DNA of 64,000 bases, taken from positions 320,001 through 384,000 of the forward strand of contig CAXXHO010000003.1 of assembly GCA_963667725.2 (NCBI GenBank), given 5' to 3'. How positions within the stretch are numbered: position 1 is the first letter of the stretch; the number at the start of each line of letters is the position of its first letter. Below, one piece after another: positions 1-64,000 of the stretch. Origin of the DNA: Treponemataceae bacterium. GTDB taxonomy: Bacteria > Spirochaetota > Spirochaetia > Treponematales > Rectinemataceae. The notes under the pieces were generated by a model. That model had not been told where the DNA came from and searched no databases. It saw only the letters and a program-made list of their open reading frames with translations. Made by a program: the position numbers and the translations under genes.

Positions 1-430
1 GCCCGATCCTGGCCATGATCTCCTTGGCCTCCCGCTCGAGCCTTCTCTGGTCCACGAAAGGGCCGCGCCTAGGCAGGTTGCTCATGAAAATATTTTCGGC
101 CACGGAAATGCTCGGGACATAGTTGAGCTCCTGGTGGACCACCCCTATCCCGGCCGATCTGGCGTCCATGGGGATCTCGAAGACGCGGACCTGGCCATCG
201 AGCTCGAGCTTTCCGGCATCGCATTGATATACCCCGCAAAGTATCTTGATCAACGTCGATTTGCCCGCTCCGTTCTCCCCGAGCAAGGCCACGACCTCTC
301 CCTTCCTGACGTTGAAATCCACGTTCGTGAGGGCTTTTACCCCCGGGAAAGACTTGCTGACGCCGATCGCCCGGAGAACTATCGCCGCACCTTCAAGGTT
401 CCTTTTCTGCGCCACAACCGCTCCTGCCAT
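1..430 (-). CDS. Sugar ABC transporter ATP-binding protein, RbsA/MglA type (5' part; runs off the window)
   Basis: Manual translation from ATG at 430: MAGAVVAQ...SKSFPGVKAL...LLGENGAGKSTLIK (Walker A); lies downstream of the binding-protein gene. Confidence 0.9.
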   Translation of the reverse strand, partial: MAGAVVAQKRNLEGAAIVLRAIGVSKSFPGVKALTNVDFNVRKGEVVALLGENGAGKSTLIKILCGVYQCDAGKLELDGQVRVFEIPMDARSAGIGVVHQELNYVPSISVAENIFMSNLPRRGPFVDQRRLEREAKEIMARIG

Positions 431-541
431 TCGCTTTTATCTCGATTCCACGCATCTGCGCAGGCGCCCCGGCTGTACAGCCGGGGCGTTGATACCGTCC
501 GTCCATCCATCCAAGAGTATAGAATGGACGGCCTATCCTTG

Positions 542-1528
542 CTACTTGAGATTATTCCAGGGAAGGTTGTCCAGGGGATAGTACTTCTTGATATTGTCCC
601 AGCTGACCGGCTCGTGCTGGATGAAATACGTCGCTTCGGTTTTAGCCTTGGCCACCATCTTGTCCAGTATCTGGAATATCCATTCGCCGTAGCGGTTGGG
701 GAAGAAGCCGATGCTGGCGATCCAGTTGGTCTTGCCTTCCTTGGCGTACAGAGCCTCGACGAACTCCCTGGCGGAATTCTGCGAGACGATGACCACCTCT
801 TTTGTCCTTCCGGCGATTTCGGCGGCCGAATAGGCGCCGTTGGCGTAGAGGTCGTTCATGGAAGCCACCGCTATGCGCGTGGAGGCGGGGTGCGCCATGA
901 GGAAATCGGAGAACATCTGCTGCATCCTGGCGACGTCGCCTGAGGTGTCGAGCACGGTAATCTGGTTGGCGTTTACCTGGATGCCCTTGTTGCGCAGGCC
1001 GTCGACGAACTTGTGTACTCGCGGAGCCACGGTCGCGCCGGACATGGCCTGGGCGAGGAGGACGACATTATCCACCTGTCCTTTCCAATTCTTGTTGATC
1101 CAGTCGCCTGCGAATTCTCCGCCGAGCGTGCCGGCGCGGATGTTGTCGGCGCCGAAGTAGATGGCGCCCGGGTGCGGAATGTCGACCGCGATGACAGGAA
1201 TCTTGGCCGCGTTGAATTTCTCCATGATGACAGGGGCGACAGAGCCGTCGACGTTAAATTCGATCATGTAGTCGATCCGCTGGGTGATGAGATCGTCGGC
1301 GTTGCGCACCGCGGTCGCCCCATCCGAAGCGTTGTCCAGGCTGACGATGTCCCAACCGCGCTTCTTGGCTTCGACCTCGATGCCGTTGCGCACCATCTTG
1401 GTGAACGCCGACCTCTCGTTGATGTTCGCGAACCCGATCTTGATTCGCTTGGTCGCCTTGGCCTGGCTGAAGCCCATCGTCCCCAAGGCTAGCATCGCCA
1501 CCGCGAAAACCGCTAATACTTTTCTCAT
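542..1528 (-). CDS. Sugar ABC transporter substrate-binding protein (RbsB-like)
   Basis: Signal peptide, IPVIAVD and YFGADN motifs, GGAGG RBS. Confidence 0.9.
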   Translation of the reverse strand: MRKVLAVFAVAMLALGTMGFSQAKATKRIKIGFANINERSAFTKMVRNGIEVEAKKRGWDIVSLDNASDGATAVRNADDLITQRIDYMIEFNVDGSVAPVIMEKFNAAKIPVIAVDIPHPGAIYFGADNIRAGTLGGEFAGDWINKNWKGQVDNVVLLAQAMSGATVAPRVHKFVDGLRNKGIQVNANQITVLDTSGDVARMQQMFSDFLMAHPASTRIAVASMNDLYANGAYSAAEIAGRTKEVVIVSQNSAREFVEALYAKEGKTNWIASIGFFPNRYGEWIFQILDKMVAKAKTEATYFIQHEPVSWDNIKKYYPLDNLPWNNLK

Positions 1529-1585
1529 CGTTTCCTCCTTCGAAAGATATGGCGCCCGCTTCCCGCGCGGCAGGCGCCGGAATGC

Positions 1586-3046
1586 CTACTCATTGGATAT
1601 CCGGGCGTAGTCGATTCCGAGCGCCTCGGCCACCTTCACCAGCTCGTCGCCATGGTGCCCGATGCCCAAGGCGAAGTGGTGGGTCGGGCCCTCTGCAGTC
1701 CACCGCTTGAGAAAGGTTTTCAGGTCGGGCTTGAAATAGCCGTGCGTGTTCGTGTTTCCCGTAGGAGGGATCGCCCCTTGGAGAGATTCTCCCTCGGCGA
1801 TGACGAACTTGAGCCCTCCCTCGGCGTTTACGGTGACGCTCAGCATGGTGAGGGGGCCTTCCTTGATCTTGAACTCCACTCCCGCGCCGCTGCCCGGTTT
1901 GCCATGATACTTGCTCAGAGACCTGAGCACCGGCTTGCTGTCGGCGATGTTAAGGTGGTGAGGGCCGTCGTGGCCCACCAGAATGGATCCCGTGTTGAAG
2001 TCCAGAGGGTGGAATTCGGCGAAGCTTCCGCCAATTTCCAGCCTGTCCATGATGAGCATGGCCACGCAGGTTTTCAGGTCGAACTCGCCGCACATCGGGA
2101 AGCCGGCCGCGGTGAGGAGGGAGTTGCCGACGATGAAATTCGTCACCATCGTGCGCAGATCGGAGCCTGCCTCCCCCTCATAATAATAGGCGAGGCCGGT
2201 GAGATCCAGCTCGTCGATGGCCATTTCCAGAGCCACCGCGGCCTTGGACGCCACCATAAGGTCGGTTTCCGCGAGCGTGGAGGTCAATATATCCGAGACT
2301 GGCGCCGGCGTGTCGAAGAAGGAAAGAATCCGTTTCCTCATGGCCGCGAGATCCGCACCGCCCAAACGAGCGTAATGTTTGAACACATCCTCAGGCTCGA
2401 CCTGAACCACATGGCAGCCGAAGGTGCGCGTCATGAGCGTGGGATCCACGTGCATATCGTACATGCATTCGAGGACATGACCCATGAGCCCGATCCGGGC
2501 GCTCTTCAGATCGTGAAGGACATGGGCGATCCTGCACCACGAGCGGATTTCTTCGTCGGCCTCCTCGTCTCCTTCCCTGAGCCCGATGACGAGGGGAGGA
2601 GTCTTCTTCCCCATCCGGACCGCGACGGAGCAGAATTCCGGGACCGAGCAGAAATCGTCGTTGCAGAGCTGCATGAAGGTAGTCCCGCGGGCGTACTCCA
2701 TGGCTTTGAGGGGCTGAAGGACCACGAGGACGATAGGTATGTTCAAGGCCTGAACCAGCGGAGCGAAGGTGGCCGAGGTCGCGTAGGTCACCATATCGAT
2801 GAAGAGCAGGTCGAGATCGGCCTTCCTGATCTCCTCCAGCGCGCGATACGCGGTCCGCGAATCGTCGATCAATCCGAAATCCTTGATTTCCACGGCGCAG
2901 CCTTCCAGCTTGAGCCTAAAAGCCGCCGTTTTCTGAACCATAACCTCGCGCAGTCCCTCAAATTGTTCCCAATATGTATGGTGTCCCACGCCCAGCACAC
3001 CAACGCGGGCGTAGAGCGGGCTTCTTCGTTCGATGATCATTGTCAC
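1586..3046 (-). CDS. L-arabinose/L-fucose isomerase family protein
   Basis: GEFDLKT, FAEFHP, GHDGPHH and GPTHH motifs; sugar operon context. Confidence 0.85.
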   Translation of the reverse strand: MTMIIERRSPLYARVGVLGVGHHTYWEQFEGLREVMVQKTAAFRLKLEGCAVEIKDFGLIDDSRTAYRALEEIRKADLDLLFIDMVTYATSATFAPLVQALNIPIVLVVLQPLKAMEYARGTTFMQLCNDDFCSVPEFCSVAVRMGKKTPPLVIGLREGDEEADEEIRSWCRIAHVLHDLKSARIGLMGHVLECMYDMHVDPTLMTRTFGCHVVQVEPEDVFKHYARLGGADLAAMRKRILSFFDTPAPVSDILTSTLAETDLMVASKAAVALEMAIDELDLTGLAYYYEGEAGSDLRTMVTNFIVGNSLLTAAGFPMCGEFDLKTCVAMLIMDRLEIGGSFAEFHPLDFNTGSILVGHDGPHHLNIADSKPVLRSLSKYHGKPGSGAGVEFKIKEGPLTMLSVTVNAEGGLKFVIAEGESLQGAIPPTGNTNTHGYFKPDLKTFLKRWTAEGPTHHFALGIGHHGDELVKVAEALGIDYARISNE

Positions 3047-3219
3047 TCCTACTCGACTATGACACTGATACTAAGCCCTTGCCGGAAAGGCCGTCAAATG
3101 AAATTCGTCGAGCAAGCTTGCGATTAGGTTGTAATTTAATAATTATAAATATATATAATAAAAAGATATAAAAATAATTTAATAATTAGTATAAAAAAAA
3201 TTAGCATCTAGGTTGCGCG

Positions 3220-5148
3220 ATGGTTTTAATATTGCATTTTGCCGAAAACGCCATTACACTCGGGACAATGATGTTCAGCCCGAGACAGACAGCCATCCTG
3301 CGCATGGTTCACAAGTGCGGAACTCTCTCTATAGCCAAACTCTCCGAGGCTTTTCCCGTGAGCCGCGAAACCTTGAGGAAGGACCTCGTGTTTCTCGAGT
3401 CCAATGGCTATATAGGCCGAAAGTATGGCCTCGTTGATTTTCTGGACGGAGAACCGGGCAAACAATGGTTGAGCATAGAGCGACGTCTGTCCGCCTCCCA
3501 GCGGAGGGATCGTATCCTGGAGCTGGTTCAGGGTCATAAAAATGTCAGGATATCGGCCCTCGCTGCCAGGCTTAGGGTGTCCGGCATCACCGTGCGTTCG
3601 GATCTCCTGCAATTGGAACGTTTGGGCCTCGTCGTGAGGAAGCACGGTTCCGTATCGCCCCTCGCCGGAGCCGAGGATCGCTCGGAGACCGCCTCATTCA
3701 GTAGCTTCCCGCCCAAGGTGCGCATCCTAGGCGAGCATGCCCTCCTGCGCATCAGCCCGGGCGATACAATCTACCTCGGCGCCGGGGAGATTTCTCGCTA
3801 CATCGCCACTTCCTTGCCTTCCGACGCCAACATCACCGTCGTGTCGGACGACCTCGATATCCTTTCCCTGCTTCGCAGGCGGCGATATGCTTCCCCGATC
3901 CACGTTCTTCCCGGCCGGCTTCGGTTCGACTCGCCGACCATCGTCGTGGAGCACGCGCAAGGCGTATTCGCCAAACTGATCATCGGCAAAGCCTTTCTCA
4001 TGATCTCCTCCTACGCGGACGGGACATACTACATGGAGAGCCAGGAAGCCGTGGCCAACGCGGTCGAGGCGAGCAGGAACGCGGCGGCGCTCTACTTCAT
4101 CCTCGAATCGGTCATGCTGGACAAACGCGGTAATTTCCCCTTTCCCTATCGCGATTTCCGCGAAAAAGTGCAGGAAATTCTCATCGATGACAGCGTGGAT
4201 CAATCGGTGGTCAACTACCTTTTCCCCCGTCGGGATCCCGTTGTCGTCCAAGGCGCCGATTTTTCCTTCAAACGCGGTCGAAGGCAGAAATTCCGGATCG
4301 GCTTCCTGGTCGATCGGGACAGGGGATTCTTCATACAGGAAGTCTACAACAGCGTCCTGGACTCGGTCGCCGAGCACGACAACCTGTCGCTGGAGATCCG
4401 CGAAACGGAGAGAGGCTTCTATTCGACGGTAAGAAACATAGACATGCTGCTGAACCAGCGCCCCGACTTTATAATCAACTTCAGCCTCTGCGCCGAGTCC
4501 CTTTCCTATATCGGGGACAAATGCAAGGTTCGCGGAATCAAACTTATGACCATCGACCTTCAGGACCGTTCATCCGTCTATTTCGGCGCCGACAACGCGC
4601 TGGCCGGAGCCTTGGCGGCGAACCATACGATCCAGCATATCCAGCAGCATTGGAGAGGACGTCTCGACCATATCGTCGCCTTTGCCCGACGCGGCATCGA
4701 TCCCGTCACCAACCTGCGAGTGATGAGCGTGGTCGAGAGAATCCAGGCCGAGATATGCTGTTCCACGCCCGAGCCCGAGGTCATCGAGTGGGACACTCCC
4801 AACGAGGCGCCCAAGGAGGCGCTCCTGAAGTTCCTGCTCGGCGTCCCCAAGAACGACAAGATCCTCTTCATCACCTTCAATCTGCCCCATATCCTGGGAA
4901 GCTACGAGCTTATAACCCAGTACAGGGACGCGCGGGATACGCTCATCGTAGGCCAGAATTTTAACGAGCAGGTCCAGGAACTCATGCGGAAGCCCGATTC
5001 CCCCATTCTCGGCTGCGTATCTTATAGCCCCGAGAATTATGGAGCCCACGTCATCGACATCGCCCTACGCATGTTGAATGAAGAACCCGTCGACCCGGTA
5101 AACTACACGACCCACACATGGATTTCCAAGGAATCAGTGCTCAAGTGA
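3220..5148 (+). CDS. DeoR-family regulator with two HTH domains, a DeoR sensor domain and a C-terminal sugar-binding-protein-like domain (start may be ATG 3268)
   Basis: VSRETLRKDLVFLE and VSGITVRSDLLQLE HTHs; GDTIYLGAG; C-terminal YFGADN; divergent from the sugar operon. Confidence 0.8.
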   Translation: MVLILHFAENAITLGTMMFSPRQTAILRMVHKCGTLSIAKLSEAFPVSRETLRKDLVFLESNGYIGRKYGLVDFLDGEPGKQWLSIERRLSASQRRDRILELVQGHKNVRISALAARLRVSGITVRSDLLQLERLGLVVRKHGSVSPLAGAEDRSETASFSSFPPKVRILGEHALLRISPGDTIYLGAGEISRYIATSLPSDANITVVSDDLDILSLLRRRRYASPIHVLPGRLRFDSPTIVVEHAQGVFAKLIIGKAFLMISSYADGTYYMESQEAVANAVEASRNAAALYFILESVMLDKRGNFPFPYRDFREKVQEILIDDSVDQSVVNYLFPRRDPVVVQGADFSFKRGRRQKFRIGFLVDRDRGFFIQEVYNSVLDSVAEHDNLSLEIRETERGFYSTVRNIDMLLNQRPDFIINFSLCAESLSYIGDKCKVRGIKLMTIDLQDRSSVYFGADNALAGALAANHTIQHIQQHWRGRLDHIVAFARRGIDPVTNLRVMSVVERIQAEICCSTPEPEVIEWDTPNEAPKEALLKFLLGVPKNDKILFITFNLPHILGSYELITQYRDARDTLIVGQNFNEQVQELMRKPDSPILGCVSYSPENYGAHVIDIALRMLNEEPVDPVNYTTHTWISKESVLK

Positions 5149-5171
5149 ACTAAAAGGTATCGACCTTCTAG

Positions 5172-5456
5172 TCAAAATTTACTATTCAATCGTAATTTAG
5201 ACTTCTTTCCGAAAACTTCTGCAACCTTGCTGATAGTCGATAAGCGGATATCTTCAGTATGGTTTTCCATCCATGAAATTACGTTCTTTTTTGTTTTCAG
5301 CTTTATTTCCAGCTCTTCTTGAGTCATCTCTTCTTTTTTCCTCAGCTCTTTAAGCAGAAGGCCTACCTTGAACTTGTCGCAGCCGGTTTCAAAGCTTTTT
5401 TCGAATTCCGAGTCTTTCTTTTTCCTGTTCTCGATATATACGGAAAGATCACTCAT
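5172..5456 (-). CDS. XRE/HigA-like HTH antitoxin
   Basis: LKELRKKEEMTQEEL...ISWMEN...DIRLSTI; start overlaps the toxin stop. Confidence 0.75.
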   Translation of the reverse strand: MSDLSVYIENRKKKDSEFEKSFETGCDKFKVGLLLKELRKKEEMTQEELEIKLKTKKNVISWMENHTEDIRLSTISKVAEVFGKKSKLRLNSKF

Positions 5457-5703
5457 ATCTTTCTCCTCTTCAAATAGTCGTCCCGATACCTTTCGGCACG
5501 GGAAATATCTTCGGATAGTGTTTTCTGGCTCTTTTTGCCAAAGCCATTTGTCAAAATCACCAGACTACCCGAATCCATAAAGCACAGAATCCTATACCCT
5601 ATCCGGCCAATAGAAATTCTGCATTCCCATATCTCATCGGCCTCGGTTAGTTTCTTGAAATACTGATACGATACCATGTCCAATTCCTCAATGATGTGCA
5701 ATA
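5453..5703 (-). pseudogene. RelE/ParE (Gp49/HigB-like) toxin, 5'-truncated at an IS3 end
   Basis: IWECRI...YRILCF...LVILTNGFGKKSQKT motif; the reading frame upstream of 5703 is IS sequence. Confidence 0.75.
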
Positions 5704-6900
5704 TGCCCCCTACTGACTTCCATGGACATGTGCGCATTGCCAGGGGAGACTGGAAGGATGAATGAGCGAAGGACCTACAGCGACGAATTAAAAGCTGAAG
5801 CAGTGAGGATGATAACTCGAGAGGGGCTAGCCCAGTCCGAGGTCGGGAAGAAACTGGGAATCCCCAAGGGGACAGTCGGGAACTGGCTTTCGAAATTCGA
5901 GAGCGAAGACGAAACAACAATGGCAGGAGCTCCATCCGTGAGGGAGTTGCTAGCCGAAAACTCCAAGCTCCGCAAGGAGCTGGTCAAAGCAAAAATGAAG
6001 GAAGAAATCTTAAAAAAAGCGACCGCATACTTCGTCAAGGAGTCGTTTCCAAGTATGCGGTCATGAACATGATGCAACTCCAGTACCCCATCAAGATTCT
6101 TAGCCGGACGCTCGGTGTGTCCAGGAGTGGATTCTACACCCGAAGGAATCGACCTTTATCGCTGCGAGCCAAGGGCGACGCCGTATTGAAGCCGATGATT
6201 CTGAAGGCCCATAAAGAAGGGCGAAGTACCTATGGGTTCACAAGGATCCAGTAGAAACTGGCTGAGCAGGAAGTCTATGTTGGCCGGGATCATATTCATC
6301 GACTCAGGAAAGAAATGGGCCTCCATTATATTCAGAATAGGAAATTCAAGGCAACGACAAATTCAGCCCATGATCTACCGGTAGCTCCAAATCTCTTTGA
6401 CCAGAAGTTCGAAGTCGATGCTTTACTTGGCCGGCGTCAAGAACTTCGGTTCAATGGAAATCATCGGGTATTCCATGGGTCCTCGCATTACCAAGGAACT
6501 TGTCCAAGGTGCCTTGGAGAAGGCCCTCCGCTACCGACGACCAGAATCGAGGTGTATCCCTCATTCCGACCGTGGGAGTCAGTATTGTGCCCATAGCTAC
6601 CAGGATCTGGTCAGGAAGTCTGGAATGCGCGCTTCGATGTCCCGCAAGGGTAATTGCTATGATAATGCTCCGACAGAAAGCTTCTTGGGAACATTGAAAC
6701 GGGAAATGGTATCTCACAGGAAATTCTGGACAAGACTCGAAGCCTACGCAGCAATTCAGGAGTGGATAGAAATTTTATACAATTGAATACGCAGACTTAC
6801 GAATATTGGAGGAACTCCAACGGCTCGTTGGGCTGGCTACTACTACGTTACAAGAAAATTGGCATAAGGCGACCGTGTCCACGCTTGACAGTAGGGGTCA
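5704..6900 (+). mobile_element. IS3-family element, degenerate (orfA ~5759-6066; orfB broken by a stop and a frameshift/deletion)
   Basis: Terminal IRs TGCCCCCTACTGACTTCCATGGACA / TGACCCCTACTGTCAAGCGTGGACA; DDE motifs HSDRGSQY and GNCYDNAPTES; no target duplication. Confidence 0.85.
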
Positions 6901-6942
6901 CTCCCTGGCATACAGACATTCTGCGACACAAGGACGCTCATC

Positions 6943-8091
6943 ATGATATCAAAGTACCTCGCCGCTAAATTCCTGGGACCTTTGACCGAAAAGCTCAGCT
7001 ACAACATCAACATCATCAACGAGAAGGGCATCATTGTAGCGAGCAGCGACAAGAATCGAATAGACACATTCCATGAAGCGGCATATTTGCTTATTAAGGA
7101 TAAGCAGGATATCGCCAAGATATATTCAAAGGATCAAAGCCTTCTTGGCGTCAAACCGGGCGTCAATCTCCCTATCCATTACAACAAGGATGTGATCGGG
7201 GTTGTCGGCGTGACCGGCGATCCCGACGAGGTCCTGGCTGTCGCTTATGCCATCAAGACCAGCCTCGAAACGATGATCGAGTATGAATACTACAAGGACA
7301 GCATCTTCCTCCGGCAGAGCAAGAAGAACACATTCATTAACTTGCTGCTTTATGAAAAAGCCGATGAGACAAAAACGCTCATGGATATGGCCAAGCGCCT
7401 CAGCTATTCTTCTTCCCTCTATCGAGCTCCGATCATCATTGCGGCTAAGGGCGGTATAACTTCAGAGGATTTTCTTATTTTAATGAAGAAGAGCAAGAGA
7501 CATTCAAGCCAAGATATCTCCAGCATAACGATAGATCGAAATATCCTTGTTTTTAAGACGATTAAAGTCAGGAACAGCGACATGTTCGGGGACTATAGGC
7601 GGCAGGTGGAAGCTTACATCGAAGAGCTTATTACCATCTTGAAAACGGCCTGCGCCTCGGTTTCCTGCATGTCCTACGTGGGGAATTTCGAAAAGAATCT
7701 CGAACAGTACCACCGAACCTACGAGCAGGCGAATTGGTGTCTCGAAAATGTGCCATGTCCGGATGGCGGGGTAGCTTTCTTCATGGATCATGTCGAGACG
7801 TATCTCTTATCAAGGATACCGAGCATAGAGCTCGTCAATATTTTCGCGTGCAGCCAGAAACTCTTGGTAAAATCGGACAAAGATAGCAATCTTCTGTCAA
7901 CCATCAAGGTTGTCTACGATTCGGGGATGAATCTTCAGAAGGCTGCCGCGGTTCTTGGCGTCCACAGGAACACCATATACCAGAGGGTAAAGCGGCTTGA
8001 GGACATGCTTGGACTTAATCCGATCGAGAATGAAGCCGCTATAAAATTCTTATACTATCTCACACGCAGCAATCCCGCTGACGGGAAGTGA
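6943..8091 (+). CDS. CdaR (sugar diacid recognition) family transcriptional regulator
   Basis: N-terminal NINIINEKGIIVASSD...H...GVKPGVNLPI; C-terminal HTH AAAVLGVHRNTIYQRV. Confidence 0.85.
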   Translation: MISKYLAAKFLGPLTEKLSYNINIINEKGIIVASSDKNRIDTFHEAAYLLIKDKQDIAKIYSKDQSLLGVKPGVNLPIHYNKDVIGVVGVTGDPDEVLAVAYAIKTSLETMIEYEYYKDSIFLRQSKKNTFINLLLYEKADETKTLMDMAKRLSYSSSLYRAPIIIAAKGGITSEDFLILMKKSKRHSSQDISSITIDRNILVFKTIKVRNSDMFGDYRRQVEAYIEELITILKTACASVSCMSYVGNFEKNLEQYHRTYEQANWCLENVPCPDGGVAFFMDHVETYLLSRIPSIELVNIFACSQKLLVKSDKDSNLLSTIKVVYDSGMNLQKAAAVLGVHRNTIYQRVKRLEDMLGLNPIENEAAIKFLYYLTRSNPADGK

Positions 8092-8106
8092 TGTGCAAAA
8101 TGCACA
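8092..8106. promoter_or_regulatory. Palindromic candidate CdaR operator TGTGCA-AAA-TGCACA
   Basis: Perfect 6-bp arms between the regulator and the downstream operon; a weaker copy lies at ~8124-8138. Confidence 0.5.
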
Positions 8107-8196
8107 GATAATTCGTAATCCCCTGTAGAATAACAACATTGTGACATGCTGATTTTGCCATGAAAATAAGCACATCAGAGTTGGAGGATATCTATT

Positions 8197-8784
8197 ATGG
8201 TACAGGCACGTAAGAATTTTATGACAAAGCTTCTATTGATCGGCATAGGGCTTTTTGCGGTGTCGAGCTTTTGCTTTGCCGCTCCCCCGAGCGGCCCGGT
8301 TGCCAGATTCGAGGCACCGCTTCTCATAACGACGGCCGGACAGAGCATCGACTACGAGACGGTTAAAGTGCTCGCGAACCGTCTCAAGATTCAGAACGTA
8401 ACCGACAATGCCGCAAAGCCCGAGGACCTGTCGGGCAAAAAGACCCTTATTGTGGTTCCCGCACACAGCAACAAGGGGCTGGGATCCGCAGGCACCAATA
8501 TTGCCGACGAAATGCAGCGCGTTAAGGTCCTGCTTGCGGCCGCGGTAAAAGGGAAAATACCAGTAGTCCTTTACCACCTGGGCGGCGAAGTGCGCCGCAG
8601 CGCCGATTCCGATCCTTTCATCGAACAGGTCATGACTGTCGCCAAGTGCGTGGTTGTCTGGGCCCCCGGCAACAATGATGGATATTTTACCAAGAAGTGC
8701 GCCCAGAAGAATATACCTCTCGTCGTGGTCGACATGCTGTCGGACCTTACCGGGATCATGAAATCCATGTTCCTCGGCAATTAG
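8197..8784 (+). CDS. Exported DUF6305-like protein
   Basis: Signal peptide; LITTAGQS, SNKGLGSAG and HLGGEVRR motifs. Confidence 0.7.
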   Translation: MVQARKNFMTKLLLIGIGLFAVSSFCFAAPPSGPVARFEAPLLITTAGQSIDYETVKVLANRLKIQNVTDNAAKPEDLSGKKTLIVVPAHSNKGLGSAGTNIADEMQRVKVLLAAAVKGKIPVVLYHLGGEVRRSADSDPFIEQVMTVAKCVVVWAPGNNDGYFTKKCAQKNIPLVVVDMLSDLTGIMKSMFLGN

Positions 8785-8885
8785 GCGGGTTCTCTTTCCT
8801 GGGTATCGCCGTCTAAACAGAAACTGGTTTTGTTCGAATAATTATTAGCCTCAATGTATCTGGATCACTATAGAAGGAGTGTCAC

Positions 8886-10181
8886 ATGGATCCCAAGGCC
8901 CTGTTGGCTCTCACCGCCATGGCCCTCGTTTTTGCCGCGCTATATGTGCCGTTCCGGAAGCGCATATCAATCGTTTTCCCCTTGATTGCCTCCTGCGTTG
9001 CCGCAACTTTGGCGGGCGGCTTCGGTGTGCCGTTCCGTTATCTGGTTGAAGGGGAATTCGCCTATTTCTACATAGTAATCGTAATTCTCTCCGCGGTGCT
9101 GTTTCTCCAGCTCATTCGTGACAATGGATGCCTCAAGAGCATTGTGGGAATTCTGGCGAGGAAGTTGAGCAGCCACCCCGTCGCTCTTCTCTTCGTGGGA
9201 GTCGGCCTCCTGTACCTTCCCGGCATGGTTACGGGGCTCGGTGTTCCGGGAGCGCTCGGCGTCGGCGCCATACTGACACCGCTCTTCCTCGCCTTCGGCA
9301 TCCCCGCGGCGGAAGTGGCCGCTCTCGTCACGATGGGCGCAATGCTCGGATCGGTAACAGGGCCGGTCAATATCCCCGCGATGATCATAGCTGGCGGAAT
9401 CAACATGCCCTTCGAAGGATTCGGGCGCATTCTTCCGGCGATCACCATTCCGCTCGGTATCGCAGCAACGATGATCCTCGGACTGAAGCGGGCGAGAAAA
9501 GCCGATCCATCCAAGATCGCGAGCGAATTCGCCGCCAGCCCGACCGATGTACGCGGCGCCAAGGCATTTGCGCCGATTGTCGTCGTCATCGCCCTGATGT
9601 TGGCTGTCCGGGTGTTTCCCAAGGCGATCCCGGATATAGGCACACCGTTCATCTTTGCGATCGGCTCGATCGTTGCGGTGTTTTGCGGCGCAAAAATCAA
9701 TGTCTGGAAATCGATAACGGGAGTTCTGGACGGACCTATTCTCGGCATTGCCGCCCTATTGCTTGTCTCGGGCGTGATCGTAGAGGTGTCGACGTTGACC
9801 GGTATCCGAGGGCTTCTCGTCGTGTCCAGCCTCAGCCTTCCGCCCTCGCTGATCATAATCGGCGCAGGGTTGGCGATTCCCCTCCTGGGAGGCACGCTTA
9901 CAATGCTCGGTTCAGCATCTATTCTCGGTTTGCCCTTCGCGACGGCCCTGCTCGGCGGCAACATGATCGTGGTGGTCGCTTCGCTCTCCGTGCTTTGCGC
10001 GCTGAGCCAGTTTGTACCTCCAACGGCCATCGTGGGGCAGCTGTCTAAAAATCTCGCGGGTCTTGAGCGTTATGGGCCCGTCCTACGGAAGATGGCCATT
10101 CCAACCGGGATTTCAATTGTGTACTGCGTCATCACGCTACTCTGTTCCAAGCAAATTGCACTTTTGCTCGGAATGCGCTGA
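8886..10181 (+). CDS. IT-superfamily permease (TRAP DctM / citrate transporter-like)
   Basis: Many hydrophobic helices; GPVNIPAMII and PPTA motifs. Confidence 0.75.
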   Translation: MDPKALLALTAMALVFAALYVPFRKRISIVFPLIASCVAATLAGGFGVPFRYLVEGEFAYFYIVIVILSAVLFLQLIRDNGCLKSIVGILARKLSSHPVALLFVGVGLLYLPGMVTGLGVPGALGVGAILTPLFLAFGIPAAEVAALVTMGAMLGSVTGPVNIPAMIIAGGINMPFEGFGRILPAITIPLGIAATMILGLKRARKADPSKIASEFAASPTDVRGAKAFAPIVVVIALMLAVRVFPKAIPDIGTPFIFAIGSIVAVFCGAKINVWKSITGVLDGPILGIAALLLVSGVIVEVSTLTGIRGLLVVSSLSLPPSLIIIGAGLAIPLLGGTLTMLGSASILGLPFATALLGGNMIVVVASLSVLCALSQFVPPTAIVGQLSKNLAGLERYGPVLRKMAIPTGISIVYCVITLLCSKQIALLLGMR

Positions 10182-10193
10182 ACGGAGGGAAAC

Positions 10194-10355
10194 ATGTTGG
10201 TACATCAGATCATCACGTGGGTCTACCAGGCGATAATTGGCTTCTCTTGTCTGCTGCTCGTCGTCAAGATCGTAAAGTCCAAGAGTTTTGAGCAGCAGCT
10301 TCTTGCAGGGATTGTGCTTGTTCCTTTTGCCCTCAGGCTGTTTTTGATCAAATAG
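10194..10355 (+). CDS. Small two-TM membrane protein (53 aa; absent from the ORF track)
   Basis: GGAGG RBS; MLVHQIITWVYQAIIGFSCLLLVVKIVKSKSFEQQLLAGIVLVPFALRLFLIK fills the operon gap. Confidence 0.7.
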   Translation: MLVHQIITWVYQAIIGFSCLLLVVKIVKSKSFEQQLLAGIVLVPFALRLFLIK

Positions 10356-10364
10356 GAGATAGAT

Positions 10365-11519
10365 ATGCCCGATGAAGAAACTGTCAAACTGAAAACAACG
10401 CATATCGCCTATACGGTGATAACCTTCGCTCTTGTCGCGGCGCTCTGCGCGGTCAGCGGGTACCATTTTTTGGCGTCGCGCGTTCAAGCCAAGCTTTTCC
10501 CGGGGCCCGGCGTTACGAGCATCACCAAACTGAGCGCATACCTTCCCAACTTGAAGAAGACCGCGGGCGACAGCGATGTGTATATTCTGGATAGCGGAAA
10601 GCCGGGCGATACGGTAGTCGTCCTGGGAGGAACTCACTCTGATGAGCCGTCCGGGTACCTGGCAGCCGTGGCTTTAGTGGAAAACGCCGTCGCCACTGCC
10701 GGAAAGCTTATCGTGGTGCCTCAAGCGGATAAGAGCGCTTTTACGCATACAATTGCGCCTGAGGCGTATCCGAGCCGCTTTTATATCAAGACGAAAGAGG
10801 GGGAGCGATGGTTCAGCTTCGGCTCTCGTCTCGCCAACCCCGTCGATCAATGGCCTGATCCCGATATCATGCTCCATTACCCTTCCGGACAGCGGCTTTC
10901 CGGCGATGAAACGCGCAACTTGAACCGCTCGTATCCGGGCCGCCCTGATGGCGTTTTTATCCAGCGCGTGGCGTATGCGATCACGACGCTCATCGCTCAA
11001 GAGAAGGCCGGAGTCACGATCGATCTGCACGAGGCCCCGCTTGAGTATTTCTTTATAAACGCGGTGGCCGCGAGCGACAAGGCGAGGAATATCGCCGTGA
11101 TGGCGCAGCTCAATCTCTCCTTTAGGGATATCGAAATCGGGATTGAGGCATCGCCGCAAAACCTACGCGGGCTTTCGCACCGCGAACTTGCAGGCGCAAC
11201 ACAGACATTGGCTTTCCTCATGGAGACCGCCAATCCTATTCAGGGACGGTTCCGGGGGCGGACAACTCCCGAACTCGTGGTAACCGGCAAAGATGTCTGC
11301 TATGAGACCGCTGCTAAATATAAGCGCCTTTTTGTTCCCTATGACGAAACCGGCAAGCCGTTATCCTTGCGCGTCGCTCGCCACCTCGCCGGAATCGAGG
11401 AACTGTTGAACGCTTTCAACGAGATGAATCCTGACAAGGCAGTTTGGGTGGACGGTATCCCGAGTTACGAAAATGTCATCAGCGAGGGGATCGGCACCTA
11501 CCTACATGCGCCGGAGTGA
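10365..11519 (+). CDS. Succinylglutamate desuccinylase/aspartoacylase (M14-like) deacylase with N-terminal TM or signal sequence
   Basis: GGTHSDE, NLNRSYPG and DLHE zinc-binding motifs. Confidence 0.8.
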   Translation: MPDEETVKLKTTHIAYTVITFALVAALCAVSGYHFLASRVQAKLFPGPGVTSITKLSAYLPNLKKTAGDSDVYILDSGKPGDTVVVLGGTHSDEPSGYLAAVALVENAVATAGKLIVVPQADKSAFTHTIAPEAYPSRFYIKTKEGERWFSFGSRLANPVDQWPDPDIMLHYPSGQRLSGDETRNLNRSYPGRPDGVFIQRVAYAITTLIAQEKAGVTIDLHEAPLEYFFINAVAASDKARNIAVMAQLNLSFRDIEIGIEASPQNLRGLSHRELAGATQTLAFLMETANPIQGRFRGRTTPELVVTGKDVCYETAAKYKRLFVPYDETGKPLSLRVARHLAGIEELLNAFNEMNPDKAVWVDGIPSYENVISEGIGTYLHAPE

Positions 11520-11588
11520 GATACTTGCCAGTCGGTTGTCCGCGGCAGCCTACTGGCATTTTTATAAATCTTTTTTTAAGGAGTAGAT

Positions 11589-13034
11589 ATGAGCGAGGGC
11601 AGGAAGTGGTTTTTTGGATTTATTCTCATTGCGGCTCTGTCGTATTTGCCGGCGTCTAATGTGTTTGCGTGCGATACCTACGTAGCGCTCGGCAATTCCA
11701 CGGCAGATGGAAATGTGCTCTTCGCGAAAAGTTCCAACCGGAATAGCGAGGAGGCCATGCGGTTTACTACCTATCCCAGGGCGCAATACAAACCCGGGAC
11801 GATGCTGAAGTGCAGCTGGATCGAGATTCCTCAAGTCGCCGAAACCTATGCAGTCAAGGGCGGCCAGCCTTGGTGGGGCTTTGGCTTCGAGATGGGCATG
11901 AACGAGTATGGTGTTTGCGCAGGGAACGAAGCGCTCGGGACGAAAATTCCGACTCCTACGAATATGCTGGACAAGTCTCTGACCGGAATGGACCTTCTCA
12001 GGCTGAGCCTTGAACGCGGAAAGACCGCATACGAGGCTATGCACGTCGTGATCTCGCTTATGGAGAAGTATGGACAGTTTGGACGCTGCTCCGCAGATCC
12101 TAAAAGCACATCGACGTACGCCAATTCGTATATCTTCGCCGACTCCAAGGAAGCGTGGGTGCTGGAGACGGGCGGAAGTGAATGGATCGCAAAAAAAGTG
12201 GTCGACGTCTGGACGGTGGATAACGTCTGTACGATCGAGGAAGATTATGACGAGATATCCCCCGGCCTTATCAAAATGGCCATCGAAAAGAAATGGTACG
12301 ATCCGAGAGACCGCTTTAATTGGGCGCGCAACGTCGGTACCGAGAATTTCTCCGAGATCAAGTACCTGAGGATCAGGGACATGCTCAAACAGAAGAAAGG
12401 CAATATTGATGTTCCCTTCATGATGCAGGTCTCGCGCGACAGGCTCGAGGGTACCTTCATGGAAGGCCGCTATATGCCCGAGCACTTCTACAGGCACATC
12501 GATGGCACTACCAATTCCGCGAGTACGGCGGGCGTTATGCTGTGCCACCTGCGTGAGCAGGCTGCTGATCCGGTCAAATATGTCTGGTGGATCAATGAAG
12601 CATCCCCGACGACCTCTATGTTCAGCCCCCACTACTTTGTGTCGGATCCTCCCAAAGAGCTGTCGATCGGCGACGATCAGTATGATCCGGAAGTTCCTTG
12701 GTGGCTCTTTGACACTCTGGATAGGATGTCGCGCAAGAATTACGAAACCTACACGCCCGTGATCAGATCCGTTTGGGCTGTCGAGGAGAAGGGACTTCTC
12801 GTTGATGCCTCAATGATTGAAAAGGAAGTCGCAAGACTGTTCAAAGAGGGAAAGACCGCCGAAATCAAGACCCTGCTGACATCCTTCGAGGCTAAGAACA
12901 TGAAGCATCAAATTGATGTTGCCAAGGCGCTTGCCGCGGCAATTAGAGAGCTGCACAAGGTTCTACCAGGGACTCAGGTGCAGATTCAGGACAGTGAGTC
13001 GAGCGACCTTCGCGCTGGAATCGAACCGTGGTGA
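11589..13034 (+). CDS. C69 dipeptidase/secernin family Ntn hydrolase, exported
   Basis: Signal peptide ending VFA followed by CDT; EMGMNEYGV..GNEA; GMDLLRLSLERG. Confidence 0.85.
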   Translation: MSEGRKWFFGFILIAALSYLPASNVFACDTYVALGNSTADGNVLFAKSSNRNSEEAMRFTTYPRAQYKPGTMLKCSWIEIPQVAETYAVKGGQPWWGFGFEMGMNEYGVCAGNEALGTKIPTPTNMLDKSLTGMDLLRLSLERGKTAYEAMHVVISLMEKYGQFGRCSADPKSTSTYANSYIFADSKEAWVLETGGSEWIAKKVVDVWTVDNVCTIEEDYDEISPGLIKMAIEKKWYDPRDRFNWARNVGTENFSEIKYLRIRDMLKQKKGNIDVPFMMQVSRDRLEGTFMEGRYMPEHFYRHIDGTTNSASTAGVMLCHLREQAADPVKYVWWINEASPTTSMFSPHYFVSDPPKELSIGDDQYDPEVPWWLFDTLDRMSRKNYETYTPVIRSVWAVEEKGLLVDASMIEKEVARLFKEGKTAEIKTLLTSFEAKNMKHQIDVAKALAAAIRELHKVLPGTQVQIQDSESSDLRAGIEPW

Positions 13035-13222
13035 TTTAGTCCATCGCATCAGGCAGGGGAGGGTTCTGAAATCTTCCCCTGCCGTCATGGAGTCGGATGA
13101 CTATCGCGCCCACGCAAGTACCTTAATGAATCCTTGTCCTTTGCAAGCACAAGATATAGGCGGGATTCCGAGACGAGGAAAGATCGTAGCCGCATATATG
13201 CTGTGCAGAAAGGGAATTTACA

Positions 13223-14590
13223 ATGAACCCGCATGAGGACGCAAAAGCAATATTTCGTGCCGCCTTGGATCGCATCGACCCTATGCCGATGATTGAGCGC
13301 GCCTTTTCCCTGGAACGTGGAAATAATGGGGATCGCTTAGTCGTTCGTACCGATGTCGAAGAGACATGCATCGAACTGCCTGAGGGCGGCCGAGTGTTTG
13401 CGACCGGCATGGGGAAAGCCTCCGCAAGAATGGCTTTGGGTCTCGAGAAGGTCTTGGGTGACCGGCTTTCTGGAGGGCTTGTTGCGGTAAAGGAGAATCA
13501 TGTCGAGGCTTTGAGGAAGGTTAGGTTGATCGAGGCAGGCCATCCTATACCGGACTCGCGCTCCGAAAAAGCTGCCAACGCTATTCTCAATCTAGGAGCA
13601 TCCCTGGGGACGGTGCTGACGGATCGGGACCTTGTCATTGTTCTCGTATCAGGGGGGGGGTCGGCCATTCTTTGCGCCCCCGCAGAAGGTTTGTCCTTAA
13701 GCGACAAGAAACGAACGACCGCGCTTCTCTTGTCCTGCGGCGCGACTATCAACGAAATCAACTGCGTGCGCAAGCATCTTTCCGCTGTCAAGGGAGGTTG
13801 CCTGGCTGCGGCGCTGTTCCCTGCAAGGATTCTCGCCCTTGTGCTCTCTGATGTTGTGGGTGATGATCTTGATGTGATCGCTTCCGGACCCACCGTCCCC
13901 GATCCCACCACGTTTGCCGATGCCCTCGAAATCGTACAACGTTATCGGATTGAATCGAAACTTCCTTATTCTATAGCTGAGAGGCTGAGGAAAGGGATAG
14001 CTGGACAGTTGCCTGAAACTCCCAAACCAGGCGATGCTGTTTTTACGCACACACGTATCGTGCTGGTCGGAACGAACAGGTCCGCGTTGGCGGCGGCCAA
14101 GACGGAAGCGGAGCGCCGTGGCTACAATGCTCTTATCCTCTCGTCGAGAATCACCGGCGAGGCGCGAGAGGTCGCGCTTGTTTATCTCGGCATAGGGAAA
14201 GATATCGTTGCCTCGGGTTTCCCGCTGAAACGTCCGGCTTGCATCATCGCCGGCGGTGAGACTACGGTGACGAAGCGCGGGAAAGGCAAGGGCGGACGGA
14301 ACCAAGAGATGGCACTCGCTTTTCTTGCCGCTCTCGGACGAGTTCCCAAATTTGGCGAGGGGCTTGTTTTTTTGTCGGCGGGTACAGACGGTAGCGATGG
14401 CCCGACCGACGCGGCGGGCGCGCAGGTGGATCTCGCGCTCTATCGGAGCGCGCGCGATGCTGGCCTCGATCTTGAAGCATCGTTGGCTGATAACGACTCG
14501 TACAACTTTTTCTCGAAAGCGGGAGGCCTCATTAAGACTGGCCCGACTAACACGAATGTCTGTGATATTCAGATACTTCTTGTAAATTGA
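13223..14590 (+). CDS. Glycerate kinase type 2 (DUF4147/MOFRL family)
   Basis: SGGGSA, RKHLSAVKGG, SDVVGDD, GGRNQE, GTDGSDGPT and TNVCD motifs. Confidence 0.9.
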   Translation: MNPHEDAKAIFRAALDRIDPMPMIERAFSLERGNNGDRLVVRTDVEETCIELPEGGRVFATGMGKASARMALGLEKVLGDRLSGGLVAVKENHVEALRKVRLIEAGHPIPDSRSEKAANAILNLGASLGTVLTDRDLVIVLVSGGGSAILCAPAEGLSLSDKKRTTALLLSCGATINEINCVRKHLSAVKGGCLAAALFPARILALVLSDVVGDDLDVIASGPTVPDPTTFADALEIVQRYRIESKLPYSIAERLRKGIAGQLPETPKPGDAVFTHTRIVLVGTNRSALAAAKTEAERRGYNALILSSRITGEAREVALVYLGIGKDIVASGFPLKRPACIIAGGETTVTKRGKGKGGRNQEMALAFLAALGRVPKFGEGLVFLSAGTDGSDGPTDAAGAQVDLALYRSARDAGLDLEASLADNDSYNFFSKAGGLIKTGPTNTNVCDIQILLVN

Positions 14591-14973
14591 GGATTGTTGG
14601 CCAAGACTGTTGTGTACATAACGACAACTGGATTTTCTGTCAATATTAACACGTATCTAGTCTAAATCAGGTCTGCTTCTACTATAAATACGCACGTTGT
14701 TGTGGATGAACTAATTACCTGACCGGAAAAACTACTTTTTGTATCATCCAAAACAATTAAGGCTGTTCTGTAATGTCTGACCCGGCATAGAAAAAGATCA
14801 TGAGAAAGCGTTTTGTTCGGTAGATTCTACCACCAAGTGCAAAGATTAGAAGAGTTCATCATAAACCTCCAGTGGCGAGCGACTTGATACATAACTTCAT
14901 AGAGATCAAATCGAATTCAACGTATTTTAATAGGAGAACATCAAATACCTCTTTTGCTAAAATAATTTTTGTA

Positions 14974-15527
14974 TTACCAAATCCAAGTCAAGTTTTCGCC
15001 TAATTTCTCTTTTACATAAGCAAGTGACGGAAACACTATAGAGAACAAATAATTATTATACTCACGACCTTTTTCGTAGATAAAAAATTTCGTAGCATTA
15101 CTACCGTTAAACATTATATCGCGATCTACTGACCATGTAATAATATTTGATAAATACAATCGACTTGTTTTGGTACTGATATTACCATTACTCTCAAATA
15201 TCTCACCATTTGGCAATTTCAATTTTACAACATATGTATCATAATCACTTCCAGACACAATATTTTTTCCATATTCACGAAAAGATAGGCCGATCTCATT
15301 ATCGGATATTAAGACTACTACTAATAATTTTGAGTTCTGAGTTGCAGAGTCAGAGAAAGTACCTTCAACAACGTGAGCTAGATAAGCATGATCTGTTAGA
15401 TCACCAAACTCATCAATAAAATACCTAACTTCGAAATCAGTATCAGATTGGGCAAGAAGCGGATTTAAAGAAAACCCAAGAAAGAAAAAAATTACAGCAC
15501 AGACCAGAACTTTTTTTAAGTTTTCAT
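14974..15527 (-). pseudogene. Exported hypothetical protein with an apparent frameshift just after the start codon
   Basis: AGGAGG plus ATG at 15527 reads MKT*; one extra A gives the signal peptide MKNLKKVLVCAVIFFF in frame with the long ORF. Confidence 0.5.
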
Positions 15528-15896
15528 ATGATCCTCCTGTATTTGCTAGTATGGAAGCATATACACCTACTGTATACTTTCTTGGCCATTTCAATCGATT
15601 GCCAATAAGTTGAACTGAGCCCGTTTGTATTCCTTGAGTTTTCTAAAACAGCCTGCTAGTTTCTAAAGATTGGATCGGACTCAACACGCTTTAATATGAT
15701 CGAAGCGATCACATTCAGAACATAGAGCACATTCCTACCAGTCCCACCAAGGATAAAATAACTATATCATCATCAAAGATATGGGCGCCAGTCATCGAAA
15801 CGCCATGTTCTTCGATACCTTGATCCTCCGATGAATATAATGAGCCCACCTGTCTAGACAGAAAAGAATCAGGAATAAGGTGGACACCTTCTCCTC

Positions 15897-16733
15897 TCAT
15901 ACAGCTTCTTTGAGTTCCCTTGCCGGGAACTTACTCCAATAAATAGTGTCTGGAGTTTCGTACTCCAGCGATTGATGGAATCGCTCACTGTTATAAAACC
16001 TAAGGTAGCGAGCAAGCCCATCTTTCAGCTCCGTCATAGTTCGGTAATCCTTGAGATAAATGTCCTCGTACTTCAAGGATCTCCAGAACCGTTCTACAAA
16101 GATATTGTCCAGCGCCCTGTTTACGCCATCCATGCTGATTTGTATTCCATGAGATTCCAGCACCGACACAAAGGCGTCAGAAGTAAACTGGCTTCCTTGA
16201 TCTGTGTTAAAAATGCCTGGTACTCCGTAATGGGCAATTGCTTCTTCCAGTGCCGATACACAAAATTGGGCATCCATGGTGTTAGAAACCCGCCAGGACA
16301 GAATCTTCCTGGAATACAGGTCAATTATCGTAACCAGATAGACGTAACCGCCAGAAAGCTTGATATAGGTTATGTCAGACGCCCACACCTGATTCGGTAG
16401 CCAAATATTCATCCCCCTAAGTAAATAGGGGTATTTCTTGGAACCCTTGGACGGTTTGGAAAACTGAAGTCCAGGATAGATCGCCCGTAATCCGGCTTTC
16501 TTCATAATCCTTCGAACTTGCTTTCGTGTAACGTCCAAATAGATCAGTTCCCTTGCTATTCTACGGTAACCGTAGAACGGTTTCTCTTTCAGCACCTCGA
16601 GGATAGCTTCCAGAATAGCCAAATCATGATCTTCCGGAGCTTCCTTAGGCTGGTAGTAGTAAGATGATCGAGCTATCCCGAGGATCGTGCATTGCTGCGC
16701 TATTGAGAGCTCGGGATGATCGGCTTCTACCAT
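15897..16733 (-). CDS. IS3 transposase OrfB (DDE)
   Basis: WASDITY, NTDQGSQF and DNIFVERFWRSLKYE motifs. Confidence 0.92.
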   Translation of the reverse strand: MVEADHPELSIAQQCTILGIARSSYYYQPKEAPEDHDLAILEAILEVLKEKPFYGYRRIARELIYLDVTRKQVRRIMKKAGLRAIYPGLQFSKPSKGSKKYPYLLRGMNIWLPNQVWASDITYIKLSGGYVYLVTIIDLYSRKILSWRVSNTMDAQFCVSALEEAIAHYGVPGIFNTDQGSQFTSDAFVSVLESHGIQISMDGVNRALDNIFVERFWRSLKYEDIYLKDYRTMTELKDGLARYLRFYNSERFHQSLEYETPDTIYWSKFPARELKEAV

Positions 16734-17029
16734 TTCGGATCGGTCCCGTACAGTTGTTTGTATTTTTTTTTAAGGTAGTCGTTCTCCACTTGGAGCTGTC
16801 CTATCTGTTTGTACAGTTCATCCTTTTGCCTCGTGGCGTCTTCTGTTGTTTTATCCTTCCCTTCTTTCTCAAAGAGCGCCGATGCGTGCTCCGAAAGTTG
16901 CCTTTTCCAGAGCGCGATCATGTTCGGATGGACCGAGTAAGTAATCGCCAGTTCCTGCAGAGTCTTTTCGCCCTTCAGGGCTTCCAAGGCTACTTTGGCC
17001 TTGAATTCTTTGTCGTACCGCTTTCTCAT
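16727..17029 (-). CDS. IS3 transposase OrfA (HTH)
   Basis: MRKRYDKEFKAKVALEA...LYKQIGQLQVENDYLKKK. Confidence 0.9.
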   Translation of the reverse strand: MRKRYDKEFKAKVALEALKGEKTLQELAITYSVHPNMIALWKRQLSEHASALFEKEGKDKTTEDATRQKDELYKQIGQLQVENDYLKKKYKQLYGTDPKW

Positions 17030-17281
17030 AGCTAACTCTATGCCTCCTTCTTTCCGTTCTGCAAGGAGGAGCGGTCCACTTTATATTGTCTCTATTCCTG
17101 TCCAGTTATCGCGGCTCATTATAGAATGAGACTCCGATTTCAGAGCGAGCCTTAATTTTCTTCTTGTCTAGCTAAAATTGATGGCAATGGCTACAACTGT
17201 GTCAAAGGAGGAGCATTTTTTGAGGCTTTTATCCCTAACTTTTAATAGGTTATCTTATAAATGCTTACAGAACAAACACTT

Positions 17282-17329
17282 AAATAGTGGAGAATAGGGG
17301 ATTCGAACCCCTGACCTATAGATTGCGAA
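17282..17329 (-). repeat. att core, distal copy (3' half of tRNA-Ala)
   Basis: Identical to 44339-44386: AAATAGTGGAGAATAGGGGATTCGAACCCCTGACCTATAGATTGCGAA. Confidence 0.95.
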
Positions 17330-17473
17330 TCAATGTTAGCATCTTCCCTAACTATCCTACAAACTCCCTATAGTCTACCTTATTTGTTGCACTAAAGCAA
17401 GATATGCTAAAGCTGATGCCTAGTATATCCCTATGATTCCATACAGGATCAGGCGTGCATCTTACAGTCCCTC

Positions 17474-17677
17474 TTACATTAAGTCAGTAATATTTACTTT
17501 CAGTGCCTCTGCGATTCTGTATAATGACTCTAAAGTTGGTTCTTTCCGTTTTGATTCAATATAGAAGATTGCACTATGCGACAAACCAGAGTCATTAGCC
17601 AATTTTAGGATTGAAATGCCCTTAGAATTGCGAATGCTTCTAATTCTTTCACAAACAACTTCTATTTCTTTTCGCAT
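17474..17677 (-). CDS. XRE-family HTH regulator
   Basis: IRSIRNSKGISILKLA...IFYIES...PTLESLYRIAEAL. Confidence 0.85.
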   Translation of the reverse strand: MRKEIEVVCERIRSIRNSKGISILKLANDSGLSHSAIFYIESKRKEPTLESLYRIAEALKVNITDLM

Positions 17678-17687
17678 TTACTGCTTG

Positions 17688-17742
17688 ACTCTTTAAAGAG
17701 AGTAAGCTTATTATTTTGTTAATACGACTCTCTATAGAGAGT
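17688..17742. promoter_or_regulatory. Two 16-bp palindromic candidate operators between the divergent XRE and LRR genes
   Basis: ACTCTTTAAAGAGAGT (17688-17703) and perfect palindrome ACTCTCTATAGAGAGT (17727-17742). Confidence 0.6.
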
Positions 17743-17856
17743 TATATATATAATGATACCGATTAAGTTTAGATGAAGGTCAAGAATTTTAAGGGATAAT
17801 CGATACTCTAATTGTATTTATTAAAATGATATAGGTACAAATATGGAGATAGTGGA

Positions 17857-19257
17857 ATGAAGAAACCAGGAACGATAATTCTTATAGCATTATTTCTTTC
17901 CTTAGCCATTGCCTGTTCACCGGTGATCAATACTATCGTCACTACTACGACAATCCCGACAACCACTACATCCTCTACAACTACGTCTACAACGACAATA
18001 CCCATCGCCACTACAACAACGACTTCATCTACAACAACAACAACGATTGTACCAAAATATACGGTGAGCTTTGAAACTAATGGTGGATCATTAGTAAACC
18101 CAATTGTGGAAAGCAGAATAACAGAAATTCCAGTATCTGCAAAAAGTGCATATGCTTTGGAAGGATGGTTTTCCAATTCTTCTTTTACATCAGCAAGCAA
18201 GATTAGTTTTCCCTATGTGCCTACATCTAGCATCACCATTTATGCAAAATGGATATCTGCGACTGAAGGGCTACAATTTGAAACCAGTGGTGATGGATAC
18301 AGTGTCTCAAAAGGAACAGCTAACACATCAGGTAGTATAACCATTCCCGAGTTCTGGTTGGGTAAAAGTGTCATTAGTATTGGAATAGAGGGCTTTAGGG
18401 ACAGTGTTGACTTGCTACAGATTAATATTCCCAATAGTGTCAAAACAATTAAAAATGGGGCTTTTAGAAATTGCTTAAGTCTTTCTACTATTACAATTCC
18501 TGATAGTGTTACTACAATAGAATCGGATACATTCTATAATAGTGGTTTGCATAGTATAACCGTCCCTAATGGCATAGTAACAATAACAGCTGTGACATTT
18601 GGTAGCTGTGATAAACTAACTGATGTAGTGTTACCAAGTAGTATAACTTCGATAGAAGATTGTGCTTTTACTTATTGTACTTCGTTGAAGTCCATCAATC
18701 TTCCAGAAGGATTAGCTTCAATCGGTAAGGGGGCTTTCTCGGTTTGCAGCAGCCTAAAGAATATTAATCTACCGAGTAGTCTAAAAAGTCTTGGTGAAAG
18801 CGCATTTTTTTCAACCGGGTTGACTGGTGAATTAATAATTCCAAAGGGTATTGGAATAATTGACATTGGTGCATTTAATATTAGTAGAGGAATTACTAAA
18901 GTAATAATACCAGAAGGAATTACTTCAATCGGTCGTTTTGCATTTAATGGATGTAATATTACTGAACTATCACTACCGAACAGCCTAACCTCCATTGGGA
19001 ACTCTGCATTTTCTGAAAGTTATATAAGTAGCCTTACTATTCCATCAAATGTGAATTTAATAGGAGCGTCTGCTTTTTCTGGATGTTTTGACCTAGCAAT
19101 TGTAAAAGCCGATCCAATAGTTCCACCCTTAACAAATGAAACACTTTTTGATTCATGTATTAAACTTACTACCATCAAAGTGCCGTCAGTGAGTGTTAAT
19201 GCTTACAAGACAAGCGATGGATGGAGTATATACTCAGATAAGGTTATATCTCAATGA
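17857..19257 (+). CDS. BspA-type leucine-rich repeat surface lipoprotein with Thr-rich linker and InlB B-repeat-like domain
   Basis: Lipobox LAIAC; poly-T linker; YTVSFETNGGS...GWF...IYAKW; repeated IPxSVTxIxxxAF units. Confidence 0.88.
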   Translation: MKKPGTIILIALFLSLAIACSPVINTIVTTTTIPTTTTSSTTTSTTTIPIATTTTTSSTTTTTIVPKYTVSFETNGGSLVNPIVESRITEIPVSAKSAYALEGWFSNSSFTSASKISFPYVPTSSITIYAKWISATEGLQFETSGDGYSVSKGTANTSGSITIPEFWLGKSVISIGIEGFRDSVDLLQINIPNSVKTIKNGAFRNCLSLSTITIPDSVTTIESDTFYNSGLHSITVPNGIVTITAVTFGSCDKLTDVVLPSSITSIEDCAFTYCTSLKSINLPEGLASIGKGAFSVCSSLKNINLPSSLKSLGESAFFSTGLTGELIIPKGIGIIDIGAFNISRGITKVIIPEGITSIGRFAFNGCNITELSLPNSLTSIGNSAFSESYISSLTIPSNVNLIGASAFSGCFDLAIVKADPIVPPLTNETLFDSCIKLTTIKVPSVSVNAYKTSDGWSIYSDKVISQ

Positions 19258-19580
19258 CAGAAATAATTACTGAGCATAAGGAAGATTAAGCAATTTTGGT
19301 AAAAGGTTATTTGTTTAATCAATTTTTTGATTGTAACTATGTTATGACATTTTTGTGAACAGTAGATAAAAAGTTTATCGATATCAAGTAAGAGTTTTAT
19401 TGCTCTGATTATATAACTAATAGTCGTTGTCTATACTAAAGTAATTCTTTATTAAAAAAAAATAGAATAATTTACTTGTTTTTCATTGACATAATCCTAG
19501 ACAGGAGCATAATTTATTTATTCCAGTAGATTAGCATAAGTATGAACTAACTTGGGCATCTTTATTACAGGAGAAGTAAT

Positions 19581-20660
19581 ATGTTCAAGAGGACTTTCTT
19601 ATGTTTAACTCTTCTAGTGATATCATGGTCCTATGTAATCGCAGATCCTGAAGAAGATAGACTACTAGATAGTCTATACAATACATATGAATCATCATCA
19701 AAAAGCGAAATGGTTAATCGAATAGCTACATTTCTCATGCTTGATGATAATAGTATAAGGAGAATACGAAATGGAGATCATACAGGTATCAGCATACCTG
19801 TACCAGTGGTTGATCAATTAGCTAATGTATTTTTTAGTACTGAAAGTGACTATACAAATTTTCAAGAACTTAGAAGGAAGTATATCAGTACAAGAGATCA
19901 AACAATAATTGAAAATAATATGGAATGGATAGCTAAAAAGACTGTTTCTAAAGATGTATTAGATGCTTGGATAAAGTATAAGGAAATTAAGGCAGCCGCT
20001 AATGGTTTGTCATATGAATTAAAAATAACTAGGGGTTCAAAAACAGCAGTACTTACGATATTTTGGAGACCCATGGATGATTTTGCTCCAGATTCAATAT
20101 TAGTCAGTTCCATTGATCTTTATAATATCAAACTAAACAGTCCTGGTTCATTTAAGATAAATACAAGAATATCTAAAGGAAGTACTTCGGTAATATTAAG
20201 AAGGGATAATGATGAGGATACAATAATACTTATTAAATTTGCAGGAGTTGGAAATGAAATATCGTGTATGACTCAAAGTAGTAGTTGGAATAATGGCATA
20301 ACAAATGGTATAGAAGGGGGTTGGACAATTACCAATACTAGATTTGTACCAAAAAGATTGGCAATTGATTGGGGAGCTGTATTCCAAATAGGCAATTACG
20401 TTCGTTTTCAAAAGTATACAAAGGGTGGTAATAATATATATAAGTCGAATTTGGAACAAAATGTTATGGAGACTTACAGGATCTTAGATAATAGAATTGT
20501 CAAAATATTGGACTTAACTAGCCCAGATGGAGCTCCAGTAATAAGTCGTTCTGAAAATAATGAAGAACTATTAGGGATATATGTAATTAATGGCAATCAT
20601 GCTATTTTATCGCTTTATAATGAATGTATTGTTGAAATGGAAAGGTATGAAGAAGACTAA
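19581..20660 (+). CDS. Exported hypothetical protein
   Basis: 359-aa ORF with signal peptide, AGGAG RBS and an upstream TTGACA/CATAAT promoter-like pair. Confidence 0.7.
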   Translation: MFKRTFLCLTLLVISWSYVIADPEEDRLLDSLYNTYESSSKSEMVNRIATFLMLDDNSIRRIRNGDHTGISIPVPVVDQLANVFFSTESDYTNFQELRRKYISTRDQTIIENNMEWIAKKTVSKDVLDAWIKYKEIKAAANGLSYELKITRGSKTAVLTIFWRPMDDFAPDSILVSSIDLYNIKLNSPGSFKINTRISKGSTSVILRRDNDEDTIILIKFAGVGNEISCMTQSSSWNNGITNGIEGGWTITNTRFVPKRLAIDWGAVFQIGNYVRFQKYTKGGNNIYKSNLEQNVMETYRILDNRIVKILDLTSPDGAPVISRSENNEELLGIYVINGNHAILSLYNECIVEMERYEED

Positions 20661-20868
20661 AAAGGAACTTAATTAGGGTTAGTGATTATAGTGATCCTGA
20701 TGTCCTGTGCCTTGGAGATTGGAACGCTGATGGCCGTTCCTACAGTGAGTCAATAGTCTAAATGAAATGATATACCCCATAGAATGTAACTTGTGGATAA
20801 AGCAGTTTATAAAAAGCTTAAGAAAGCTGGCATTTGACTTTAAAAAGTTGAAGATAAATAAAAATCGT

Positions 20869-21340
20869 AATCCACCGGCTAAGCCGGTGAGGCTTAAAAA
20901 GGCTATGCCGTGGAGTGCGAGATAGAATAAGGTACCCCTAAGGTAGCCCCCTGACAAAGGCAACCAAAAGAGTACCAAGTAGATTGGCAAAGCTTAGCCC
21001 ACACCAAGTGGGAGTGTAAGTATCACATAGTAATCGAACCAAAGTACAGAAAGAAAGTGCTCTATGGTAAGATACGAAAAAGGATAGGGGAACTACTACG
21101 AGAATTATGCAAATATAAAGGGATCGAAATACTAGAAGGGTATGCAATGTCCGATCATGTGCATCTGTGTTTGTCGGTACCACCGAAATATAGTATTTCA
21201 ATGGCGATTGGGTATTTGAAATGGAAAAGTGCAATCCGGGATACACCGGGAGGTATTAGGAACCAAAATAGGATTTACATATAAGAACTTCTGGAGTAGA
21301 GGATATTGTGTTAGTACCGTAGGTCTCAATGAAGAGCATC
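20869..21340 (+). pseudogene. tnpA: IS200/IS605 tnpA remnant (frameshifted, 3'-truncated) with left-end hairpin
   Basis: SLAHTKWECKYHIV..PKYR and DHVHL (HUH); FWSRGYCVSTVG in a shifted frame; hairpin CACCGGCTAAGCCGGTG. Confidence 0.85.
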
Positions 21341-21437
21341 TGAACTACAGGTGGACTGAATTTCAAATTGACCTATCACTAAATGCCAAATGTGTCTTGA
21401 TATATTAATGATCAATGGACTTAAGGAGAATTAGGAA

Positions 21438-21737
21438 GTGAACAAAGCAATCATGAAAAACTTGAAACGCTCAAGCCTGAAGCTTATCAAAATGGCTAAC
21501 GAGCTATTAACCTTAGCCGAAAATATCGACTCGCTAGTCGCAGCAAAAGAAAGGCAGGTGAATAAAGAAGCTTTAGATAACAAGGACAAGGTTCAGAGGC
21601 CTGTATCAAATAAGAAAACTGTAGCTGTGACTGCCAAGAAGGAGCCTAAGAATCAGACTGTTAAAAAGGAATTGACTTCAGTGTCAATGGAAAAACCAAA
21701 AGCTAAGAGGGGTAGACCTGCTAAGAAAGGAATTTAA
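21438..21737 (+). CDS. Small basic protein with C-terminal AT-hook-like motif
   Basis: AAGGAG upstream; Lys-rich; ends KRGRPAKKGI. Confidence 0.55.
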   Translation: MNKAIMKNLKRSSLKLIKMANELLTLAENIDSLVAAKERQVNKEALDNKDKVQRPVSNKKTVAVTAKKEPKNQTVKKELTSVSMEKPKAKRGRPAKKGI

Positions 21738-21775
21738 TCCTTTACAGTATTTTATTATATCTATAAAGAGGTAGT

Positions 21776-22534
21776 ATGCCAGTTAAAAGTAATTCACTTA
21801 CTCATTTTACAGAGGAAATTGATACTCTTAGAAGTATTTTGGAAAATGGCTTTTTACCCTCATACTGTACTGAAGATTTTTCATATATTTTTGAGTCAAC
21901 ACCTCTAATACCTTCTGCACCAAGCATTCCAATGGTCTGCTTTTGTGATATACCAATTCATCTAATTAATGATCATATTGAACGGTATGGAAAGTATGGT
22001 TTAGGTCTCCAAAAATCTTGGGGAATAAAGAAACACTTGAATCCTGTTTCATATATCATTGCTGAATCAAGTTATACTAATAGTCTAATAATGTACGCTC
22101 AATTTTTTATGAAGGCTCTTGATATATTAGTCGGTAGTATTTCTTCAAAAGAAAAAATAGCATATCTAAAAGGGTTTGCATTAATATTATCATATACAAA
22201 GCCTTGTATAATTAAGGTTGATGGTGAAGATTTTGATGCATCACAAGAAAATGAATGGAGGTATATTCCATTCGACTTTACTAGCACACAAATATTCCCA
22301 TTTGATCTTGAAGAACCAATAGCGAAAGCTGCTGGAGAAAAAAGATTTCTAAAAGACTATCCACTACAATTTGAGCCTGATGATATTAAGTACATTTTCG
22401 TAAAAGAAGAATCCGATAGATTGCATGTGGTTAATATGATAAAGGAATTAAAATCAAGCAAGTATACCAATGACCAGCTAGCTATATTAACAAGTAAAAT
22501 ATTATCCTCGGAACAGATTATATATGATATGTAG
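21776..22534 (+). CDS. AbiGi family (abortive infection) protein
   Basis: LTHFT...ILENGF...PMVCFCDIP...HIERYGKYGLGL...WG...LNPVSY and ENEWRY. Confidence 0.78.
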   Translation: MPVKSNSLTHFTEEIDTLRSILENGFLPSYCTEDFSYIFESTPLIPSAPSIPMVCFCDIPIHLINDHIERYGKYGLGLQKSWGIKKHLNPVSYIIAESSYTNSLIMYAQFFMKALDILVGSISSKEKIAYLKGFALILSYTKPCIIKVDGEDFDASQENEWRYIPFDFTSTQIFPFDLEEPIAKAAGEKRFLKDYPLQFEPDDIKYIFVKEESDRLHVVNMIKELKSSKYTNDQLAILTSKILSSEQIIYDM

Positions 22535-22757
22535 TTCTAGAATAGTATGATCAATGTTATGTAATCTGTCCATGGAATCCATCTCTGCCCTTTATCTCCT
22601 TCCCCTATCTAACCCTTCAAAATCCAAGCTCATACCCGTAAGTAAAGACCATCAAGCTGAGAAATCTTTTCAGTGATAGCTGCCTGAAGAGTATCTTTGT
22701 GACCATTAGCCTCGATCTTATTGCTCTGATCATTATTGGCTCTCCTCCCCTTAATAG

Positions 22758-24398
22758 TTATACGTTAACCTTTATATCCTTTTCCCTATTCAGATTTTCC
22801 TTTGGCTGCTCCTTCTCCCTATTCCTCCATTTGTGTTGGTATTCCCTCTCCATCTCATATTGGTCATGCTGCCGCTTTTTAGCTCCAAAGGTTTTTGTGG
22901 CTTCACATATTGCTATCAGTTGATCTCTTGCTACTTCAGCTACAACTTTATAGGTTGTTGACCATTTACCCCGTTTGATCGTGTACCCCGCCTCTACTAT
23001 CCCTACCATCTCAAGTAGCTCAAGTTTTCGTTTAGCACTCTTATAGATCATCTGGTTCCATTGCTTTCCCCATTCGTTGATTGTTCTTTCAGTACCAAGA
23101 GTGAGGGAAGATATGATTATATCTGCATCAAGCCCTAAAGCTCTTGATCTAGAAATGTCACTATTAACCCTGATGCCAGAATTGGAGTGTAGGTTTGACC
23201 ATTCCTCCACGATTCCCCCAGAATAGGTTTGGTCAGGAATACACACCAGATTAGCCACATCATACACTGATGATTTCCAACCATCATACTTATGTACTAG
23301 CTTGATACCTGTCTCTTTAAAGTGATTGAGTACTGATCCATGGGATACCCCACTCTCTTCAGCTATTTGTCTGGTGGATAGACTTAAGCTATGTAGCTTT
23401 GCTGGTCCTGCCATTCTAAGGATGTTGAGGATACCAAGGATGATTTTTCTGAGAGTCCGAGGCATTTCTCTACAATGCTTGTAGTAATAGTAGGAGAGGG
23501 TGAGGTTGGTGTTGAAAGGGGTAGCCTGACTGTGAACCCATGTATAAGCCCTCTGATATTCATCATGAAATCTCTTTTGCCTATCCCCTTCATAGGTGAA
23601 GTACTTCAAATGATCCCTACTACCCCATCTCTCAAAGAGTAATTGAATCTCAGCTTCAGTCAGGTCAAGCCCAACGCCCCGCACCATGAAGGCAAATTCA
23701 GGTTCACTCCTTGAAATATATCCCTGTTTGTCCCCTTCTAGTATCCTTTTATATTTATCCCCGAACCCCCGTATCAGTACTTCAGGGGACTCTAAAGGAA
23801 GCAACTGTTTTGAGGGGGGAATAAGCAAGGTATCAGGTCTTGTGGCATTTTCAAGGTTAGAGAAGAAGGGATCAAGCTGAAGGTCATAGATGGAATCAAC
23901 TTCATAGATTCCTTTGAACCCATCAAGCATTGAGTAGGGGAGTCGTTTGCCTCCTTCTAGGATATAGGAGTCTGGTTCAATGGTGTGACCGGTATATTTG
24001 GCATCCCCAACATTTTCTCCGTTGTACGTAAGCTTGAAAGTCCTATGGAGGTTGGGGTTCTTTAGTCGTACATGGGCATGAATACCCCCATGAGCGGTAG
24101 ATGTTAGGGTAGTCTTCTTACAGATATTATCAAAGCTAGGGGATAGCTCTCTGGCTAATTTAAAGTCCTTGTAGGCTTCAAAGTCCAAGGTAAATAAGTT
24201 GTTGCTTCTTACTCCCGACACCCAAGCAATATTGATAGGATCGGGGATGTCGAAGAGTTTACAGATATCATCGTCTGTCTGAGGTTCAGCGAGATATAGG
24301 TTGTAATCTTTGTTGTTGTACTTCTCGCCTGCTGTAATTGGTACTAATTGAATGCCTGCATCATGGAATTGTAATGCGTTTTGTAATTGTGCTCTCAT
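22758..24398 (-). CDS. Bifunctional primase-polymerase (Prim-Pol) domain replication protein with C-terminal HTH
   Basis: NIAWVSG...LFTLDFE and TAHGGIHAH AEP motifs; LSTRQIAEESGVS HTH. Confidence 0.72.
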   Translation of the reverse strand: MRAQLQNALQFHDAGIQLVPITAGEKYNNKDYNLYLAEPQTDDDICKLFDIPDPINIAWVSGVRSNNLFTLDFEAYKDFKLARELSPSFDNICKKTTLTSTAHGGIHAHVRLKNPNLHRTFKLTYNGENVGDAKYTGHTIEPDSYILEGGKRLPYSMLDGFKGIYEVDSIYDLQLDPFFSNLENATRPDTLLIPPSKQLLPLESPEVLIRGFGDKYKRILEGDKQGYISRSEPEFAFMVRGVGLDLTEAEIQLLFERWGSRDHLKYFTYEGDRQKRFHDEYQRAYTWVHSQATPFNTNLTLSYYYYKHCREMPRTLRKIILGILNILRMAGPAKLHSLSLSTRQIAEESGVSHGSVLNHFKETGIKLVHKYDGWKSSVYDVANLVCIPDQTYSGGIVEEWSNLHSNSGIRVNSDISRSRALGLDADIIISSLTLGTERTINEWGKQWNQMIYKSAKRKLELLEMVGIVEAGYTIKRGKWSTTYKVVAEVARDQLIAICEATKTFGAKKRQHDQYEMEREYQHKWRNREKEQPKENLNREKDIKVNV

Positions 24399-24843
24399 CT
24401 TTTTGTTTCTTTGGTGCTTTTGTTCTCAATTCGTGGAAAAGACTTTTCTCTTTTTTCTCCTTAAGATTCACTAGATTCGGATACCAAACCTCGTCTGAGC
24501 TAATGAAGGTAGATTTGAGTGGGTACAGTTGGATGGTAGGAAGGCTTACTACTTTCATAGAACTATAGTTAACGGTCTGAAAAGATTAGTGTTGCTTTTG
24601 AGAGGAGAGGAAAGGAGAAGGAGTGGCTTAGTTCAAGAGTGGATGATCAAGGATTAGTGGGAGTGAGTCAAAAAAAGAGAGGAAGGCATTTCTGCTTTTT
24701 CCCCTCCCGCTTGATGAGAGCAATATATATAGTTACATAGTTCAGATATTAGCTTGAAATGGGAATAGTGCGTGAGCAACCTATTAAATAAATTTCGCAT
24801 ATATTTAAGACTTTTAGTTGGTATTACTCAGACATATTAGAAT

Positions 24844-25908
24844 TTATAAGTAGGGACGTGTAACAGTATTTCGCCAGCATTGAGGATCTGGTGCATAGAA
24901 ATCACCGTTTGAGTGTGCGAAGGCTACAGCGGGACACCCCCTACATTCAAAATGGAGAGGGCAATGTACGCATGCTTTGAAATTACTATATTGTCTATAG
25001 TACATTAATGCAGGGGAGGTAAAAATTTCTGCTACTGATTGTTCTGGTAGTTTTCCTATAAAGCTTTCAAATCTTCTGCATGCATAAACGCTGCCGTCTG
25101 GAAGGATTGTTAAGTTGCTTTTCCCAATATGGCACCCAGAAATTATCTGTTTTGCAGGATTATCCTTTATTTTATATTCCCCTTGCTCATATAAAAGCAA
25201 TTTCCATAAATTGTCTTTGTGTGATAACTTGGTTTTATTCCCATGCGAATATAATTCTTTAGATTCTCTTTGAATAGCTAAAAGGACATTCTTATATTGG
25301 ATAGGTGTAAAATCCTCTTTAGCTATTGTACTTAATGAAGGTACATATCGGGCAAATGAAAAAAGGTCTACACCTAGTTCAGAAACGAATCTATATGTTG
25401 GGATTAGGTCTTGTACATTTATTTTGCTCACAGTGAACATGACTATTGAACGTAGGCTAGAGCTAACAAGTTTTTTAATACCATCAACAGTGAAATTAAA
25501 ACTACCTGATCCTCGAATTAAGTCATGAGTATTTTCTAACCCATCAAGGCTCAATTGATAACTCTTTACACCAAGACTTAATAGCTGGTTAATGCAATTC
25601 ATTGTCAGGTAATTTGGATTTCCCATAATATGGCAAGGTATCTCTTTACTATGAAAGTAATTCAATAGTTCCCAGAAATCTTGACGTAGCAGTGGATCAC
25701 CACCAGTTATAAAGAAAACTGGGTAAGCATGCGCCCTCGAACAGAATTCGATGACTGAGTCAACTATCAATATACAATCATTAAGTGAAAGCTCTTTTTC
25801 AAGATCATGAGAGTATCGTAGACTATTAATTGAATAACAATGTTGACATTTTTGTTCGCACTTTGCTGTAATATGCCATTGGATAGCAAACCATGGTAAA
25901 CCATTCAT
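24844..25908 (-). CDS. Radical SAM/SPASM peptide maturase, ACGX-system-like (probable start MNGLPW at 25908)
   Basis: QWHITAKCEQKCQHC (CxxxCxxC), TGGDPL; SPASM GC..ACRR..CVHC..CRGC..DPQCW. Confidence 0.88.
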   Translation of the reverse strand: MNGLPWFAIQWHITAKCEQKCQHCYSINSLRYSHDLEKELSLNDCILIVDSVIEFCSRAHAYPVFFITGGDPLLRQDFWELLNYFHSKEIPCHIMGNPNYLTMNCINQLLSLGVKSYQLSLDGLENTHDLIRGSGSFNFTVDGIKKLVSSSLRSIVMFTVSKINVQDLIPTYRFVSELGVDLFSFARYVPSLSTIAKEDFTPIQYKNVLLAIQRESKELYSHGNKTKLSHKDNLWKLLLYEQGEYKIKDNPAKQIISGCHIGKSNLTILPDGSVYACRRFESFIGKLPEQSVAEIFTSPALMYYRQYSNFKACVHCPLHFECRGCPAVAFAHSNGDFYAPDPQCWRNTVTRPYL

Positions 25909-25915
25909 TAATGCT

Positions 25916-26101
25916 TTAGTCGCCATCTCCACCACATTCACCATCACCATGACAATCAGAACCAATATCACTGCAATCAGTAGATGCAGAATTCGTTGTA
26001 GGGATTACTGATTCTTGTAGTTGCTGACTGGAAACTCTATTCCAATGAGCATATTGCATTTGAATCTTAGCGATCTTCTCATCTAAAGCTAAATCAGACA
26101 T
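25916..26101 (-). CDS. Putative RiPP precursor peptide (61 aa; Cys/Asp/Gly-rich C-terminal core)
   Basis: GAGGAGG RBS; ends 7 nt before the rSAM start; core TDCSDIGSDCHGDGECGGDGD. Confidence 0.8.
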   Translation of the reverse strand: MSDLALDEKIAKIQMQYAHWNRVSSQQLQESVIPTTNSASTDCSDIGSDCHGDGECGGDGD

Positions 26102-26551
26102 AATTGGCCTCCTCTAAAGTTTTATACATTGAAGTCTGGATGAATACTTCGCAACAAATAAAATAGTCCAGCTCCCTTTTGTTTGCTAATAGTATACAAC
26201 TAATATTTAAAAATGCAACAACAATTGATACTATCTATTGCTTTTGTAAAAATGGGAAGATGTGTCATAAGGATACAATTTTATTGTGGTACCCTTTCGG
26301 GCATAAAAGTAAAGCAAAAGACTTGCATATTCTTTTAATTTATATTAAGTCCTTTCATGTTTGCAGCGAGAAAGATATTAAAGAAAAATTGGTATCGGCG
26401 ATAAGAAGTCCGTGTAAGTCTAATTTTCCCAAGTAATTCAAGCTTCACATAATATAAGGCAGTGATGATTCTTCAGAGGGTTGGAATCGATGCAATTGCC
26501 TCCATAAATATATGTTCCTTACTTATTAAAATTGAATAATGAGATTGTTCT

Positions 26552-28885
26552 TTATGCCACTTTTGGTATTGCCCCCAACAAGTAGAGATATTGTTGAAAT
26601 CCAGTGAAGGTTTTACCTATATCTTCTCCAAGGTCTGCCACTGCATCAGAAATAGAGTCATTGTACTTCAACCTAAGTAGGGATGTAAGTTTTTCAACCG
26701 CTAGTTCTTCAACTCCGACTGAGATGTAATGGCCTAAGACAAATTCAAGGAATCCCTTCTGTTTGGTAGAGAACCTATCAGACATAATTTTCTTTGCTTC
26801 TGAAGCCCTTTCCTCCCGTGTAAACGTAGGCATTGCATACGCAACAAAGGCGAGCACATCAAAGATATCACTCTTCTCAGCTTCAATAATCTTCTGCATT
26901 TCTTCAAGCTGTGTTTTCCCAAATCCATTCTCTGCAAGTCCTTCAAGCAGTTTTTTTCTTGTGATGGGGGAACTCCACAAATCTCGCAACTCAGCCTCAC
27001 TCTTGAAAAAGTCAGGTAGCTTTCCGAAAAGCACTTCCATGAACTGCTGAGCTGACATTGGAGTACCATCAGGATGCCAGAAAGTAGTACACATCATGTG
27101 CTGTATCGTTCGTTCCTTCCCATCTGCAAGCTTCACTTTTATTTTGGCTGGCCTCTCGACTGGAGGTTCAAGCGGTGGTTTTTGTTTTTTCTCAGGGATA
27201 GGAGTGTGTTCTTGTTTGGGGTCAGGCTCTACTGGTTCTCCATCCCAATCTTCATCATGGAAGTGTAGATGGGCTTTTACAAAGTCATGGATAGTAAAGT
27301 AGTCCTTGTTATCGTGAAGCCTCGTTCCTCTGCCAATTATCTGCTTGAACTCGATCATTGAGTTCACGGGGCGCATCAAGACAATGTTCCGAATGTTTCG
27401 AGCGTCTACTCCAGTTGAGAGTTTTTGAGAAGTTGTAAGGATGGTAGGAATAGTCTTTTCATTGTCTTGGAATTCACGGAGATGGGTATCCCCTATCTCA
27501 CCTTCATCTGAGGTAACTCTATGGCAATAATCAGGGGATGTACTAGTCTTCATCTGGTTTATCAAATCTCTGACTGCAAGGGCATGGGCTTGGGTTGCAC
27601 AGAATACAATTGTCTTTTCAGATTGACTGATCTGATCCATGAAGAGTTTTACCCTGACGGCCTCTCTCTCCCTGATCTCGATTATCTTATTAAACTCAGC
27701 CTCTGTGTACCTACGTCCTGTATCAATCTCTCCTTGGAGCACATCATCATCAGCGGTATAGACGTATTCATCAAGAGAAGTCGTATATTCCTTGACCCTG
27801 AAGGGAGTGAGGAAGCCATCGTTGATACCTTCTTTAAGAGAGTATGTATAGACTGGCTCTCCAAAGTAAGCGTAGGTATCTATGTTTTCAGTTCGCTTCG
27901 GGGTTGCAGTAAGCCCAAGTTGTACAGCAGGGGAGAAGTATTCAAGGATTTCTCGCCATGTGCTCTCATCATTCGCGCCACCTCTATGACACTCATCTAT
28001 AACAATGAAATCAAAAAAGTCTTTGGGGTAGTTTCCAAAGTAGGGGGAGGGTTTTCCATTTACAGGTTGCCCACTCATGAACGTCTGGAAGATTGTAAAG
28101 AAGATGCTACCGTTTGTAGGTACTCTTTGCCTAAGCTTTATTTCTGATGGTTTAATTCTTATCATCGCATCATCAGCAAAAGCGTTAAATGAAGAGAAAT
28201 CATTATAGGCTTGGCTAGCTAAGTTGTTTCTATCCGCTAGGAATAGGATTCGCGGGCGACGTGTTGGCTGTCCACTCAGATTCCACCAAGATTTGAATAA
28301 CTTCCATGCTATTTGAAAAGCGATAGCAGTCTTCCCTGTACCAGTAGCAAGGGTAAGCAGAATGCGTTTTTCGTTTTTTGCAATCTTCTCAAGCACTCTG
28401 TTTACTGCTGTTTCTTGGTAGTAGCGAATATCCCAGGTACCACCTTTGTCAGGGAATGCAGTTTCGGTGAATCTATTACGCCATTCATTTACCTGCTCAA
28501 AAGTTCGATTCCAAAGCTCTTCCGGTGTTGGAAACTTAGGCACATCCTCTTCTTTTCCAGTGAGCATATCAATTGCATAGATGCCCCTACCGTTTGTTGA
28601 ATATGTAAACCTTATAGATAGTTTTGAGGCATAGTTCTTAGCTTGTCCAACTCCTTCAGAGACTTCTTGGCCATACGCTTTTGCTTCAATGGTGGCAAGC
28701 CGAATATTCTTATACACGAGGACATAGTCAGCAGTAAGAGGCTTTCCTCTTCTTCCTTGACTGCCTTCGAGTCTGCCAGGATAGATGGGGTATTCTCGTC
28801 TTATTTGGCTATTCTCAACTGTTCCCCATCCAGATAAAGCGAGGGAAGGATCGATATACTCAGCACGTGTTTCGGCTTCATTCAT
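26552..28885 (-). CDS. hsdR: Type I restriction enzyme subunit R (EcoAI/EcoEI-like)
   Basis: ADY...IEAK nuclease; LATGTGKT; DECHRG; LTATP; QIIGRGTR. Confidence 0.93.
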   Translation of the reverse strand: MNEAETRAEYIDPSLALSGWGTVENSQIRREYPIYPGRLEGSQGRRGKPLTADYVLVYKNIRLATIEAKAYGQEVSEGVGQAKNYASKLSIRFTYSTNGRGIYAIDMLTGKEEDVPKFPTPEELWNRTFEQVNEWRNRFTETAFPDKGGTWDIRYYQETAVNRVLEKIAKNEKRILLTLATGTGKTAIAFQIAWKLFKSWWNLSGQPTRRPRILFLADRNNLASQAYNDFSSFNAFADDAMIRIKPSEIKLRQRVPTNGSIFFTIFQTFMSGQPVNGKPSPYFGNYPKDFFDFIVIDECHRGGANDESTWREILEYFSPAVQLGLTATPKRTENIDTYAYFGEPVYTYSLKEGINDGFLTPFRVKEYTTSLDEYVYTADDDVLQGEIDTGRRYTEAEFNKIIEIREREAVRVKLFMDQISQSEKTIVFCATQAHALAVRDLINQMKTSTSPDYCHRVTSDEGEIGDTHLREFQDNEKTIPTILTTSQKLSTGVDARNIRNIVLMRPVNSMIEFKQIIGRGTRLHDNKDYFTIHDFVKAHLHFHDEDWDGEPVEPDPKQEHTPIPEKKQKPPLEPPVERPAKIKVKLADGKERTIQHMMCTTFWHPDGTPMSAQQFMEVLFGKLPDFFKSEAELRDLWSSPITRKKLLEGLAENGFGKTQLEEMQKIIEAEKSDIFDVLAFVAYAMPTFTREERASEAKKIMSDRFSTKQKGFLEFVLGHYISVGVEELAVEKLTSLLRLKYNDSISDAVADLGEDIGKTFTGFQQYLYLLGAIPKVA

Positions 28886-28894
28886 AGGATATCC

Positions 28895-30046
28895 TTATAG
28901 GTTCCCTGTGAAGGCTTCATTCAATATAGATTTCTTGAGAGCTTCGAGTTCAATTATCTTCCGCTTGATAACCGATTCAAGTAATGTAATTTCATCTTTT
29001 AGCATATTCAGTTCATGGACTATTTCCTGTTGCTTTTGTAGTGGTGGTAGATGGATGGGGAAGTTACGAAGATATCCTAATCCTACAAACTTTTGCGTTG
29101 AACCTCTAGCATCATTCATCATCTTAGTAATAACTGCACTAGAAGAAAGGTAATATTGTAAAAACTCACTACTCTGAGAACTAGGTATTTTAAAAAGTGC
29201 AACATTTTTAATTGCAAAATTTGGCTCAACTGCAACCAATGTTGGATTTCCAATCGTTCCGATCATTGCAAAAAGTACATCACCCCTGTCTACAGCACTT
29301 CTTTTATTAATTTGAAGAAAGTCTTCCTCGCTAATTAAGCTAACATCATCAAAACTCAATCCATTCGTTTTTAAATTTTTGGAAGTTATAAGAGGATAGC
29401 CAGTCTTATGGTACTTAGGAGAATCATGTGTTCCATCCCTAACATCATAATATTCTCCGAGAGTTCCATCATTCCAGTCATTGCTTTGTCTTGTAAAAAT
29501 TAAATGTAAATAGCTTTCAAATAAATTATGAGCATTTTTTAGATTCTTCTCTGCATTTGCCTTGGCTATGGCTATTCCCTCAAATGCTTCATCGAGGATT
29601 TTAACAATGCGTTGTTGCTCTGACATCGGAGGGACAAATATCTCAAATCCTAAAAGGGAGTTGACGTTAGCTCTTGGCATCCGAGCACCTGTAGAGGTCG
29701 AACTAATTTTAGCTACTGTCGAGTAAGACATAAGCCAGTATTGTAAAAATGAACGTGTTATATTCGGTTTTGGTTTTAGTGGCATTATTTCTGTTGAGCA
29801 ATGACCATTAAAATCTGGTGCATATACTTTATTTAGATAGGGGCGTAATCTCCCATATAATAGATGTTCGGTTGAAAATGAAAATGTAGAACTCTTTACA
29901 TCCTGAGGTAGTTTGGAACCAATAAACCTTCCTGTATTAGATTCGATATCTTCCAACCCTACATATGGTAATCCTTTGAAAATCTTTTGTATTTTTTCTA
30001 TAATACATACATCTGCGATTTTCATTTTTTCCCATACACTTTTCAC
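28895..30046 (-). CDS. hsdS: Type I R-M specificity subunit S
   Basis: Two TRDs followed by PPMSEQQRIV and PPLQKQQEIV conserved regions. Confidence 0.93.
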   Translation of the reverse strand: MKSVWEKMKIADVCIIEKIQKIFKGLPYVGLEDIESNTGRFIGSKLPQDVKSSTFSFSTEHLLYGRLRPYLNKVYAPDFNGHCSTEIMPLKPKPNITRSFLQYWLMSYSTVAKISSTSTGARMPRANVNSLLGFEIFVPPMSEQQRIVKILDEAFEGIAIAKANAEKNLKNAHNLFESYLHLIFTRQSNDWNDGTLGEYYDVRDGTHDSPKYHKTGYPLITSKNLKTNGLSFDDVSLISEEDFLQINKRSAVDRGDVLFAMIGTIGNPTLVAVEPNFAIKNVALFKIPSSQSSEFLQYYLSSSAVITKMMNDARGSTQKFVGLGYLRNFPIHLPPLQKQQEIVHELNMLKDEITLLESVIKRKIIELEALKKSILNEAFTGNL

Positions 30047-31545
30047 AACAAACCCCTAATCTTCTCTAATACCCTTGCACTCTCATCGTCCAACCTGACT
30101 ATCTCATCAAGTATATCTTTAGGACTTCGATGAAATACTTCTTCATTTCCATTAGGATTCTTTACAGAAAGATCAAAGGAGATCTTATCCACATCACCAA
30201 TTTTGATACTCCAAGACTTTGGAGAATCTTCAAACTTCTTCGATAGCTTCACAAAGTCTGCAAGGTCTTCATCATTGAGTGGGTTTGTCTTGCCAAGAGT
30301 TCTGCCGGGATCAAGCTGGTAATACCATATCTTCCGGGTAGGTTCTCCCTTTTGAAAGAAGAGAATGACCGTCTTTACTCCAGCCCCTTGGAATGTTCCT
30401 GAAGGGCAATCGAGGATAGCTGTGAGGTTGCAGCTCTCAAGAAGCAGTTTCCGCAGGGAAGTCGAAGCATTGTCGGAGTTGGATAGGAATGTATTCTTAA
30501 TCACAATCCCTGCTCGTCCCCCTGCTTTAAGCATCTTTATAAAGTGCTGAAGGAAAAGAAATGCAGTCTCTCCTGTACGGATAGGGAAGTTCTGTTGGAC
30601 TTCGGGGCGTTCACTCCCCCCAAAAGGAGGATTTGCTAGGCATATATCTACTCTATCTTTCTCCTGTATGTCAGATAGGTTTTCTGTAAGTGTATTCGTG
30701 TGGATGATATTAGGTGCATCAATGCCATGAAGAATCATGTTCATTATAGCGATGACGTATGCGAGAGATTTTTTCTCCTTCCCGATGAAGGTTTTTTCTT
30801 GCAGTATCTTTACATCTTTGGTGGTAAGCTCTTTCGATTCTTTCATGTAGTTGAAAGACTCACAGAGGAATCCGGCTGAACCTACAGCCCCGTCGTATAC
30901 CTTCTCCCCTATCTGAGGCTTTACAACTTGTATCATGGCTCGGATTAACGGACGAGGAGTGTAGTACTCTCCCCCATTCCTTCCTGCATTGCCCATGTTC
31001 TTAATCTTGGCTTCATAGAGATGGGAGAGTTCAAACTTGTCAGATTGAGATCTGAACTTCAACTCATCGATATGGTCGAGGATGTCCCTCAAACTATAAC
31101 CCGACTGGATCTTGTTCTTGATCTCTCCAAAGATTTCACCAATCTTGTACTCGATTGTATTAGACCCTGAAGCTCTGCCCTTGAAGCCGTGAAGGTATGG
31201 AAACAGCTTCTGGTTCACAAAACCTATTAGGTCATCCCCAACCATCGCCTTGTTGTGGTCGAGCTTCCCATCTTTACCCTTTGGAGCTGCCCATGACTCC
31301 CATCGGTAAGGTTTTTCTAGGATATAGGAGTATATGCGGCCTTCTAGTTTAGCTTCAGTAGCTCTATCTTCCTCTAAGCCATCGAGATATTTGAGGAAGA
31401 GTAGCCATGAGGTTTGCTCAGTGTAATCAAGTTCGGTAGTACAACCAGCTTCTTTATGGAGGATGTCATCGATGTTCTTGAAGGCTTGCTCAAAGTTGTT
31501 TACTGGAACTATTTTGTTATCTGAGTTAGCTTTAGTCCTCGCCAT
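30043..31545 (-). CDS. hsdM: Type I R-M N6-adenine methyltransferase subunit M
   Basis: GEYYTPR, DGAVGSAGF and NPPF motifs. Confidence 0.94.
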   Translation of the reverse strand: MARTKANSDNKIVPVNNFEQAFKNIDDILHKEAGCTTELDYTEQTSWLLFLKYLDGLEEDRATEAKLEGRIYSYILEKPYRWESWAAPKGKDGKLDHNKAMVGDDLIGFVNQKLFPYLHGFKGRASGSNTIEYKIGEIFGEIKNKIQSGYSLRDILDHIDELKFRSQSDKFELSHLYEAKIKNMGNAGRNGGEYYTPRPLIRAMIQVVKPQIGEKVYDGAVGSAGFLCESFNYMKESKELTTKDVKILQEKTFIGKEKKSLAYVIAIMNMILHGIDAPNIIHTNTLTENLSDIQEKDRVDICLANPPFGGSERPEVQQNFPIRTGETAFLFLQHFIKMLKAGGRAGIVIKNTFLSNSDNASTSLRKLLLESCNLTAILDCPSGTFQGAGVKTVILFFQKGEPTRKIWYYQLDPGRTLGKTNPLNDEDLADFVKLSKKFEDSPKSWSIKIGDVDKISFDLSVKNPNGNEEVFHRSPKDILDEIVRLDDESARVLEKIRGLL

Positions 31546-31675
31546 GCTGTAAAGTTCCTTTCTTTTACTTATTTATAAGACAGTATACTCCCATCAATTC
31601 GACTGCGCCAGAAGAAAACTGCTAAACAAACAGATATGAGGTTAGGTTTGTACGTGCAAATTGTTGAGCAATAGA

Positions 31676-31771
31676 CCCTTCACCTTTCACCAAAGAAGAA
31701 TAACTGTAATAATCATATAGAAATAGGATTGGTGAAAGGATAATAGGTTTTTATATGTGAGCTTTTCACTA
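31676..31771. repeat. TTTCACCA iteron-like module, copy 1
   Basis: CCTTTCACCAA...TTGGTGAAAGG inverted pair plus flanking direct copies; same layout as 39994-40092. Confidence 0.55.
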
Positions 31772-31855
31772 GACAGTTTTTTCATATACAAGCTCAAATA
31801 AGCTATTATCTTATTAGGTTAGTAATAAATAGATATAAGACCAATAAATACCCGA

Positions 31856-31883
31856 TTGACTTCATAGTAGGTCGAGGTATACT
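31856..31883 (+). promoter_or_regulatory. Candidate sigma70 promoter upstream of the cassette array
   Basis: TTGACT-N16-TATACT. Confidence 0.35.
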
Positions 31884-32271
31884 GATAATAATTTAGTATC
31901 TAAAACAATAATAGATACGATGAGTGTTTTCATTCTGTTTCGGCGAAGAGAGCCCCGCGTATCTGTTGGGTGCTAAAAAACTTAGTTGCCTATAAGGACA
32001 GCTAGGCATAGTCATATCTTCTTAAAGATTCAAGAAAACATTTTCTGTTTCCGGATGATGCGCCTTGATTGCTTTATAATTTGAATATACTGAACAGTAT
32101 ATACTCTAGTAATTGAATGGGAACTTTTTACAAATATTTATGTTAGATTGCTTTATTCTTAGAATCATCTGGTTACATTGTTCATCCTAACCGACTCTCA
32201 AAGTATTTTATATAGAACTGTATAATTGATGTTAGGCATATTAAGTATTGTTAAAAATTAGGGTTTAATAA

Positions 32272-32946
32272 ATGATAAAAAAAATAGATTGTTTTACTGG
32301 TCATCATAATTTAGAGAAATGTATAAATAAGACTAATTCGGAATATCGTCTATTTGACCCAGGCTTATATCTATATAATTTATTATGTAATACTTCTCAA
32401 GATGAAAAGTACAAATCAGAATATATAAAACTTGTATATACAACACTTGTTGCTTGGGGAATGAATTCTCGGGGTGCAAAACTAAGTAAATATGACGTTT
32501 TTGAAGCTTCAATTCTTGACAACCAATCAGTATTTGAAAGACTATCAATCAATAAAATAGAAAAATGTACAATTGAAAGTATAAAAAGTGATCTGAAAAT
32601 ACTGTTTAAAAATTTAAATCTTGTAAGGAAAGGGAATCCGAAATTAGTTACATTTACAAAGACCGTACATTTTTTCTTAACAGATTTAATAGTTCCAATG
32701 GACCGAACATATACAATACCATTTTTTCACACTTCATGGAGGTCAGAATATATCAAACAGTTTGATCTGTTATGTAAAATGGAGAATTTGTTCATGGATT
32801 TTGCAGCAAACAATTATGAAAATATAAATAAATTTAAAGATGAAAAATGGAATAGAAATATTCCTAAAATAATAGATAGTTTAGTAATTGGATATGAATA
32901 TTTTGAAAAAGCAAATAAGAAAAGACATAAAAAGAAAAATGCCTAA
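32272..32946 (+). CDS. Cassette 1: hypothetical protein, possibly HhH DNA-glycosylase-like
   Basis: LVAWGMNSRG and TKTVHFFLTDLIVPMDRTYT; stop TAA lies inside the inverse core GCCTAAC. Confidence 0.6.
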   Translation: MIKKIDCFTGHHNLEKCINKTNSEYRLFDPGLYLYNLLCNTSQDEKYKSEYIKLVYTTLVAWGMNSRGAKLSKYDVFEASILDNQSVFERLSINKIEKCTIESIKSDLKILFKNLNLVRKGNPKLVTFTKTVHFFLTDLIVPMDRTYTIPFFHTSWRSEYIKQFDLLCKMENLFMDFAANNYENINKFKDEKWNRNIPKIIDSLVIGYEYFEKANKKRHKKKNA

Positions 32947-33064
32947 CAAATGCTTCAACCTTATAAATCCTTTAGCACGTTTTGTGCAGAAATCTCATGC
33001 ACAAAACGCGCCAAGCCTTCGCAGTAGCTCAGGCACGCATTTAAAGGTTAAGCCAATGTTAGAT
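32941..33064 (+). repeat. attC site 1
   Basis: GCCTAAC...GCTTCAACCTT...AAGGTTAAGC...GTTAGAT, with an unpaired base in the L box. Confidence 0.88.
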
Positions 33065-33160
33065 TGTCGCCTTCGGCGCAAAAGTAGACATGTTGAATAA
33101 AATATCAATTATATTAAATCTATGCTAGATGAACGCCAAGTGGTAGGATAGGAGATCAAA

Positions 33161-34612
33161 ATGTACTTTAGTGATTTATTTGGTATCGATCAGAAACAAT
33201 TAGATGATTATGGTGCTTTAAATGTCTCACTAATAAATGATCTTCCACTCTTTATTGATCCTTTCTTGTTATTCAATAGCAAGAAAACAGAGTATATACG
33301 CTTACATGAAGAAATAATAAAGTATGTTATCTTTTTACGAGATGAAGCGTTAGCTGGGAAAATTGATAAAGGTTTAATAAGGCGATGGTTTTATTTTTCT
33401 GAGGTTAAACAAAACTGGCTTGGTTTCTGTTTAACTGGAAATTCAGGTACTGGACTTGGTGATGATTTTGCAGAAAGTTTATACGCAAACTTCTCTACAG
33501 TATTAAAAGATTTTGGCAATGAGACAATAGCAAAAAGCCATATTGAGAAATTATGCCTGTTTAAAGAAGGGATTGGAAAAGACAATATTAGTGATTTTAC
33601 AACAAACCTAATAAAACAATATTTACTTGAATACACTCAAGCATTTGCAAAGAAATATCTACAGGCTGATAGATGTAAAGAAATAATTGTTGATAAAGTA
33701 TATTTCAATTATAAGACTAGATCTTGGGTACAGCAAAAATATTTTCTACCCTATTTTGCTAATGACTATGTACTTCTTACACCACTTGATATCTTAACAA
33801 AAGATGATACTTGGATTAATAAAGCGTCATTATTTAGTACATTCAATAGTGTAGTAAGCTCGATTGAAAACATCGAATTGCGTTCACAATTAAATGACTA
33901 CTTCAGAAGCCGACTTCCCAAAGCACCAAGATCAAGAGATATTGAAGCTGCAAAGAGTTCTGTTCTTGCTAAGTATCCTGAGCTTATTGACTACTTTATC
34001 CGGTATAAGGAAAAGTATGGGAATCAAGCTGAAAGAATTAGTAAGAAAAAAGTTGCTGATACATATCAAAAGTTTGTAGCTGAATTAAGTGCATTTAGCT
34101 CAGTTCTGAAAGAAAGTACCAATTTTTATAATACTCCAACAGATTCGTATCAGGAAGCTCTAAAGAGAGTTATGTATCTAAAACAAGTGATTGAGAAAAA
34201 TGATGGATATAGACTTTTCTACCATAAGAATGAAGTAGTTGGAAATGAAAAAGATTTACATATTCTCTTTAGATTAGCTTGGTTCAATACTGTTTTTTCT
34301 GTTGATAGTGAGGTTAATAATGGTAGAGGTCCAGTAGATTATAAGATATCTAAAGGATTTTCTGACTCAACTTTAGTTGAATTCAAATTGGCTAGTAATA
34401 CTAAGCTTGAACAAAATATTAAAAAACAGCTGGAAATATATTTAGATGTAAATGCAACAAAAAAAGGAATAAAGGTAATTCTATTTTATACATTACATGA
34501 AGAAATTAAAGTAAAAGAACTATTAAAAAAATTGAAGATAGATAATAAAGAGAATGTTATTCTAATTGATGCACGAAAAGATAATAAGAAAAGCGCTTCA
34601 AATGTAAAATAA
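33161..34612 (+). CDS. Cassette 2: hypothetical protein with C-terminal PD-(D/E)xK nuclease-like motif
   Basis: EVNNGRGPVDYKISKG...LVEFKLASN; N-terminal DLPLFIDPFLL. Confidence 0.65.
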   Translation: MYFSDLFGIDQKQLDDYGALNVSLINDLPLFIDPFLLFNSKKTEYIRLHEEIIKYVIFLRDEALAGKIDKGLIRRWFYFSEVKQNWLGFCLTGNSGTGLGDDFAESLYANFSTVLKDFGNETIAKSHIEKLCLFKEGIGKDNISDFTTNLIKQYLLEYTQAFAKKYLQADRCKEIIVDKVYFNYKTRSWVQQKYFLPYFANDYVLLTPLDILTKDDTWINKASLFSTFNSVVSSIENIELRSQLNDYFRSRLPKAPRSRDIEAAKSSVLAKYPELIDYFIRYKEKYGNQAERISKKKVADTYQKFVAELSAFSSVLKESTNFYNTPTDSYQEALKRVMYLKQVIEKNDGYRLFYHKNEVVGNEKDLHILFRLAWFNTVFSVDSEVNNGRGPVDYKISKGFSDSTLVEFKLASNTKLEQNIKKQLEIYLDVNATKKGIKVILFYTLHEEIKVKELLKKLKIDNKENVILIDARKDNKKSASNVK

Positions 34613-34620
34613 AGCAATTC

Positions 34621-34725
34621 ATCTAATAAAAGCTTCAATCTTATAACACTCTTTGTCATGGTTTGTGCAGAACAACAATGCACAAACCATGACAAAGAGT
34701 GTTAAGGGTTAAGCCAATGCTCTAC
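34621..34725 (+). repeat. attC site 2 (both core sites mutated)
   Basis: ATCTAAT...GCTTCAATCTT...AGGGTTAAGC...GCTCTAC; long perfect inner stem TAACACTCTTTGTCATGGTTTGTGCA. Confidence 0.8.
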
Positions 34726-34788
34726 GGAACCTTTGTGCAAAAATTAAAAATACTTTATATTATCATTATAATATTGAAGGAGCAGTAA

Positions 34789-36237
34789 ATGAGCTGCAAT
34801 TTTAAAGAAATTGATTGGGGTCCAGATGAAGCAAAAAATGATCATAATCTTGAGAAGTATTTTGTAAAGATTCCCCAATATCAAGATATTTTATTGGGGA
34901 AAAAAAGGTATATAATTGGAAGAAAAGGAACAGGAAAAACAGCAATACTAGAGAGTATTCGAATAGAATCAGAAAAGAATCCATTATGGCAGTTTGCTGA
35001 TATATCATTAAAGAATTTTCCATTATCTATAATTAGAAACCTTAGAGATAAAAATTATCGTGATAAATCACAATATGTTCCAGCATGGTCATTCCTGTTG
35101 TTAATTGAATTAGCTAAAATGATATGTTCTGATGAATCCTCTAAGCCATTTGAAGAAGTCTTTCGTCTTAAAGAATTCTTGATTAGCAATAGATTCCTTG
35201 AGGGTACAATAACAGAAACAGCAACATTTCTTGAAGAAAATGAAGCCAAAGTTAATGTTGCATCTGAATGGTTAGGAGCTGAATATACAAAAAAGTATGG
35301 AAAAGAAATTAATACTTCAATTGTGTATCATAGAGTATTAGAAATTCTTATTGCGAAAATTAATCGAATTAATTCTGACTCAACTTATTTTTTATTGGTT
35401 GACGAGTTAGATGAAGGTTATAAAGCGAAAGATTCTAATATTAGGTTGTTAATATTGTCCTTATTGTGGAGCATAGAAAATTTAGCATTACTATTTAAAT
35501 ATGATAATATTAGGCTTCGATGTGTATTAGCGTTAAGATCAGATATTTATGAGACTTTAGAAGATAATGATTTAAATAAATATGATGATTACTTAATAAA
35601 ACTAATTTGGAATCCAAAACTGTTAGGGAATTATTCTATTTTAGAAATTGTTAATAAGAGAATAGTAGCTTCTTATCCTCAATTAGCTGATGATGAAAAT
35701 CCATGGTTGAAAATAGCAAATCAATATGATAGAAGTATTCCAATAAGAAGAGGTGGGCTTTGGGAGTTTATGTATAATAGAACATATGAAAGACCAAGAG
35801 ATATAATTAAATTTTTGAAGATCTGTCAAAACAAAACAAGAAGTAGAATATTAGATTATTCTATAGTAAAAGATACAGAACTAGATTATTCTACATGGCT
35901 TTGGGGAGAAATAAGAGATGAATTACATTCTCATTTAGCAGTATGGCAAGAAGCTTTACAGGCTATAACAAGAGTAAATAAAGGTAAATTTACCAGAGAA
36001 GAATATACCTATCAATTACAAGCTAGTTTAAAAATTGTTAAATGGCTTGAGGCAAATTACAAGACAGTAGATGATCTTATTGAAATTCTATTTGATTATA
36101 GTATAATTGGTAATTACTATCCAGAGACGGAAAGATGGATATTTAAATATAAAGATACAACATTAGCATGGGATCGTGATGCAAATATAATTGTTCACTT
36201 TGGCCTAGTTAAAAAATTAAGAATAAGGACTTATTAA
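34789..36237 (+). CDS. Cassette 3: P-loop ATPase (Sll1717/FunZ-like)
   Basis: IIGRKGTGKT (Walker A), LLVDELD (Walker B), LRSDI and RPRDII. Confidence 0.75.
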   Translation: MSCNFKEIDWGPDEAKNDHNLEKYFVKIPQYQDILLGKKRYIIGRKGTGKTAILESIRIESEKNPLWQFADISLKNFPLSIIRNLRDKNYRDKSQYVPAWSFLLLIELAKMICSDESSKPFEEVFRLKEFLISNRFLEGTITETATFLEENEAKVNVASEWLGAEYTKKYGKEINTSIVYHRVLEILIAKINRINSDSTYFLLVDELDEGYKAKDSNIRLLILSLLWSIENLALLFKYDNIRLRCVLALRSDIYETLEDNDLNKYDDYLIKLIWNPKLLGNYSILEIVNKRIVASYPQLADDENPWLKIANQYDRSIPIRRGGLWEFMYNRTYERPRDIIKFLKICQNKTRSRILDYSIVKDTELDYSTWLWGEIRDELHSHLAVWQEALQAITRVNKGKFTREEYTYQLQASLKIVKWLEANYKTVDDLIEILFDYSIIGNYYPETERWIFKYKDTTLAWDRDANIIVHFGLVKKLRIRTY

Positions 36238-36245
36238 AACAAGAC

Positions 36246-36368
36246 GAAGAACAACTGCTTCTACCTTATAAATCCTTTGGTATGGTTTGTGTATAAATGT
36301 CATGCACAAACCACGCTAAGCCTTCGCTTCGCTCAAACGCTGATTTAAAGGTTAAGCCAATGTTATGT
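36246..36368 (+). repeat. attC site 3
   Basis: GAAGAAC...GCTTCTACCTT...AAGGTTAAGC...GTTATGT; similar to attC1. Confidence 0.82.
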
Positions 36369-36439
36369 AGACCCTTCGGGAAATAAAATATTATAAAAAA
36401 ATAAATTTAAGTGTATACATACTAATCTAAGGATGTTGT

Positions 36440-37285
36440 ATGAATCAACCAGGTCCAGTATTTAATATTTTAGTACATCATGTAGAGCTAAGTCCAAGTC
36501 TGAGTGGGCTTGATATTGGATATGAATCTGGTAATTGGAGAAATGATCAATTAGCAGAATTTGTAATGGATTGGTTACCAGAATTTGCATTACCACTTCA
36601 GGAATGTGAAAAAATAGGTCATTATAATGCTGTTTCGTTTATTCGAAGAGCTGCAAGAATTGTTTATGAAACAGAAAAATTTTCAAAACGAGGAGAATTT
36701 GGAGAATTATTTTTACATATAGCAATGAGACAAATATTTAATTCATTGCCCGCAATATCTAAAATATATTATAAATCTGCTAATAATGATACTGTAAAGG
36801 GATTTGATGCTGTACATGTAGTTCCAATGCAAGATGGGCTTGAACTCTGGATAGGAGAAGCGAAATTTTATAGCGATATTAATGCTGCAATTCATGATGT
36901 AGTTAATGAACTAACTATACATACACAAATTGATTATTTACGAACTGAGTTTACATTAATAACAAATAAGATTGATGAAAAATTCCCACATTATGAAGTA
37001 TTAAAAAATTTGATGGATCCAAGAACATCACTAGATGAAATATTTAAAAGAGCTTGTATTCCTGTTCTACTGACTTACAATAGTGAAGTAATAAATAAAT
37101 ATAATAGAAATGATGGCGACTACATAGAAGATTTTAGAAAAGAAATATTAAGTAATTATAAGAAATTCTCAGAAAGCAAATTGCCTGAAAATATTCATAT
37201 ACATTTATTCCTTTTTCCAATAAAAGAAAAGGAACGACTTATTGAAGCATTAGATGCGAGGTTGAAAAAATGGCAACAAATTTAA
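36440..37285 (+). CDS. hamA: Hachiman antiphage protein HamA (DUF1837)
   Basis: GEFGELFLH, KGFDAVH and WIGEAKFY motifs; overlaps the helicase gene. Confidence 0.85.
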   Translation: MNQPGPVFNILVHHVELSPSLSGLDIGYESGNWRNDQLAEFVMDWLPEFALPLQECEKIGHYNAVSFIRRAARIVYETEKFSKRGEFGELFLHIAMRQIFNSLPAISKIYYKSANNDTVKGFDAVHVVPMQDGLELWIGEAKFYSDINAAIHDVVNELTIHTQIDYLRTEFTLITNKIDEKFPHYEVLKNLMDPRTSLDEIFKRACIPVLLTYNSEVINKYNRNDGDYIEDFRKEILSNYKKFSESKLPENIHIHLFLFPIKEKERLIEALDARLKKWQQI

Positions 37286-39405
37286 GCTATTCGCAGATGA
37301 TAGAAACGTTTAATAGTATTGAAAGTATTAGAAAACAAGAATTTAATTTACTGAAAAATATATCTTCAATATGTAATAATCCAGAAAAACAAGACGAAGG
37401 TAGAGAACTTGTTTTGAGAGTTCTTGAAAATAGAAATACTTTTATTAATACAAAACAAATAGTTAACTCACTAGTTTCTGCAGTAGGACTCTATCCATAT
37501 CTAGATCAGTCTATTATTGATTATAAAGATGCACTTTTGTATGAATACAATCGTCCACTATCATTTAGTAAAAGTAATATTGTATTTCATAAAGAGCAAA
37601 ATGAAATATATCGACGTCTACTTAAAGGTGATAGTGTAATATTAAGTGCTCCAACTAGCTTTGGAAAAAGCAAAATAATTGATGCAATAATTGCTTCTGA
37701 AAAATACAATAACATTGCAATTATTGTACCTACACTAGCTCTTATAGATGAAACAAGAAAAAGAGTATATAACATAGCTGAAAAGTATAAAGTTATTACT
37801 CATACTTCACAAAAGGCTAGTACTTATAATATTTTTGTCTTCACAGCAGAGAGGGCTGTAGCTTATGAAGAATTTCCCAAAATTGATTTTTTTGTCGTAG
37901 ATGAGTTTTATAAAATTGACGCAATTGAAGAAGATAATAGTAGGACAGTAGCATTAAATATTGCCTTCCGTAAGTTGCTTAGTTTTGGTGGTCAGTTTTA
38001 TATGTTGGGTCCAAGTATAGAAAAAATTCCTAAAGGTATAGAAGAAAAGTATCGGTGTTTTTTTTATCCTACAAAATTTAGTACAGTAGTATCTGAAACT
38101 CATTTTGTAAAAAAAAGCGGTAATGATATTTTTGATCTGGTTAAATTATGTTCTGAATTAAAAGATCCTACGCTAATCTATTGTAGATCACCAGCAAGAG
38201 CAAATGAAATAGCAAAAGCTTTTTGTGAATTCTATCCAAATAAGAAAAGTAAGATTTTAGATGGCGCTTCATCATGGGCTTCTAAAAATTACCATCCTGA
38301 ATGGATATGGGCTAAGGCAATTTCAAAAGGTATAGGCATTCATCATGGTAGAATACCAAGATCACTTGCACAGTTTACAATAAAAATGTTTAATGATTTA
38401 ATAATTGATTTCTTAATTTGTACAACAACTTTAATTGAAGGTGTAAATACTAAAGCCAAAAATGTCATAATATTTGATGATACAATAGGTAAAAAAGCAT
38501 TTGATTTTTTTACTTTCAATAATATAAGAGGTAGATCTGGTAGAATGTTTGAACACTTTATTGGACATGTATATCTGTTTTCTGCTCCTCCGTCCAAAGA
38601 ATTGCCTTTTGTAGACTTTCCTTTAGTAACACAAAATGAAAGAGTTCCTGATAGTTTACTAGTTCAATTAGATGAAATAGAGTTAAATCCTAACACAATT
38701 AGTCGTACAAGGCTCTGGACAGAACAAACAATTCTTCCGATTACAATTCTTCGACAAAATGCAACAATTGACCCAGAATCTCAAATAGAATTAGCGGAGG
38801 AAATTATTAATGATATTGATACTGTATATGAATTATTAAATTGGATTGGAATACCTAAATATAGACAATTAAAATATTCATGTGAAATAATATGGAAATA
38901 TTTTTATAAAGAAAATAGAAGTTTCGCGGTCTATTCGGCTAATCAGTTAACTTTTAAAATCAATCAATTGCAAAGAGATCCAAGTATTCCCACAAGAGTA
39001 CTCCAAGAACTAAATCAAGGAAAGTATTCAGCAAAAGACCCCGACGATGCAGTCGAAAAAGTATTATTTTTTGATCGAAATTGGGCAGGATTTGAATTAC
39101 CCAAATCGTTAATGGCACTTTCTAGAATACAGGAGTTTATTTTTAAAAGCAGGGGATTATCAGGAGGAGATTATAGTTTCTTTGCAAGTCAAATAGAATC
39201 ATTATTTCAAGAGCCAATACTTATTTCTTTAGAGGAATATGGATTACCGATGCAATTGACAAAAAAAATAATTCAATATATAGGGACGGATAATGACCTT
39301 GATATTGCTTTAAAATATTTAAAAAGAGTTGATATTGAAAAATTACCAATAAATGAGTTTGAAAAACTATTGGTAAGTGATGTAAAACATTACTTATCAA
39401 AATAA
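37270..39405 (+). CDS. hamB: Hachiman antiphage SF2 helicase HamB
   Basis: APTSFGKS, DEFYK, IHHG, TTTLIEGVN and GRSGR motifs. Confidence 0.85.
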   Translation: MATNLSYSQMIETFNSIESIRKQEFNLLKNISSICNNPEKQDEGRELVLRVLENRNTFINTKQIVNSLVSAVGLYPYLDQSIIDYKDALLYEYNRPLSFSKSNIVFHKEQNEIYRRLLKGDSVILSAPTSFGKSKIIDAIIASEKYNNIAIIVPTLALIDETRKRVYNIAEKYKVITHTSQKASTYNIFVFTAERAVAYEEFPKIDFFVVDEFYKIDAIEEDNSRTVALNIAFRKLLSFGGQFYMLGPSIEKIPKGIEEKYRCFFYPTKFSTVVSETHFVKKSGNDIFDLVKLCSELKDPTLIYCRSPARANEIAKAFCEFYPNKKSKILDGASSWASKNYHPEWIWAKAISKGIGIHHGRIPRSLAQFTIKMFNDLIIDFLICTTTLIEGVNTKAKNVIIFDDTIGKKAFDFFTFNNIRGRSGRMFEHFIGHVYLFSAPPSKELPFVDFPLVTQNERVPDSLLVQLDEIELNPNTISRTRLWTEQTILPITILRQNATIDPESQIELAEEIINDIDTVYELLNWIGIPKYRQLKYSCEIIWKYFYKENRSFAVYSANQLTFKINQLQRDPSIPTRVLQELNQGKYSAKDPDDAVEKVLFFDRNWAGFELPKSLMALSRIQEFIFKSRGLSGGDYSFFASQIESLFQEPILISLEEYGLPMQLTKKIIQYIGTDNDLDIALKYLKRVDIEKLPINEFEKLLVSDVKHYLSK

Positions 39406-39426
39406 TTATGATGATAGAATAGAGAT

Positions 39427-39550
39427 GCATAACAACCGCTTCAACCTATTAAGCCTTTTGTCATGGTTTTTTCGAGAAGATGACGCAAAAACCACGCCAA
39501 TCCTTCGCTTCGCTCAGGAGCAGGCGTTAAGGGTTAAGCTAATGTTAGGA
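39427..39550 (+). repeat. attC site 4
   Basis: GCATAAC...GCTTCAACCT...GGGTTAAGC...GTTAGGA. Confidence 0.85.
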
Positions 39551-39993
39551 TATGGATTATAAAACAATAGAGTATTTATAATGATCCATTATATAAAAAA
39601 ATGGCAACTGTCCAAGATGAGGAGTTAGCTTTTTCCATAATATGAAGCTTTAACAAGACTGGATTTAGCACTTTTAAAACTAGAATAATTGTTAATTAAA
39701 ACAAATTAAAATAAATAATGATAAATTGAAAAGATGATAAATTTAATGAACCCTATGGTACCTCCTTCACCAATACAATTTAACAACTCCTTACATATAT
39801 TTCTAAGCCTCAATTCTGTATACATGTTAGATGCATTCTAGTCTAAACCTGTTTCCATATGGAGGATTGCTATATCCCCTTTATAAGATGTATAAGCTTA
39901 TTATAAATAGGACTTCCGTAACTTATTCATTGGGACAGTAGGATAGATAATGAACCATTATATGGGGGAATGTATATCTCCATCCTGTATATA

Positions 39994-40092
39994 CCCCTTC
40001 ACCATTTCACCAATGATACTAATTACATAACATACAATAAAATAATAATGGTGAAAGGGGGTTAGCATATTTTCAGCACCTTCCTTTCACCA
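39994..40092. repeat. TTTCACCA iteron-like module, copy 2 (candidate origin)
   Basis: Direct and inverted TTTCACCA motifs around an AT-rich spacer, just downstream of the helicase-like gene. Confidence 0.55.
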
Positions 40093-40116
40093 TAAAAATC
40101 TATTCCTTGAGTTGGC

Positions 40117-41718
40117 CTATGCAGCTAGTTTGCGCCTGATTGAGTAAAAACGTTCCCGAGCATGACCTGTCTCGTAGGTAATATCATACCCATCGGAGTT
40201 CCCAACCATTTTTGACCACTTCTGCGCAAACCAATTCGCATTGTACCGATATGACAGTTGCTGACTCTTCATATACTCAGCAAAATACTTTGCAAGGGCA
40301 TTTGCCTTGTACTTCTCAGACTCAAGGGATGGGCTGAAACGTTCATAAAGGTAGTCAACAAAGCCTTGGAAGTTCGACATTTCGCTATCAAAAGACTTGT
40401 CTTCTTGTGAAAGGCTAAAGTCAAAGCAGTCAACCTCTGGATAGAAGATGGAAAGGAGTTTAGAAATTTGATATGACCAAGCTTCAAACTTTACTGCTGG
40501 ATGGACAACCTGAGTATGTGATTCATCCCCTCTTTCTGCCAACAGTTTTAACCCTGCAAAGATATCAGCAAGAACTCCCTCTCTCGCCTTAAGCAACTCC
40601 TCCAGTTTCTTCATCACCTCCGCACCATCCCCTTCCTTCATCAACCCCCTATCTTTCATCCTTATCACTACCAGCCGAGCTAAAAGATCTTCATTAATTG
40701 ATTCCTCAGTATTAAACGTCGCAAGGTACACCTTGTTATTAGGAGCCTTGAGATGTGCTTGGAGGAAGAACCATGCCTTGATGGTTGGATCGGTAATAGA
40801 TCGAGATATCCGAGTAAGCTTTTGGGGATTAGGCTTTACTATATTGTCAAAGAGGGCAAAGCGGTTCGAGAGGCCGGGAATGCCATTAACAATAGCATCG
40901 TCTTTTCCATCCCCTTCCATGTTAAGTGGCATGAAGCCTTGCACTATATGACTAGCATATTCAGCAACAGTCGTCTTCCCTGCTGATCGTGATGGAGCTA
41001 CGATCCCAAACAAAGGCCTTTTGCCATCATAGTATCGGGTAAGGAATGGTGACAGCAGTGCGGCTGCTAGCCTGTACTCATCTTTTATGGAGGCAGTTGT
41101 GAATGTACTCATTAGCTTCCTGAATTCGCCTGTGAACTGGCATGCATCCCCTTCGAATCGATCCTGACAGTTGCCAAGGTAGAAGGTCTGTGGGTCTTGG
41201 ACAATCTCCGGGACACAAGAGAATCGATTTATGGTCTTGGCATTCATCTTCAGGAACTCGAAGTACTTTAGTTCGGTAATTGGCATACCTGACTTGAATT
41301 CAAGGAGGAATCCCTTATTGCTGAGCCAAGGATGCATCTGGTTGAGATTCTTGAAGAAAGTACTGGGGTCATTACTATCCATGAGGTAGCGATGCCCTGA
41401 GCTGTCTTGAAAGGCCATAAGGAAAGGGAGAGGGGCTTTCATGTCATCTGTATAGTCAGTGAAGGCAGTCTGTTCAGTCTTGATCGTCGTTTTCGAGCTG
41501 TCCTTTTTATCAGGGGAGAGCCGGAAATCTTTTCTATAGTTTCGAATTATCAACTTCCCAGAATCAGTGCGGTTACTTTCCGGCTCCTGATGCTCGTCGG
41601 CTTCATCTGGGGCTAGGTCTTGTTCTGGTGCATCAGGCGTCTTTTGCATAGTTGGCTGTATTGCATCGCTACACTGAACGTCATTAGAACGTTCACCCCC
41701 ATCATTTTTTTCATTCAT
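40117..41718 (-). CDS. P-loop NTPase, putative replicative helicase of the element
   Basis: APSRSAGKTT (Walker A-like), ALFDN (Walker B-like), ATFN and DLLAR; follows int-xis. Confidence 0.55.
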   Translation of the reverse strand: MNEKNDGGERSNDVQCSDAIQPTMQKTPDAPEQDLAPDEADEHQEPESNRTDSGKLIIRNYRKDFRLSPDKKDSSKTTIKTEQTAFTDYTDDMKAPLPFLMAFQDSSGHRYLMDSNDPSTFFKNLNQMHPWLSNKGFLLEFKSGMPITELKYFEFLKMNAKTINRFSCVPEIVQDPQTFYLGNCQDRFEGDACQFTGEFRKLMSTFTTASIKDEYRLAAALLSPFLTRYYDGKRPLFGIVAPSRSAGKTTVAEYASHIVQGFMPLNMEGDGKDDAIVNGIPGLSNRFALFDNIVKPNPQKLTRISRSITDPTIKAWFFLQAHLKAPNNKVYLATFNTEESINEDLLARLVVIRMKDRGLMKEGDGAEVMKKLEELLKAREGVLADIFAGLKLLAERGDESHTQVVHPAVKFEAWSYQISKLLSIFYPEVDCFDFSLSQEDKSFDSEMSNFQGFVDYLYERFSPSLESEKYKANALAKYFAEYMKSQQLSYRYNANWFAQKWSKMVGNSDGYDITYETGHARERFYSIRRKLAA

Positions 41719-42424
41719 TTTGAACTCCTTTGTGTGTTTACACTGATTTATCCTTTTTGTAGTGCATATAATTGGCGGTGGCTTGGGATTTTAGTACATT
41801 TACCCAGTCGCCTTCTGATACACTTACCTCACCAAACATAGTAAATCTCATAAATCTCGTCAACTGGTTTATGCATAAAATATACAAATATCTCTCATGC
41901 CCAGTGAGAAATAAAAAGAAAATAATCATAGTTATTTATATTTATACAATAATTAAAATCCCTATCTTATTATAGCAAAGCAGTAAATAAATATGCATAT
42001 TGAATGCATGATTATGCATTAATGTGATTTTATCGGAACAAAAATATTTTGCTGAAAAGATTGGAATATGGAGATCATTACTGTGGGGAGGTGTCATAAA
42101 ACCGATTACTGTTTACATGAATATACCGCATATAATAACATATATATGTATATGGTGTATTTGATGTATTTTGTTAACACATAAGAAATTTGAGGAAGGT
42201 TTCACAATACTTGGGGGAAAAATATCTAGTTAAAGAAAATAAATGTTTCTAAGCATAGAAACATAGGCTATATAATATGAACTTTCACAGGAAAGAATTC
42301 ATATCGGATTTGGCGTGAGGGCGAGACAGGAAATTGAACCTTTTGATTTATTTTTCTTTTAAAGGCCTGCTAAGGCTTATAATGATAAAATAATAATAAA
42401 AATAAATATTGACAGTTATGGTAA

Positions 42425-42464
42425 ACTAATACGGATTACTCTGAGATGTGTAATCCGTATTAGT
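42425..42464 (-). terminator. 15-bp perfect hairpin downstream of the xis-like gene
   Basis: ACTAATACGGATTAC / GTAATCCGTATTAGT. Confidence 0.5.
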
Positions 42465-42503
42465 AGGTTTCAGTCACCTGTGCAAACTATAATAAAATAT
42501 TTC

Positions 42504-42758
42504 TCAGTTATTGATAGGTATTAGATTTTCATCAGTAAGGGTAAGCCAGTTAATAACAGTTGCCCTGCTGTACTTTTTCCTTCCTCCGATCTTCGCTTCA
42601 GACTTTCCACCGTTTGGCTGTAAATAGGTTTTATTACATGAAGTTTTGTAGTTCAGTCCTTTTAGCGTACAAGCCTCCTCAAGGGAGAACCATTGTTTTG
42701 GTGGGATGAACGCCTGATCCATAGGGAGTGAAGTACTATTTTCTAATTTTTCTTGCAT
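42504..42758 (-). CDS. Excisionase/AlpA-like small DNA-binding protein
   Basis: WFSLEEAC..KGL...KIGGRKKYSRATVINWL; directly downstream of the integrase. Confidence 0.65.
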   Translation of the reverse strand: MQEKLENSTSLPMDQAFIPPKQWFSLEEACTLKGLNYKTSCNKTYLQPNGGKSEAKIGGRKKYSRATVINWLTLTDENLIPINN

Positions 42759-42823
42759 AAAATGATCTCCATACTTATATAGTTAAATGCTTGAAAACTT
42801 TACTCCCAGAGATTCCTGAGGAT

Positions 42824-44212
42824 TTAACTAATTAAGCTGATAGGAATTGTTCCATTTCCCCCCTTGAGCTGGGTGCTCTGCTCTTCTGGAAAAATGAAGG
42901 GAAGCAGTTTTGTCCTGAATATTTTGCGATACAGCTCCCCTTGTTCAGGTGTAACATGATAATAATAATCTGTCATCTCTTCTGAAGAATGGCCAATTGA
43001 TTGCCTCAATACTTCATCAGGCATTTCTCCTCGATACTCTGAATTATTAAGATGCCGCCATGCATGGAAATCTAAATCGCGTCTTTGTTGCTCCTTTCGG
43101 CTAATACCAATAGTCTCAAGTACTTTTCGCAAATGATCAAGAAATAAGTCTGGATTCATAGGACAGTCCTTATTATTGATATCCCAAAAGATAAAATTGT
43201 TTTTATGGGGGTTTTGAGAGTATAGCCATTTCAGTCGATTAAGTAGTATCAAATCGGTATATACTACTCGTGATTTTTTATTTTTCGTTGTCTTTAGCTC
43301 TTGCTCTTGACGTTCCCAATTATGCCTGATAAAGAGACGCACACCATTGAAGTCAAGGTCTTGAATTTGCAGTGCAGCCACTTCCCCTGCACGCAACCCA
43401 TGACTTGCCGCTATCTGTGATGCAAGCTTAGATCGCTCATCTGGCCAATCTGCCGCTAAGACTTTTTTCATCTCATCCAGAGTAAGTATCTCCCTATGTT
43501 TTGTTGAAAGAGCGAGTTTCCGCATGTTAGCTGAAGGGTTTTCATGGATGATCCCCAACCTTGTAGCTTCACCTAATGGTGTGGTGACACATCCGAGAAT
43601 TGTATTGATTGTTCGTGGCTTCAACCCTTTAGGGTTAGAGGGGGAATATCGAGGGAGTTGATTTTTGAACTCCTCAAGGCTAACCGTGGTTATTGATCGT
43701 ATACGCATCTCTTTGAGGAATGGCTTTGCATATCGTTCGATGTAAGCTTTATTAGCTCTACAATATTGCTTTCCAATACTCTGGCCGCTCTCCCGCTTGT
43801 CCCGAATGTAGGGGGACGTGTCCCAGTCCCAAAATGCTAGAAGGTACTCTAAAAAGACTGGATTAGCTCTATTCATATCGACTCCTGACAATACAAGTGA
43901 TGTCTTAGAAAGGAGGTCATCGACCGATAGAACTTGTCCGGCTTCTATTATACCTTTCCCTAGAAGAAAGCGCGTTAGGTAAGTCTTAACCTGTCCGTCA
44001 GTAATGATATTGGTTTTTTCTGGTTTGGGAGGGAGGCCTCCATAGGAGGTTAGCCAACTCTGTGCCATTCGCTCAGCATCACGTTTATTTGTTTTTCCGG
44101 TAGAGTGGCCGGGCAAGTAGCAATGAAGTTCTTTATCCCAAAATTGAACATAGATATAAGGGGAGTCATCTCGCGTATAGAGAGAGTAAAAATTGTGTAC
44201 AGTGTTTTCCAT
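42824..44212 (-). CDS. int: Tyrosine recombinase/phage-type integrase (probable start MENTV at 44212)
   Basis: GLRAGE, TTKNK, HAWRH, IGH and Y catalytic residues; adjacent to the tRNA att site. Confidence 0.93.
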   Translation of the reverse strand: MENTVHNFYSLYTRDDSPYIYVQFWDKELHCYLPGHSTGKTNKRDAERMAQSWLTSYGGLPPKPEKTNIITDGQVKTYLTRFLLGKGIIEAGQVLSVDDLLSKTSLVLSGVDMNRANPVFLEYLLAFWDWDTSPYIRDKRESGQSIGKQYCRANKAYIERYAKPFLKEMRIRSITTVSLEEFKNQLPRYSPSNPKGLKPRTINTILGCVTTPLGEATRLGIIHENPSANMRKLALSTKHREILTLDEMKKVLAADWPDERSKLASQIAASHGLRAGEVAALQIQDLDFNGVRLFIRHNWERQEQELKTTKNKKSRVVYTDLILLNRLKWLYSQNPHKNNFIFWDINNKDCPMNPDLFLDHLRKVLETIGISRKEQQRRDLDFHAWRHLNNSEYRGEMPDEVLRQSIGHSSEEMTDYYYHVTPEQGELYRKIFRTKLLPFIFPEEQSTQLKGGNGTIPISLIS

Positions 44213-44344
44213 AACTATCCTTTGCAAGGTGACTCTTACAGTCACTCTTACAGCTAGATAGTTACAGGAAGAAAAACATTGCTTTCAAAATCAGTAGGTT
44301 TTCGTAAACCTTTATAGTATAAAAACTTACGAAGAAAAAAATAG

Positions 44345-44417
44345 TGGAGAATAGGGGATTCGAACCCCTGACCTATAGATTGCGAACCTATCGCTCTACC
44401 AACTGAGCTAATTCCCC
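44345..44417 (-). tRNA. tRNA-Ala (anticodon CGC), CCA not encoded
   Basis: GGGGAATTAGCTCAGTTGGTAGAGCGATAGGTTCGCAATCTATAGGTCAGGGGTTCGAATCCCCTATTCTCCA; G3:U70 pair. Confidence 0.96.
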
Positions 44418-44549
44418 AGGGCGAAGTGCCGGAAAGATGACTGTCGGCATATTTCCGGACCGAAGCCACTATAATATACAGCTGGACGGTTGATCAAGAG
44501 CTTTTTCTTGAACAGCGTCCCCCGGAGCCGTTCGTCGCGTTCAAATCAT

Positions 44550-45017
44550 CTAAATCCGGTATTTTTTCGTCAGCCCTGCCAGGAAATTCCGCAGAAACTG
44601 GTCGCCGCAAAGGCGAAAATTTTCCTGGTCCTTTTTCCTGAACAGCGCGTTGATCTCTGATTTGGATGCCTCGACGTCGGCCAAACGCAATATGGCCACA
44701 ATATCATCGTCCCGCAGCTGGAGAGCGATGCGAATCGCCTTCAGCACATCGTTGTTCGTCGGATTCCTCATCCATTCCTGGCTCGCCGGCGCAGCGCCTT
44801 CCTTTCGGCCGCGCCTGCTTGTCACAAGACCATCAAGAAAAGCCCCGAGGGTTGGGCCATCGCACTCGCGAAATCCCTCATCATCTTCCTTGAGGAAAAA
44901 TGGGCGAAGTTCTTCCGCCGACATAGGTTTCCCGGCGAGGGTGAAAAGTTCAACGAGCTTGAGGTCGGTAATATTGAGGGCATATCGCAGCCGTATCAGG
45001 ATATCGCTGTTGATCAT
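44550..45017 (-). CDS. DUF1456 (YehS) family protein
   Basis: Two repeats: NSDILIRLRYAL and NNDVLKAIRIAL; CGDQFLRNFL. Confidence 0.85.
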   Translation of the reverse strand: MINSDILIRLRYALNITDLKLVELFTLAGKPMSAEELRPFFLKEDDEGFRECDGPTLGAFLDGLVTSRRGRKEGAAPASQEWMRNPTNNDVLKAIRIALQLRDDDIVAILRLADVEASKSEINALFRKKDQENFRLCGDQFLRNFLAGLTKKYRI

Positions 45018-45332
45018 GCCCTGAATCATGAACCACTTTTCCGTTCTTGCGCAAGACCGCGCTTTTTGGCCCATCTCTTTTCGGCAGATAGGCGGATAGC
45101 CCTTTCTGCTCCAGTTTCCGCGCTAAAGCAAAATAGTATCGAGACGATTTTCAAAATTATTGAGCAAGTAGTTTGCGTAGAATTTTTCGCTTGGTACTAT
45201 TTTACTCGTGTAGTCCCTAATAGCTGCTAAATTACATTGTAATTTTTAAATTTCCTTGACAATAGCTAGAAACTAGCGACTAATTGAAGTTAGCTGACAC
45301 CTAAGTGAGCTTTCAAAATACAGGAGAGAACG

Positions 45333-46829
45333 ATGAAAAGAATTTTATCGCTGATCTTAGCTTTAGTTCTCCTCGGCAGCGGATTTGTATTCGCTAGTGG
45401 GATTCCCAATCATAAAGCGGAGTTGGTAATTGGCTCGGCTGCTGATATCAACAACCTTGATCCCCAAGGCCAATCAGACCAGATAAATAACATTGTCCTG
45501 AAACTTACCCATCAGACACTGGTTTTTTTCACCAACGAGGCAACCTTTGAACCCTCTTTGGCTACAAGCTGGGAGTTCAGAGATGATACCCACGTCGTCT
45601 TTCACCTGGTAAAGAATGCCAAATTCAGCGATGGTAGCCCCCTTACTGCTGATGATGTGAAATTTACTATCGATATGGCGATGAAGAGTTATGTGGCAAA
45701 CAGCCTAACCGGACTCATTAGTACCTCGGTAATCGACCCCTATACTATCGAGATGAAAACCACATCCTATAACAACGAGTTTGTACAGACTTTCGCAAGC
45801 GTGTCTTTTGCGATTCTTTCCAAGAAAGCCTATGCGAGCGGTATGAAACAACCGTATCTGGTAGGTTCCGGACCTTATAAGTTTGATAAATGGGTTCAGG
45901 GAGAATATGTCAGAGTTGTTAAGAATCCGAACTACTGGGGCACCAATCCCGGCGTAAGCGATGCGATTGTCTTTAAACCGATCATTGAAGATTCTTCCCG
46001 CGTAATTGCCCTCCAGACCGGTGAGATTGATGTATGCATCAATCCCCCTATTAACGAGTTGCCCTTCCTTCAGAAAGACAAGAACATCACCGTGTTCGAG
46101 AGGCCAGGCAGTCGATTATTTTATTTCGCTTTCAATGTTGCCAAAGCTCCCTGGAACAACCAAAAGCTTCGCCAGGCAGTAGCGTGCGCTATCGACCGGA
46201 AAAGTGTGCTCGAGGTTGCCGTATCTGGAAAAGGTACTCCGCAGAAAACCATTCTCAACAGAGGACTCTGGGGTTTCTATGATGAGATGCCAGGATTCAA
46301 CTACGACGTGGCTCGCGCAAAGAAACTCATGGCAGAAGCCGGCTATCCTAATGGCGGTATCCGAACTTCACTGCTGATTGCCAATAGCAGCCCATACACA
46401 GGCATCGCTCAGGTAATCCAGGCTAATCTGAAAGCCATAGGGATAACCGTGGACATTCAGACTGTAGACGATGCAACCCTGAAGGCTACTTCCAAGAGCG
46501 GCACCCAAGAACTCTACCTGTGGCGCTGGAATGAGGACTCAATGGTAGACTTCGTTTATCGCGACTTGTTCTATTCCGGCTCGGGAAGCAATTACCACCA
46601 TTACAGCGACAAAAAAGCCGACGCTTTGATCGATATGGTTGCTACGGAGAAAGACAAGGCCAAACGTCTACAAGCCGGTATTGATCTTCAGAAGTATCTG
46701 GTTGAAGCCTGCCCACAGGTGCCTCTTTACATCGCTAACCTGGTAATTGCCTATAACAAGAACCTTAAGGGTGAGTATCTTTTTGGTGGCGGAAATCACG
46801 ACTGGAAAAACGCTTACATTGCAAAGTAA
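45333..46829 (+). CDS. Oligo/dipeptide ABC transporter substrate-binding protein
   Basis: Signal peptide; FSDGSPLTADDVKFT; GSGPYKF. Confidence 0.92.
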   Translation: MKRILSLILALVLLGSGFVFASGIPNHKAELVIGSAADINNLDPQGQSDQINNIVLKLTHQTLVFFTNEATFEPSLATSWEFRDDTHVVFHLVKNAKFSDGSPLTADDVKFTIDMAMKSYVANSLTGLISTSVIDPYTIEMKTTSYNNEFVQTFASVSFAILSKKAYASGMKQPYLVGSGPYKFDKWVQGEYVRVVKNPNYWGTNPGVSDAIVFKPIIEDSSRVIALQTGEIDVCINPPINELPFLQKDKNITVFERPGSRLFYFAFNVAKAPWNNQKLRQAVACAIDRKSVLEVAVSGKGTPQKTILNRGLWGFYDEMPGFNYDVARAKKLMAEAGYPNGGIRTSLLIANSSPYTGIAQVIQANLKAIGITVDIQTVDDATLKATSKSGTQELYLWRWNEDSMVDFVYRDLFYSGSGSNYHHYSDKKADALIDMVATEKDKAKRLQAGIDLQKYLVEACPQVPLYIANLVIAYNKNLKGEYLFGGGNHDWKNAYIAK

Positions 46830-46857
46830 TTTTTTCTGGTGAATACTTGCTTTTCAA

Positions 46858-46892
46858 CGGTACCAAGTGCGGATTTATCGCACTTGGTACCG
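46858..46892 (+). terminator. 14-bp hairpin after the binding-protein gene
   Basis: CGGTACCAAGTGCG / CGCACTTGGTACCG. Confidence 0.55.
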
Positions 46893-46924
46893 ATTTAATT
46901 CCCCCCGTTTGAGGAGTATCCCTC

Positions 46925-47860
46925 ATGTTTCGTTATATTCTGAAACGCTTATTATTGATGATTCCGGTTATCCTTGTTACCAGCCTCGTCATCTATTTTG
47001 CCATGAGCCTTACTGGCGGTGACCCAGCGATATACTTAGCTCCTGAAAACGCATCGGATGCTCAGATCCAACAAATACGAGTGGATTTGGGGCTGACGGA
47101 AAGTTTTCCGATCAGATACTTGAAGTATATGACCGGAATGTTCCGAGGTAATATGGGAACCTCCTATGTCACCAAGCGGGATGTTTTCAATACTTTCATG
47201 ACTCGCCTTCCCAATACGCTCCAGCTTGCGGGGGCTTCGGTTCTCATCGCCACGCTCATAGCGATTCCCCTTGGCATCTACACTGCCATTCACCAGAATA
47301 CTTGGAAAGATACCGCTGGGATGATTTTTGCACTCTTTGGCGTTTCTATGCCGAACTTCTGGCTTGGCCTTATGCTCATTATTTTATTTTCTCTGAAATT
47401 AGGATGGTTGCCCTCAGGCGGCAAGACCGGGCTTTTAAGCCTGGTCTTGCCGGCTATGACCGTGGGGCTTGGACTCGCTGCCCTGATTACCCGTACGACT
47501 CGTTCTTCGATGCTTGATGTAATCCGTGAAGATTATATCCGTACCGCAAGGGCTAAAGGCTGCTCGGAAAAGCGTGTAATACGCAAACATGCCATGGGCA
47601 ATGCCCTGATCCCCATCATTACGGTTATCGGAATGCAGCTGAGCAACGTGCTCACCGGTTCCGTTCTTGCGGAAACCGTGTTTTCCTGGCCAGGTATCGG
47701 GCGCCTGATCTTTGATTCCATTTCAAAACGCGATACGCCGATGGTGACCGGATCTATAATTCTTTGCTCCGTATTGATGGTTGCGATAAATCTATTGGTC
47801 GATGTCATATATGCGTTTTTTGATCCTCGGATCAAGGCGCAGTTTATGAGAAAGGTTTAG
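46925..47860 (+). CDS. Peptide ABC transporter permease (OppB/DppB-like)
   Basis: DYIRTARAKG loop; ETVFSWPGIG. Confidence 0.92.
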   Translation: MFRYILKRLLLMIPVILVTSLVIYFAMSLTGGDPAIYLAPENASDAQIQQIRVDLGLTESFPIRYLKYMTGMFRGNMGTSYVTKRDVFNTFMTRLPNTLQLAGASVLIATLIAIPLGIYTAIHQNTWKDTAGMIFALFGVSMPNFWLGLMLIILFSLKLGWLPSGGKTGLLSLVLPAMTVGLGLAALITRTTRSSMLDVIREDYIRTARAKGCSEKRVIRKHAMGNALIPIITVIGMQLSNVLTGSVLAETVFSWPGIGRLIFDSISKRDTPMVTGSIILCSVLMVAINLLVDVIYAFFDPRIKAQFMRKV

Positions 47861-47864
47861 TGGT

Positions 47865-48761
47865 ATGGTTGATATATCTATAAACTCTATTTCCGGAGAA
47901 CAAGAGCTTAAGAGTCGCTCATTAGGGCAGGAAACTTTACGCCGCCTGCTCAAGAATAAAGGCGCCATAATCGGCATGCTATTCTTGCTGATACTAATTA
48001 TCGCCGCTGTCCTCAGCGGTTTTATCTATGATTATGACACAGATGTTATCTCCCAAAATATCGGCGAGCGACTTCAATGGCCTTCTAGGGCACATATTTT
48101 TGGAACCGATGAACTTGGTCGAGATATTTTTATCAGGATTCTCTATGGCGCACGGTATTCTCTGACAATTGGAAGCGGCAGCGTATTGATTGGACTGATT
48201 GTCGGCGTCATTTTTGGCTCTATTGCGGGATTTTATGGTGGGATGGTCGACCAAGTGATCATGCGAACCAATGATATCCTCTATGCGGTTCCCAATATCA
48301 TGATTGCCGTGGTTATCGTCTCATTGCTGGGCACCAGTACTTTTAATTTGCTTCTTGCTCTATGCGTTTCTGCTTCCTCGAGTTTCGTGCGTATTGCCAG
48401 GGCTTCAGTCATGACTATTCGCGGTCAAGAGTATATAGAGAGCGCCTATGCCATGGGTCTTCCTACCTGGAAAATTATCCTTAAGCATGTCATCCCTAAT
48501 AGCTTGTCGCCGATTATCGTACAGGTAACGTTGCTTATTGGAACCACCATCATTTCGGCTTCCTCTCTTTCTTTTTTGGGTATTGGCGTTCCTTCTCCCG
48601 CTCCGGAGTGGGGAGCCATGTTGTCCGCGGGCAGAAGCCAGATCCGTAATGCGAGCTATATCTGTGTTATCCCTGGGCTTGCCATTATGTTCACCGTGCT
48701 CGCGCTTAATTTGCTGGGCGATGGACTTCGTGATGCTCTCGACCCGAAATTGAAGAAGTAG
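47865..48761 (+). CDS. Peptide ABC transporter permease (OppC/DppC-like)
   Basis: [28 protein letters not shown]. Confidence 0.92.
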
Positions 48762-48768
48762 GCATACT

Positions 48769-49779
48769 ATGGCAGATGAAAAAATGGACTACATGCTGGA
48801 AGTCAAGGATCTCAAGGTTCAATACAATACAGATGCTGGTATTGTCTACGCTGTCAATGGACTGGACTTGTGCATTACGAGTAAAAAAACATTGGGGCTG
48901 GTTGGGGAGACAGGGGCAGGGAAAACGACGACGGCGCTATCCATACTAAACCTGGTTCCCAATCCTCCCGGGAAGATCACCAGCGGGGAGATTTTTCTTG
49001 CTGGGAAGAGTGTGCTGGGAATGAGCATCAATGAACTTGAGAAGATGCGCGGCAACGAAGTTGCGATGATTTTTCAGGACCCAATGACCGCTCTTAATCC
49101 GGTCATGACCGTAGGTGACCAGATAGCAGAATCGATCATGTTGCACAACAAAGTCAGTGAAACCGAATCGATGTCTAGGGCGAAAGAGATGCTCAGGCTC
49201 GTAGGCATCGATGAAGGTCGAATTCATGACTATCCTCATCAGTTCTCCGGGGGAATGCGCCAGAGAGTTGTCATCGCGATCGCTCTTGCCTGCCATCCCA
49301 AGTTCCTGATTGCTGATGAGCCGACCACTGCACTGGATGTGACAATTCAGGCCCAGGTACTGGAATTAATTAAGCAGCTAATTTCCAAGAGCGATATGTC
49401 AGTGTTGCTTATCACCCATGATTTAGGTGTGGTCGCTGAAATCTGCGATGAAGTTGCTGTAATGTATAGCGGAAGGATCGTGGAAAAGGGCACGACCGAC
49501 GACGTGTTCAACCATATATTGCACGTCTACACCGAAGGGTTATTCAACTCGCTGCCGAATCTCCGGGAACGGGGCGAGGAGCTGCAGCCAATCAAGGGCA
49601 TGATGCCAAATCCGATGGAAAAGATAGTTGGCTGCAGCTTCGCCCCCCGGTGTCCGTATGCCACCAAGCGCTGCCTTAGCGAAATACCGGCTTTACGCAA
49701 GATGAGCGATACACATTTTGTTGCCTGTCATGCGTATGACGATAAGACCTTTACGCTAAAAGGGAATATAAATGGCTGA
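48769..49779 (+). CDS. Peptide ABC transporter ATP-binding protein (OppD/DppD-like)
   Basis: [16 protein letters not shown] and DEPTTALDV motifs. Confidence 0.92.
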
Positions 49780-50773
49780 ATCACCCATCCTGAAGGTTGA
49801 GAATCTTACGAAATATTTCCATACTCCCAGAGGATTGCTGCATGCTGTGGATGATGTGAACTTTTCGATCAATAAAGGCAAGACGCTGGGAATAGTGGGG
49901 GAATCTGGTTGCGGGAAATCGACCACCGGACGCTTGATCCTCAAGCTCACTAATCCTACCCGGGGAAAGATCTTTTTTGAGGGCAATGACATCTCCGGCT
50001 ATAGCGTGTCAAAGATGCGGCCCCTTCGCAGCGAGATGCAGATGATCTTCCAAGATCCTTTCTCCTCCCTCGATCCCCGTCAAAGTGTGATGCAATTAAT
50101 AAGCGAGCCGATCATCGAATACAAGTTGCTCAGGAGCAAGCAGGAAGTAGAGAAACGTACCCTGGAATTAATGGATATCGTTGGCTTGGCAAGCCGCTAT
50201 ATGAACACTTACCCTCATGAACTCGATGGAGGCAGGCGGCAGCGTATTGGTGTTGCCCGGGCATTGGCGCTCAATCCGAAGCTGATTGTCTGCGACGAAC
50301 CCGTCTCAGCCCTGGATGTTTCGATTCAGGCCCAGATTCTAAACCTGCTCAAGAATTTGCAGAAGGATATGTTCCTAACCTATGTGTTTATTACGCACAA
50401 CTTATCGGTGGTCAAATATTTCAGCGATGATATCGCGGTCATGTACCTTGGACAATTGATTGAAAAGGCACCCTCGGAGGTCATTTTCCGACATCCAATG
50501 CATCCTTATACTAAAGCTTTACTTGCAGCTGTTCCTGTCCCGGTGGTCGGTAAGGAAAGATCAGTTCGACAGCTGATTCGAGGCGAAATTACCAGCCCTG
50601 TGAATCTCCCGGACGAATGTCGGTTCGCTAACCGCTGCGATTACTGTGCGGCGATCTGTCGTGAAAGGAATCCTCTGCTTAGGGAAGTTGAGCCGAACCA
50701 TTTTGTCGCATGCGCCAGGGTCGCCAATCCGGAGGATGCTTACCTGCTGTCTCCCGCAGCTTTGAAACCGTAG
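49772..50773 (+). CDS. Peptide ABC transporter ATP-binding protein (OppF/DppF-like)
   Basis: [18 protein letters not shown] and HPYT motifs. Confidence 0.92.
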
Positions 50774-51552
50774 AAGTGTAAAATGTTCATATCCTCCGGG
50801 CTATCGCAAAAGTGGTTGCCGTCACCTAGGATGGTCTTGTGGATTCCATGATCTGGGGCAAACAGGAAGAGGGTGTCATATTGCTGCCAAGCTTTGCAGG
50901 CGCAGTCTACCAATTTGGCAAAATCCCTGATATGACGGCACATTGCCTCGTATGAACTCTTGGATTCTGGCTCGGTATCATGAATACTGTCGTCATAATC
51001 CATGTTGTAGACCACCACGACATCATGTTGGTCCTCAGAAATGGCCCTCAGACCTTGCTGTGTGATTTCTTCATCGTTGTCGTAGTTGTGGTAATCGATC
51101 GGCCGCCCCGTAAAAATTGTGCCCATGGAACTGTCGGTACGAGCGATCAGGGTTGTCCTTTTCCCTTGCCGAGGCAGAGCATCGAACAGCGTATCGATTT
51201 TGACTAATTTTTTCTCATACACTTCAATCCCATGCACCTTAGGGATAGCTCCACTGAACATAGTGGCAAAGCATACAGGAGTAACAGGGGGAAATGAAGC
51301 AAGCATGGGAATTGTCATCCTGGTCCGTTCCATAACAGGCGCGAATTCGGCTGTGTATTTCTGATAGAGCCACTGGGCAATAGCATCAGGATTATAGATC
51401 AATACGCGCTGGCATTTTCCGCTTTTTGAGTATTTTTTCACGAGGCTCAAGACTTGTTCGATCGGTTCTCCGGCCAGTTTTGGGGACTCAATACCCATAG
51501 CTTGGGCGAGGGTAGCAGCAGTACTGGTCATTTGCACGGAATTGAATGCCAT
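50740..51552 (-). CDS. Alkaline phosphatase superfamily protein
   Basis: NPDA, PPVTPVCFATMFSG..P..HG, DDSIH and APDHG motifs; GAGGAG before ATG 51552. Confidence 0.75.
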   Translation of the reverse strand: MAFNSVQMTSTAATLAQAMGIESPKLAGEPIEQVLSLVKKYSKSGKCQRVLIYNPDAIAQWLYQKYTAEFAPVMERTRMTIPMLASFPPVTPVCFATMFSGAIPKVHGIEVYEKKLVKIDTLFDALPRQGKRTTLIARTDSSMGTIFTGRPIDYHNYDNDEEITQQGLRAISEDQHDVVVVYNMDYDDSIHDTEPESKSSYEAMCRHIRDFAKLVDCACKAWQQYDTLFLFAPDHGIHKTILGDGNHFCDSPEDMNILHFYGFKAAGDSR

Positions 51553-51701
51553 AAATACTCTCCTCGTTCTATATCTTTTGTTTTTTATAGTATGCTGTCT
51601 TCTCATAAAATAATAGACATCATGTGGAAGTAATCTTAGGTGGTTATCTTAAGCGAATGTAGAGTGGTAGCTAAAAGCATGGTATGATTTGCCCGTAAAT
51701 T

Positions 51702-52181
51702 ATGGATGACACTCTATATCTTTTATTTTTTCCGCTCGTCTTCCTTATTGGAAGTATCTATGCGCTGTATGTCTCAGTCATTGAACGTGAGGTAAAGTTG
51801 TCGGGTCTCAACGCTGAAGCCAGGGTGATCAAGGTTGAAAGGGCAATCCCTTCTGGCCTAAGTTCAATTTTTCATAATAAAAAAGGCGTCTTTGAATGTG
51901 ATTACTTACTCCGACTTTCTTACACGAAACTTTCGGGTACGCAGATGCAGGTGTGTACCACTGTCGCTGCGAGAATGAAGGTGGTGAAAGGTATGCGATT
52001 TCCATTTTTTTCGGAGGGCGACACTTTGTCGATTCGGTATAGCGAAAAAAATCCTCAAAGCGTAGTCGTACTTCTCGATACGATAAAGCAGAGACAGGGC
52101 GGAGCCTTTCCCGTTATCCTGTGGTTTTTTTGCACGTGTCTTTTAGCTGCGATCGTCATAGCGACTTTGATTTTTTTTTAG
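51702..52181 (+). CDS. Membrane protein, DUF3592-like
   Basis: TM helices at both ends; EGDTLSIRYSEKNP. Confidence 0.55.
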   Translation: MDDTLYLLFFPLVFLIGSIYALYVSVIEREVKLSGLNAEARVIKVERAIPSGLSSIFHNKKGVFECDYLLRLSYTKLSGTQMQVCTTVAARMKVVKGMRFPFFSEGDTLSIRYSEKNPQSVVVLLDTIKQRQGGAFPVILWFFCTCLLAAIVIATLIFF

Positions 52182-52244
52182 AAAGTCTGGCTAACAGTAT
52201 TCCAACCGCCATCTCCATGCTATTGTTATATTGGAGGATATTTA

Positions 52245-52862
52245 ATGCACCTAGTTTGCCTGGATCTTGAAGGAGTACTCGTACCTGAAATCTGGATTAC
52301 TTTCTCTGAAGTTACGGGAATTCCGGAATTGCGACGCACTACCCGCGATGAACCGGACTATGACAAGCTGATGAAGTATCGCTTGAGAATCCTAGCCGAA
52401 CACAACCTCAAGCTTAAGGATATACAGAAAGTCATCGGATCCATGTCTCCGCTCGATGGAGCTTCTGGGTTTCTAGCAGCGCTCAAGGAACAAACACAGG
52501 TTGTGATCCTATCTGATACATTTTCTGAATTCGCTAAACCGTTAATGGCCAAGCTTGGCTATCCGACCCTCTTCTGCAATAGCCTCATCATCGACAGCGA
52601 AGGTTCCATCAAAGATTATCTGATGAGGCAAAAAGACGGTAAGCGGAAATCGGTTGAGGCGTTAAAATCCCTGAATTTCAAAATCTTCGCGGCAGGTGAT
52701 TCCTTCAACGACTTGTCGATGATTCGCGCCGCCGACGCCGGCTGTCTTTTCCGCCCGCCTGCCTCAATTCGTACCCAATGCCCCGATCTCCCAAGCGTGG
52801 AGGACTATGAAGGGCTTTTAGAGCATATTGAAGAGCATATAGCGAATAGAAGAGCTGAATAA
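52245..52862 (+). CDS. thrH: Phosphoserine phosphatase / homoserine phosphotransferase
   Basis: CLDLEGVLVPEIW, TTRDEPDYD and AAGDSFND motifs. Confidence 0.9.
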   Translation: MHLVCLDLEGVLVPEIWITFSEVTGIPELRRTTRDEPDYDKLMKYRLRILAEHNLKLKDIQKVIGSMSPLDGASGFLAALKEQTQVVILSDTFSEFAKPLMAKLGYPTLFCNSLIIDSEGSIKDYLMRQKDGKRKSVEALKSLNFKIFAAGDSFNDLSMIRAADAGCLFRPPASIRTQCPDLPSVEDYEGLLEHIEEHIANRRAE

Positions 52863-52899
52863 CAAACTGGATGAACTTATCTTTGCGAAAGGATAATTT

Positions 52900-52944
52900 A
52901 GCCGAAGCCGGGAATCGAACCCGGTACCTGCGCATTACGAGTGC
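52900..52944 (-). repeat. 3' fragment of tRNA-Thr(CGT), probable att site of a second island
   Basis: GCACTCGTAATGCGCAGGTACCGGGTTCGATTCCCGGCTTCGGCT; D-arm and 5' acceptor strand absent. Confidence 0.8.
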
Positions 52945-53130
52945 ATATTCTATAAAGCATGCAGTAGCTTATACTACTATAGTATTTACATAATTCGTTT
53001 CAGTCAATAGATATAATATCTATAGCGTTACTTATAATTACTTAGCTTTGCTCTATTAATTATGCAATTTTAGCCAACTTTGCTACCGAATTTGCTACAA
53101 GTATCTTTAGGGGTTTTATCCGTTGGGCTC

Positions 53131-53230
53131 AGTATAGTTCCTGGTAAGGGGACTCATGGAAGTAGCATGAGAGGAGTTGAGGTCTACCTTATTTTTGATT
53201 CTTTTCTGTCTATATGGTGGGCTCATTATA
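53131..53230 (+). mobile_element. Right-end remnant of an IS3 related to the element at 15836-17123
   Basis: Reverse complement TATAATGAGCCCACC..AGACAGAAAAGAATC..AATAAGGT aligns with 15836-15935. Confidence 0.75.
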
Positions 53231-53252
53231 CTGCAGTAAAGTTACTTGCCAT

Positions 53253-55124
53253 TTAATCATCGATTGCTATAGGAAGCGTTATTAAAAATTGGCACCCTGA
53301 CTCTTCAAGATTCTTAACGCTTATTGTACCATCATGTCGCTTGATGATGCCATAACAGATAGAAAGTCCTAACCCTACATTATCCCCTTTTCCTTTATGA
53401 GTTGAATAGAATGGTATGAACACGTTATTTAGGTTTTCGCTTTGAATTCCCGTGCCTGTATCAGTGAATTCAATAGTGGCACGGGATTGTCCCTGAGGGT
53501 CAACAATCGATGAAGTTCTGATCCTGATATCACCTCCTTCTGGCATGGCTTCGAAACTGTTCTTCACTAAATTGAGGATCACCTGCTTTATCTCGTTTCG
53601 GTTTACCATGACCGAGATCTCTTGTTCGCTGGAGTTGAAGGTGATGGCAATTTTTTTGTCACGGGCGCTGATACGAAGCAGGCTGATTATATTCTCGATT
53701 ATTGTGTTCAAGCTGGTTTTCTCACGTCCTGTCTCGGCGGTGCTAGAGAGTGAGAGCAGGTCGCTGACAATGCCAGCGATGTAAGTGATCTCCTCATGGA
53801 GCTCGTCAACTGTCTTATGTAGCTTCACGTCATCGAAAGAAATTTTTATATACTTCAGATAATTATAGATAATCTCGAGAGGATTGTTAATCTCATGCGC
53901 GACTCCTGCAGCGAGGAGCCCGACGGAGGCGAGCTTTTCGGAAAGGATAACCTGCTTCTGAAGCTTGTCGAACTCAGAGATATCCTCAATGGTGATGATG
54001 TTGCCAATACGCTGGTTGTCGTCGAATATTGGGAGGGTTCTCACATTGCTTATTGTTTCGGTTCCGTTGATCGTCAGGGGGACCTGGTAGAACACACCAC
54101 CGTCATCGGTGTGGAGCGACTCGCGGACTAAAGCCAGAACTTTATGGTTTTCCTCCCCGAGGAGCTCCAAAAGGGGACGATTAGCGAAAGTCCCTTCTTC
54201 GAGATGGAAGTATTCCCTGCACAGTTCGTTTACTATCTTCGCCCGTTCCTCCACATCTACAACTATGAGGTTTATGGGCAGCTTCCGGAGGATCGCTTCA
54301 TTATACTTCAGGTACTGGTTGAATTCGCGTTTGTTATTATCGGAATCTGTCAAGGAATAAACCTGTGTATAGGTCAAACGTAGCAGATTCATCTTGTCGA
54401 TGTGGCCGACTTCGTCGGTCATAAGAATTTCACCGTTCTTCACGATGCTCACCCTGTCGGCGAAGTCGTAGACATCTTCGATGCGATGGGTGATGAAGAG
54501 TATCGCCATACCTTTAAGCCGCATCGAGTCCAGGATGTGGAGCACTTTGGGGAGATTGGAGGATGAGAGCTTTTCAAGAGCTTCATCCAGGATCAGGAGC
54601 CTGGGCTTTTTCTGGAGAGCGGCAAGTATCGAGATGAGGGTTCTGTCGGACAGGTTGAGATTGCTTACGATTTCGTTTGGGTTCAGGTTAAAGCTATGGA
54701 GGTCAAATAATACCTGGGCTTGGTTGCTAGAATCCCTCTTTCGCAACATGCCGTGGCGGGCGATTCCTCTGTTTAGAAAGTAGATGTTCTCGGCGACAGT
54801 GAAAAAAGCATTGAGCTGTACCTGTTGATAGACCATCTCGATACCCAGCCGATGGGCGATCGGTATGCTGAGCGATTCAAACGTTTGACCGGCGAACTCT
54901 ATTGTCCCCTTATTAGGCCGTAAATTACCGCTTAGGATCATGCCGAGGGAAGACTTGCCCGCGCCATGTTCGCCGACCAAAGCGTGGATTCGATAGGGAT
55001 AGAGCGTGAGGTTAACGTCTTTGAGCGCCGCGATTTGGCCATAATTATAGGAGATGAATGAAAGACGAGCCAATACGCTTTTTTCGAGGGGGGCAACATT
55101 GGGCTGCTCAGATATTGAGGCCAT
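53253..55124 (-). CDS. Hybrid sensor kinase: sugar-ABC ATPase domain, PAS, HisKA and HATPase
   Basis: GEHGAGKS, LLILDE and ITH; GVAHEINNPL H-box; NLVKNS N-box; DTGTG; GLGL. Confidence 0.85.
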   Translation of the reverse strand: MASISEQPNVAPLEKSVLARLSFISYNYGQIAALKDVNLTLYPYRIHALVGEHGAGKSSLGMILSGNLRPNKGTIEFAGQTFESLSIPIAHRLGIEMVYQQVQLNAFFTVAENIYFLNRGIARHGMLRKRDSSNQAQVLFDLHSFNLNPNEIVSNLNLSDRTLISILAALQKKPRLLILDEALEKLSSSNLPKVLHILDSMRLKGMAILFITHRIEDVYDFADRVSIVKNGEILMTDEVGHIDKMNLLRLTYTQVYSLTDSDNNKREFNQYLKYNEAILRKLPINLIVVDVEERAKIVNELCREYFHLEEGTFANRPLLELLGEENHKVLALVRESLHTDDGGVFYQVPLTINGTETISNVRTLPIFDDNQRIGNIITIEDISEFDKLQKQVILSEKLASVGLLAAGVAHEINNPLEIIYNYLKYIKISFDDVKLHKTVDELHEEITYIAGIVSDLLSLSSTAETGREKTSLNTIIENIISLLRISARDKKIAITFNSSEQEISVMVNRNEIKQVILNLVKNSFEAMPEGGDIRIRTSSIVDPQGQSRATIEFTDTGTGIQSENLNNVFIPFYSTHKGKGDNVGLGLSICYGIIKRHDGTISVKNLEESGCQFLITLPIAIDD

Positions 55125-56430
55125 ACTTTTCCATTTTGTTGTAGAGGGTTTTACGGCTCATGTTTAGAATCTCCGCTGTCTTGGAACGATTGTATTTTGT
55201 GTTCTGGAGAATTCTGATGATCAAGTCCTTGTCCATGTCCTGACGAATATCGACCGACTCGTAATTATCGCCTTTGCCGAATAGATTTACAGGCAGATCT
55301 TCCATTTCGATACAAGCTCCTCGGGACATTGCGGTAGCATAGCTAAGGACATTCTTCAGCTCACGCACATTCCCCGGCCAGCTGTAATCTAAAAACCTTT
55401 TCGCGACATCGTGCGATAATTCTTTACGGCAATTGCCGATGTGCTCAGCAAGGAAGTGATCGACAAGAAGGGGGATATCTCCCTTGCGTTCCCTGAGTGG
55501 AGGGACGGTGAGGACGGCGGCGTTGAGGCGATAGTACAAGTCCTCACGGAAAAGGTTTTTTCGGATTAAATCGAGCAGGTCTTTGTTTGTCGCGGCGATG
55601 AATCGCACATCGATCTTTATTGTCGCGCTTCCTCCCAGTCGCCGTATTTCGCTATTCTGCAGCGTTCTGAGGATCTTGGCTTGGATGCTGAGAGGCATGT
55701 CACCTATCTCATCAAGGAAGAGCGTACTTTTATCAGCTTTTTCAAAAAGGCCTTTGAAGATCGAATCAGCGCCGGTATATGCTCCCTTTTCGTGCCCGAA
55801 AAGCTCGTTGTCTAAAAGGGTTTCTGCGAAGGCTACGCAGTTGATCTTGACCATTGGCAGAGCGCTACGCGACGAAGCAGCGTGAATATAATCGGCTAAT
55901 ACTTCCTTTCCGGTTCCGCTTTCGCCTAAAACTAAAACGGGGAGATCCGTCTGCGCAAGTCTGTCCATCTTATTTCTGAGTTCAGTCATGTGGGAATCAG
56001 AGGAGATGATAGTAACTGAAAGCTCCCGAAGCCGGGATTTTAGATTGGTATTCTCGGTTTGGAGCCTGGAGAATTCGAGAGCTTTCTCAACAATTATCAA
56101 GAGTTCGTCGAAATCGATGGGTTTTTTGACATAGTCGAATGCGCCGAGTTTGAGGGACTGCACTGCCGTCTCTACTGAGGCGAAAGCGGTGATCATGATC
56201 ACGGGAATGGCTTTGTTGATGGCTTGTAGGTTCTTCAATAGGTCGATGCCACTTTCCTTGCCGAGCATTATATCAAGAAGCACAACATCGATTCCGCCAG
56301 CGGAGAATGCTGAAAGCGCTTCCTTAACGCCGGTGACGATCACTGTGTGATAATCCAGATGTTCGAAATTCTGCGCTAAGCTGACGCAGACCTTCACCTT
56401 GTCGTCGACGATAAGGATGGTTTTTTTCAT
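55108..56430 (-). CDS. NtrC-family sigma54-dependent response regulator
   Basis: Receiver domain; GESGTGKE; ELFGHEKGAYTGA; WPGNVREL; Fis-type HTH. Confidence 0.93.
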   Translation of the reverse strand: MKKTILIVDDKVKVCVSLAQNFEHLDYHTVIVTGVKEALSAFSAGGIDVVLLDIMLGKESGIDLLKNLQAINKAIPVIMITAFASVETAVQSLKLGAFDYVKKPIDFDELLIIVEKALEFSRLQTENTNLKSRLRELSVTIISSDSHMTELRNKMDRLAQTDLPVLVLGESGTGKEVLADYIHAASSRSALPMVKINCVAFAETLLDNELFGHEKGAYTGADSIFKGLFEKADKSTLFLDEIGDMPLSIQAKILRTLQNSEIRRLGGSATIKIDVRFIAATNKDLLDLIRKNLFREDLYYRLNAAVLTVPPLRERKGDIPLLVDHFLAEHIGNCRKELSHDVAKRFLDYSWPGNVRELKNVLSYATAMSRGACIEMEDLPVNLFGKGDNYESVDIRQDMDKDLIIRILQNTKYNRSKTAEILNMSRKTLYNKMEKYGLNI

Positions 56431-56468
56431 TTTTCTCCATCAACATTACTCACTTCGATATCGCAGAA

Positions 56469-56485
56469 TGAGTAAAAATTACTCA
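56469..56485. promoter_or_regulatory. Palindromic candidate enhancer (UAS) for the sigma54 activator
   Basis: TGAGTAA-AAA-TTACTCA, ~115 bp upstream of the -24/-12 site. Confidence 0.55.
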
Positions 56486-56599
56486 ATTAGTATGAGGGCC
56501 CAAAATCATACTGTCAATCTTTATTTTTTGCACTAATTTAAAAGGTTATGCTACAGTGGATTGATAAGCAATCATATTATTACTGCTATTTTGCTTCCA

Positions 56600-56615
56600 T
56601 GGCATGTTTCTTGCT
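56600..56615 (+). promoter_or_regulatory. sigma54 -24/-12 promoter
   Basis: TGGCATGTTTCTTGCT fits TGGCAC-N5-TTGCW. Confidence 0.75.
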
Positions 56616-56677
56616 ATGTACTTTGCTGTGACTATCGGAAGTTTTCCGACGAATAATCGAGAAGGAGGAAACAACTA

Positions 56678-57637
56678 ATGAAAAGGATTCGGTCTCTTGT
56701 GTTCATCCTGACCGCGGTCGCGATGGTATTCTCAGCCATGGCCGTAGGCGCTCAGGCAAAGCAAGTCAAGATCGCCGTAGTAAACCTCGCGCAGAGCAGC
56801 CCATACTTCATCGGTATGGCCGAGGCGATTAAACAGGAGGGGGCCCACTTTTCCAACATCAAGGTTATCGTTACCGATGCCAAGGGAGACGCGCAAAAAC
56901 TGACTTCCGACGTAGAAGATGTTCTCGCACAGAACGTCGACGGAATAATCCTGAGCGGTGCCTGGCTCGAATCGGCTCCTGAGGTTTTAGATTCTATCCA
57001 AAGGGCTAAGGTTCCCGTAGTACTCGTCGACAGAATGTTTACGGGGCCAAGTAGCGATAAATACACTAGCTGGGTTGGCCCGGACAATTACCTAATTGGG
57101 CAACAGGTCGGCGCTTATATTGCGAAACGTCTCAAGGGAGTCGGAACCGTCGTAATCCTGAAAGGTGGACCCGCAGACAATTCGATCGGTTATAACCGGA
57201 CCAATGGTGTCCTCTCCGAGCTTAAAAAAACTAAAATCGTAACGATAGCGGCTCCAAACTATGGTGGATGGAGTTCGGATGGCGGCTTTAAGCTCATGGA
57301 AGATCTCCTTGCTAAATACAAGCAGATAGACGCAGTTTTTGCAGAGAACGATTCCATGGCTCTCGGCGCCCAGAAAGCAATTGCTGATGCGAAACGCACC
57401 GATAAAATATTCATTTGTGGCGTCGATGGCGAAAAGGCAGCCCTCGAAGAGATTGCCAAGAAAACAAATTATGCTGCCAGCGGACTCAATAGCTCTGATC
57501 AGATCGGCCGTGCCGGCTTCACGCGCCTCATGACCATACTCGCTGGAGCCGTCCCTGAAAAGAACACAGTTATGGCATCCCCAATAATTACTATCGACAA
57601 TGTCCAGAGGTTCTATTTCCCTGAGAGCGTGTTCTGA
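56678..57637 (+). CDS. Sugar ABC transporter substrate-binding protein
   Basis: Signal peptide; VPVVLVDR, VGPDN and NDSMALGA motifs. Confidence 0.9.
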   Translation: MKRIRSLVFILTAVAMVFSAMAVGAQAKQVKIAVVNLAQSSPYFIGMAEAIKQEGAHFSNIKVIVTDAKGDAQKLTSDVEDVLAQNVDGIILSGAWLESAPEVLDSIQRAKVPVVLVDRMFTGPSSDKYTSWVGPDNYLIGQQVGAYIAKRLKGVGTVVILKGGPADNSIGYNRTNGVLSELKKTKIVTIAAPNYGGWSSDGGFKLMEDLLAKYKQIDAVFAENDSMALGAQKAIADAKRTDKIFICGVDGEKAALEEIAKKTNYAASGLNSSDQIGRAGFTRLMTILAGAVPEKNTVMASPIITIDNVQRFYFPESVF

Positions 57638-57682
57638 TCTTCATCCAGGCCCCCTCTTTAGGGGGCCTCTGCATCTATCCCA

Positions 57683-59164
57683 ATGGAGAGATTCTATATG
57701 AAAATGCTCATAGATAGCCAATGGACAGATTCGGCCAACCATCAAACCAAGGTTGTCAAAAATCCTGGTACAGGGGAAGTTATCGACGAGGTTCCCCAGG
57801 CGACCGAAGGCGATATCGATCGAGCTCTCAAGGCAGCAGAGGAAGGCAAGAAGAGGATGAGCGCGACACCAGCGTATCGTCGAACCGAGATACTTACACG
57901 CGCAGCCGAAATAATTCACGAACGTAAGGAAGAGCTTGCGACGCTTTTAGCCAAAGAAAACGGCAAACCAATAGGCCAAACACGCGCCGAAGTCGAGGTT
58001 GCGGGACGTCTTTTTAGCGGATTTGCCGAGGAAGGTCGACGTATGTTCGGTCGTACCATCCCCATGGATTCGGTCCCTGGCAATGAGCGCCACTTTGCGA
58101 TGACCATCAGACAGCCGATCGGCGTTGTTGCCGCGATCGTTCCGTTCAACTATCCAGTGGAGTTGTTTGCCCATAAAGTCGCAGCAGCTTTAGCAGCTGG
58201 CAACGCAGTGATTACAAAACCACCAAGTGCTTGTCCCCTTACGCTCCTTAAAATCGCAGAGATTCTTGAGAATGCGGGACTACCGCGCGGAGTGCATCAA
58301 ATGATAACGGGACCGGGCGAGCTGGTAGGGGAGCGTCTTGCCTTAAGCCCTATAGTGCGCCTTCTATCGCTCACTGGAAGTGTCCCTGTCGGTATCAAGC
58401 TTGCGGAACTCGGTGCGAAGAATCTCCAGAAAATCCACCTGGAACTCGGCGGCAACGATGCCATGATAGTATGTGTAGATGCCGATATTGAGAAAGCGAC
58501 CGATGCTGTCATCCTGGGGCGACTCGCTCGAGGGAATGGCCAAATCTGTTGCGCAGTCAAACGGATTTTTATAGACCGTCGTATCTATAAAGATTTCTGC
58601 GCAATGTTAGTTTTAAAAGCCTCTCACCTCAAGGTTGGGGATCAATTAGCTGAGGATACCGATTGTGGACCCTTAATTTCAGAAAACGCCGCAAGAAAGG
58701 TTGAGAATTCCATAATCGAAGCGGTGAGGGCAGGTGCGAAGCTTCTCTATGGAGGATCGCGCAACGGCGCTTTCATTATACCTACTGTTCTTGCCGAGGT
58801 TTCCCCCTCGATGCCCTTGTTCCAGGAAGAGACCTTTGGGCCGGTGGCCCCTCTTGTGGCATTTCAAAATGTGGAGGAGGCGATACGAATGGCTAATGAT
58901 AGCCAGTTCGGATTACAAGCTTCCGTTTTTACAAACGATATCTCCCAAGCTATGACCATTGCCCGCCAATTGGAAGCTGGAGGCATCATCATCAACTGGT
59001 CTTCAGCGCTACGAGCTGAGAATGTACCTTTCGGGGGGATTAAGTTGAGCGGTCATGGCCGAGAAGCATTGCATGACACCCTTACCGGAATGACTGAAGA
59101 GAAAGCGATCATTATTCACAATGCTTTTCCGCAAGCTCTAAACCGAGAGGTGGTGGAGCCATGA
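57683..59164 (+). CDS. Aldehyde dehydrogenase family protein
   Basis: PFNYP, TGS, LELGGND, GQICC, EETFGP and PFGG motifs. Confidence 0.92.
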   Translation: MERFYMKMLIDSQWTDSANHQTKVVKNPGTGEVIDEVPQATEGDIDRALKAAEEGKKRMSATPAYRRTEILTRAAEIIHERKEELATLLAKENGKPIGQTRAEVEVAGRLFSGFAEEGRRMFGRTIPMDSVPGNERHFAMTIRQPIGVVAAIVPFNYPVELFAHKVAAALAAGNAVITKPPSACPLTLLKIAEILENAGLPRGVHQMITGPGELVGERLALSPIVRLLSLTGSVPVGIKLAELGAKNLQKIHLELGGNDAMIVCVDADIEKATDAVILGRLARGNGQICCAVKRIFIDRRIYKDFCAMLVLKASHLKVGDQLAEDTDCGPLISENAARKVENSIIEAVRAGAKLLYGGSRNGAFIIPTVLAEVSPSMPLFQEETFGPVAPLVAFQNVEEAIRMANDSQFGLQASVFTNDISQAMTIARQLEAGGIIINWSSALRAENVPFGGIKLSGHGREALHDTLTGMTEEKAIIIHNAFPQALNREVVEP

Positions 59165-60720
59165 ATGCGGCGGCTTTTCTGCGAATGGAGGGGATTACAA
59201 AAAAGTATGGTGGCACGACTGCACTAAAGAATGTAAGCCTGTCTGCTGGGCTTGGTGAAGTTCATGCCATCGTCGGCGAAAATGGTGCCGGCAAATCCAC
59301 GTTGATGAATATCCTCTCTGGCGCTATCGAGCCCGACTTAGGAAGCATTTCCCTGGGGGCTACAACGGTGACGATTCGTTCTCCGCACCATGCCAATTCC
59401 TTGGGTATACGAGCCGTACACCAGGAGTTCAGCCTTGTGCCGCAACTGACTATCGCGGAGAACATTCTCATGGGGAAGTTGCCTACCCGTGGCAAGAGGC
59501 ACATAGTTATCGACTGGCCAAAGGCTTATGAAAAGGCGCGAGGGATTCTCGCCGAATTGGGCTTCGCAGGCATCGATGAACGTACCCGCGTTTTTCGCTT
59601 AAGTGTTTCTCAACAGCAGGTAGTGGAGATTGCCAAGGCTCTCGCCGAAAAGCCGAGCGTCTTGATTCTGGACGAACCTTCAGCGGTCCTATCGAAGGAA
59701 GAGCTCTCTCTCCTCTTTGCTCTGATACGGCGGCTCAAGGCTGAGAAGACGCTGATACTCTACATCTCACATAGGCTCGAAGAAGTATTCGAGATCGCTG
59801 ACCGTATCACTGTTCTCAGAGATGGTGAAGTGATCGATACTGTGATGTGCGATTCCATCGATCAAAATGATCTAATCCGCATGATGGTCGGGCGCTCTTT
59901 TGAGGAAATCTATCCTAAGCGCACGACGAAGATCGGGAAAGAAGTGCTTACCATCCATAATCTCTCTCGCGAGGGGGAATTCAGTGATATCGATTTTTCA
60001 CTTCATCGCGGAGAGGTCCTGGGTATGTTCGGCCTCGTCGGAAGCGGAAGGACCGCTATCGCGAGGAGCATTTTCGGGGCTGATCCCCCAACATCAGGAA
60101 GCATCGAAGTAGATGGTAAAGTATTACGGTTGCATACGCCCCATAATGCAGTGAACACAGGTATTTCCCTTGTGACGGAGGATCGTAAGCGGGATGGGCT
60201 GGTGTTGACGGGCACGATTTGTGACAACGTGAGCCTAGCTTCTTACCCCCGAATGAGCAACGGTATATTCTTGAACCGAAAGCTCCAAGAAAAGCTAGTG
60301 GAGGAAAAGATAAGGGCGCTTGCGCTGAAGCCCCAAAAAATCAAGGCTTTTGTGAAAACATTAAGTGGCGGCAATCAACAGAAAGTAATTCTTGCGAAGT
60401 GGTTGTTGTGTAATACAAAAGTACTCATTCTCGATGAACCTACGAGGGGCGTGGATATCGGCGCGAAAGTCGAGATCTACCATCTCATCAACGTCCTTGT
60501 CGAATCAGGAGTTGGGGTGTTGCTTATATCCTCGGAGATGCCCGAGGTCCTTGGTATGAGTGATAGGATACTTGTGATGCGTGAAGGGCGGCTCGTAGGC
60601 GATATCAGCCGGGATAAAGCCAGTGAAGAGAGAATTCTTCAGCTCGCGGCGGGTGTATCGCGTGAAGCTGATGGGTTAAATATTGCGCTAAGCGGAATTA
60701 CGATGGAGGGTAAGGCATGA
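59161..60720 (+). CDS. Sugar ABC transporter ATP-binding protein (tandem NBD)
   Basis: GENGAGKS; LSGGNQQK; DEPTRGVD. Confidence 0.93.
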   Translation: MNAAAFLRMEGITKKYGGTTALKNVSLSAGLGEVHAIVGENGAGKSTLMNILSGAIEPDLGSISLGATTVTIRSPHHANSLGIRAVHQEFSLVPQLTIAENILMGKLPTRGKRHIVIDWPKAYEKARGILAELGFAGIDERTRVFRLSVSQQQVVEIAKALAEKPSVLILDEPSAVLSKEELSLLFALIRRLKAEKTLILYISHRLEEVFEIADRITVLRDGEVIDTVMCDSIDQNDLIRMMVGRSFEEIYPKRTTKIGKEVLTIHNLSREGEFSDIDFSLHRGEVLGMFGLVGSGRTAIARSIFGADPPTSGSIEVDGKVLRLHTPHNAVNTGISLVTEDRKRDGLVLTGTICDNVSLASYPRMSNGIFLNRKLQEKLVEEKIRALALKPQKIKAFVKTLSGGNQQKVILAKWLLCNTKVLILDEPTRGVDIGAKVEIYHLINVLVESGVGVLLISSEMPEVLGMSDRILVMREGRLVGDISRDKASEERILQLAAGVSREADGLNIALSGITMEGKA

Positions 60721-61670
60721 AAACGACTACACCATTAATCGAGAAGACCAGGTGGATGTTCAAGATACGCTCATCCGATATCATTTTTATCGTGACTTTC
60801 GCGATTTTGTTCCTTGTAAGTTCCCTACTTTTGGACACGTTTTTTACGGCGAGGAATCTCTTCAATATTTCTCGACAAATCGTCACGAACGGCTTTATAA
60901 GCATTGGAATGCTCATCGTCATCCTCGCGGGCGGTGTTGACTTATCGGTAGGTTGTACCGTGGCGCTCTGTGGCATTATGGCTACGGGGCTCCAGAAGAT
61001 GATGCCGACACCTTTTGCGATCCTCGTCGCACTGGCTGTGGGCCTTTTTATCGGGTTCATAAATGGTTTCTTTATCGCGCAATTAAAGCTTCAACCCTTT
61101 ATCGTTACTCTTGCCTCCATGGGCGTCATTCGTGGGGCAACCTATGTCTTCTCCGAGGTTCCACAGTCTCCTGTCGATCCACTCTTTCGTTCCCTTCTCG
61201 GTGGAGGATTCATCGGTGCGGTTCCTGTCGCACCGCTCATCATGATTGTCTTTTATTTTTTAGCCTGGTTCTTCCTCAACCGGACAATCCCGGGCAGAGC
61301 GATCACTGCGATCGGCGGCAACAAGGAAGCCGTAAGGCTGGCGGGAATCAACGTCAAAGGCCATCTTATCCTCGCCTATATGCTCTGCGGATTCTTTGCT
61401 AGTGCTGCGGGCATCATTCTGGCTTCGCGGCTGGGCATCGCTCAACCGAGTGTCGGAGCCGGATTCGAACTGGATGCGATCGCGGCCGTGGTGATCGGCG
61501 GAGGTGTAATGACTGGCGGAAGCGGCGGGGCTGTTGGTACCTTCTTCGGTGTGCTCGCTCTCGGCTTTATCGACAACTTGCTCAATCAGTTCAATGTCCA
61601 GTCCTATTATCAGCAAATTGTTAAGGGAATCATTATCCTTGTGGCGGTAGTCTCGCGCAGGAAGAGCTGA
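60717..61670 (+). CDS. Sugar ABC transporter permease (RbsC-like)
   Basis: GVDLSVG; PFIVTL; ELDAIAAVVIGG. Confidence 0.92.
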   Translation: MKTTTPLIEKTRWMFKIRSSDIIFIVTFAILFLVSSLLLDTFFTARNLFNISRQIVTNGFISIGMLIVILAGGVDLSVGCTVALCGIMATGLQKMMPTPFAILVALAVGLFIGFINGFFIAQLKLQPFIVTLASMGVIRGATYVFSEVPQSPVDPLFRSLLGGGFIGAVPVAPLIMIVFYFLAWFFLNRTIPGRAITAIGGNKEAVRLAGINVKGHLILAYMLCGFFASAAGIILASRLGIAQPSVGAGFELDAIAAVVIGGGVMTGGSGGAVGTFFGVLALGFIDNLLNQFNVQSYYQQIVKGIIILVAVVSRRKS

Positions 61671-61712
61671 TTGGTCTGCTCTCCTCTCCGGCTTCACAAG
61701 AAAGGGCACTTT

Positions 61713-62171
61713 ATGAATGCGTATGAGAATTTGAAGAAACTCGGGTATTCTCTTCCAGACCTGCCACCGCTCGCAGGACTCTATGTAAAGCTGAAACGTA
61801 TCGACCATATGGCCTATGTTTCCGGACAAGGTTGCACTCTCAAAGGACGGCCTGCCTATATGGGGAAAGTGGGGGCCAATCTATCTTTGGAAGAGGGACA
61901 GGAAGCGGCGAGAATCTGCACTCTTAATGCATTGGCAATATTGGATGATTCGCTTGGTTCGCTTGATAAGGTGAAAAACGTGGTGAAGGTGCTCGGTTTT
62001 GTCGCGAGTGCCCATGATTTCAACAGTCAGCCGGCGGTTATCAATGGTTGTTCCCAGCTTCTCATAGATGTGTTCGGCGAAGCGGGGAGGCACGCGCGCT
62101 CCGCTATAGGCGTCAGTGAGTTGCCTGGAAATATCCCTGTCGAAATTGAGTTCATATTCGAGGTGGAGTAA
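61713..62171 (+). CDS. RidA/YjgF family protein
   Basis: YVSGQ, VINGCSQLL, HARSAIG and PVEIE motifs. Confidence 0.88.
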   Translation: MNAYENLKKLGYSLPDLPPLAGLYVKLKRIDHMAYVSGQGCTLKGRPAYMGKVGANLSLEEGQEAARICTLNALAILDDSLGSLDKVKNVVKVLGFVASAHDFNSQPAVINGCSQLLIDVFGEAGRHARSAIGVSELPGNIPVEIEFIFEVE

Positions 62172-62272
62172 AGTCATTACGGAGGCATACCTATCATTCT
62201 CCAGCCACTGAATGGATTGAGTCTATATGGATAGGTGAATATCTTCTGCCGACGGACAATCTGACTAGACTA

Positions 62273-62760
62273 TGTATTTCGTCAAGCCGAAATACGCCAA
62301 AAAATCGTACAAAAGTACCCATCAGCTCGTGGGTAATTTTACCTGACCTTTCTGCCGCATGAGGGCGTGTTTCATTCGGTAGCTTTCGCCCTCGAAGAGT
62401 AGAATGTGGCCATGGTGGGCAAGCCTGTCGATCATCGCGGCAGCCATCTGATCATCAGTAAAGATCGTCCCCCACTTGGAGAACTCAAGATTGGTCGTGA
62501 GAATAACGCTTCGGCGCTCATAGGAATCTGCAATTATCCTGAACAGGAGCTGAGCTCCTTGCCGGTCGACGAGAACATAGCCCCATTCGTCAATGATCAA
62601 GAGATCAGCCCTTGCGATGTACTTTATAAGCCGCTCAAGAGATCCTTCCTTGAGGGCTTCGGAAAGCTTTACCACGAGTTCTGCCGCGGTAAAGAACTTG
62701 GTACGGAAGGAGCGAAAGCACGCGGCAACGCCAAGGGCAGTAGCAAGATGTGTCTTCCTG
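62273..62760 (-). pseudogene. istB: IS21-family istB 3' remnant with probable terminal IR
   Basis: LLIIDEWGY, TTNLEFSKW and AMIDRLAHH; 5' part missing. Confidence 0.8.
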
Positions 62761-62774
62761 GTTCCTACGGGGCC

Positions 62775-62838
62775 ACTCCTCTTTTACTGCTTCGAGGGCA
62801 ACCATTGCCTTATACTGCTCGTCGAACTTCTTCCTCAT
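62775..62838 (-). pseudogene. IS3 orfA 5' fragment
   Basis: MRKKFDEQYKAMVALEAVKEE resembles the orfA at 16727-17029. Confidence 0.6.
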
Positions 62839-62874
62839 GGTGGACTCTCCTTCTTCTAGGATATTCCACCTTAT

Positions 62875-63168
62875 TCAGTTTCTGTAGTGGTCCGGCCCGT
62901 TGGGCTCAGCATAATGATTTTTGATCACCTGCCATGTTGGACTATTTATTTTAAGCGCAGGGATTCTACGTTTTGCTCGCTTATCAGTAGTCCGCTGCGC
63001 GAGAAATGGGTTATATAAGCCTCTATCGTGTCCCTTTTTAAGTTCACGCGATATGGTTGACTTTGAAAAACCCATCATTTTAGCGATAGCCCCTTGGCTA
63101 TTCCCAAGATTTAGGTAAACGGTAATCTCTTCACGATCTTTGTTCGTGATTCTTCTGTATTTTCCCAC
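62875..63168 (-). pseudogene. IS30-family transposase N-terminal fragment
   Basis: YRRIT..DREEI...IAKMMGFSKSTISRELKK...YNPFLAQ; no DDE domain. Confidence 0.7.
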
Positions 63169-63607
63169 GTTCCCATCCTAACACTTTATGCGTTAGGAGT
63201 TACTGAGTACCAGTTTTTAATTTCCTGGCTTCATTGAATAGAGTTTTAAAAGGGCTCATATATATAAATAAATTTACTCCAAAAGTTGGTTATTTTACTT
63301 GCGCATAAAAAATAGTGGGTGTATAAGTAGCAGGAGAAAGAATAATTTGGCTCGTGTGCCCATAGTGTATCGCTCAACGCACGGTAGCATGTTTTAATAT
63401 ATATATAAAAAAAGAAGTTATTGGCTTTGCTTTAGAACTTAACATGCATCCGTTTTTACAAGGATACTCATTTGCAGGCATGAGTGGTCTCTTATTTGAA
63501 TCGCTTTGCTGAGAATTCATACCTCTCTGATGAAGAGAACGTGAGTAGGCGGTAGTGTAACCGTTCTTATTTTTAGCTGACTTAGAATAGGAAGGAAGGA
63601 AAAGATC

Positions 63608-64000
63608 ATGAAAAAACCGGCAACCAAATTCCTAATCGCACTCCTCGCAATCCTGATGGCTTTCGTTGGCATGGTTAGCGCCGATGAGCCGCCCAAGGCA
63701 GGACTTCCCGTGCTCACTACTTCTGCAGGGCAGAGCACTGGTGTTGTCATCGTCAATGCGCTCTCCGATCGGATAGGCTTGAAGTACGACTATTGCGATG
63801 TGCCCACAGTCGAACAGTTCGCGGCCGGTGTCGGGTTAGGCAATTTCCATGAAGCGGAGGGTTTTCACCTTACATCGAAATCCGAAGCGAAAAAAGGCAC
63901 GCCCTACAAGACGATAATCTTCGCTGTTGGCGCCAGTCTTAAAGGCATGGGCGCATCTGGATTGTCTATGGATGATGAGATATCGCGGATCAAAAAAATA
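63608..64000 (+). CDS. Exported DUF6305-like protein (runs off the window)
   Basis: MKKPATKFLIALL...PVLTTSAGQS...GASLKGMGASG; paralog of 8197-8784. Confidence 0.7.
   Translation, partial: MKKPATKFLIALLAILMAFVGMVSADEPPKAGLPVLTTSAGQSTGVVIVNALSDRIGLKYDYCDVPTVEQFAAGVGLGNFHEAEGFHLTSKSEAKKGTPYKTIIFAVGASLKGMGASGLSMDDEISRIKKI

What the first reader, a model, noticed from the sequence alone, without database searches (positions are those of the whole stretch)
32232..39550. Integron cassette array (four attC, no intI) of defence-type genes inside a tRNA-integrated element
Seen: four related 105-124 bp imperfect palindromes with R''/L''/L'/R' layout (GCTTCAACCTT pairs with AAGGTTAAGC leaving one unpaired base), each following a co-oriented AT-rich ORF. 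Each cassette's leading core is complementary to its own trailing inverse core: GTTAGGC/GCCTAAC, GTTAGAT/ATCTAAT, GCTCTAC/GAAGAAC, GTTATGT/GCATAAC. Established: this is the signature of cassettes that were once circular. The element's only recombinase lacks the IntI-specific insertion. Inference: a non-integron mobile element carries a cassette-loaded defence hotspot, filled in trans by a host IntI.
Basis: partly seen in the sequence, partly recalled or inferred. Interest (0 to 1): 0.9.

Follow-up and report, generated by a model that had tools for sequence, protein, structure and literature searches.

The report
Integrase-free integron platform with antitermination leader
A mobile island in a spirochaete carries a gene-cassette landing pad that has kept the promoter, a structured RNA leader and the insertion site of an integron but not its integrase, is loaded with anti-phage genes, and has a leader resembling the RNA hairpin bound by the antiterminator LoaP.

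Summary
The four attC sites are real. They sit in a 27-kb tRNA-Ala island with no intI, and the genome has three intI elsewhere with the same attC family. Cassette 4 is Hachiman hamAB.

Three more such platforms occur in two other integrated elements of this genome, probably of separate origin. An orthologue of one holds different later cassettes.

The hairpin covaries, also precedes cas operons, and matches the LoaP-bound dfn hairpin in core sequence and register. The genome encodes a LoaP-like protein just under the family cut-off.

Verdict: a CALIN variant, a non-autonomous attI platform probably loaded in trans, with a candidate LoaP leader. Activity, expression and binding are inferred, not shown.

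The parts
17282..17329 (-). att repeat, 48 bp (copy of the 3' part of tRNA-Ala CGC); far end of the island
   Evidence: exact repeat of 44339-44386; Rfam scores the copy at 32.6 bits against 72.7 for the whole tRNA
21776..22534 (+). AbiGi-family gene, island cargo outside the array
   Evidence: Pfam and PADLOC
22758..24398 (-). gene with a primase/polymerase-like N-terminus; possible replication gene of the island
   Evidence: PHROG 19930, E 1e-7, residues 7-114 only
26552..31545 (-). type I restriction-modification hsdM-hsdS-hsdR, divergent from the array
   Evidence: Pfam and PADLOC
31856..31883 (+). sigma-70-type promoter, homologous to the one upstream of the intI genes; inferred array promoter
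   Evidence: 10 of 12 consensus matches (such matches are not above chance alone); aligned with intI promoters
31909..31968 (+). leader RNA hairpin with UUCG loop (conserved core 31932-31948); candidate LoaP-recruiting hairpin
   Evidence: fold, covariation, likeness to the dfn hairpin
32173..32238 (+). attI-like site; crossover after the G at 32231
   Evidence: alignment with intI-linked attI; matrix rank 7 (core) and 19 (65 nt) of 8.45 million positions; closest to the attI of intI-bearing locus L119
32232..33058 (+). cassette 1 (827 bp): 224-aa ORF 32272-32946 with a helix-hairpin-helix DNA-glycosylase-like fold
   Evidence: model pLDDT 87; best match Z 6.3, rmsd 5.0, 159 aligned, and the first 11 rows are all DNA glycosylases; no significant Foldseek, Pfam or PADLOC hit
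32941..33064 (+). attC 1
33059..34719 (+). cassette 2 (1661 bp): 483-aa ORF 33161-34612, DUF8370/DUF8371 look-alike, N-terminal half matches PADLOC candidate PDC-M36A
   Evidence: PADLOC E 4e-22 over residues 4-249; Atlas score 0.99
34621..34725 (+). attC 2
34720..36362 (+). cassette 3 (1643 bp): 482-aa Sll1717-family P-loop ATPase, ORF 34789-36237
   Evidence: NF047389, 272 bits against cut-off 75
36246..36368 (+). attC 3
36363..39544 (+). cassette 4 (3182 bp): Hachiman hamA (36440-37285) and hamB (37270-39405) in one cassette
   Evidence: PADLOC E 1e-121 and 8e-245, full length
39427..39550 (+). attC 4
40117..41718 (-). 533-aa protein of no named family; look-alikes are mostly viral, nearest named clusters are primase-helicases
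   Evidence: found in 2 of 251 genomes searched, this one included
42824..44245 (-). island integrase (phage-type tyrosine recombinase, not IntI)
44339..44417 (-). intact tRNA-Ala(CGC) 44344-44417 with the 48-bp att repeat 44339-44386

Best explanation
The array is the cargo of a non-autonomous integron platform on a tRNA-integrated element. In this spirochaete lineage intI points towards attI, so one transcription unit reads promoter, leader hairpin, intI, attI, cassettes. Removing only the intI ORF leaves promoter, leader, attI and cassettes as a compact unit (anatomy shown; deletion inferred). One of the three chromosomal IntI then inserts and excises cassettes at this attI in trans (inferred). 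The former intI promoter transcribes the 7.3-kb array, and the host's LoaP-like NusG paralogue binds the nascent hairpin so that RNA polymerase reads through it (inferred from likeness to the dfn hairpin). The island thus carries a re-loadable defence locus (Hachiman, a glycosylase-like gene, an ATPase and a PDC-M36A-like gene) beside a fixed type I restriction system. My odds per step: attC 0.99; promoter-leader-attI platform 0.9; origin by intI loss 0.8; still loadable in trans 0.7; hairpin is a LoaP site 0.65.
For: Three intI over cut-off in the genome; the window's attC 1 and 4 are 92-94% identical to sites of the C5 array. The 17-nt leader core occurs 7 times in the genome: before the 3 intI and before 4 intI-less arrays, with 0 matches for the reversed pattern. 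An attI matrix trained on 20 sites from other genomes and metagenome contigs ranks the four intI-less sites 4th, 7th (window), 8th and 12th of 8.45 million positions after attC masking, behind the 3 true attI. Hairpin-to-crossover distances of 298, 345, 332 and 335 nt equal leader (127-194 nt in all but one locus) plus stop-to-attI (155-172 in 19 of 20). The window's leader is closest to intI leaders (z 13.6 to L057) and its attI to that of intI-bearing L119 (z 8.9, next 4.2). An orthologue of platform P3 in metagenome contigs has the same flank and first cassette but different later ones. Hairpin: 94.7% of cells paired, 4 of 11 pairs with double changes; same 10-nt core and register as the dfn hairpin; also before cas1 and cas6-cas10 operons; LoaP-like protein present. 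The tRNA site is empty in same-genus G002.
Against: No second copy of this island was found, so variable content is shown for P3, not for this array. No cassette ORF has a homologue elsewhere in the genome. A profile HMM of the 3 own attI did not detect the window site, and the 65-nt matrix ranks it only 19th. Arrays in G002, and one in this genome, start at a short attI-like core with no promoter-hairpin leader, so the core alone may reflect IntI's target preference. The LoaP-like protein scores 118.7, under the cut-off of 125, and the hairpin was found in only 18 of 69 family genomes while the protein is near universal. Array sense strands hold almost no intrinsic terminators (window 0; C5 array 4 against 63 antisense), which is what LoaP is known to override. 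The 10-mer alone occurs 27 times in the genome. Platforms P3 and P4 carry no full-length PADLOC match among 14 ORFs.
Confidence: 0.6

Rival explanations
1. Frozen relic: a complete integron on the island gathered these cassettes in cis and then lost intI. Promoter, leader and attI persist only to keep the array expressed, and it is no longer loaded.
For: Spacing and nearest relatives point to intI loss. Two cores are degenerate (the core before cassette 3, and the inverse core of cassette 2). No cassette is shared with the resident arrays. Loss of intI is the textbook origin of CALINs (PMC4889954, PMC11389934, passages).
Against: Four such platforms in one genome; the P3 orthologue differs in later cassettes; the attI core is kept; attC are 87-94% identical to the resident family; three intact IntI are present.
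Confidence: 0.2
2. De novo platform: mobile elements carry a general promoter-plus-hairpin cargo hotspot, and cassettes landed behind it at an attI-like secondary (attG) site. No intI was ever there.
For: Viral contig L036, a relative of the P2 element, has the hairpin after the same repressor gene followed by AT-rich genes with no attC. The hairpin also precedes cas operons. Short attI-like cores start leaderless arrays in G002. IntI uses GWT attG sites (10.1101/2022.09.11.507474, passages).
Against: For the window, likeness to L119 runs about 60 nt upstream of the core and the outer stem of the leader is the intI type. The spacing fits removal of the ORF. This rival fits P2-P4 better than the window.
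Confidence: 0.13
3. The platform is as described, but the hairpin is not a LoaP site. It binds another factor (a translational repressor, IntI itself or another NusG paralogue) or acts as a DNA operator.
For: LoaP score under cut-off; few terminators to override; patchy co-occurrence; a second paralogue, UpxY-like, is in the genome.
Against: Compensatory changes favour a single-stranded structure. It is kept where no intI ORF follows. It precedes long array-type operons. Its core and register match the dfn hairpin.
Confidence: 0.25
4. The repeats are dispersed REP- or MITE-like elements, not attC.
For: They are palindromic and multicopy.
Against: They occur almost only in oriented arrays, three of which start at intI; cores are matched per cassette; an attI precedes the array.
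Confidence: 0.01

Closest known systems
[quoted passage not shown] 2016, PMC4889954, passages read)
   Same: Two or more attC, no intI nearby, intI elsewhere in the genome; mobilisation in trans already proposed (also PMC11389934, passages).
   Different: CALINs are defined by attC only; the paper says attI cannot be searched for in most integrons. Here promoter, leader and attI are present, no intI remnant is left, and the unit recurs in integrated mobile elements, so it can be an acceptor and expression platform, not only a cassette donor.
Treponema-type chromosomal integron (PMC3607928, passages read)
   Same: intI transcribed towards attI and the cassettes; long related attC; same order.
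   Different: No intI; on a mobile island; a conserved leader hairpin not mentioned in the passages read.
Defence cassettes of sedentary integrons (10.1101/2024.07.02.601686 and 10.1101/2025.10.29.685425, passages read; 10.1101/2024.07.02.601719, listing only)
   Same: Cassettes encode anti-phage systems, among them glycosylase-fold proteins.
   Different: Those are mostly small systems in intI-linked arrays. Here a 3.2-kb two-gene Hachiman is one cassette, and three of four cassettes exceed 1.6 kb against a median near 0.78 kb in the resident arrays.
LoaP / dfn-hairpin antitermination (PMC12691694: passages, section 10 and supplement search)
   Same: Leader hairpin with a UNCG loop, the same 10-nt core and bulge register, upstream of a long operon; LoaP is reported in Spirochaetota; a LoaP-like protein is encoded here.
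   Different: Known targets are polyketide operons rich in terminators. Here the targets would be integron arrays and cas operons with few intrinsic terminators. The loop-proximal stem differs, and binding is untested.
attG / SALIN insertions (10.1101/2022.09.11.507474, passages read)
   Same: Cassettes outside a complete integron, placed by an IntI encoded elsewhere.
   Different: attG consensus is three bases; this site resembles attI over the whole core and upstream, and sits behind the intI promoter and leader.

Membership tests
attC cassette array / CALIN | Two or more attC with R''-L''-L'-R' layout folding on the bottom strand | tested here: met
attC cassette array / CALIN | Hit to the IntegronFinder attC covariance model | not testable with these tools
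   model not held; a profile of the genome's intI-linked sites hits all four
attC cassette array / CALIN | No intI nearby | tested here: met
   no IntI remnant by tblastn with 2 of the 3 IntI in the 27-kb island; no TIGR02249 hit in the window
Complete integron | intI gene beside attI | tested here: not met
   no ORF over 40 aa between leader and attI
Complete integron | attI site before the first cassette | tested here: met
   sequence match only; a profile HMM of the 3 own attI missed it
Complete integron | Promoter driving the cassettes | tested here: inconclusive
   homologue of the intI promoter present; no expression data
Complete integron | IntI-dependent insertion and excision | not testable with these tools
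   indirect only: differing cassettes behind the P3 orthologue
LoaP-recruiting hairpin | UNCG-loop hairpin in the 5' leader like the dfn hairpin | tested here: met
LoaP-recruiting hairpin | LoaP encoded in the genome | tested here: inconclusive
   best family is NF033641 at 118.7 bits, cut-off 125; family orthologues pass in 33 of 69 genomes
LoaP-recruiting hairpin | Downstream intrinsic terminators to be overridden | tested here: not met
   0 on the sense strand of this array by two simple scans
LoaP-recruiting hairpin | Specific LoaP binding and read-through | not testable with these tools
   needs binding and reporter assays
Hachiman | Adjacent hamA (DUF1837) and hamB helicase, full length | tested here: met
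Anti-phage HhH glycosylases (Dag-like) | HhH glycosylase fold | tested here: inconclusive
   Z 6.3 is middling, though the top 11 rows are all glycosylases; not compared with Dag1 or Dag2 themselves
tRNA-integrated mobile element | Integrase, flanking att repeats, empty site in a relative | tested here: met
Phage satellite or IME | Packaging, capsid or relaxase genes | tested here: inconclusive
   none among the island ORFs scanned; transfer route unknown

The most novel reading that the evidence does not exclude
Integrated mobile elements of these spirochaetes have more than once taken over a minimal integron module (promoter, LoaP hairpin, attI). It borrows two host proteins in trans, IntI to load cassettes and LoaP to transcribe them. 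LoaP would then control integron arrays, cas operons and mobile defence hotspots alike, and the hairpin would be a searchable marker for active intI-less attI platforms.
Probability: 0.4. Interest if true: 0.88.

Novelty: new variant of a known kind. Interest (0 to 1): 0.72.

Why it matters
CALINs are common, most lack any intI remnant, and their origin and activity are open questions. This case gives a concrete model: a CALIN that keeps attI, promoter and leader, rides on mobile elements, and can be reloaded by the host integrase. The three resident IntI and four platforms in one genome make it directly testable. It also offers a candidate target for spirochaete LoaP and a way for long cassette arrays to be transcribed beyond the first cassettes. 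A search for papers holding both LoaP and integron returned none.

Tried and rejected
REP/MITE reading: rejected. Rfam gave no family for the leader.

The exact 17-nt core is mostly chance in large collections. Only 7 of 51 genome loci and 1 of 9 viral loci had a flanking stem of 5 or more pairs; the rest had 3 or fewer. Eleven other genomes among 401 of the phylum had one-mismatch hits, none with intI downstream and none that I judged to have the promoter-hairpin context. Viral scans for promoter plus hairpin variants gave 18 loci, none with attC; the attC pattern gave 0.

The 533-aa gene found no relative in viral contigs and one 35% relative among 250 other genomes, whose region has no attC. 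So content variation at this island could not be tested.

Sequencing runs: no RNA holder listed. Contigs of two same-sample runs cover the stretch without differences. The joints seen fall on attC repeats or conserved genes and cannot show excision. The raw-read run gave 2 reads.

LoaP co-occurrence is uninformative because the protein is near universal in the family. Two LoaP papers were not held, so the published contact map was not compared. My promoter-plus-hairpin filter passed 6 of 708 motif occurrences, all integron-type platforms, against 0 of 1016 in the reversed genome, but it missed the window's own platform. Foldseek and Pfam gave nothing significant for cassette 1. One IntI was mis-framed and was dropped as a query. 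One of 21 attI candidates (L158) did not fit the anchor pattern and was dropped from training.
Full report
OBSERVATION. The four repeats are present as described, at 32941-33064, 34621-34725, 36246-36368 and 39427-39550. Bottom strands fold far better than shuffles (z -7.8, -9.7, -4.6, -3.7; 0 of 200 each). Each cassette's leading core matches its own inverse core better than the next core does: 14 of 16 cassette-specific bases against 6 of 16. This is what once-circular cassettes leave behind (established integron knowledge). The cassettes are 827, 1661, 1643 and 3182 bp.

SETTING. The array lies in a 27-kb island bounded by a 48-bp repeat of the tRNA-Ala(CGC) 3' end (17282-17329 and 44339-44386). 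The island's tyrosine integrase is not IntI. In same-genus genome G002 the tRNA joins directly to the homologue of window 3736-5146, so the island and about 12 kb beside it are missing there. The island also holds type I restriction genes and AbiGi; no packaging or relaxase gene was recognised. Titles of related records place the host in Rectinemataceae, Spirochaetota. The genome has three intI over the TIGR02249 cut-off, each pointing towards its array as described for Treponema (PMC3607928, passages), with 174, 38 and 34 attC of the same family. The genome is listed as 6.3% contaminated, so the three intI need not all belong to one cell.

Upstream of cassette 1 lie the promoter and leader that precede the three intI genes. 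A profile of those three leaders hits window 31852-31963 at E 7e-7. The 17-nt leader core occurs seven times in the genome: before the three intI and before four intI-less arrays, here called P1 (window), P2 (C3:518.6 kb), P3 and P4 (C3:1654 and 1641 kb). Each is followed by an attI-like site whose core matches the first cassette's inverse core. From the 39 intI loci examined I took 21 non-redundant attI candidates from other genomes and metagenome contigs; 20 fitted the anchor pattern. A matrix trained on them ranks the three true attI first, then P4, P1, P2 and P3 at 4, 7, 8 and 12 (22-nt core) or 5, 19, 4 and 6 (65 nt) among 8.45 million positions with attC masked. A profile HMM of the three own attI did not find P1. 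Hairpin-to-crossover distances are 298, 345, 332 and 335 nt, within the sum of leader length (127-194 nt in all but one locus) and stop-to-attI distance (155-172 in 19 of 20). No IntI remnant remains and no ORF over 45 aa lies in any platform. P1's leader is closest to intI leaders (L057, L047, L119) and its attI to that of intI-bearing L119. P3 and P4 are closest to each other and P2's leader to P4, which suggests a separate origin.

RECURRENCE AND VARIABILITY. P3 and P4 lie in a 40-kb element bounded by a 44-bp tRNA-Pro repeat. P2 follows a CI-like repressor in a related phage-like element beside a tRNA-Glu and an integrase; its att repeat was not found. Of 22 metagenome loci with promoter plus core, 12 have intI downstream and 5 look like chance. 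Two records (L118, L128) hold an orthologue of P3 with the same upstream genes and first cassette but different later ones. One (L123) has a hairpin variant, an attI-like core and an AT-rich gene. One (L116) has leader, no intI and an attC 3.5 kb on. One (L131) precedes an ORF whose first 14 residues resemble GDP-mannose dehydratase, a recalled likeness. A prophage in G019 has a promoter, a weak hairpin variant (E 0.74) and a truncated attC. A caution: G002 has four intI-less arrays that start at a short attI-like core with no leader; two lie at the chromosomal locus where this genome has its own leaderless cassettes, with different cargo. The core alone may therefore reflect IntI's target preference; promoter, leader and spacing are what set P1-P4 apart. 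No second copy of the window's island was found.

THE LEADER. It folds as a bulged hairpin with a UUCG loop. Over 12 sequences 94.7% of cells pair and 4 of 11 pairs change on both sides. Of five measures, three beat all 500 shuffles, while two were reached by 107 and 15 of 500; slid structures score lower. The rows were picked by the exact core, so its invariance is by construction. A covariance model hits 18 of 69 family genomes. Of the 17 others, 13 have intI downstream, 2 contigs end too early, and 2 precede cas1 or cas6-cas10 operons. Of 20 intI loci fetched, 4 showed the core close upstream, so it marks only some intI lineages. The supplement of PMC12691694 gives the LoaP-bound dfn hairpin of Bacillus velezensis. 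It shares the 10-mer CTGTTTCGGC, and by my reading the same register: outer stem, one-base bulge, two pairs, a C position, a U bulge, two pairs, UUCG. That paper shows the hairpin is required for LoaP antitermination and lists Spirochaetota among LoaP carriers. This genome encodes a protein whose best family is LoaP, at 118.7 bits against a cut-off of 125. Against the link: the 10-mer alone occurs 27 times; the protein is near universal in the family while the hairpin is not; and the arrays' sense strands have almost no intrinsic terminators.

CARGO. Cassette 4 is full-length Hachiman. Cassette 2 matches half of candidate PDC-M36A and resembles DUF8370/8371 proteins. Cassette 3 is an Sll1717-family ATPase. 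Cassette 1 models as a probable HhH glycosylase fold (Z 6.3, middling), recalling integron-borne anti-phage glycosylases (10.1101/2025.10.29.685425, passages). At E 1e-12, 3 of 5 ORFs here and 3 of 6 in P2 match PADLOC. In the intI-linked arrays 9 of 135 AT-rich ORFs of 150 aa or more match, 6 of them partial methyltransferase matches. P3 and P4 show no full-length match among 14 ORFs. Defence enrichment therefore holds for two of the four platforms.

MECHANISM. Shown: attC array, attI-like site, intI-type promoter and leader, absence of intI, resident IntI with the same attC family, mobile context. Inferred: loss of the intI ORF (0.8), loading in trans (0.7), transcription from the former intI promoter, and LoaP recruitment (0.65). 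The co-directional layout of spirochaete integrons explains why losing the ORF would leave an expressed, loadable unit. Main rivals: a frozen relic loaded in cis, a de novo hotspot with an attG insertion, and a hairpin bound by another factor.

RELATION TO KNOWN WORK. It is a CALIN by definition (PMC4889954, passages), and in-trans mobilisation of CALINs is in print. Defence cassettes are known, as are attG insertions. I did not find, in the passages read or in searches, a description of intI-less promoter-leader-attI platforms on mobile elements or of a LoaP-integron link; one search returned 0 papers holding both words. Most subscription papers are not searched, two LoaP papers were not held, and bioRxiv supplements are closed, which may bear on these claims. 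The scan's index had nothing near this window and no note with all my words; the one partial match concerned different features and was not used.

VERDICT. Observation confirmed; interpretation partly supported and extended. New variant of a known kind, interest 0.72.

Noticed in passing
G000 C5:396.8-550.0 kb, C1:0.4-33.7 kb, C7:38.6-64.8 kb: Three intI-linked arrays with about 174, 38 and 34 attC in one genome; IntI have a long N-terminal extension (about 430 aa). Six C5 sites are in reverse orientation.
   Followed up: partly
L078:5959-10500 and L079:2386-6017: The same leader hairpin precedes cas1-cas2-cas2-CRISPR and cas6-cas10 operons in Rectinema-like genomes.
   Followed up: partly
L131:6070-6248: The hairpin with a long stem precedes an ORF start resembling GDP-mannose dehydratase (recalled; 14 residues only), a typical target type of NusG paralogues.
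   Followed up: no
L013:13800-16450; L174:8500-13900; L175:13700-19800: An orthologous chromosomal locus after a conserved gene carries intI-less, leaderless cassettes that differ between G000 and two contigs of G002; a probable secondary attI or attG hotspot.
   Followed up: partly
L012:3485-13640: Platform P2 carries a NucC-like nuclease, a DUF4297-HerA pair and a probable insertion sequence interrupting an attC; a kinase and further AT-rich genes follow the last attC.
   Followed up: partly
L036:4277-6858: A viral contig related to the P2 element has the hairpin after the repressor gene, followed by AT-rich genes without attC.
   Followed up: partly
L179:8300-8960: Prophage in G019 with promoter, hairpin variant and what looks like a group II intron 3' end (recalled motif) inserted in an attC.
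   Followed up: partly
L016:8900-9050; L128:5480-5690; L176:9050-9200: A short, probably ORF-less cassette is first in P3, in its orthologue and in a G002 element, and has several copies in reverse orientation within the C5 region.
   Followed up: no
window 5147-17281: About 12 kb beyond the att repeat (transport and catabolic genes, an IS) is also missing in G002, suggesting stacked insertions at this tRNA.
   Followed up: partly
window 24844-26115: Radical SAM/SPASM gene closest to the ACGX system (337 bits, cut-off 400), with a short upstream stretch that may encode its peptide.
   Followed up: no
window 17857-19257 and 20867-21340: A BspA-type leucine-rich-repeat protein and a decayed IS200-like transposase (recalled likeness) inside the island.
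   Followed up: no
L100-L104, L108, L116: In one genus an ACT-domain-like gene (recalled likeness) and a small gene lie between the leader and intI; L116 keeps them but has no intI.
   Followed up: partly

Follow-up and report, generated by a model that had tools for sequence, protein, structure and literature searches.

A family of soluble spirochaetal histidine kinases with a fused CUT2 importer ATPase domain that may dock on the importer permease

In the BceAB-BceRS systems of Firmicutes, an ABC transporter is described as directly contacting the histidine kinase that controls the transporter genes (PMC6978683). The same source describes the PstSCAB-PhoU-PhoR/PhoB system, in which an importer dependent on a solute-binding protein (SBP) serves as the sensor for a kinase without an extracellular sensor domain, and in which the adaptor PhoU is required and contacts the working ATPase PstB (PMC6978683). 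CbrA/CbrB of Pseudomonas is presented as a transporter module fused to PAS-DHp-CA domains whose partner regulator controls sigma54-dependent catabolic genes (PMC7096432), and in DcuB/DctA-DcuS and UhpC-UhpB a transporter or its homologue is reported to be the co-sensor of a two-component system (PMC7096432; PMC11109136). As these accounts present them, transporter and kinase are joined by contact between separate proteins, by an adaptor, or by a whole carrier built into the kinase. Here, we describe a kinase family with the domain order ABC_tran-PAS-HisKA-HATPase_c, for which database names are automatic only and our literature searches found no description, in line with the original prediction for this locus, which knew of no characterized example.

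The locus lies within the window, by which we mean the entire 64,000-nucleotide stretch of a Treponemataceae bacterium contig that was analyzed (Table 1). The kinase had been predicted to have this domain order and to lack a transmembrane segment. Pfam places ABC_tran at residues 34-183 (E 4e-22), PAS_4 at 280-385, HisKA at 402-461, and HATPase_c at 509-620, and the peak 19-residue hydropathy is 1.39 as compared to 2.62 for the permease, so the kinase has no membrane segment. Both HisKA and HATPase_c score above cut-off, as in HisKA (NtrB/AtoS-like) sensor kinases, and H410, N518, N522, D555-G557-G559, and G584-G586 are invariant in 69 aligned sequences. The protein thus reads as a CUT2 N-half-type NBD (∼18-235), family-specific linker helices (236-282), a PAS domain (283-385), a DHp domain with the phospho-His H410, and a CA domain. 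A single-chain model of the kinase reached a pLDDT of 77 and a pTM of 0.43; a fold search gave separate matches for the NBD and for the kinase part, and neither analysis informed on domain packing.

Table 1. Coordinates of the kinase locus in the window
Feature	Position	Strand	Evidence or remark
Soluble histidine kinase, 623 aa	53253-55124	-	ORF list, Pfam, alignments, hydropathy
NtrC-type response regulator: REC with D53, AAA+ with GAYTGA, HTH_8	55108-56430	-	Pfam, synteny
Predicted enhancer	56446-56485		Conserved in the 12 close loci aligned
Additional enhancer half-site TTACTCA	56446-56452
Enhancer palindrome TGAGTAA-N3-TTACTCA	56469-56485
Predicted sigma70 promoter TTGACA-17-CATACT	56489-56517	-	For the regulator-kinase pair; abuts enhancer
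Sigma54 -24/-12 promoter TGGCATGTTTCTTGCT	56600-56615	+	Faces importer operon
Leader palindrome TCGGAA-GTT-TTCCGA	56635-56649	+	Putative operator or RNA hairpin
CUT2-type solute-binding protein (SBP)	56678-57637	+	Peripla_BP_4
Aldehyde dehydrogenase (ALDH)	57683-59164	+	Confined to the window's subclade of loci
Complete double-NBD CUT2 transport ATPase	59161-60720	+	C-half with LSGGNQQ
CUT2 permease	60717-61670	+	BPD_transp_2; loop 189-211 is the predicted docking site of the kinase NBD
Rid-family gene, accessory	61671-62171	+	Likely start ATG 61713

The proposal that the fused domain is CUT2-type and colinear with the N-half of the neighboring transport ATPase is borne out by the alignment of kinase residues 20-256 with residues 8-251 of that protein (33% identity, E 3e-36), as compared to only 19% identity with its C-half. 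Walker A (GEHGAGKS, 51-58), the Q-loop (Q100), Walker B (ILDE, 178-181), and the H-loop (H213) are present as predicted, to which we add an absence that had gone unmentioned, that of LSGGQ and of the D-loop proline; these positions read LNLSDR and DEALEKL. In a tree, all 213 fused NBDs form a single clade (support 0.78) that groups with 79 CUT2 N-halves (support 1.0), with the C-halves and single-domain ATPases outside, and this phylogeny places the ancestry of the fused NBDs in the N-half of CUT2 ATPases. Repeated capture of the neighboring ATPase was rejected because the fused NBDs are monophyletic.

The fusion is not unique to this assembly. It occurs in 83 of 401 genomes of the window's class, with up to 8 copies per genome, and protein names place further members in KSB3, Desulfomarina, and Planctomycetota. 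Among the 120 homologues listed (query included), 117 exceed 560 aa. An assembly artefact or read-through as the source of the fusion was rejected on the basis of these homologues. A metagenome scan, in which ordinary kinases swamped the search, returned 1 fusion among 79 loci.

Across the 213 fused NBDs, Walker A is retained in 203, the Q-loop Gln in 178, the Walker B DE in 188, and the H-loop His in 150, and all four motifs are kept by 131 members and by the window protein. LSGG is found in none of them, as compared to 79/79 C-halves and 5/6 single-domain ATPases, and the D-loop proline (DEP) in two, as compared to 79/79 N-halves. The degenerate signature and D-loop, together with 82 members in which one or more of the four catalytic motifs is missing, would fit a functionless relic of a chance fusion. 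We give this explanation very little credence: the family is one ancient clade whose most distant members (26-28% identity) still carry the whole NBD, the Walker A Lys is kept in 97%, and mean identity in the NBD (53%) is on a par with that in the kinase catalytic domain (54%), with 72% in the DHp domain and 48% in the PAS domain, the most variable one. The linker from NBD to PAS is near-invariant (D243 86%, L247 90%, Y252 93%).

Gene neighborhoods were counted in Spirochaetota loci. In 151 of 152 loci, the gene immediately upstream of the kinase is of the NtrC type, and in the window the two genes overlap by 17 bp, an overlap already noted in the original prediction. Distances of the kinase core and the NtrC-type protein co-evolve (rho 0.82), and from adjacency and co-evolution we infer autophosphorylation of the kinase and phosphotransfer to its cognate regulator. 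A CUT2-type permease is found within 8 kb of the kinase in 102 of the 106 loci with room, as compared to 0/16 for the other kinases of the window's genome and 9.6% for random intervals. Every complete importer comes with a transport ATPase of its own (100 of the 106 loci), and the fused domain is therefore unlikely to act as the motor or to drive uptake by ATP hydrolysis. Of 103 divergent loci, 95 have a -24/-12 site pointing toward the importer and none has one pointing toward the regulator; the frequency of such a site in shuffled sequence is 5%. With REC, AAA+ with a GAFTGA-like loop, HTH, a -24/-12 promoter, and a sigma54 gene in the window's genome, the locus has the features of an NtrC-type sigma54 activator system. 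Control of the ABC operon via sigma54, which had been proposed along with its -24/-12 promoter, is thus strongly supported by synteny and promoter conservation.

The predicted enhancer is 115-155 bp upstream of the sigma54 site, and the -35 hexamer of the predicted sigma70 promoter is near-invariant in the 12 aligned loci. The leader palindrome core GGAAGT.TTCC is present in 12/12 of these, with paired changes in its outer arms, and is limited to the window's own subclade among the loci surveyed for promoters. A family-wide enhancer motif was rejected, as the window's core occurs in just 9/95 loci; other subfamilies have different 17-bp TG-N13-CA palindromes. The predicted operon order of SBP, ALDH, ATPase, permease, and RidA is correct except for the last name, which is reduced to the Rid family (TIGR00004, 30 bits vs 106). 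This gene falls just beyond the interval 53253-61670 covered by the prediction and adjoins the permease only in the window and in loci L008 and L012. A substrate assignment from these genes was rejected: neither the SBP nor the ALDH has an NCBIfam model above cut-off (best ALDH match lactaldehyde dehydrogenase, 488 vs 650), and the nearest solved SBP structures carry generic names.

The reading that we favor, with somewhat more than even confidence, is that the kinase NBD docks on the coupling loop of the importer permease and turns the movement caused by SBP loading into kinase activity, which would pass through the regulator to the sigma54 operon. Modeling of the complex with the 60717 permease had been suggested with the original prediction. 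Two permease chains and the NBD gave a score of 0.61, as compared to 0.00 for the best of three controls, which were unrelated proteins rather than other NBDs or non-cognate permeases. Of 157 solved complexes, 116 attain the score mark, as compared to 2 of 215 mismatched pairs; these counts apply only roughly to a three-chain job with its own alignments, and close cousins of true partners also pass. At least 93% of contacts agree between runs, with a partner pLDDT of at least 80. The predicted interface comprises permease residues 189-211 and 268-269 and NBD residues 67, 87-91, 97-108, and 113-127. The score may also come from the generic, textbook way in which ABC NBDs fit onto coupling helices.

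Covariation points to the same segments. Across 62 non-redundant loci, distances between NBDs follow those between kinase cores (rho 0.76) but not those between whole permeases (0.04). In preselected interface segments (NBD 59-71 and 84-118; permease 184-216), and after correction for the remainder of the two proteins, the effect was modest: the 45 discovery loci gave r = 0.25 (p = 0.0007), the 28 held-out loci gave 0.32 (p = 0.001), and both sets together gave 0.25. Related loci within these sets are not independent. None of 939 other pairs of sequence windows reached the combined value (maximum 0.19); the jackknife range was 0.23-0.29, and distant pairs alone gave 0.22. Sliding-window maxima fell at NBD 80-114 and permease 185-228. 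In the 17 held-out loci without a close discovery relative, r falls to 0.17 (p = 0.07), and windows of the NtrC-type protein gave 0.26-0.30 in small sets and 0.17 combined. In a column-pair analysis, no interface pair was among the top 30, where the ranks are held by near-invariant, uninformative columns, although positive values were obtained for 17 of the 22 predicted contact pairs (mean z 1.0). In the interface segment, the fused NBD is not unusually similar to the ATPase beside it (p = 0.2), which argues against repeated capture of that ATPase and also against gene conversion as the cause of the covariation. A point against the favored reading is that E101 is kept in 91% of N-halves but only 18% of fused NBDs. 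A whole-protein mirror-tree comparison of NBD and permease was discarded (0.19 with close relatives, 0.04 after redundancy removal).

The covariation and the predicted complex also fit docking that serves as tether or sequestration only, in which the PAS domain senses the imported sugar or a catabolite, or the transport ATPase displaces the kinase from an idle permease. The variability of the PAS domain is as expected for differing ligands, PAS and SBP distances are weakly correlated (r = 0.15, p = 0.04; corrected 0.10, p = 0.15), and the PAS domain of CbrA is reported to bind histidine (PMC7096432). However, a tether needs neither Walker A, Walker B, nor the near-invariant linker, and sensing by PAS would demand a new specificity at each re-partnering; we regard this explanation as unlikely.

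The transport ATPase interface served as a positive control for the covariation test and did not replicate (held-out 0.06 and -0.04); in the discovery set, its covariation also peaks at the NBD and permease positions given above. It is improbable, in our estimate, that the kinase NBD binds the transport ATPase itself or joins it in a mixed complex on one permease dimer and senses flux. The LSGGNQQ of the ATPase C-half could complement the intact Walker A, Walker B, and H-loop of the kinase, residues 119-175 are slightly nearer to the own neighboring ATPase (mean percentile 0.59, p = 0.002), and this neighbor is, narrowly, the genome's best CUT2 ATPase for the fused-NBD profile (184 vs 178 bits). 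However, a double-NBD tandem ATPase leaves no coupling loop and no NBD face free, there is almost no correlation between NBD and ATPase distances (0.07 combined), and the Walker A Asn, invariant in N-halves, is replaced by His in 75% of the fused domains.

Four loci, L136, L160, L189, and L046, lack a transporter. In the first three, 12 residues are missing before the Q-loop, including predicted contacts 87, 88, and 91, a deletion that represents one evolutionary event; in their sisters L190 and L134 the segment has already diverged while importers are still adjacent. The three deleted proteins have no importer within the 20 kb fetched and retain Walker A, Walker B, and the H-loop, so the module persists without an adjacent importer, and their -24/-12 sites precede catabolic genes for two zinc dehydrogenases, a glycyl-radical enzyme, and a DJ-1/PfpI protein. 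L046 has neither importer nor deletion and adjoins a LacI-type gene and genes resembling an araBDA set. All four loci, along with the uncorrelated whole-domain histories of NBD and permease, would suit an NBD that functions without the permease: it would sense ATP/ADP or a metabolite in the cytoplasm and gate the kinase by dimerizing, and the importer would be a mere regulated target. This too is an unlikely explanation, as it accounts neither for covariation limited to two predicted contact segments, nor for 96% linkage to one permease superfamily, nor for substrate discrimination by up to 8 paralogues per genome. The docking part of the original prediction is supported indirectly, by computational evidence throughout, in the segment covariation, the predicted complex, and the deletion in the transporter-less subclade; its second part, the conversion of substrate binding or transport into phosphorylation, is an inference.

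Under permease docking, NBD residues 87-127 would contact permease residues 189-211. The NBD keeps its nucleotide motifs without LSGGQ and the D-loop proline and would bind ATP while hydrolyzing it slowly or never, which would make it a switch rather than a motor. HisKA kinases are homodimers. The CUT2 permease is a homodimer as well (PMC11212667), so two NBDs could take both coupling loops in place of the transport ATPase, and an SBP-permease2-kinase2 receptor would coexist with working transporters. A loaded SBP would shift the coupling loops, the two NBDs would close or move around ATP, and helices 236-282 and the PAS domain would relay the change to H410 and then to D53 of the regulator, with substrate either switching the kinase on or relieving an off state. 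For the kinase-bound complex, it is more probable that the loaded SBP is sensed than the transport flux, since neither a signature nor a D-loop is available in a kinase homodimer for completing a catalytic site. Because the SBP and permease genes are themselves under the sigma54 promoter, a basal leak would be required. Sugar specificity would be supplied by SBP and permease, which would account for the ability of a single kinase family to change partners among many unrelated importers.

A broader form of this proposal, to which we would give slightly less than an even chance, is a plug-in receptor in which the kinase dimer replaces the ATPase on the permease dimer, the captured NBDs act as an ATP-clamped conformation switch, and the family is re-wired modularly. 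Only a short contact patch would need retuning, and dozens of unrelated importers could be reached in this way; if so, fermentative spirochaetes and KSB3 would sense any imported sugar modularly and without a membrane sensor. If docking holds, a soluble kinase uses the docking site of the motor, a new route for a signal across the membrane, and offers a handle on whether SBP-driven importer movements are readable apart from transport. The fused domain would report naturally on the conformation of CUT2 permeases, none of which was returned by a sequence search of our PDB copy. As the predicted patch is both short and specific, swap experiments should be straightforward, as should the engineering of sugar sensors.

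Among known proteins, the N-terminal NBD of the CUT2 ATPases RbsA, AraG, XylG, MglA, YtfR, and AlsA is colinear over ∼240 aa (at the identity given above for the neighbor), shares a degenerate signature alongside active Walker A, Walker B, and H-loop motifs, and is the sister clade in the tree. Unlike these, the kinase has no C-half, a new conserved C-terminal helix runs into PAS, and NCBIfam scores are far under cut-offs (153 vs 850 for YtfR). As with BceAB-BceRS as described, a kinase-transporter contact, here predicted, would govern the transporter's own genes. BceS is membrane-anchored, and BceAB has a different fold and confers resistance. In the accounts available, BceS carries no transporter domain and is a protein of its own, whereas the present kinase is soluble with its own NBD; it has no hydrophobic segment, its transporter is an SBP-dependent CUT2 importer whose ATPase docking site it is predicted to use, and its output is a sigma54 activator. 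PhoR has a PAS domain and, as described, is likewise a kinase without an extracellular sensor domain beside an SBP-dependent importer. Unlike Pst-PhoU-PhoR, the present kinase itself bears the ATPase-derived domain; Pfam found no PhoU or phosphate importer among the seven genes of the locus, and the PhoR model scores 108 bits against a cut-off of 334. CbrA/CbrB, as far as the source describes it, shares a transporter-derived module on a PAS-DHp-CA kinase and a sigma54-type regulator. CbrA carries an entire SLC5 membrane transporter that transports histidine, plus STAC, neither of which Pfam finds in the present kinase, with its soluble ABC importer NBD alone. The kinase activity of CbrA is reported not to require the fused transporter domain (PMC7096432), a precedent that counts against the proposed mechanism. 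The trigger transporters of DcuB/DctA-DcuS and UhpC-UhpB are presented as secondary carriers that contact membrane kinases, with no NBD. Transporter co-sensing is known from these systems, and the present kinase would add to it the use of the motor's docking site.

The locus encodes the fusion kinase described in the original prediction, an ORF of 623 aa in which an ABC_tran domain precedes PAS_4, HisKA, and HATPase_c domains. Over its first 256 residues the kinase shares 33% identity with the N-half, and 19% with the C-half, of the double-NBD ATPase encoded at 59161, in agreement with the proposed colinearity. The kinase, as anticipated, has no membrane segment (hydropathy peak of 1.39 versus 2.62 in the permease), and the peak exceeds 1.9 in 7 of 214 fusion-family members. 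The reported overlap of the NtrC-type gene with the kinase start is 17 bp. The divergent operon was recovered with its SBP, aldehyde dehydrogenase, complete double-NBD ATPase, and permease, while the product of the last gene, previously named RidA, is better described as a Rid-family protein. The SBP, of the CUT2 type, and the aldehyde dehydrogenase suggest that the substrate is a small sugar, polyol, or aldehyde. The predicted -24/-12 promoter is present in the intergenic region, and sigma54 is encoded in the genome. The leader palindrome shows paired arm changes and is conserved within the window's subclade alone; it may form an RNA hairpin or serve as an operator for another regulator.

Coordinates of the kinase, its regulatory elements, and features noted in the window and in related loci.
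Feature	Sequence	Position	Remark
Fusion kinase ORF	window	53253-55124(-)	
-24/-12 site	window	56600-56615	kept across 12 aligned close loci
17-bp palindrome	window	56469-56485	kept across 12 aligned close loci
sigma70-type promoter of regulator-kinase pair	window	intergenic	kept across 12 aligned close loci
Leader palindrome	window	56635-56649	directly downstream of sigma54 promoter; kept across 12 aligned close loci
tRNA-Thr(CGT) gene; fragments of IS21 istB and HTH_38 gene	window	52899-52975, 62322-63168	flank the locus
tRNA-Ala(CGC), two genes	window	17287-17360, 44344-44417	same strand
Second fusion locus of this genome	L033	4961-13057 (G000:C5:196960-205056)	all genes co-directional
Extra CUT2 permease gene	L015	11789-12751	right after kinase, convergent
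Extra CUT2 permease gene	L016	11693-12758	right after kinase, convergent
Extra CUT2 permease gene	L192	12370-13542	right after kinase, convergent
Extra CUT2 permease gene	L241	1991-2983	right after kinase, convergent
Fusion member adjoining LIV/HAAT-type importer	L041	853-8275	
Two regulator-kinase-importer units	L169	G549:C2:243000-262900	back to back

Rather than being unique to this assembly, the fusion belongs to a large family with homologues in other genomes. A protein search listed 120 matches, of which 117 exceed 560 aa (query included); among those listed, full-length matches are 47-75% identical to the query, and they appear from their source names to come from Spirochaetia, KSB3 (Vecturithrix, Moduliflexus), and Desulfomarina. 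When representatives at 50% identity were searched with a profile, 123 of 124 matches of 560-700 aa combined the NBD with the kinase part. Of 401 genomes in the window's class, 83 gave a match to a 142-aa probe spanning the NBD-PAS junction, the genome G491 carries eight fusion copies, and all 60 regions fetched from these latter match lists contained a fusion ORF. The window's genome itself has a second fusion (L033), 28% identical, with an importer and a regulator of its own next to it. The family is real and conserved, and the database names of its members are automatic only. At L033 the H-loop His is missing from the NBD, and between the SBP and ATPase genes lies a 535-aa ORF with no Pfam match. 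In divergent members (P0208, P0247, P0210; P0208 is named Planctomycetota by its source), the segment before the Q-loop is shortened, and both Walker A and the H-loop are degenerate. A protein atlas also holds Actinomycetota clusters of ∼830-850 aa with ABC_tran, GAF_2, and HisKA domains (166 and 64 members), which score 0.83-0.84, are separate from this family, and serve as leads only; they may result from a similar fusion that occurred independently.

In a FastTree phylogeny of 377 domains, all 213 fused NBDs fall in one clade (support 0.78), which joins 79 N-halves of the neighboring ATPases (support 1.0), apart from the C-halves and single-domain ATPases. A single fusion origin within the family, from an N-half, therefore follows. 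Of the 213 fused NBDs, 203 retain Walker A, 178 the Q-loop Gln, 188 the Walker B DE, and 150 the H-loop. A reading of the domain as a relic appears very improbable to us. None of the 213 has the LSGG signature, and two have the D-loop proline that is invariant in N-halves; a kinase homodimer therefore lacks both the signature and the D-loop that a complete catalytic site requires. From these motifs we infer that the fused NBD binds ATP with little or no turnover.

The annotated loci comprise the window, 16 search loci, L053, L033, and 139 regions from genomes, with long contigs preferred at first. Two duplicates (L182 of L007, L183 of L003), two loci with a split or cut-off kinase (L012, L052), and loci of ordinary kinases were left out of context counts. 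Among the 155 fusion genes, an NtrC-type gene lies directly upstream of the kinase in 151 of 152 loci with room. Among the 106 fusion loci with no less than 7 kb of sequence on the upstream side and 5 kb on the downstream side, a CUT2-type permease was found within 8 kb in 102, and permease plus ATPase in 100, as compared to a permease beside 0 of 16 other kinases of the window's genome and in 9.6% of random intervals. At loci with a divergent importer, a -24/-12 site faces the importer in 95 of 103 and the regulator in none (shuffles, 5%). Because the fusion loci are related, these counts reflect conservation and are not independent trials. Four loci carry an extra permease gene without SBP or ATPase, which could be a permease kept for signaling. 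At L041 the neighboring importer is of another type, the BPD_transp_2 permease family being common to both, and each of the two complete units at L169 has its own importer.

Distances were compared across 62 non-redundant loci, with ambiguous, incomplete, and near-duplicate loci dropped. NBD distances track the kinase core (rho 0.76) and not the whole permease (0.04), which indicates that the regulator pair has re-partnered with unrelated importers while remaining beside one. Covariation was then tested between segments picked beforehand on the basis of what is generally known about type I importers (NBD 59-71 and 84-118, permease loop 184-216), with a partial correlation to correct for the rest of both proteins. 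In the 45 loci of the discovery set this gave 0.25 (p = 0.0007); in 28 loci fetched later it gave 0.32 (p = 0.001), and 0.17 (p = 0.07) when only the 17 of these without a close discovery relative were counted. The combined value of 0.25 was reached by 0 of 939 other window pairs (maximum 0.19, SD 0.06), held under jackknife and in distant pairs alone, and sliding-window maxima fall on these segments in both proteins. Several results count against this signal: the same segment test with the true transport ATPase gave 0.21 in discovery but 0.06 in held-out loci, NtrC windows reach 0.26-0.30 in small locus sets, and column-level covariation was uninformative.

A predicted complex of two permeases and one fused NBD scored 0.61, with 0.00 for the best of the unrelated control proteins; the score mark is reached by 116 of 157 solved complexes versus 2 of 215 mismatched pairs, a calibration that is only rough here. 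Runs share at least 93% of contacts, with partner pLDDT of at least 80, and no CUT2 permease was found in the PDB copy searched, although docking of an NBD on a coupling helix is a well-known general feature of ABC transporters. The predicted interface (permease 189-211 and 268-269 with NBD 67, 87-91, 97-108, and 113-127) largely coincides with the covariation segments. As a model, the score speaks for retention of a surface fit for docking and does not demonstrate binding; direct docking of the fused NBD on the permease is indirectly but convergently supported.

No importer was found in four fusion loci with room. Three of these (L136, L160, L189) form one clade in which 12 residues before the Q-loop are deleted, including predicted contacts 87, 88, and 91, and their -24/-12 sites precede catabolic genes. 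L234 shares the deletion, but its contig does not extend far enough to show whether an importer is nearby, and the deletion is absent from all other fusion genes with intact start among the 155. Such a deletion would be expected after loss of a partner, but it represents a single event; in the sister loci L190 and L134, which still lie beside importers, this segment has already drifted. The fourth locus, L046, has neither importer nor deletion. Deletion-bearing kinases keep Walker A, Walker B, and the H-loop, and the module can therefore persist without a neighboring importer. This persistence leaves room for a permease-independent role of the NBD as a cytoplasmic nucleotide or metabolite sensor, which we nevertheless consider rather unlikely. 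The neighbors of this subclade, L234 included, are two zinc dehydrogenases, a glycyl-radical enzyme with its activator, and a DJ-1/PfpI protein, and -24/-12 sites occur to either side.

On balance, we lean toward the kinase dimer being a permease-docked receptor of loaded SBP that signals to the sigma54 promoter. Its two NBDs would take the place of the transport ATPase on the permease dimer, each docked on one coupling loop. Loaded SBP would shift these loops, a movement passed through the NBD pair and the linker to PAS, and the PAS shift would alter phosphorylation of H410 and, via the regulator, promoter activity. The helices from the NBD C-terminus into PAS are strongly conserved and family-specific (D243, L247, Y252), as expected for a signal-transmitting link. 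That docking is instead a tether or sequestration, with PAS doing the sensing, seems unlikely, and binding of the kinase NBD to the working ATPase we judge quite unlikely.

On one side of the locus is a tRNA gene; on the other are fragments of IS21 istB and of an HTH_38 gene, which we take to be IS30-like. Its GC content is 0.49 versus 0.56 for the contig, its aldehyde dehydrogenase has an orthologue in 1 of 20 relatives, and its closest fusion relatives belong to another family of the class; together, these features suggest a horizontally moved module. Elsewhere in the window, two tRNA-Ala(CGC) genes bracket a 27-kb low-GC stretch (0.29-0.42), possibly an integrated element.

The fusion family is apparently undescribed: no description of it was found in searches of full text outside subscription journals, and a genome paper or census table may still mention it. 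The CUT2 organization is as in the consulted part of PMC11212667, and the consulted part of PMC11109136, which treats transporter-receptor kinship, showed no NBD-kinase fusion. As far as the consulted part of PMC6978683 describes them, the Bce and Pst-PhoU-PhoR systems likewise use an importer or exporter as co-sensor, but defining structural features of each were not found here. Similarly, the PAS-kinase-sigma54 layout is common to CbrA/CbrB, as outlined in the part of PMC7096432 consulted, but the SLC5 and STAC domains of that system were not found here. The fusion family would add a variant to transporter-coupled sensing.
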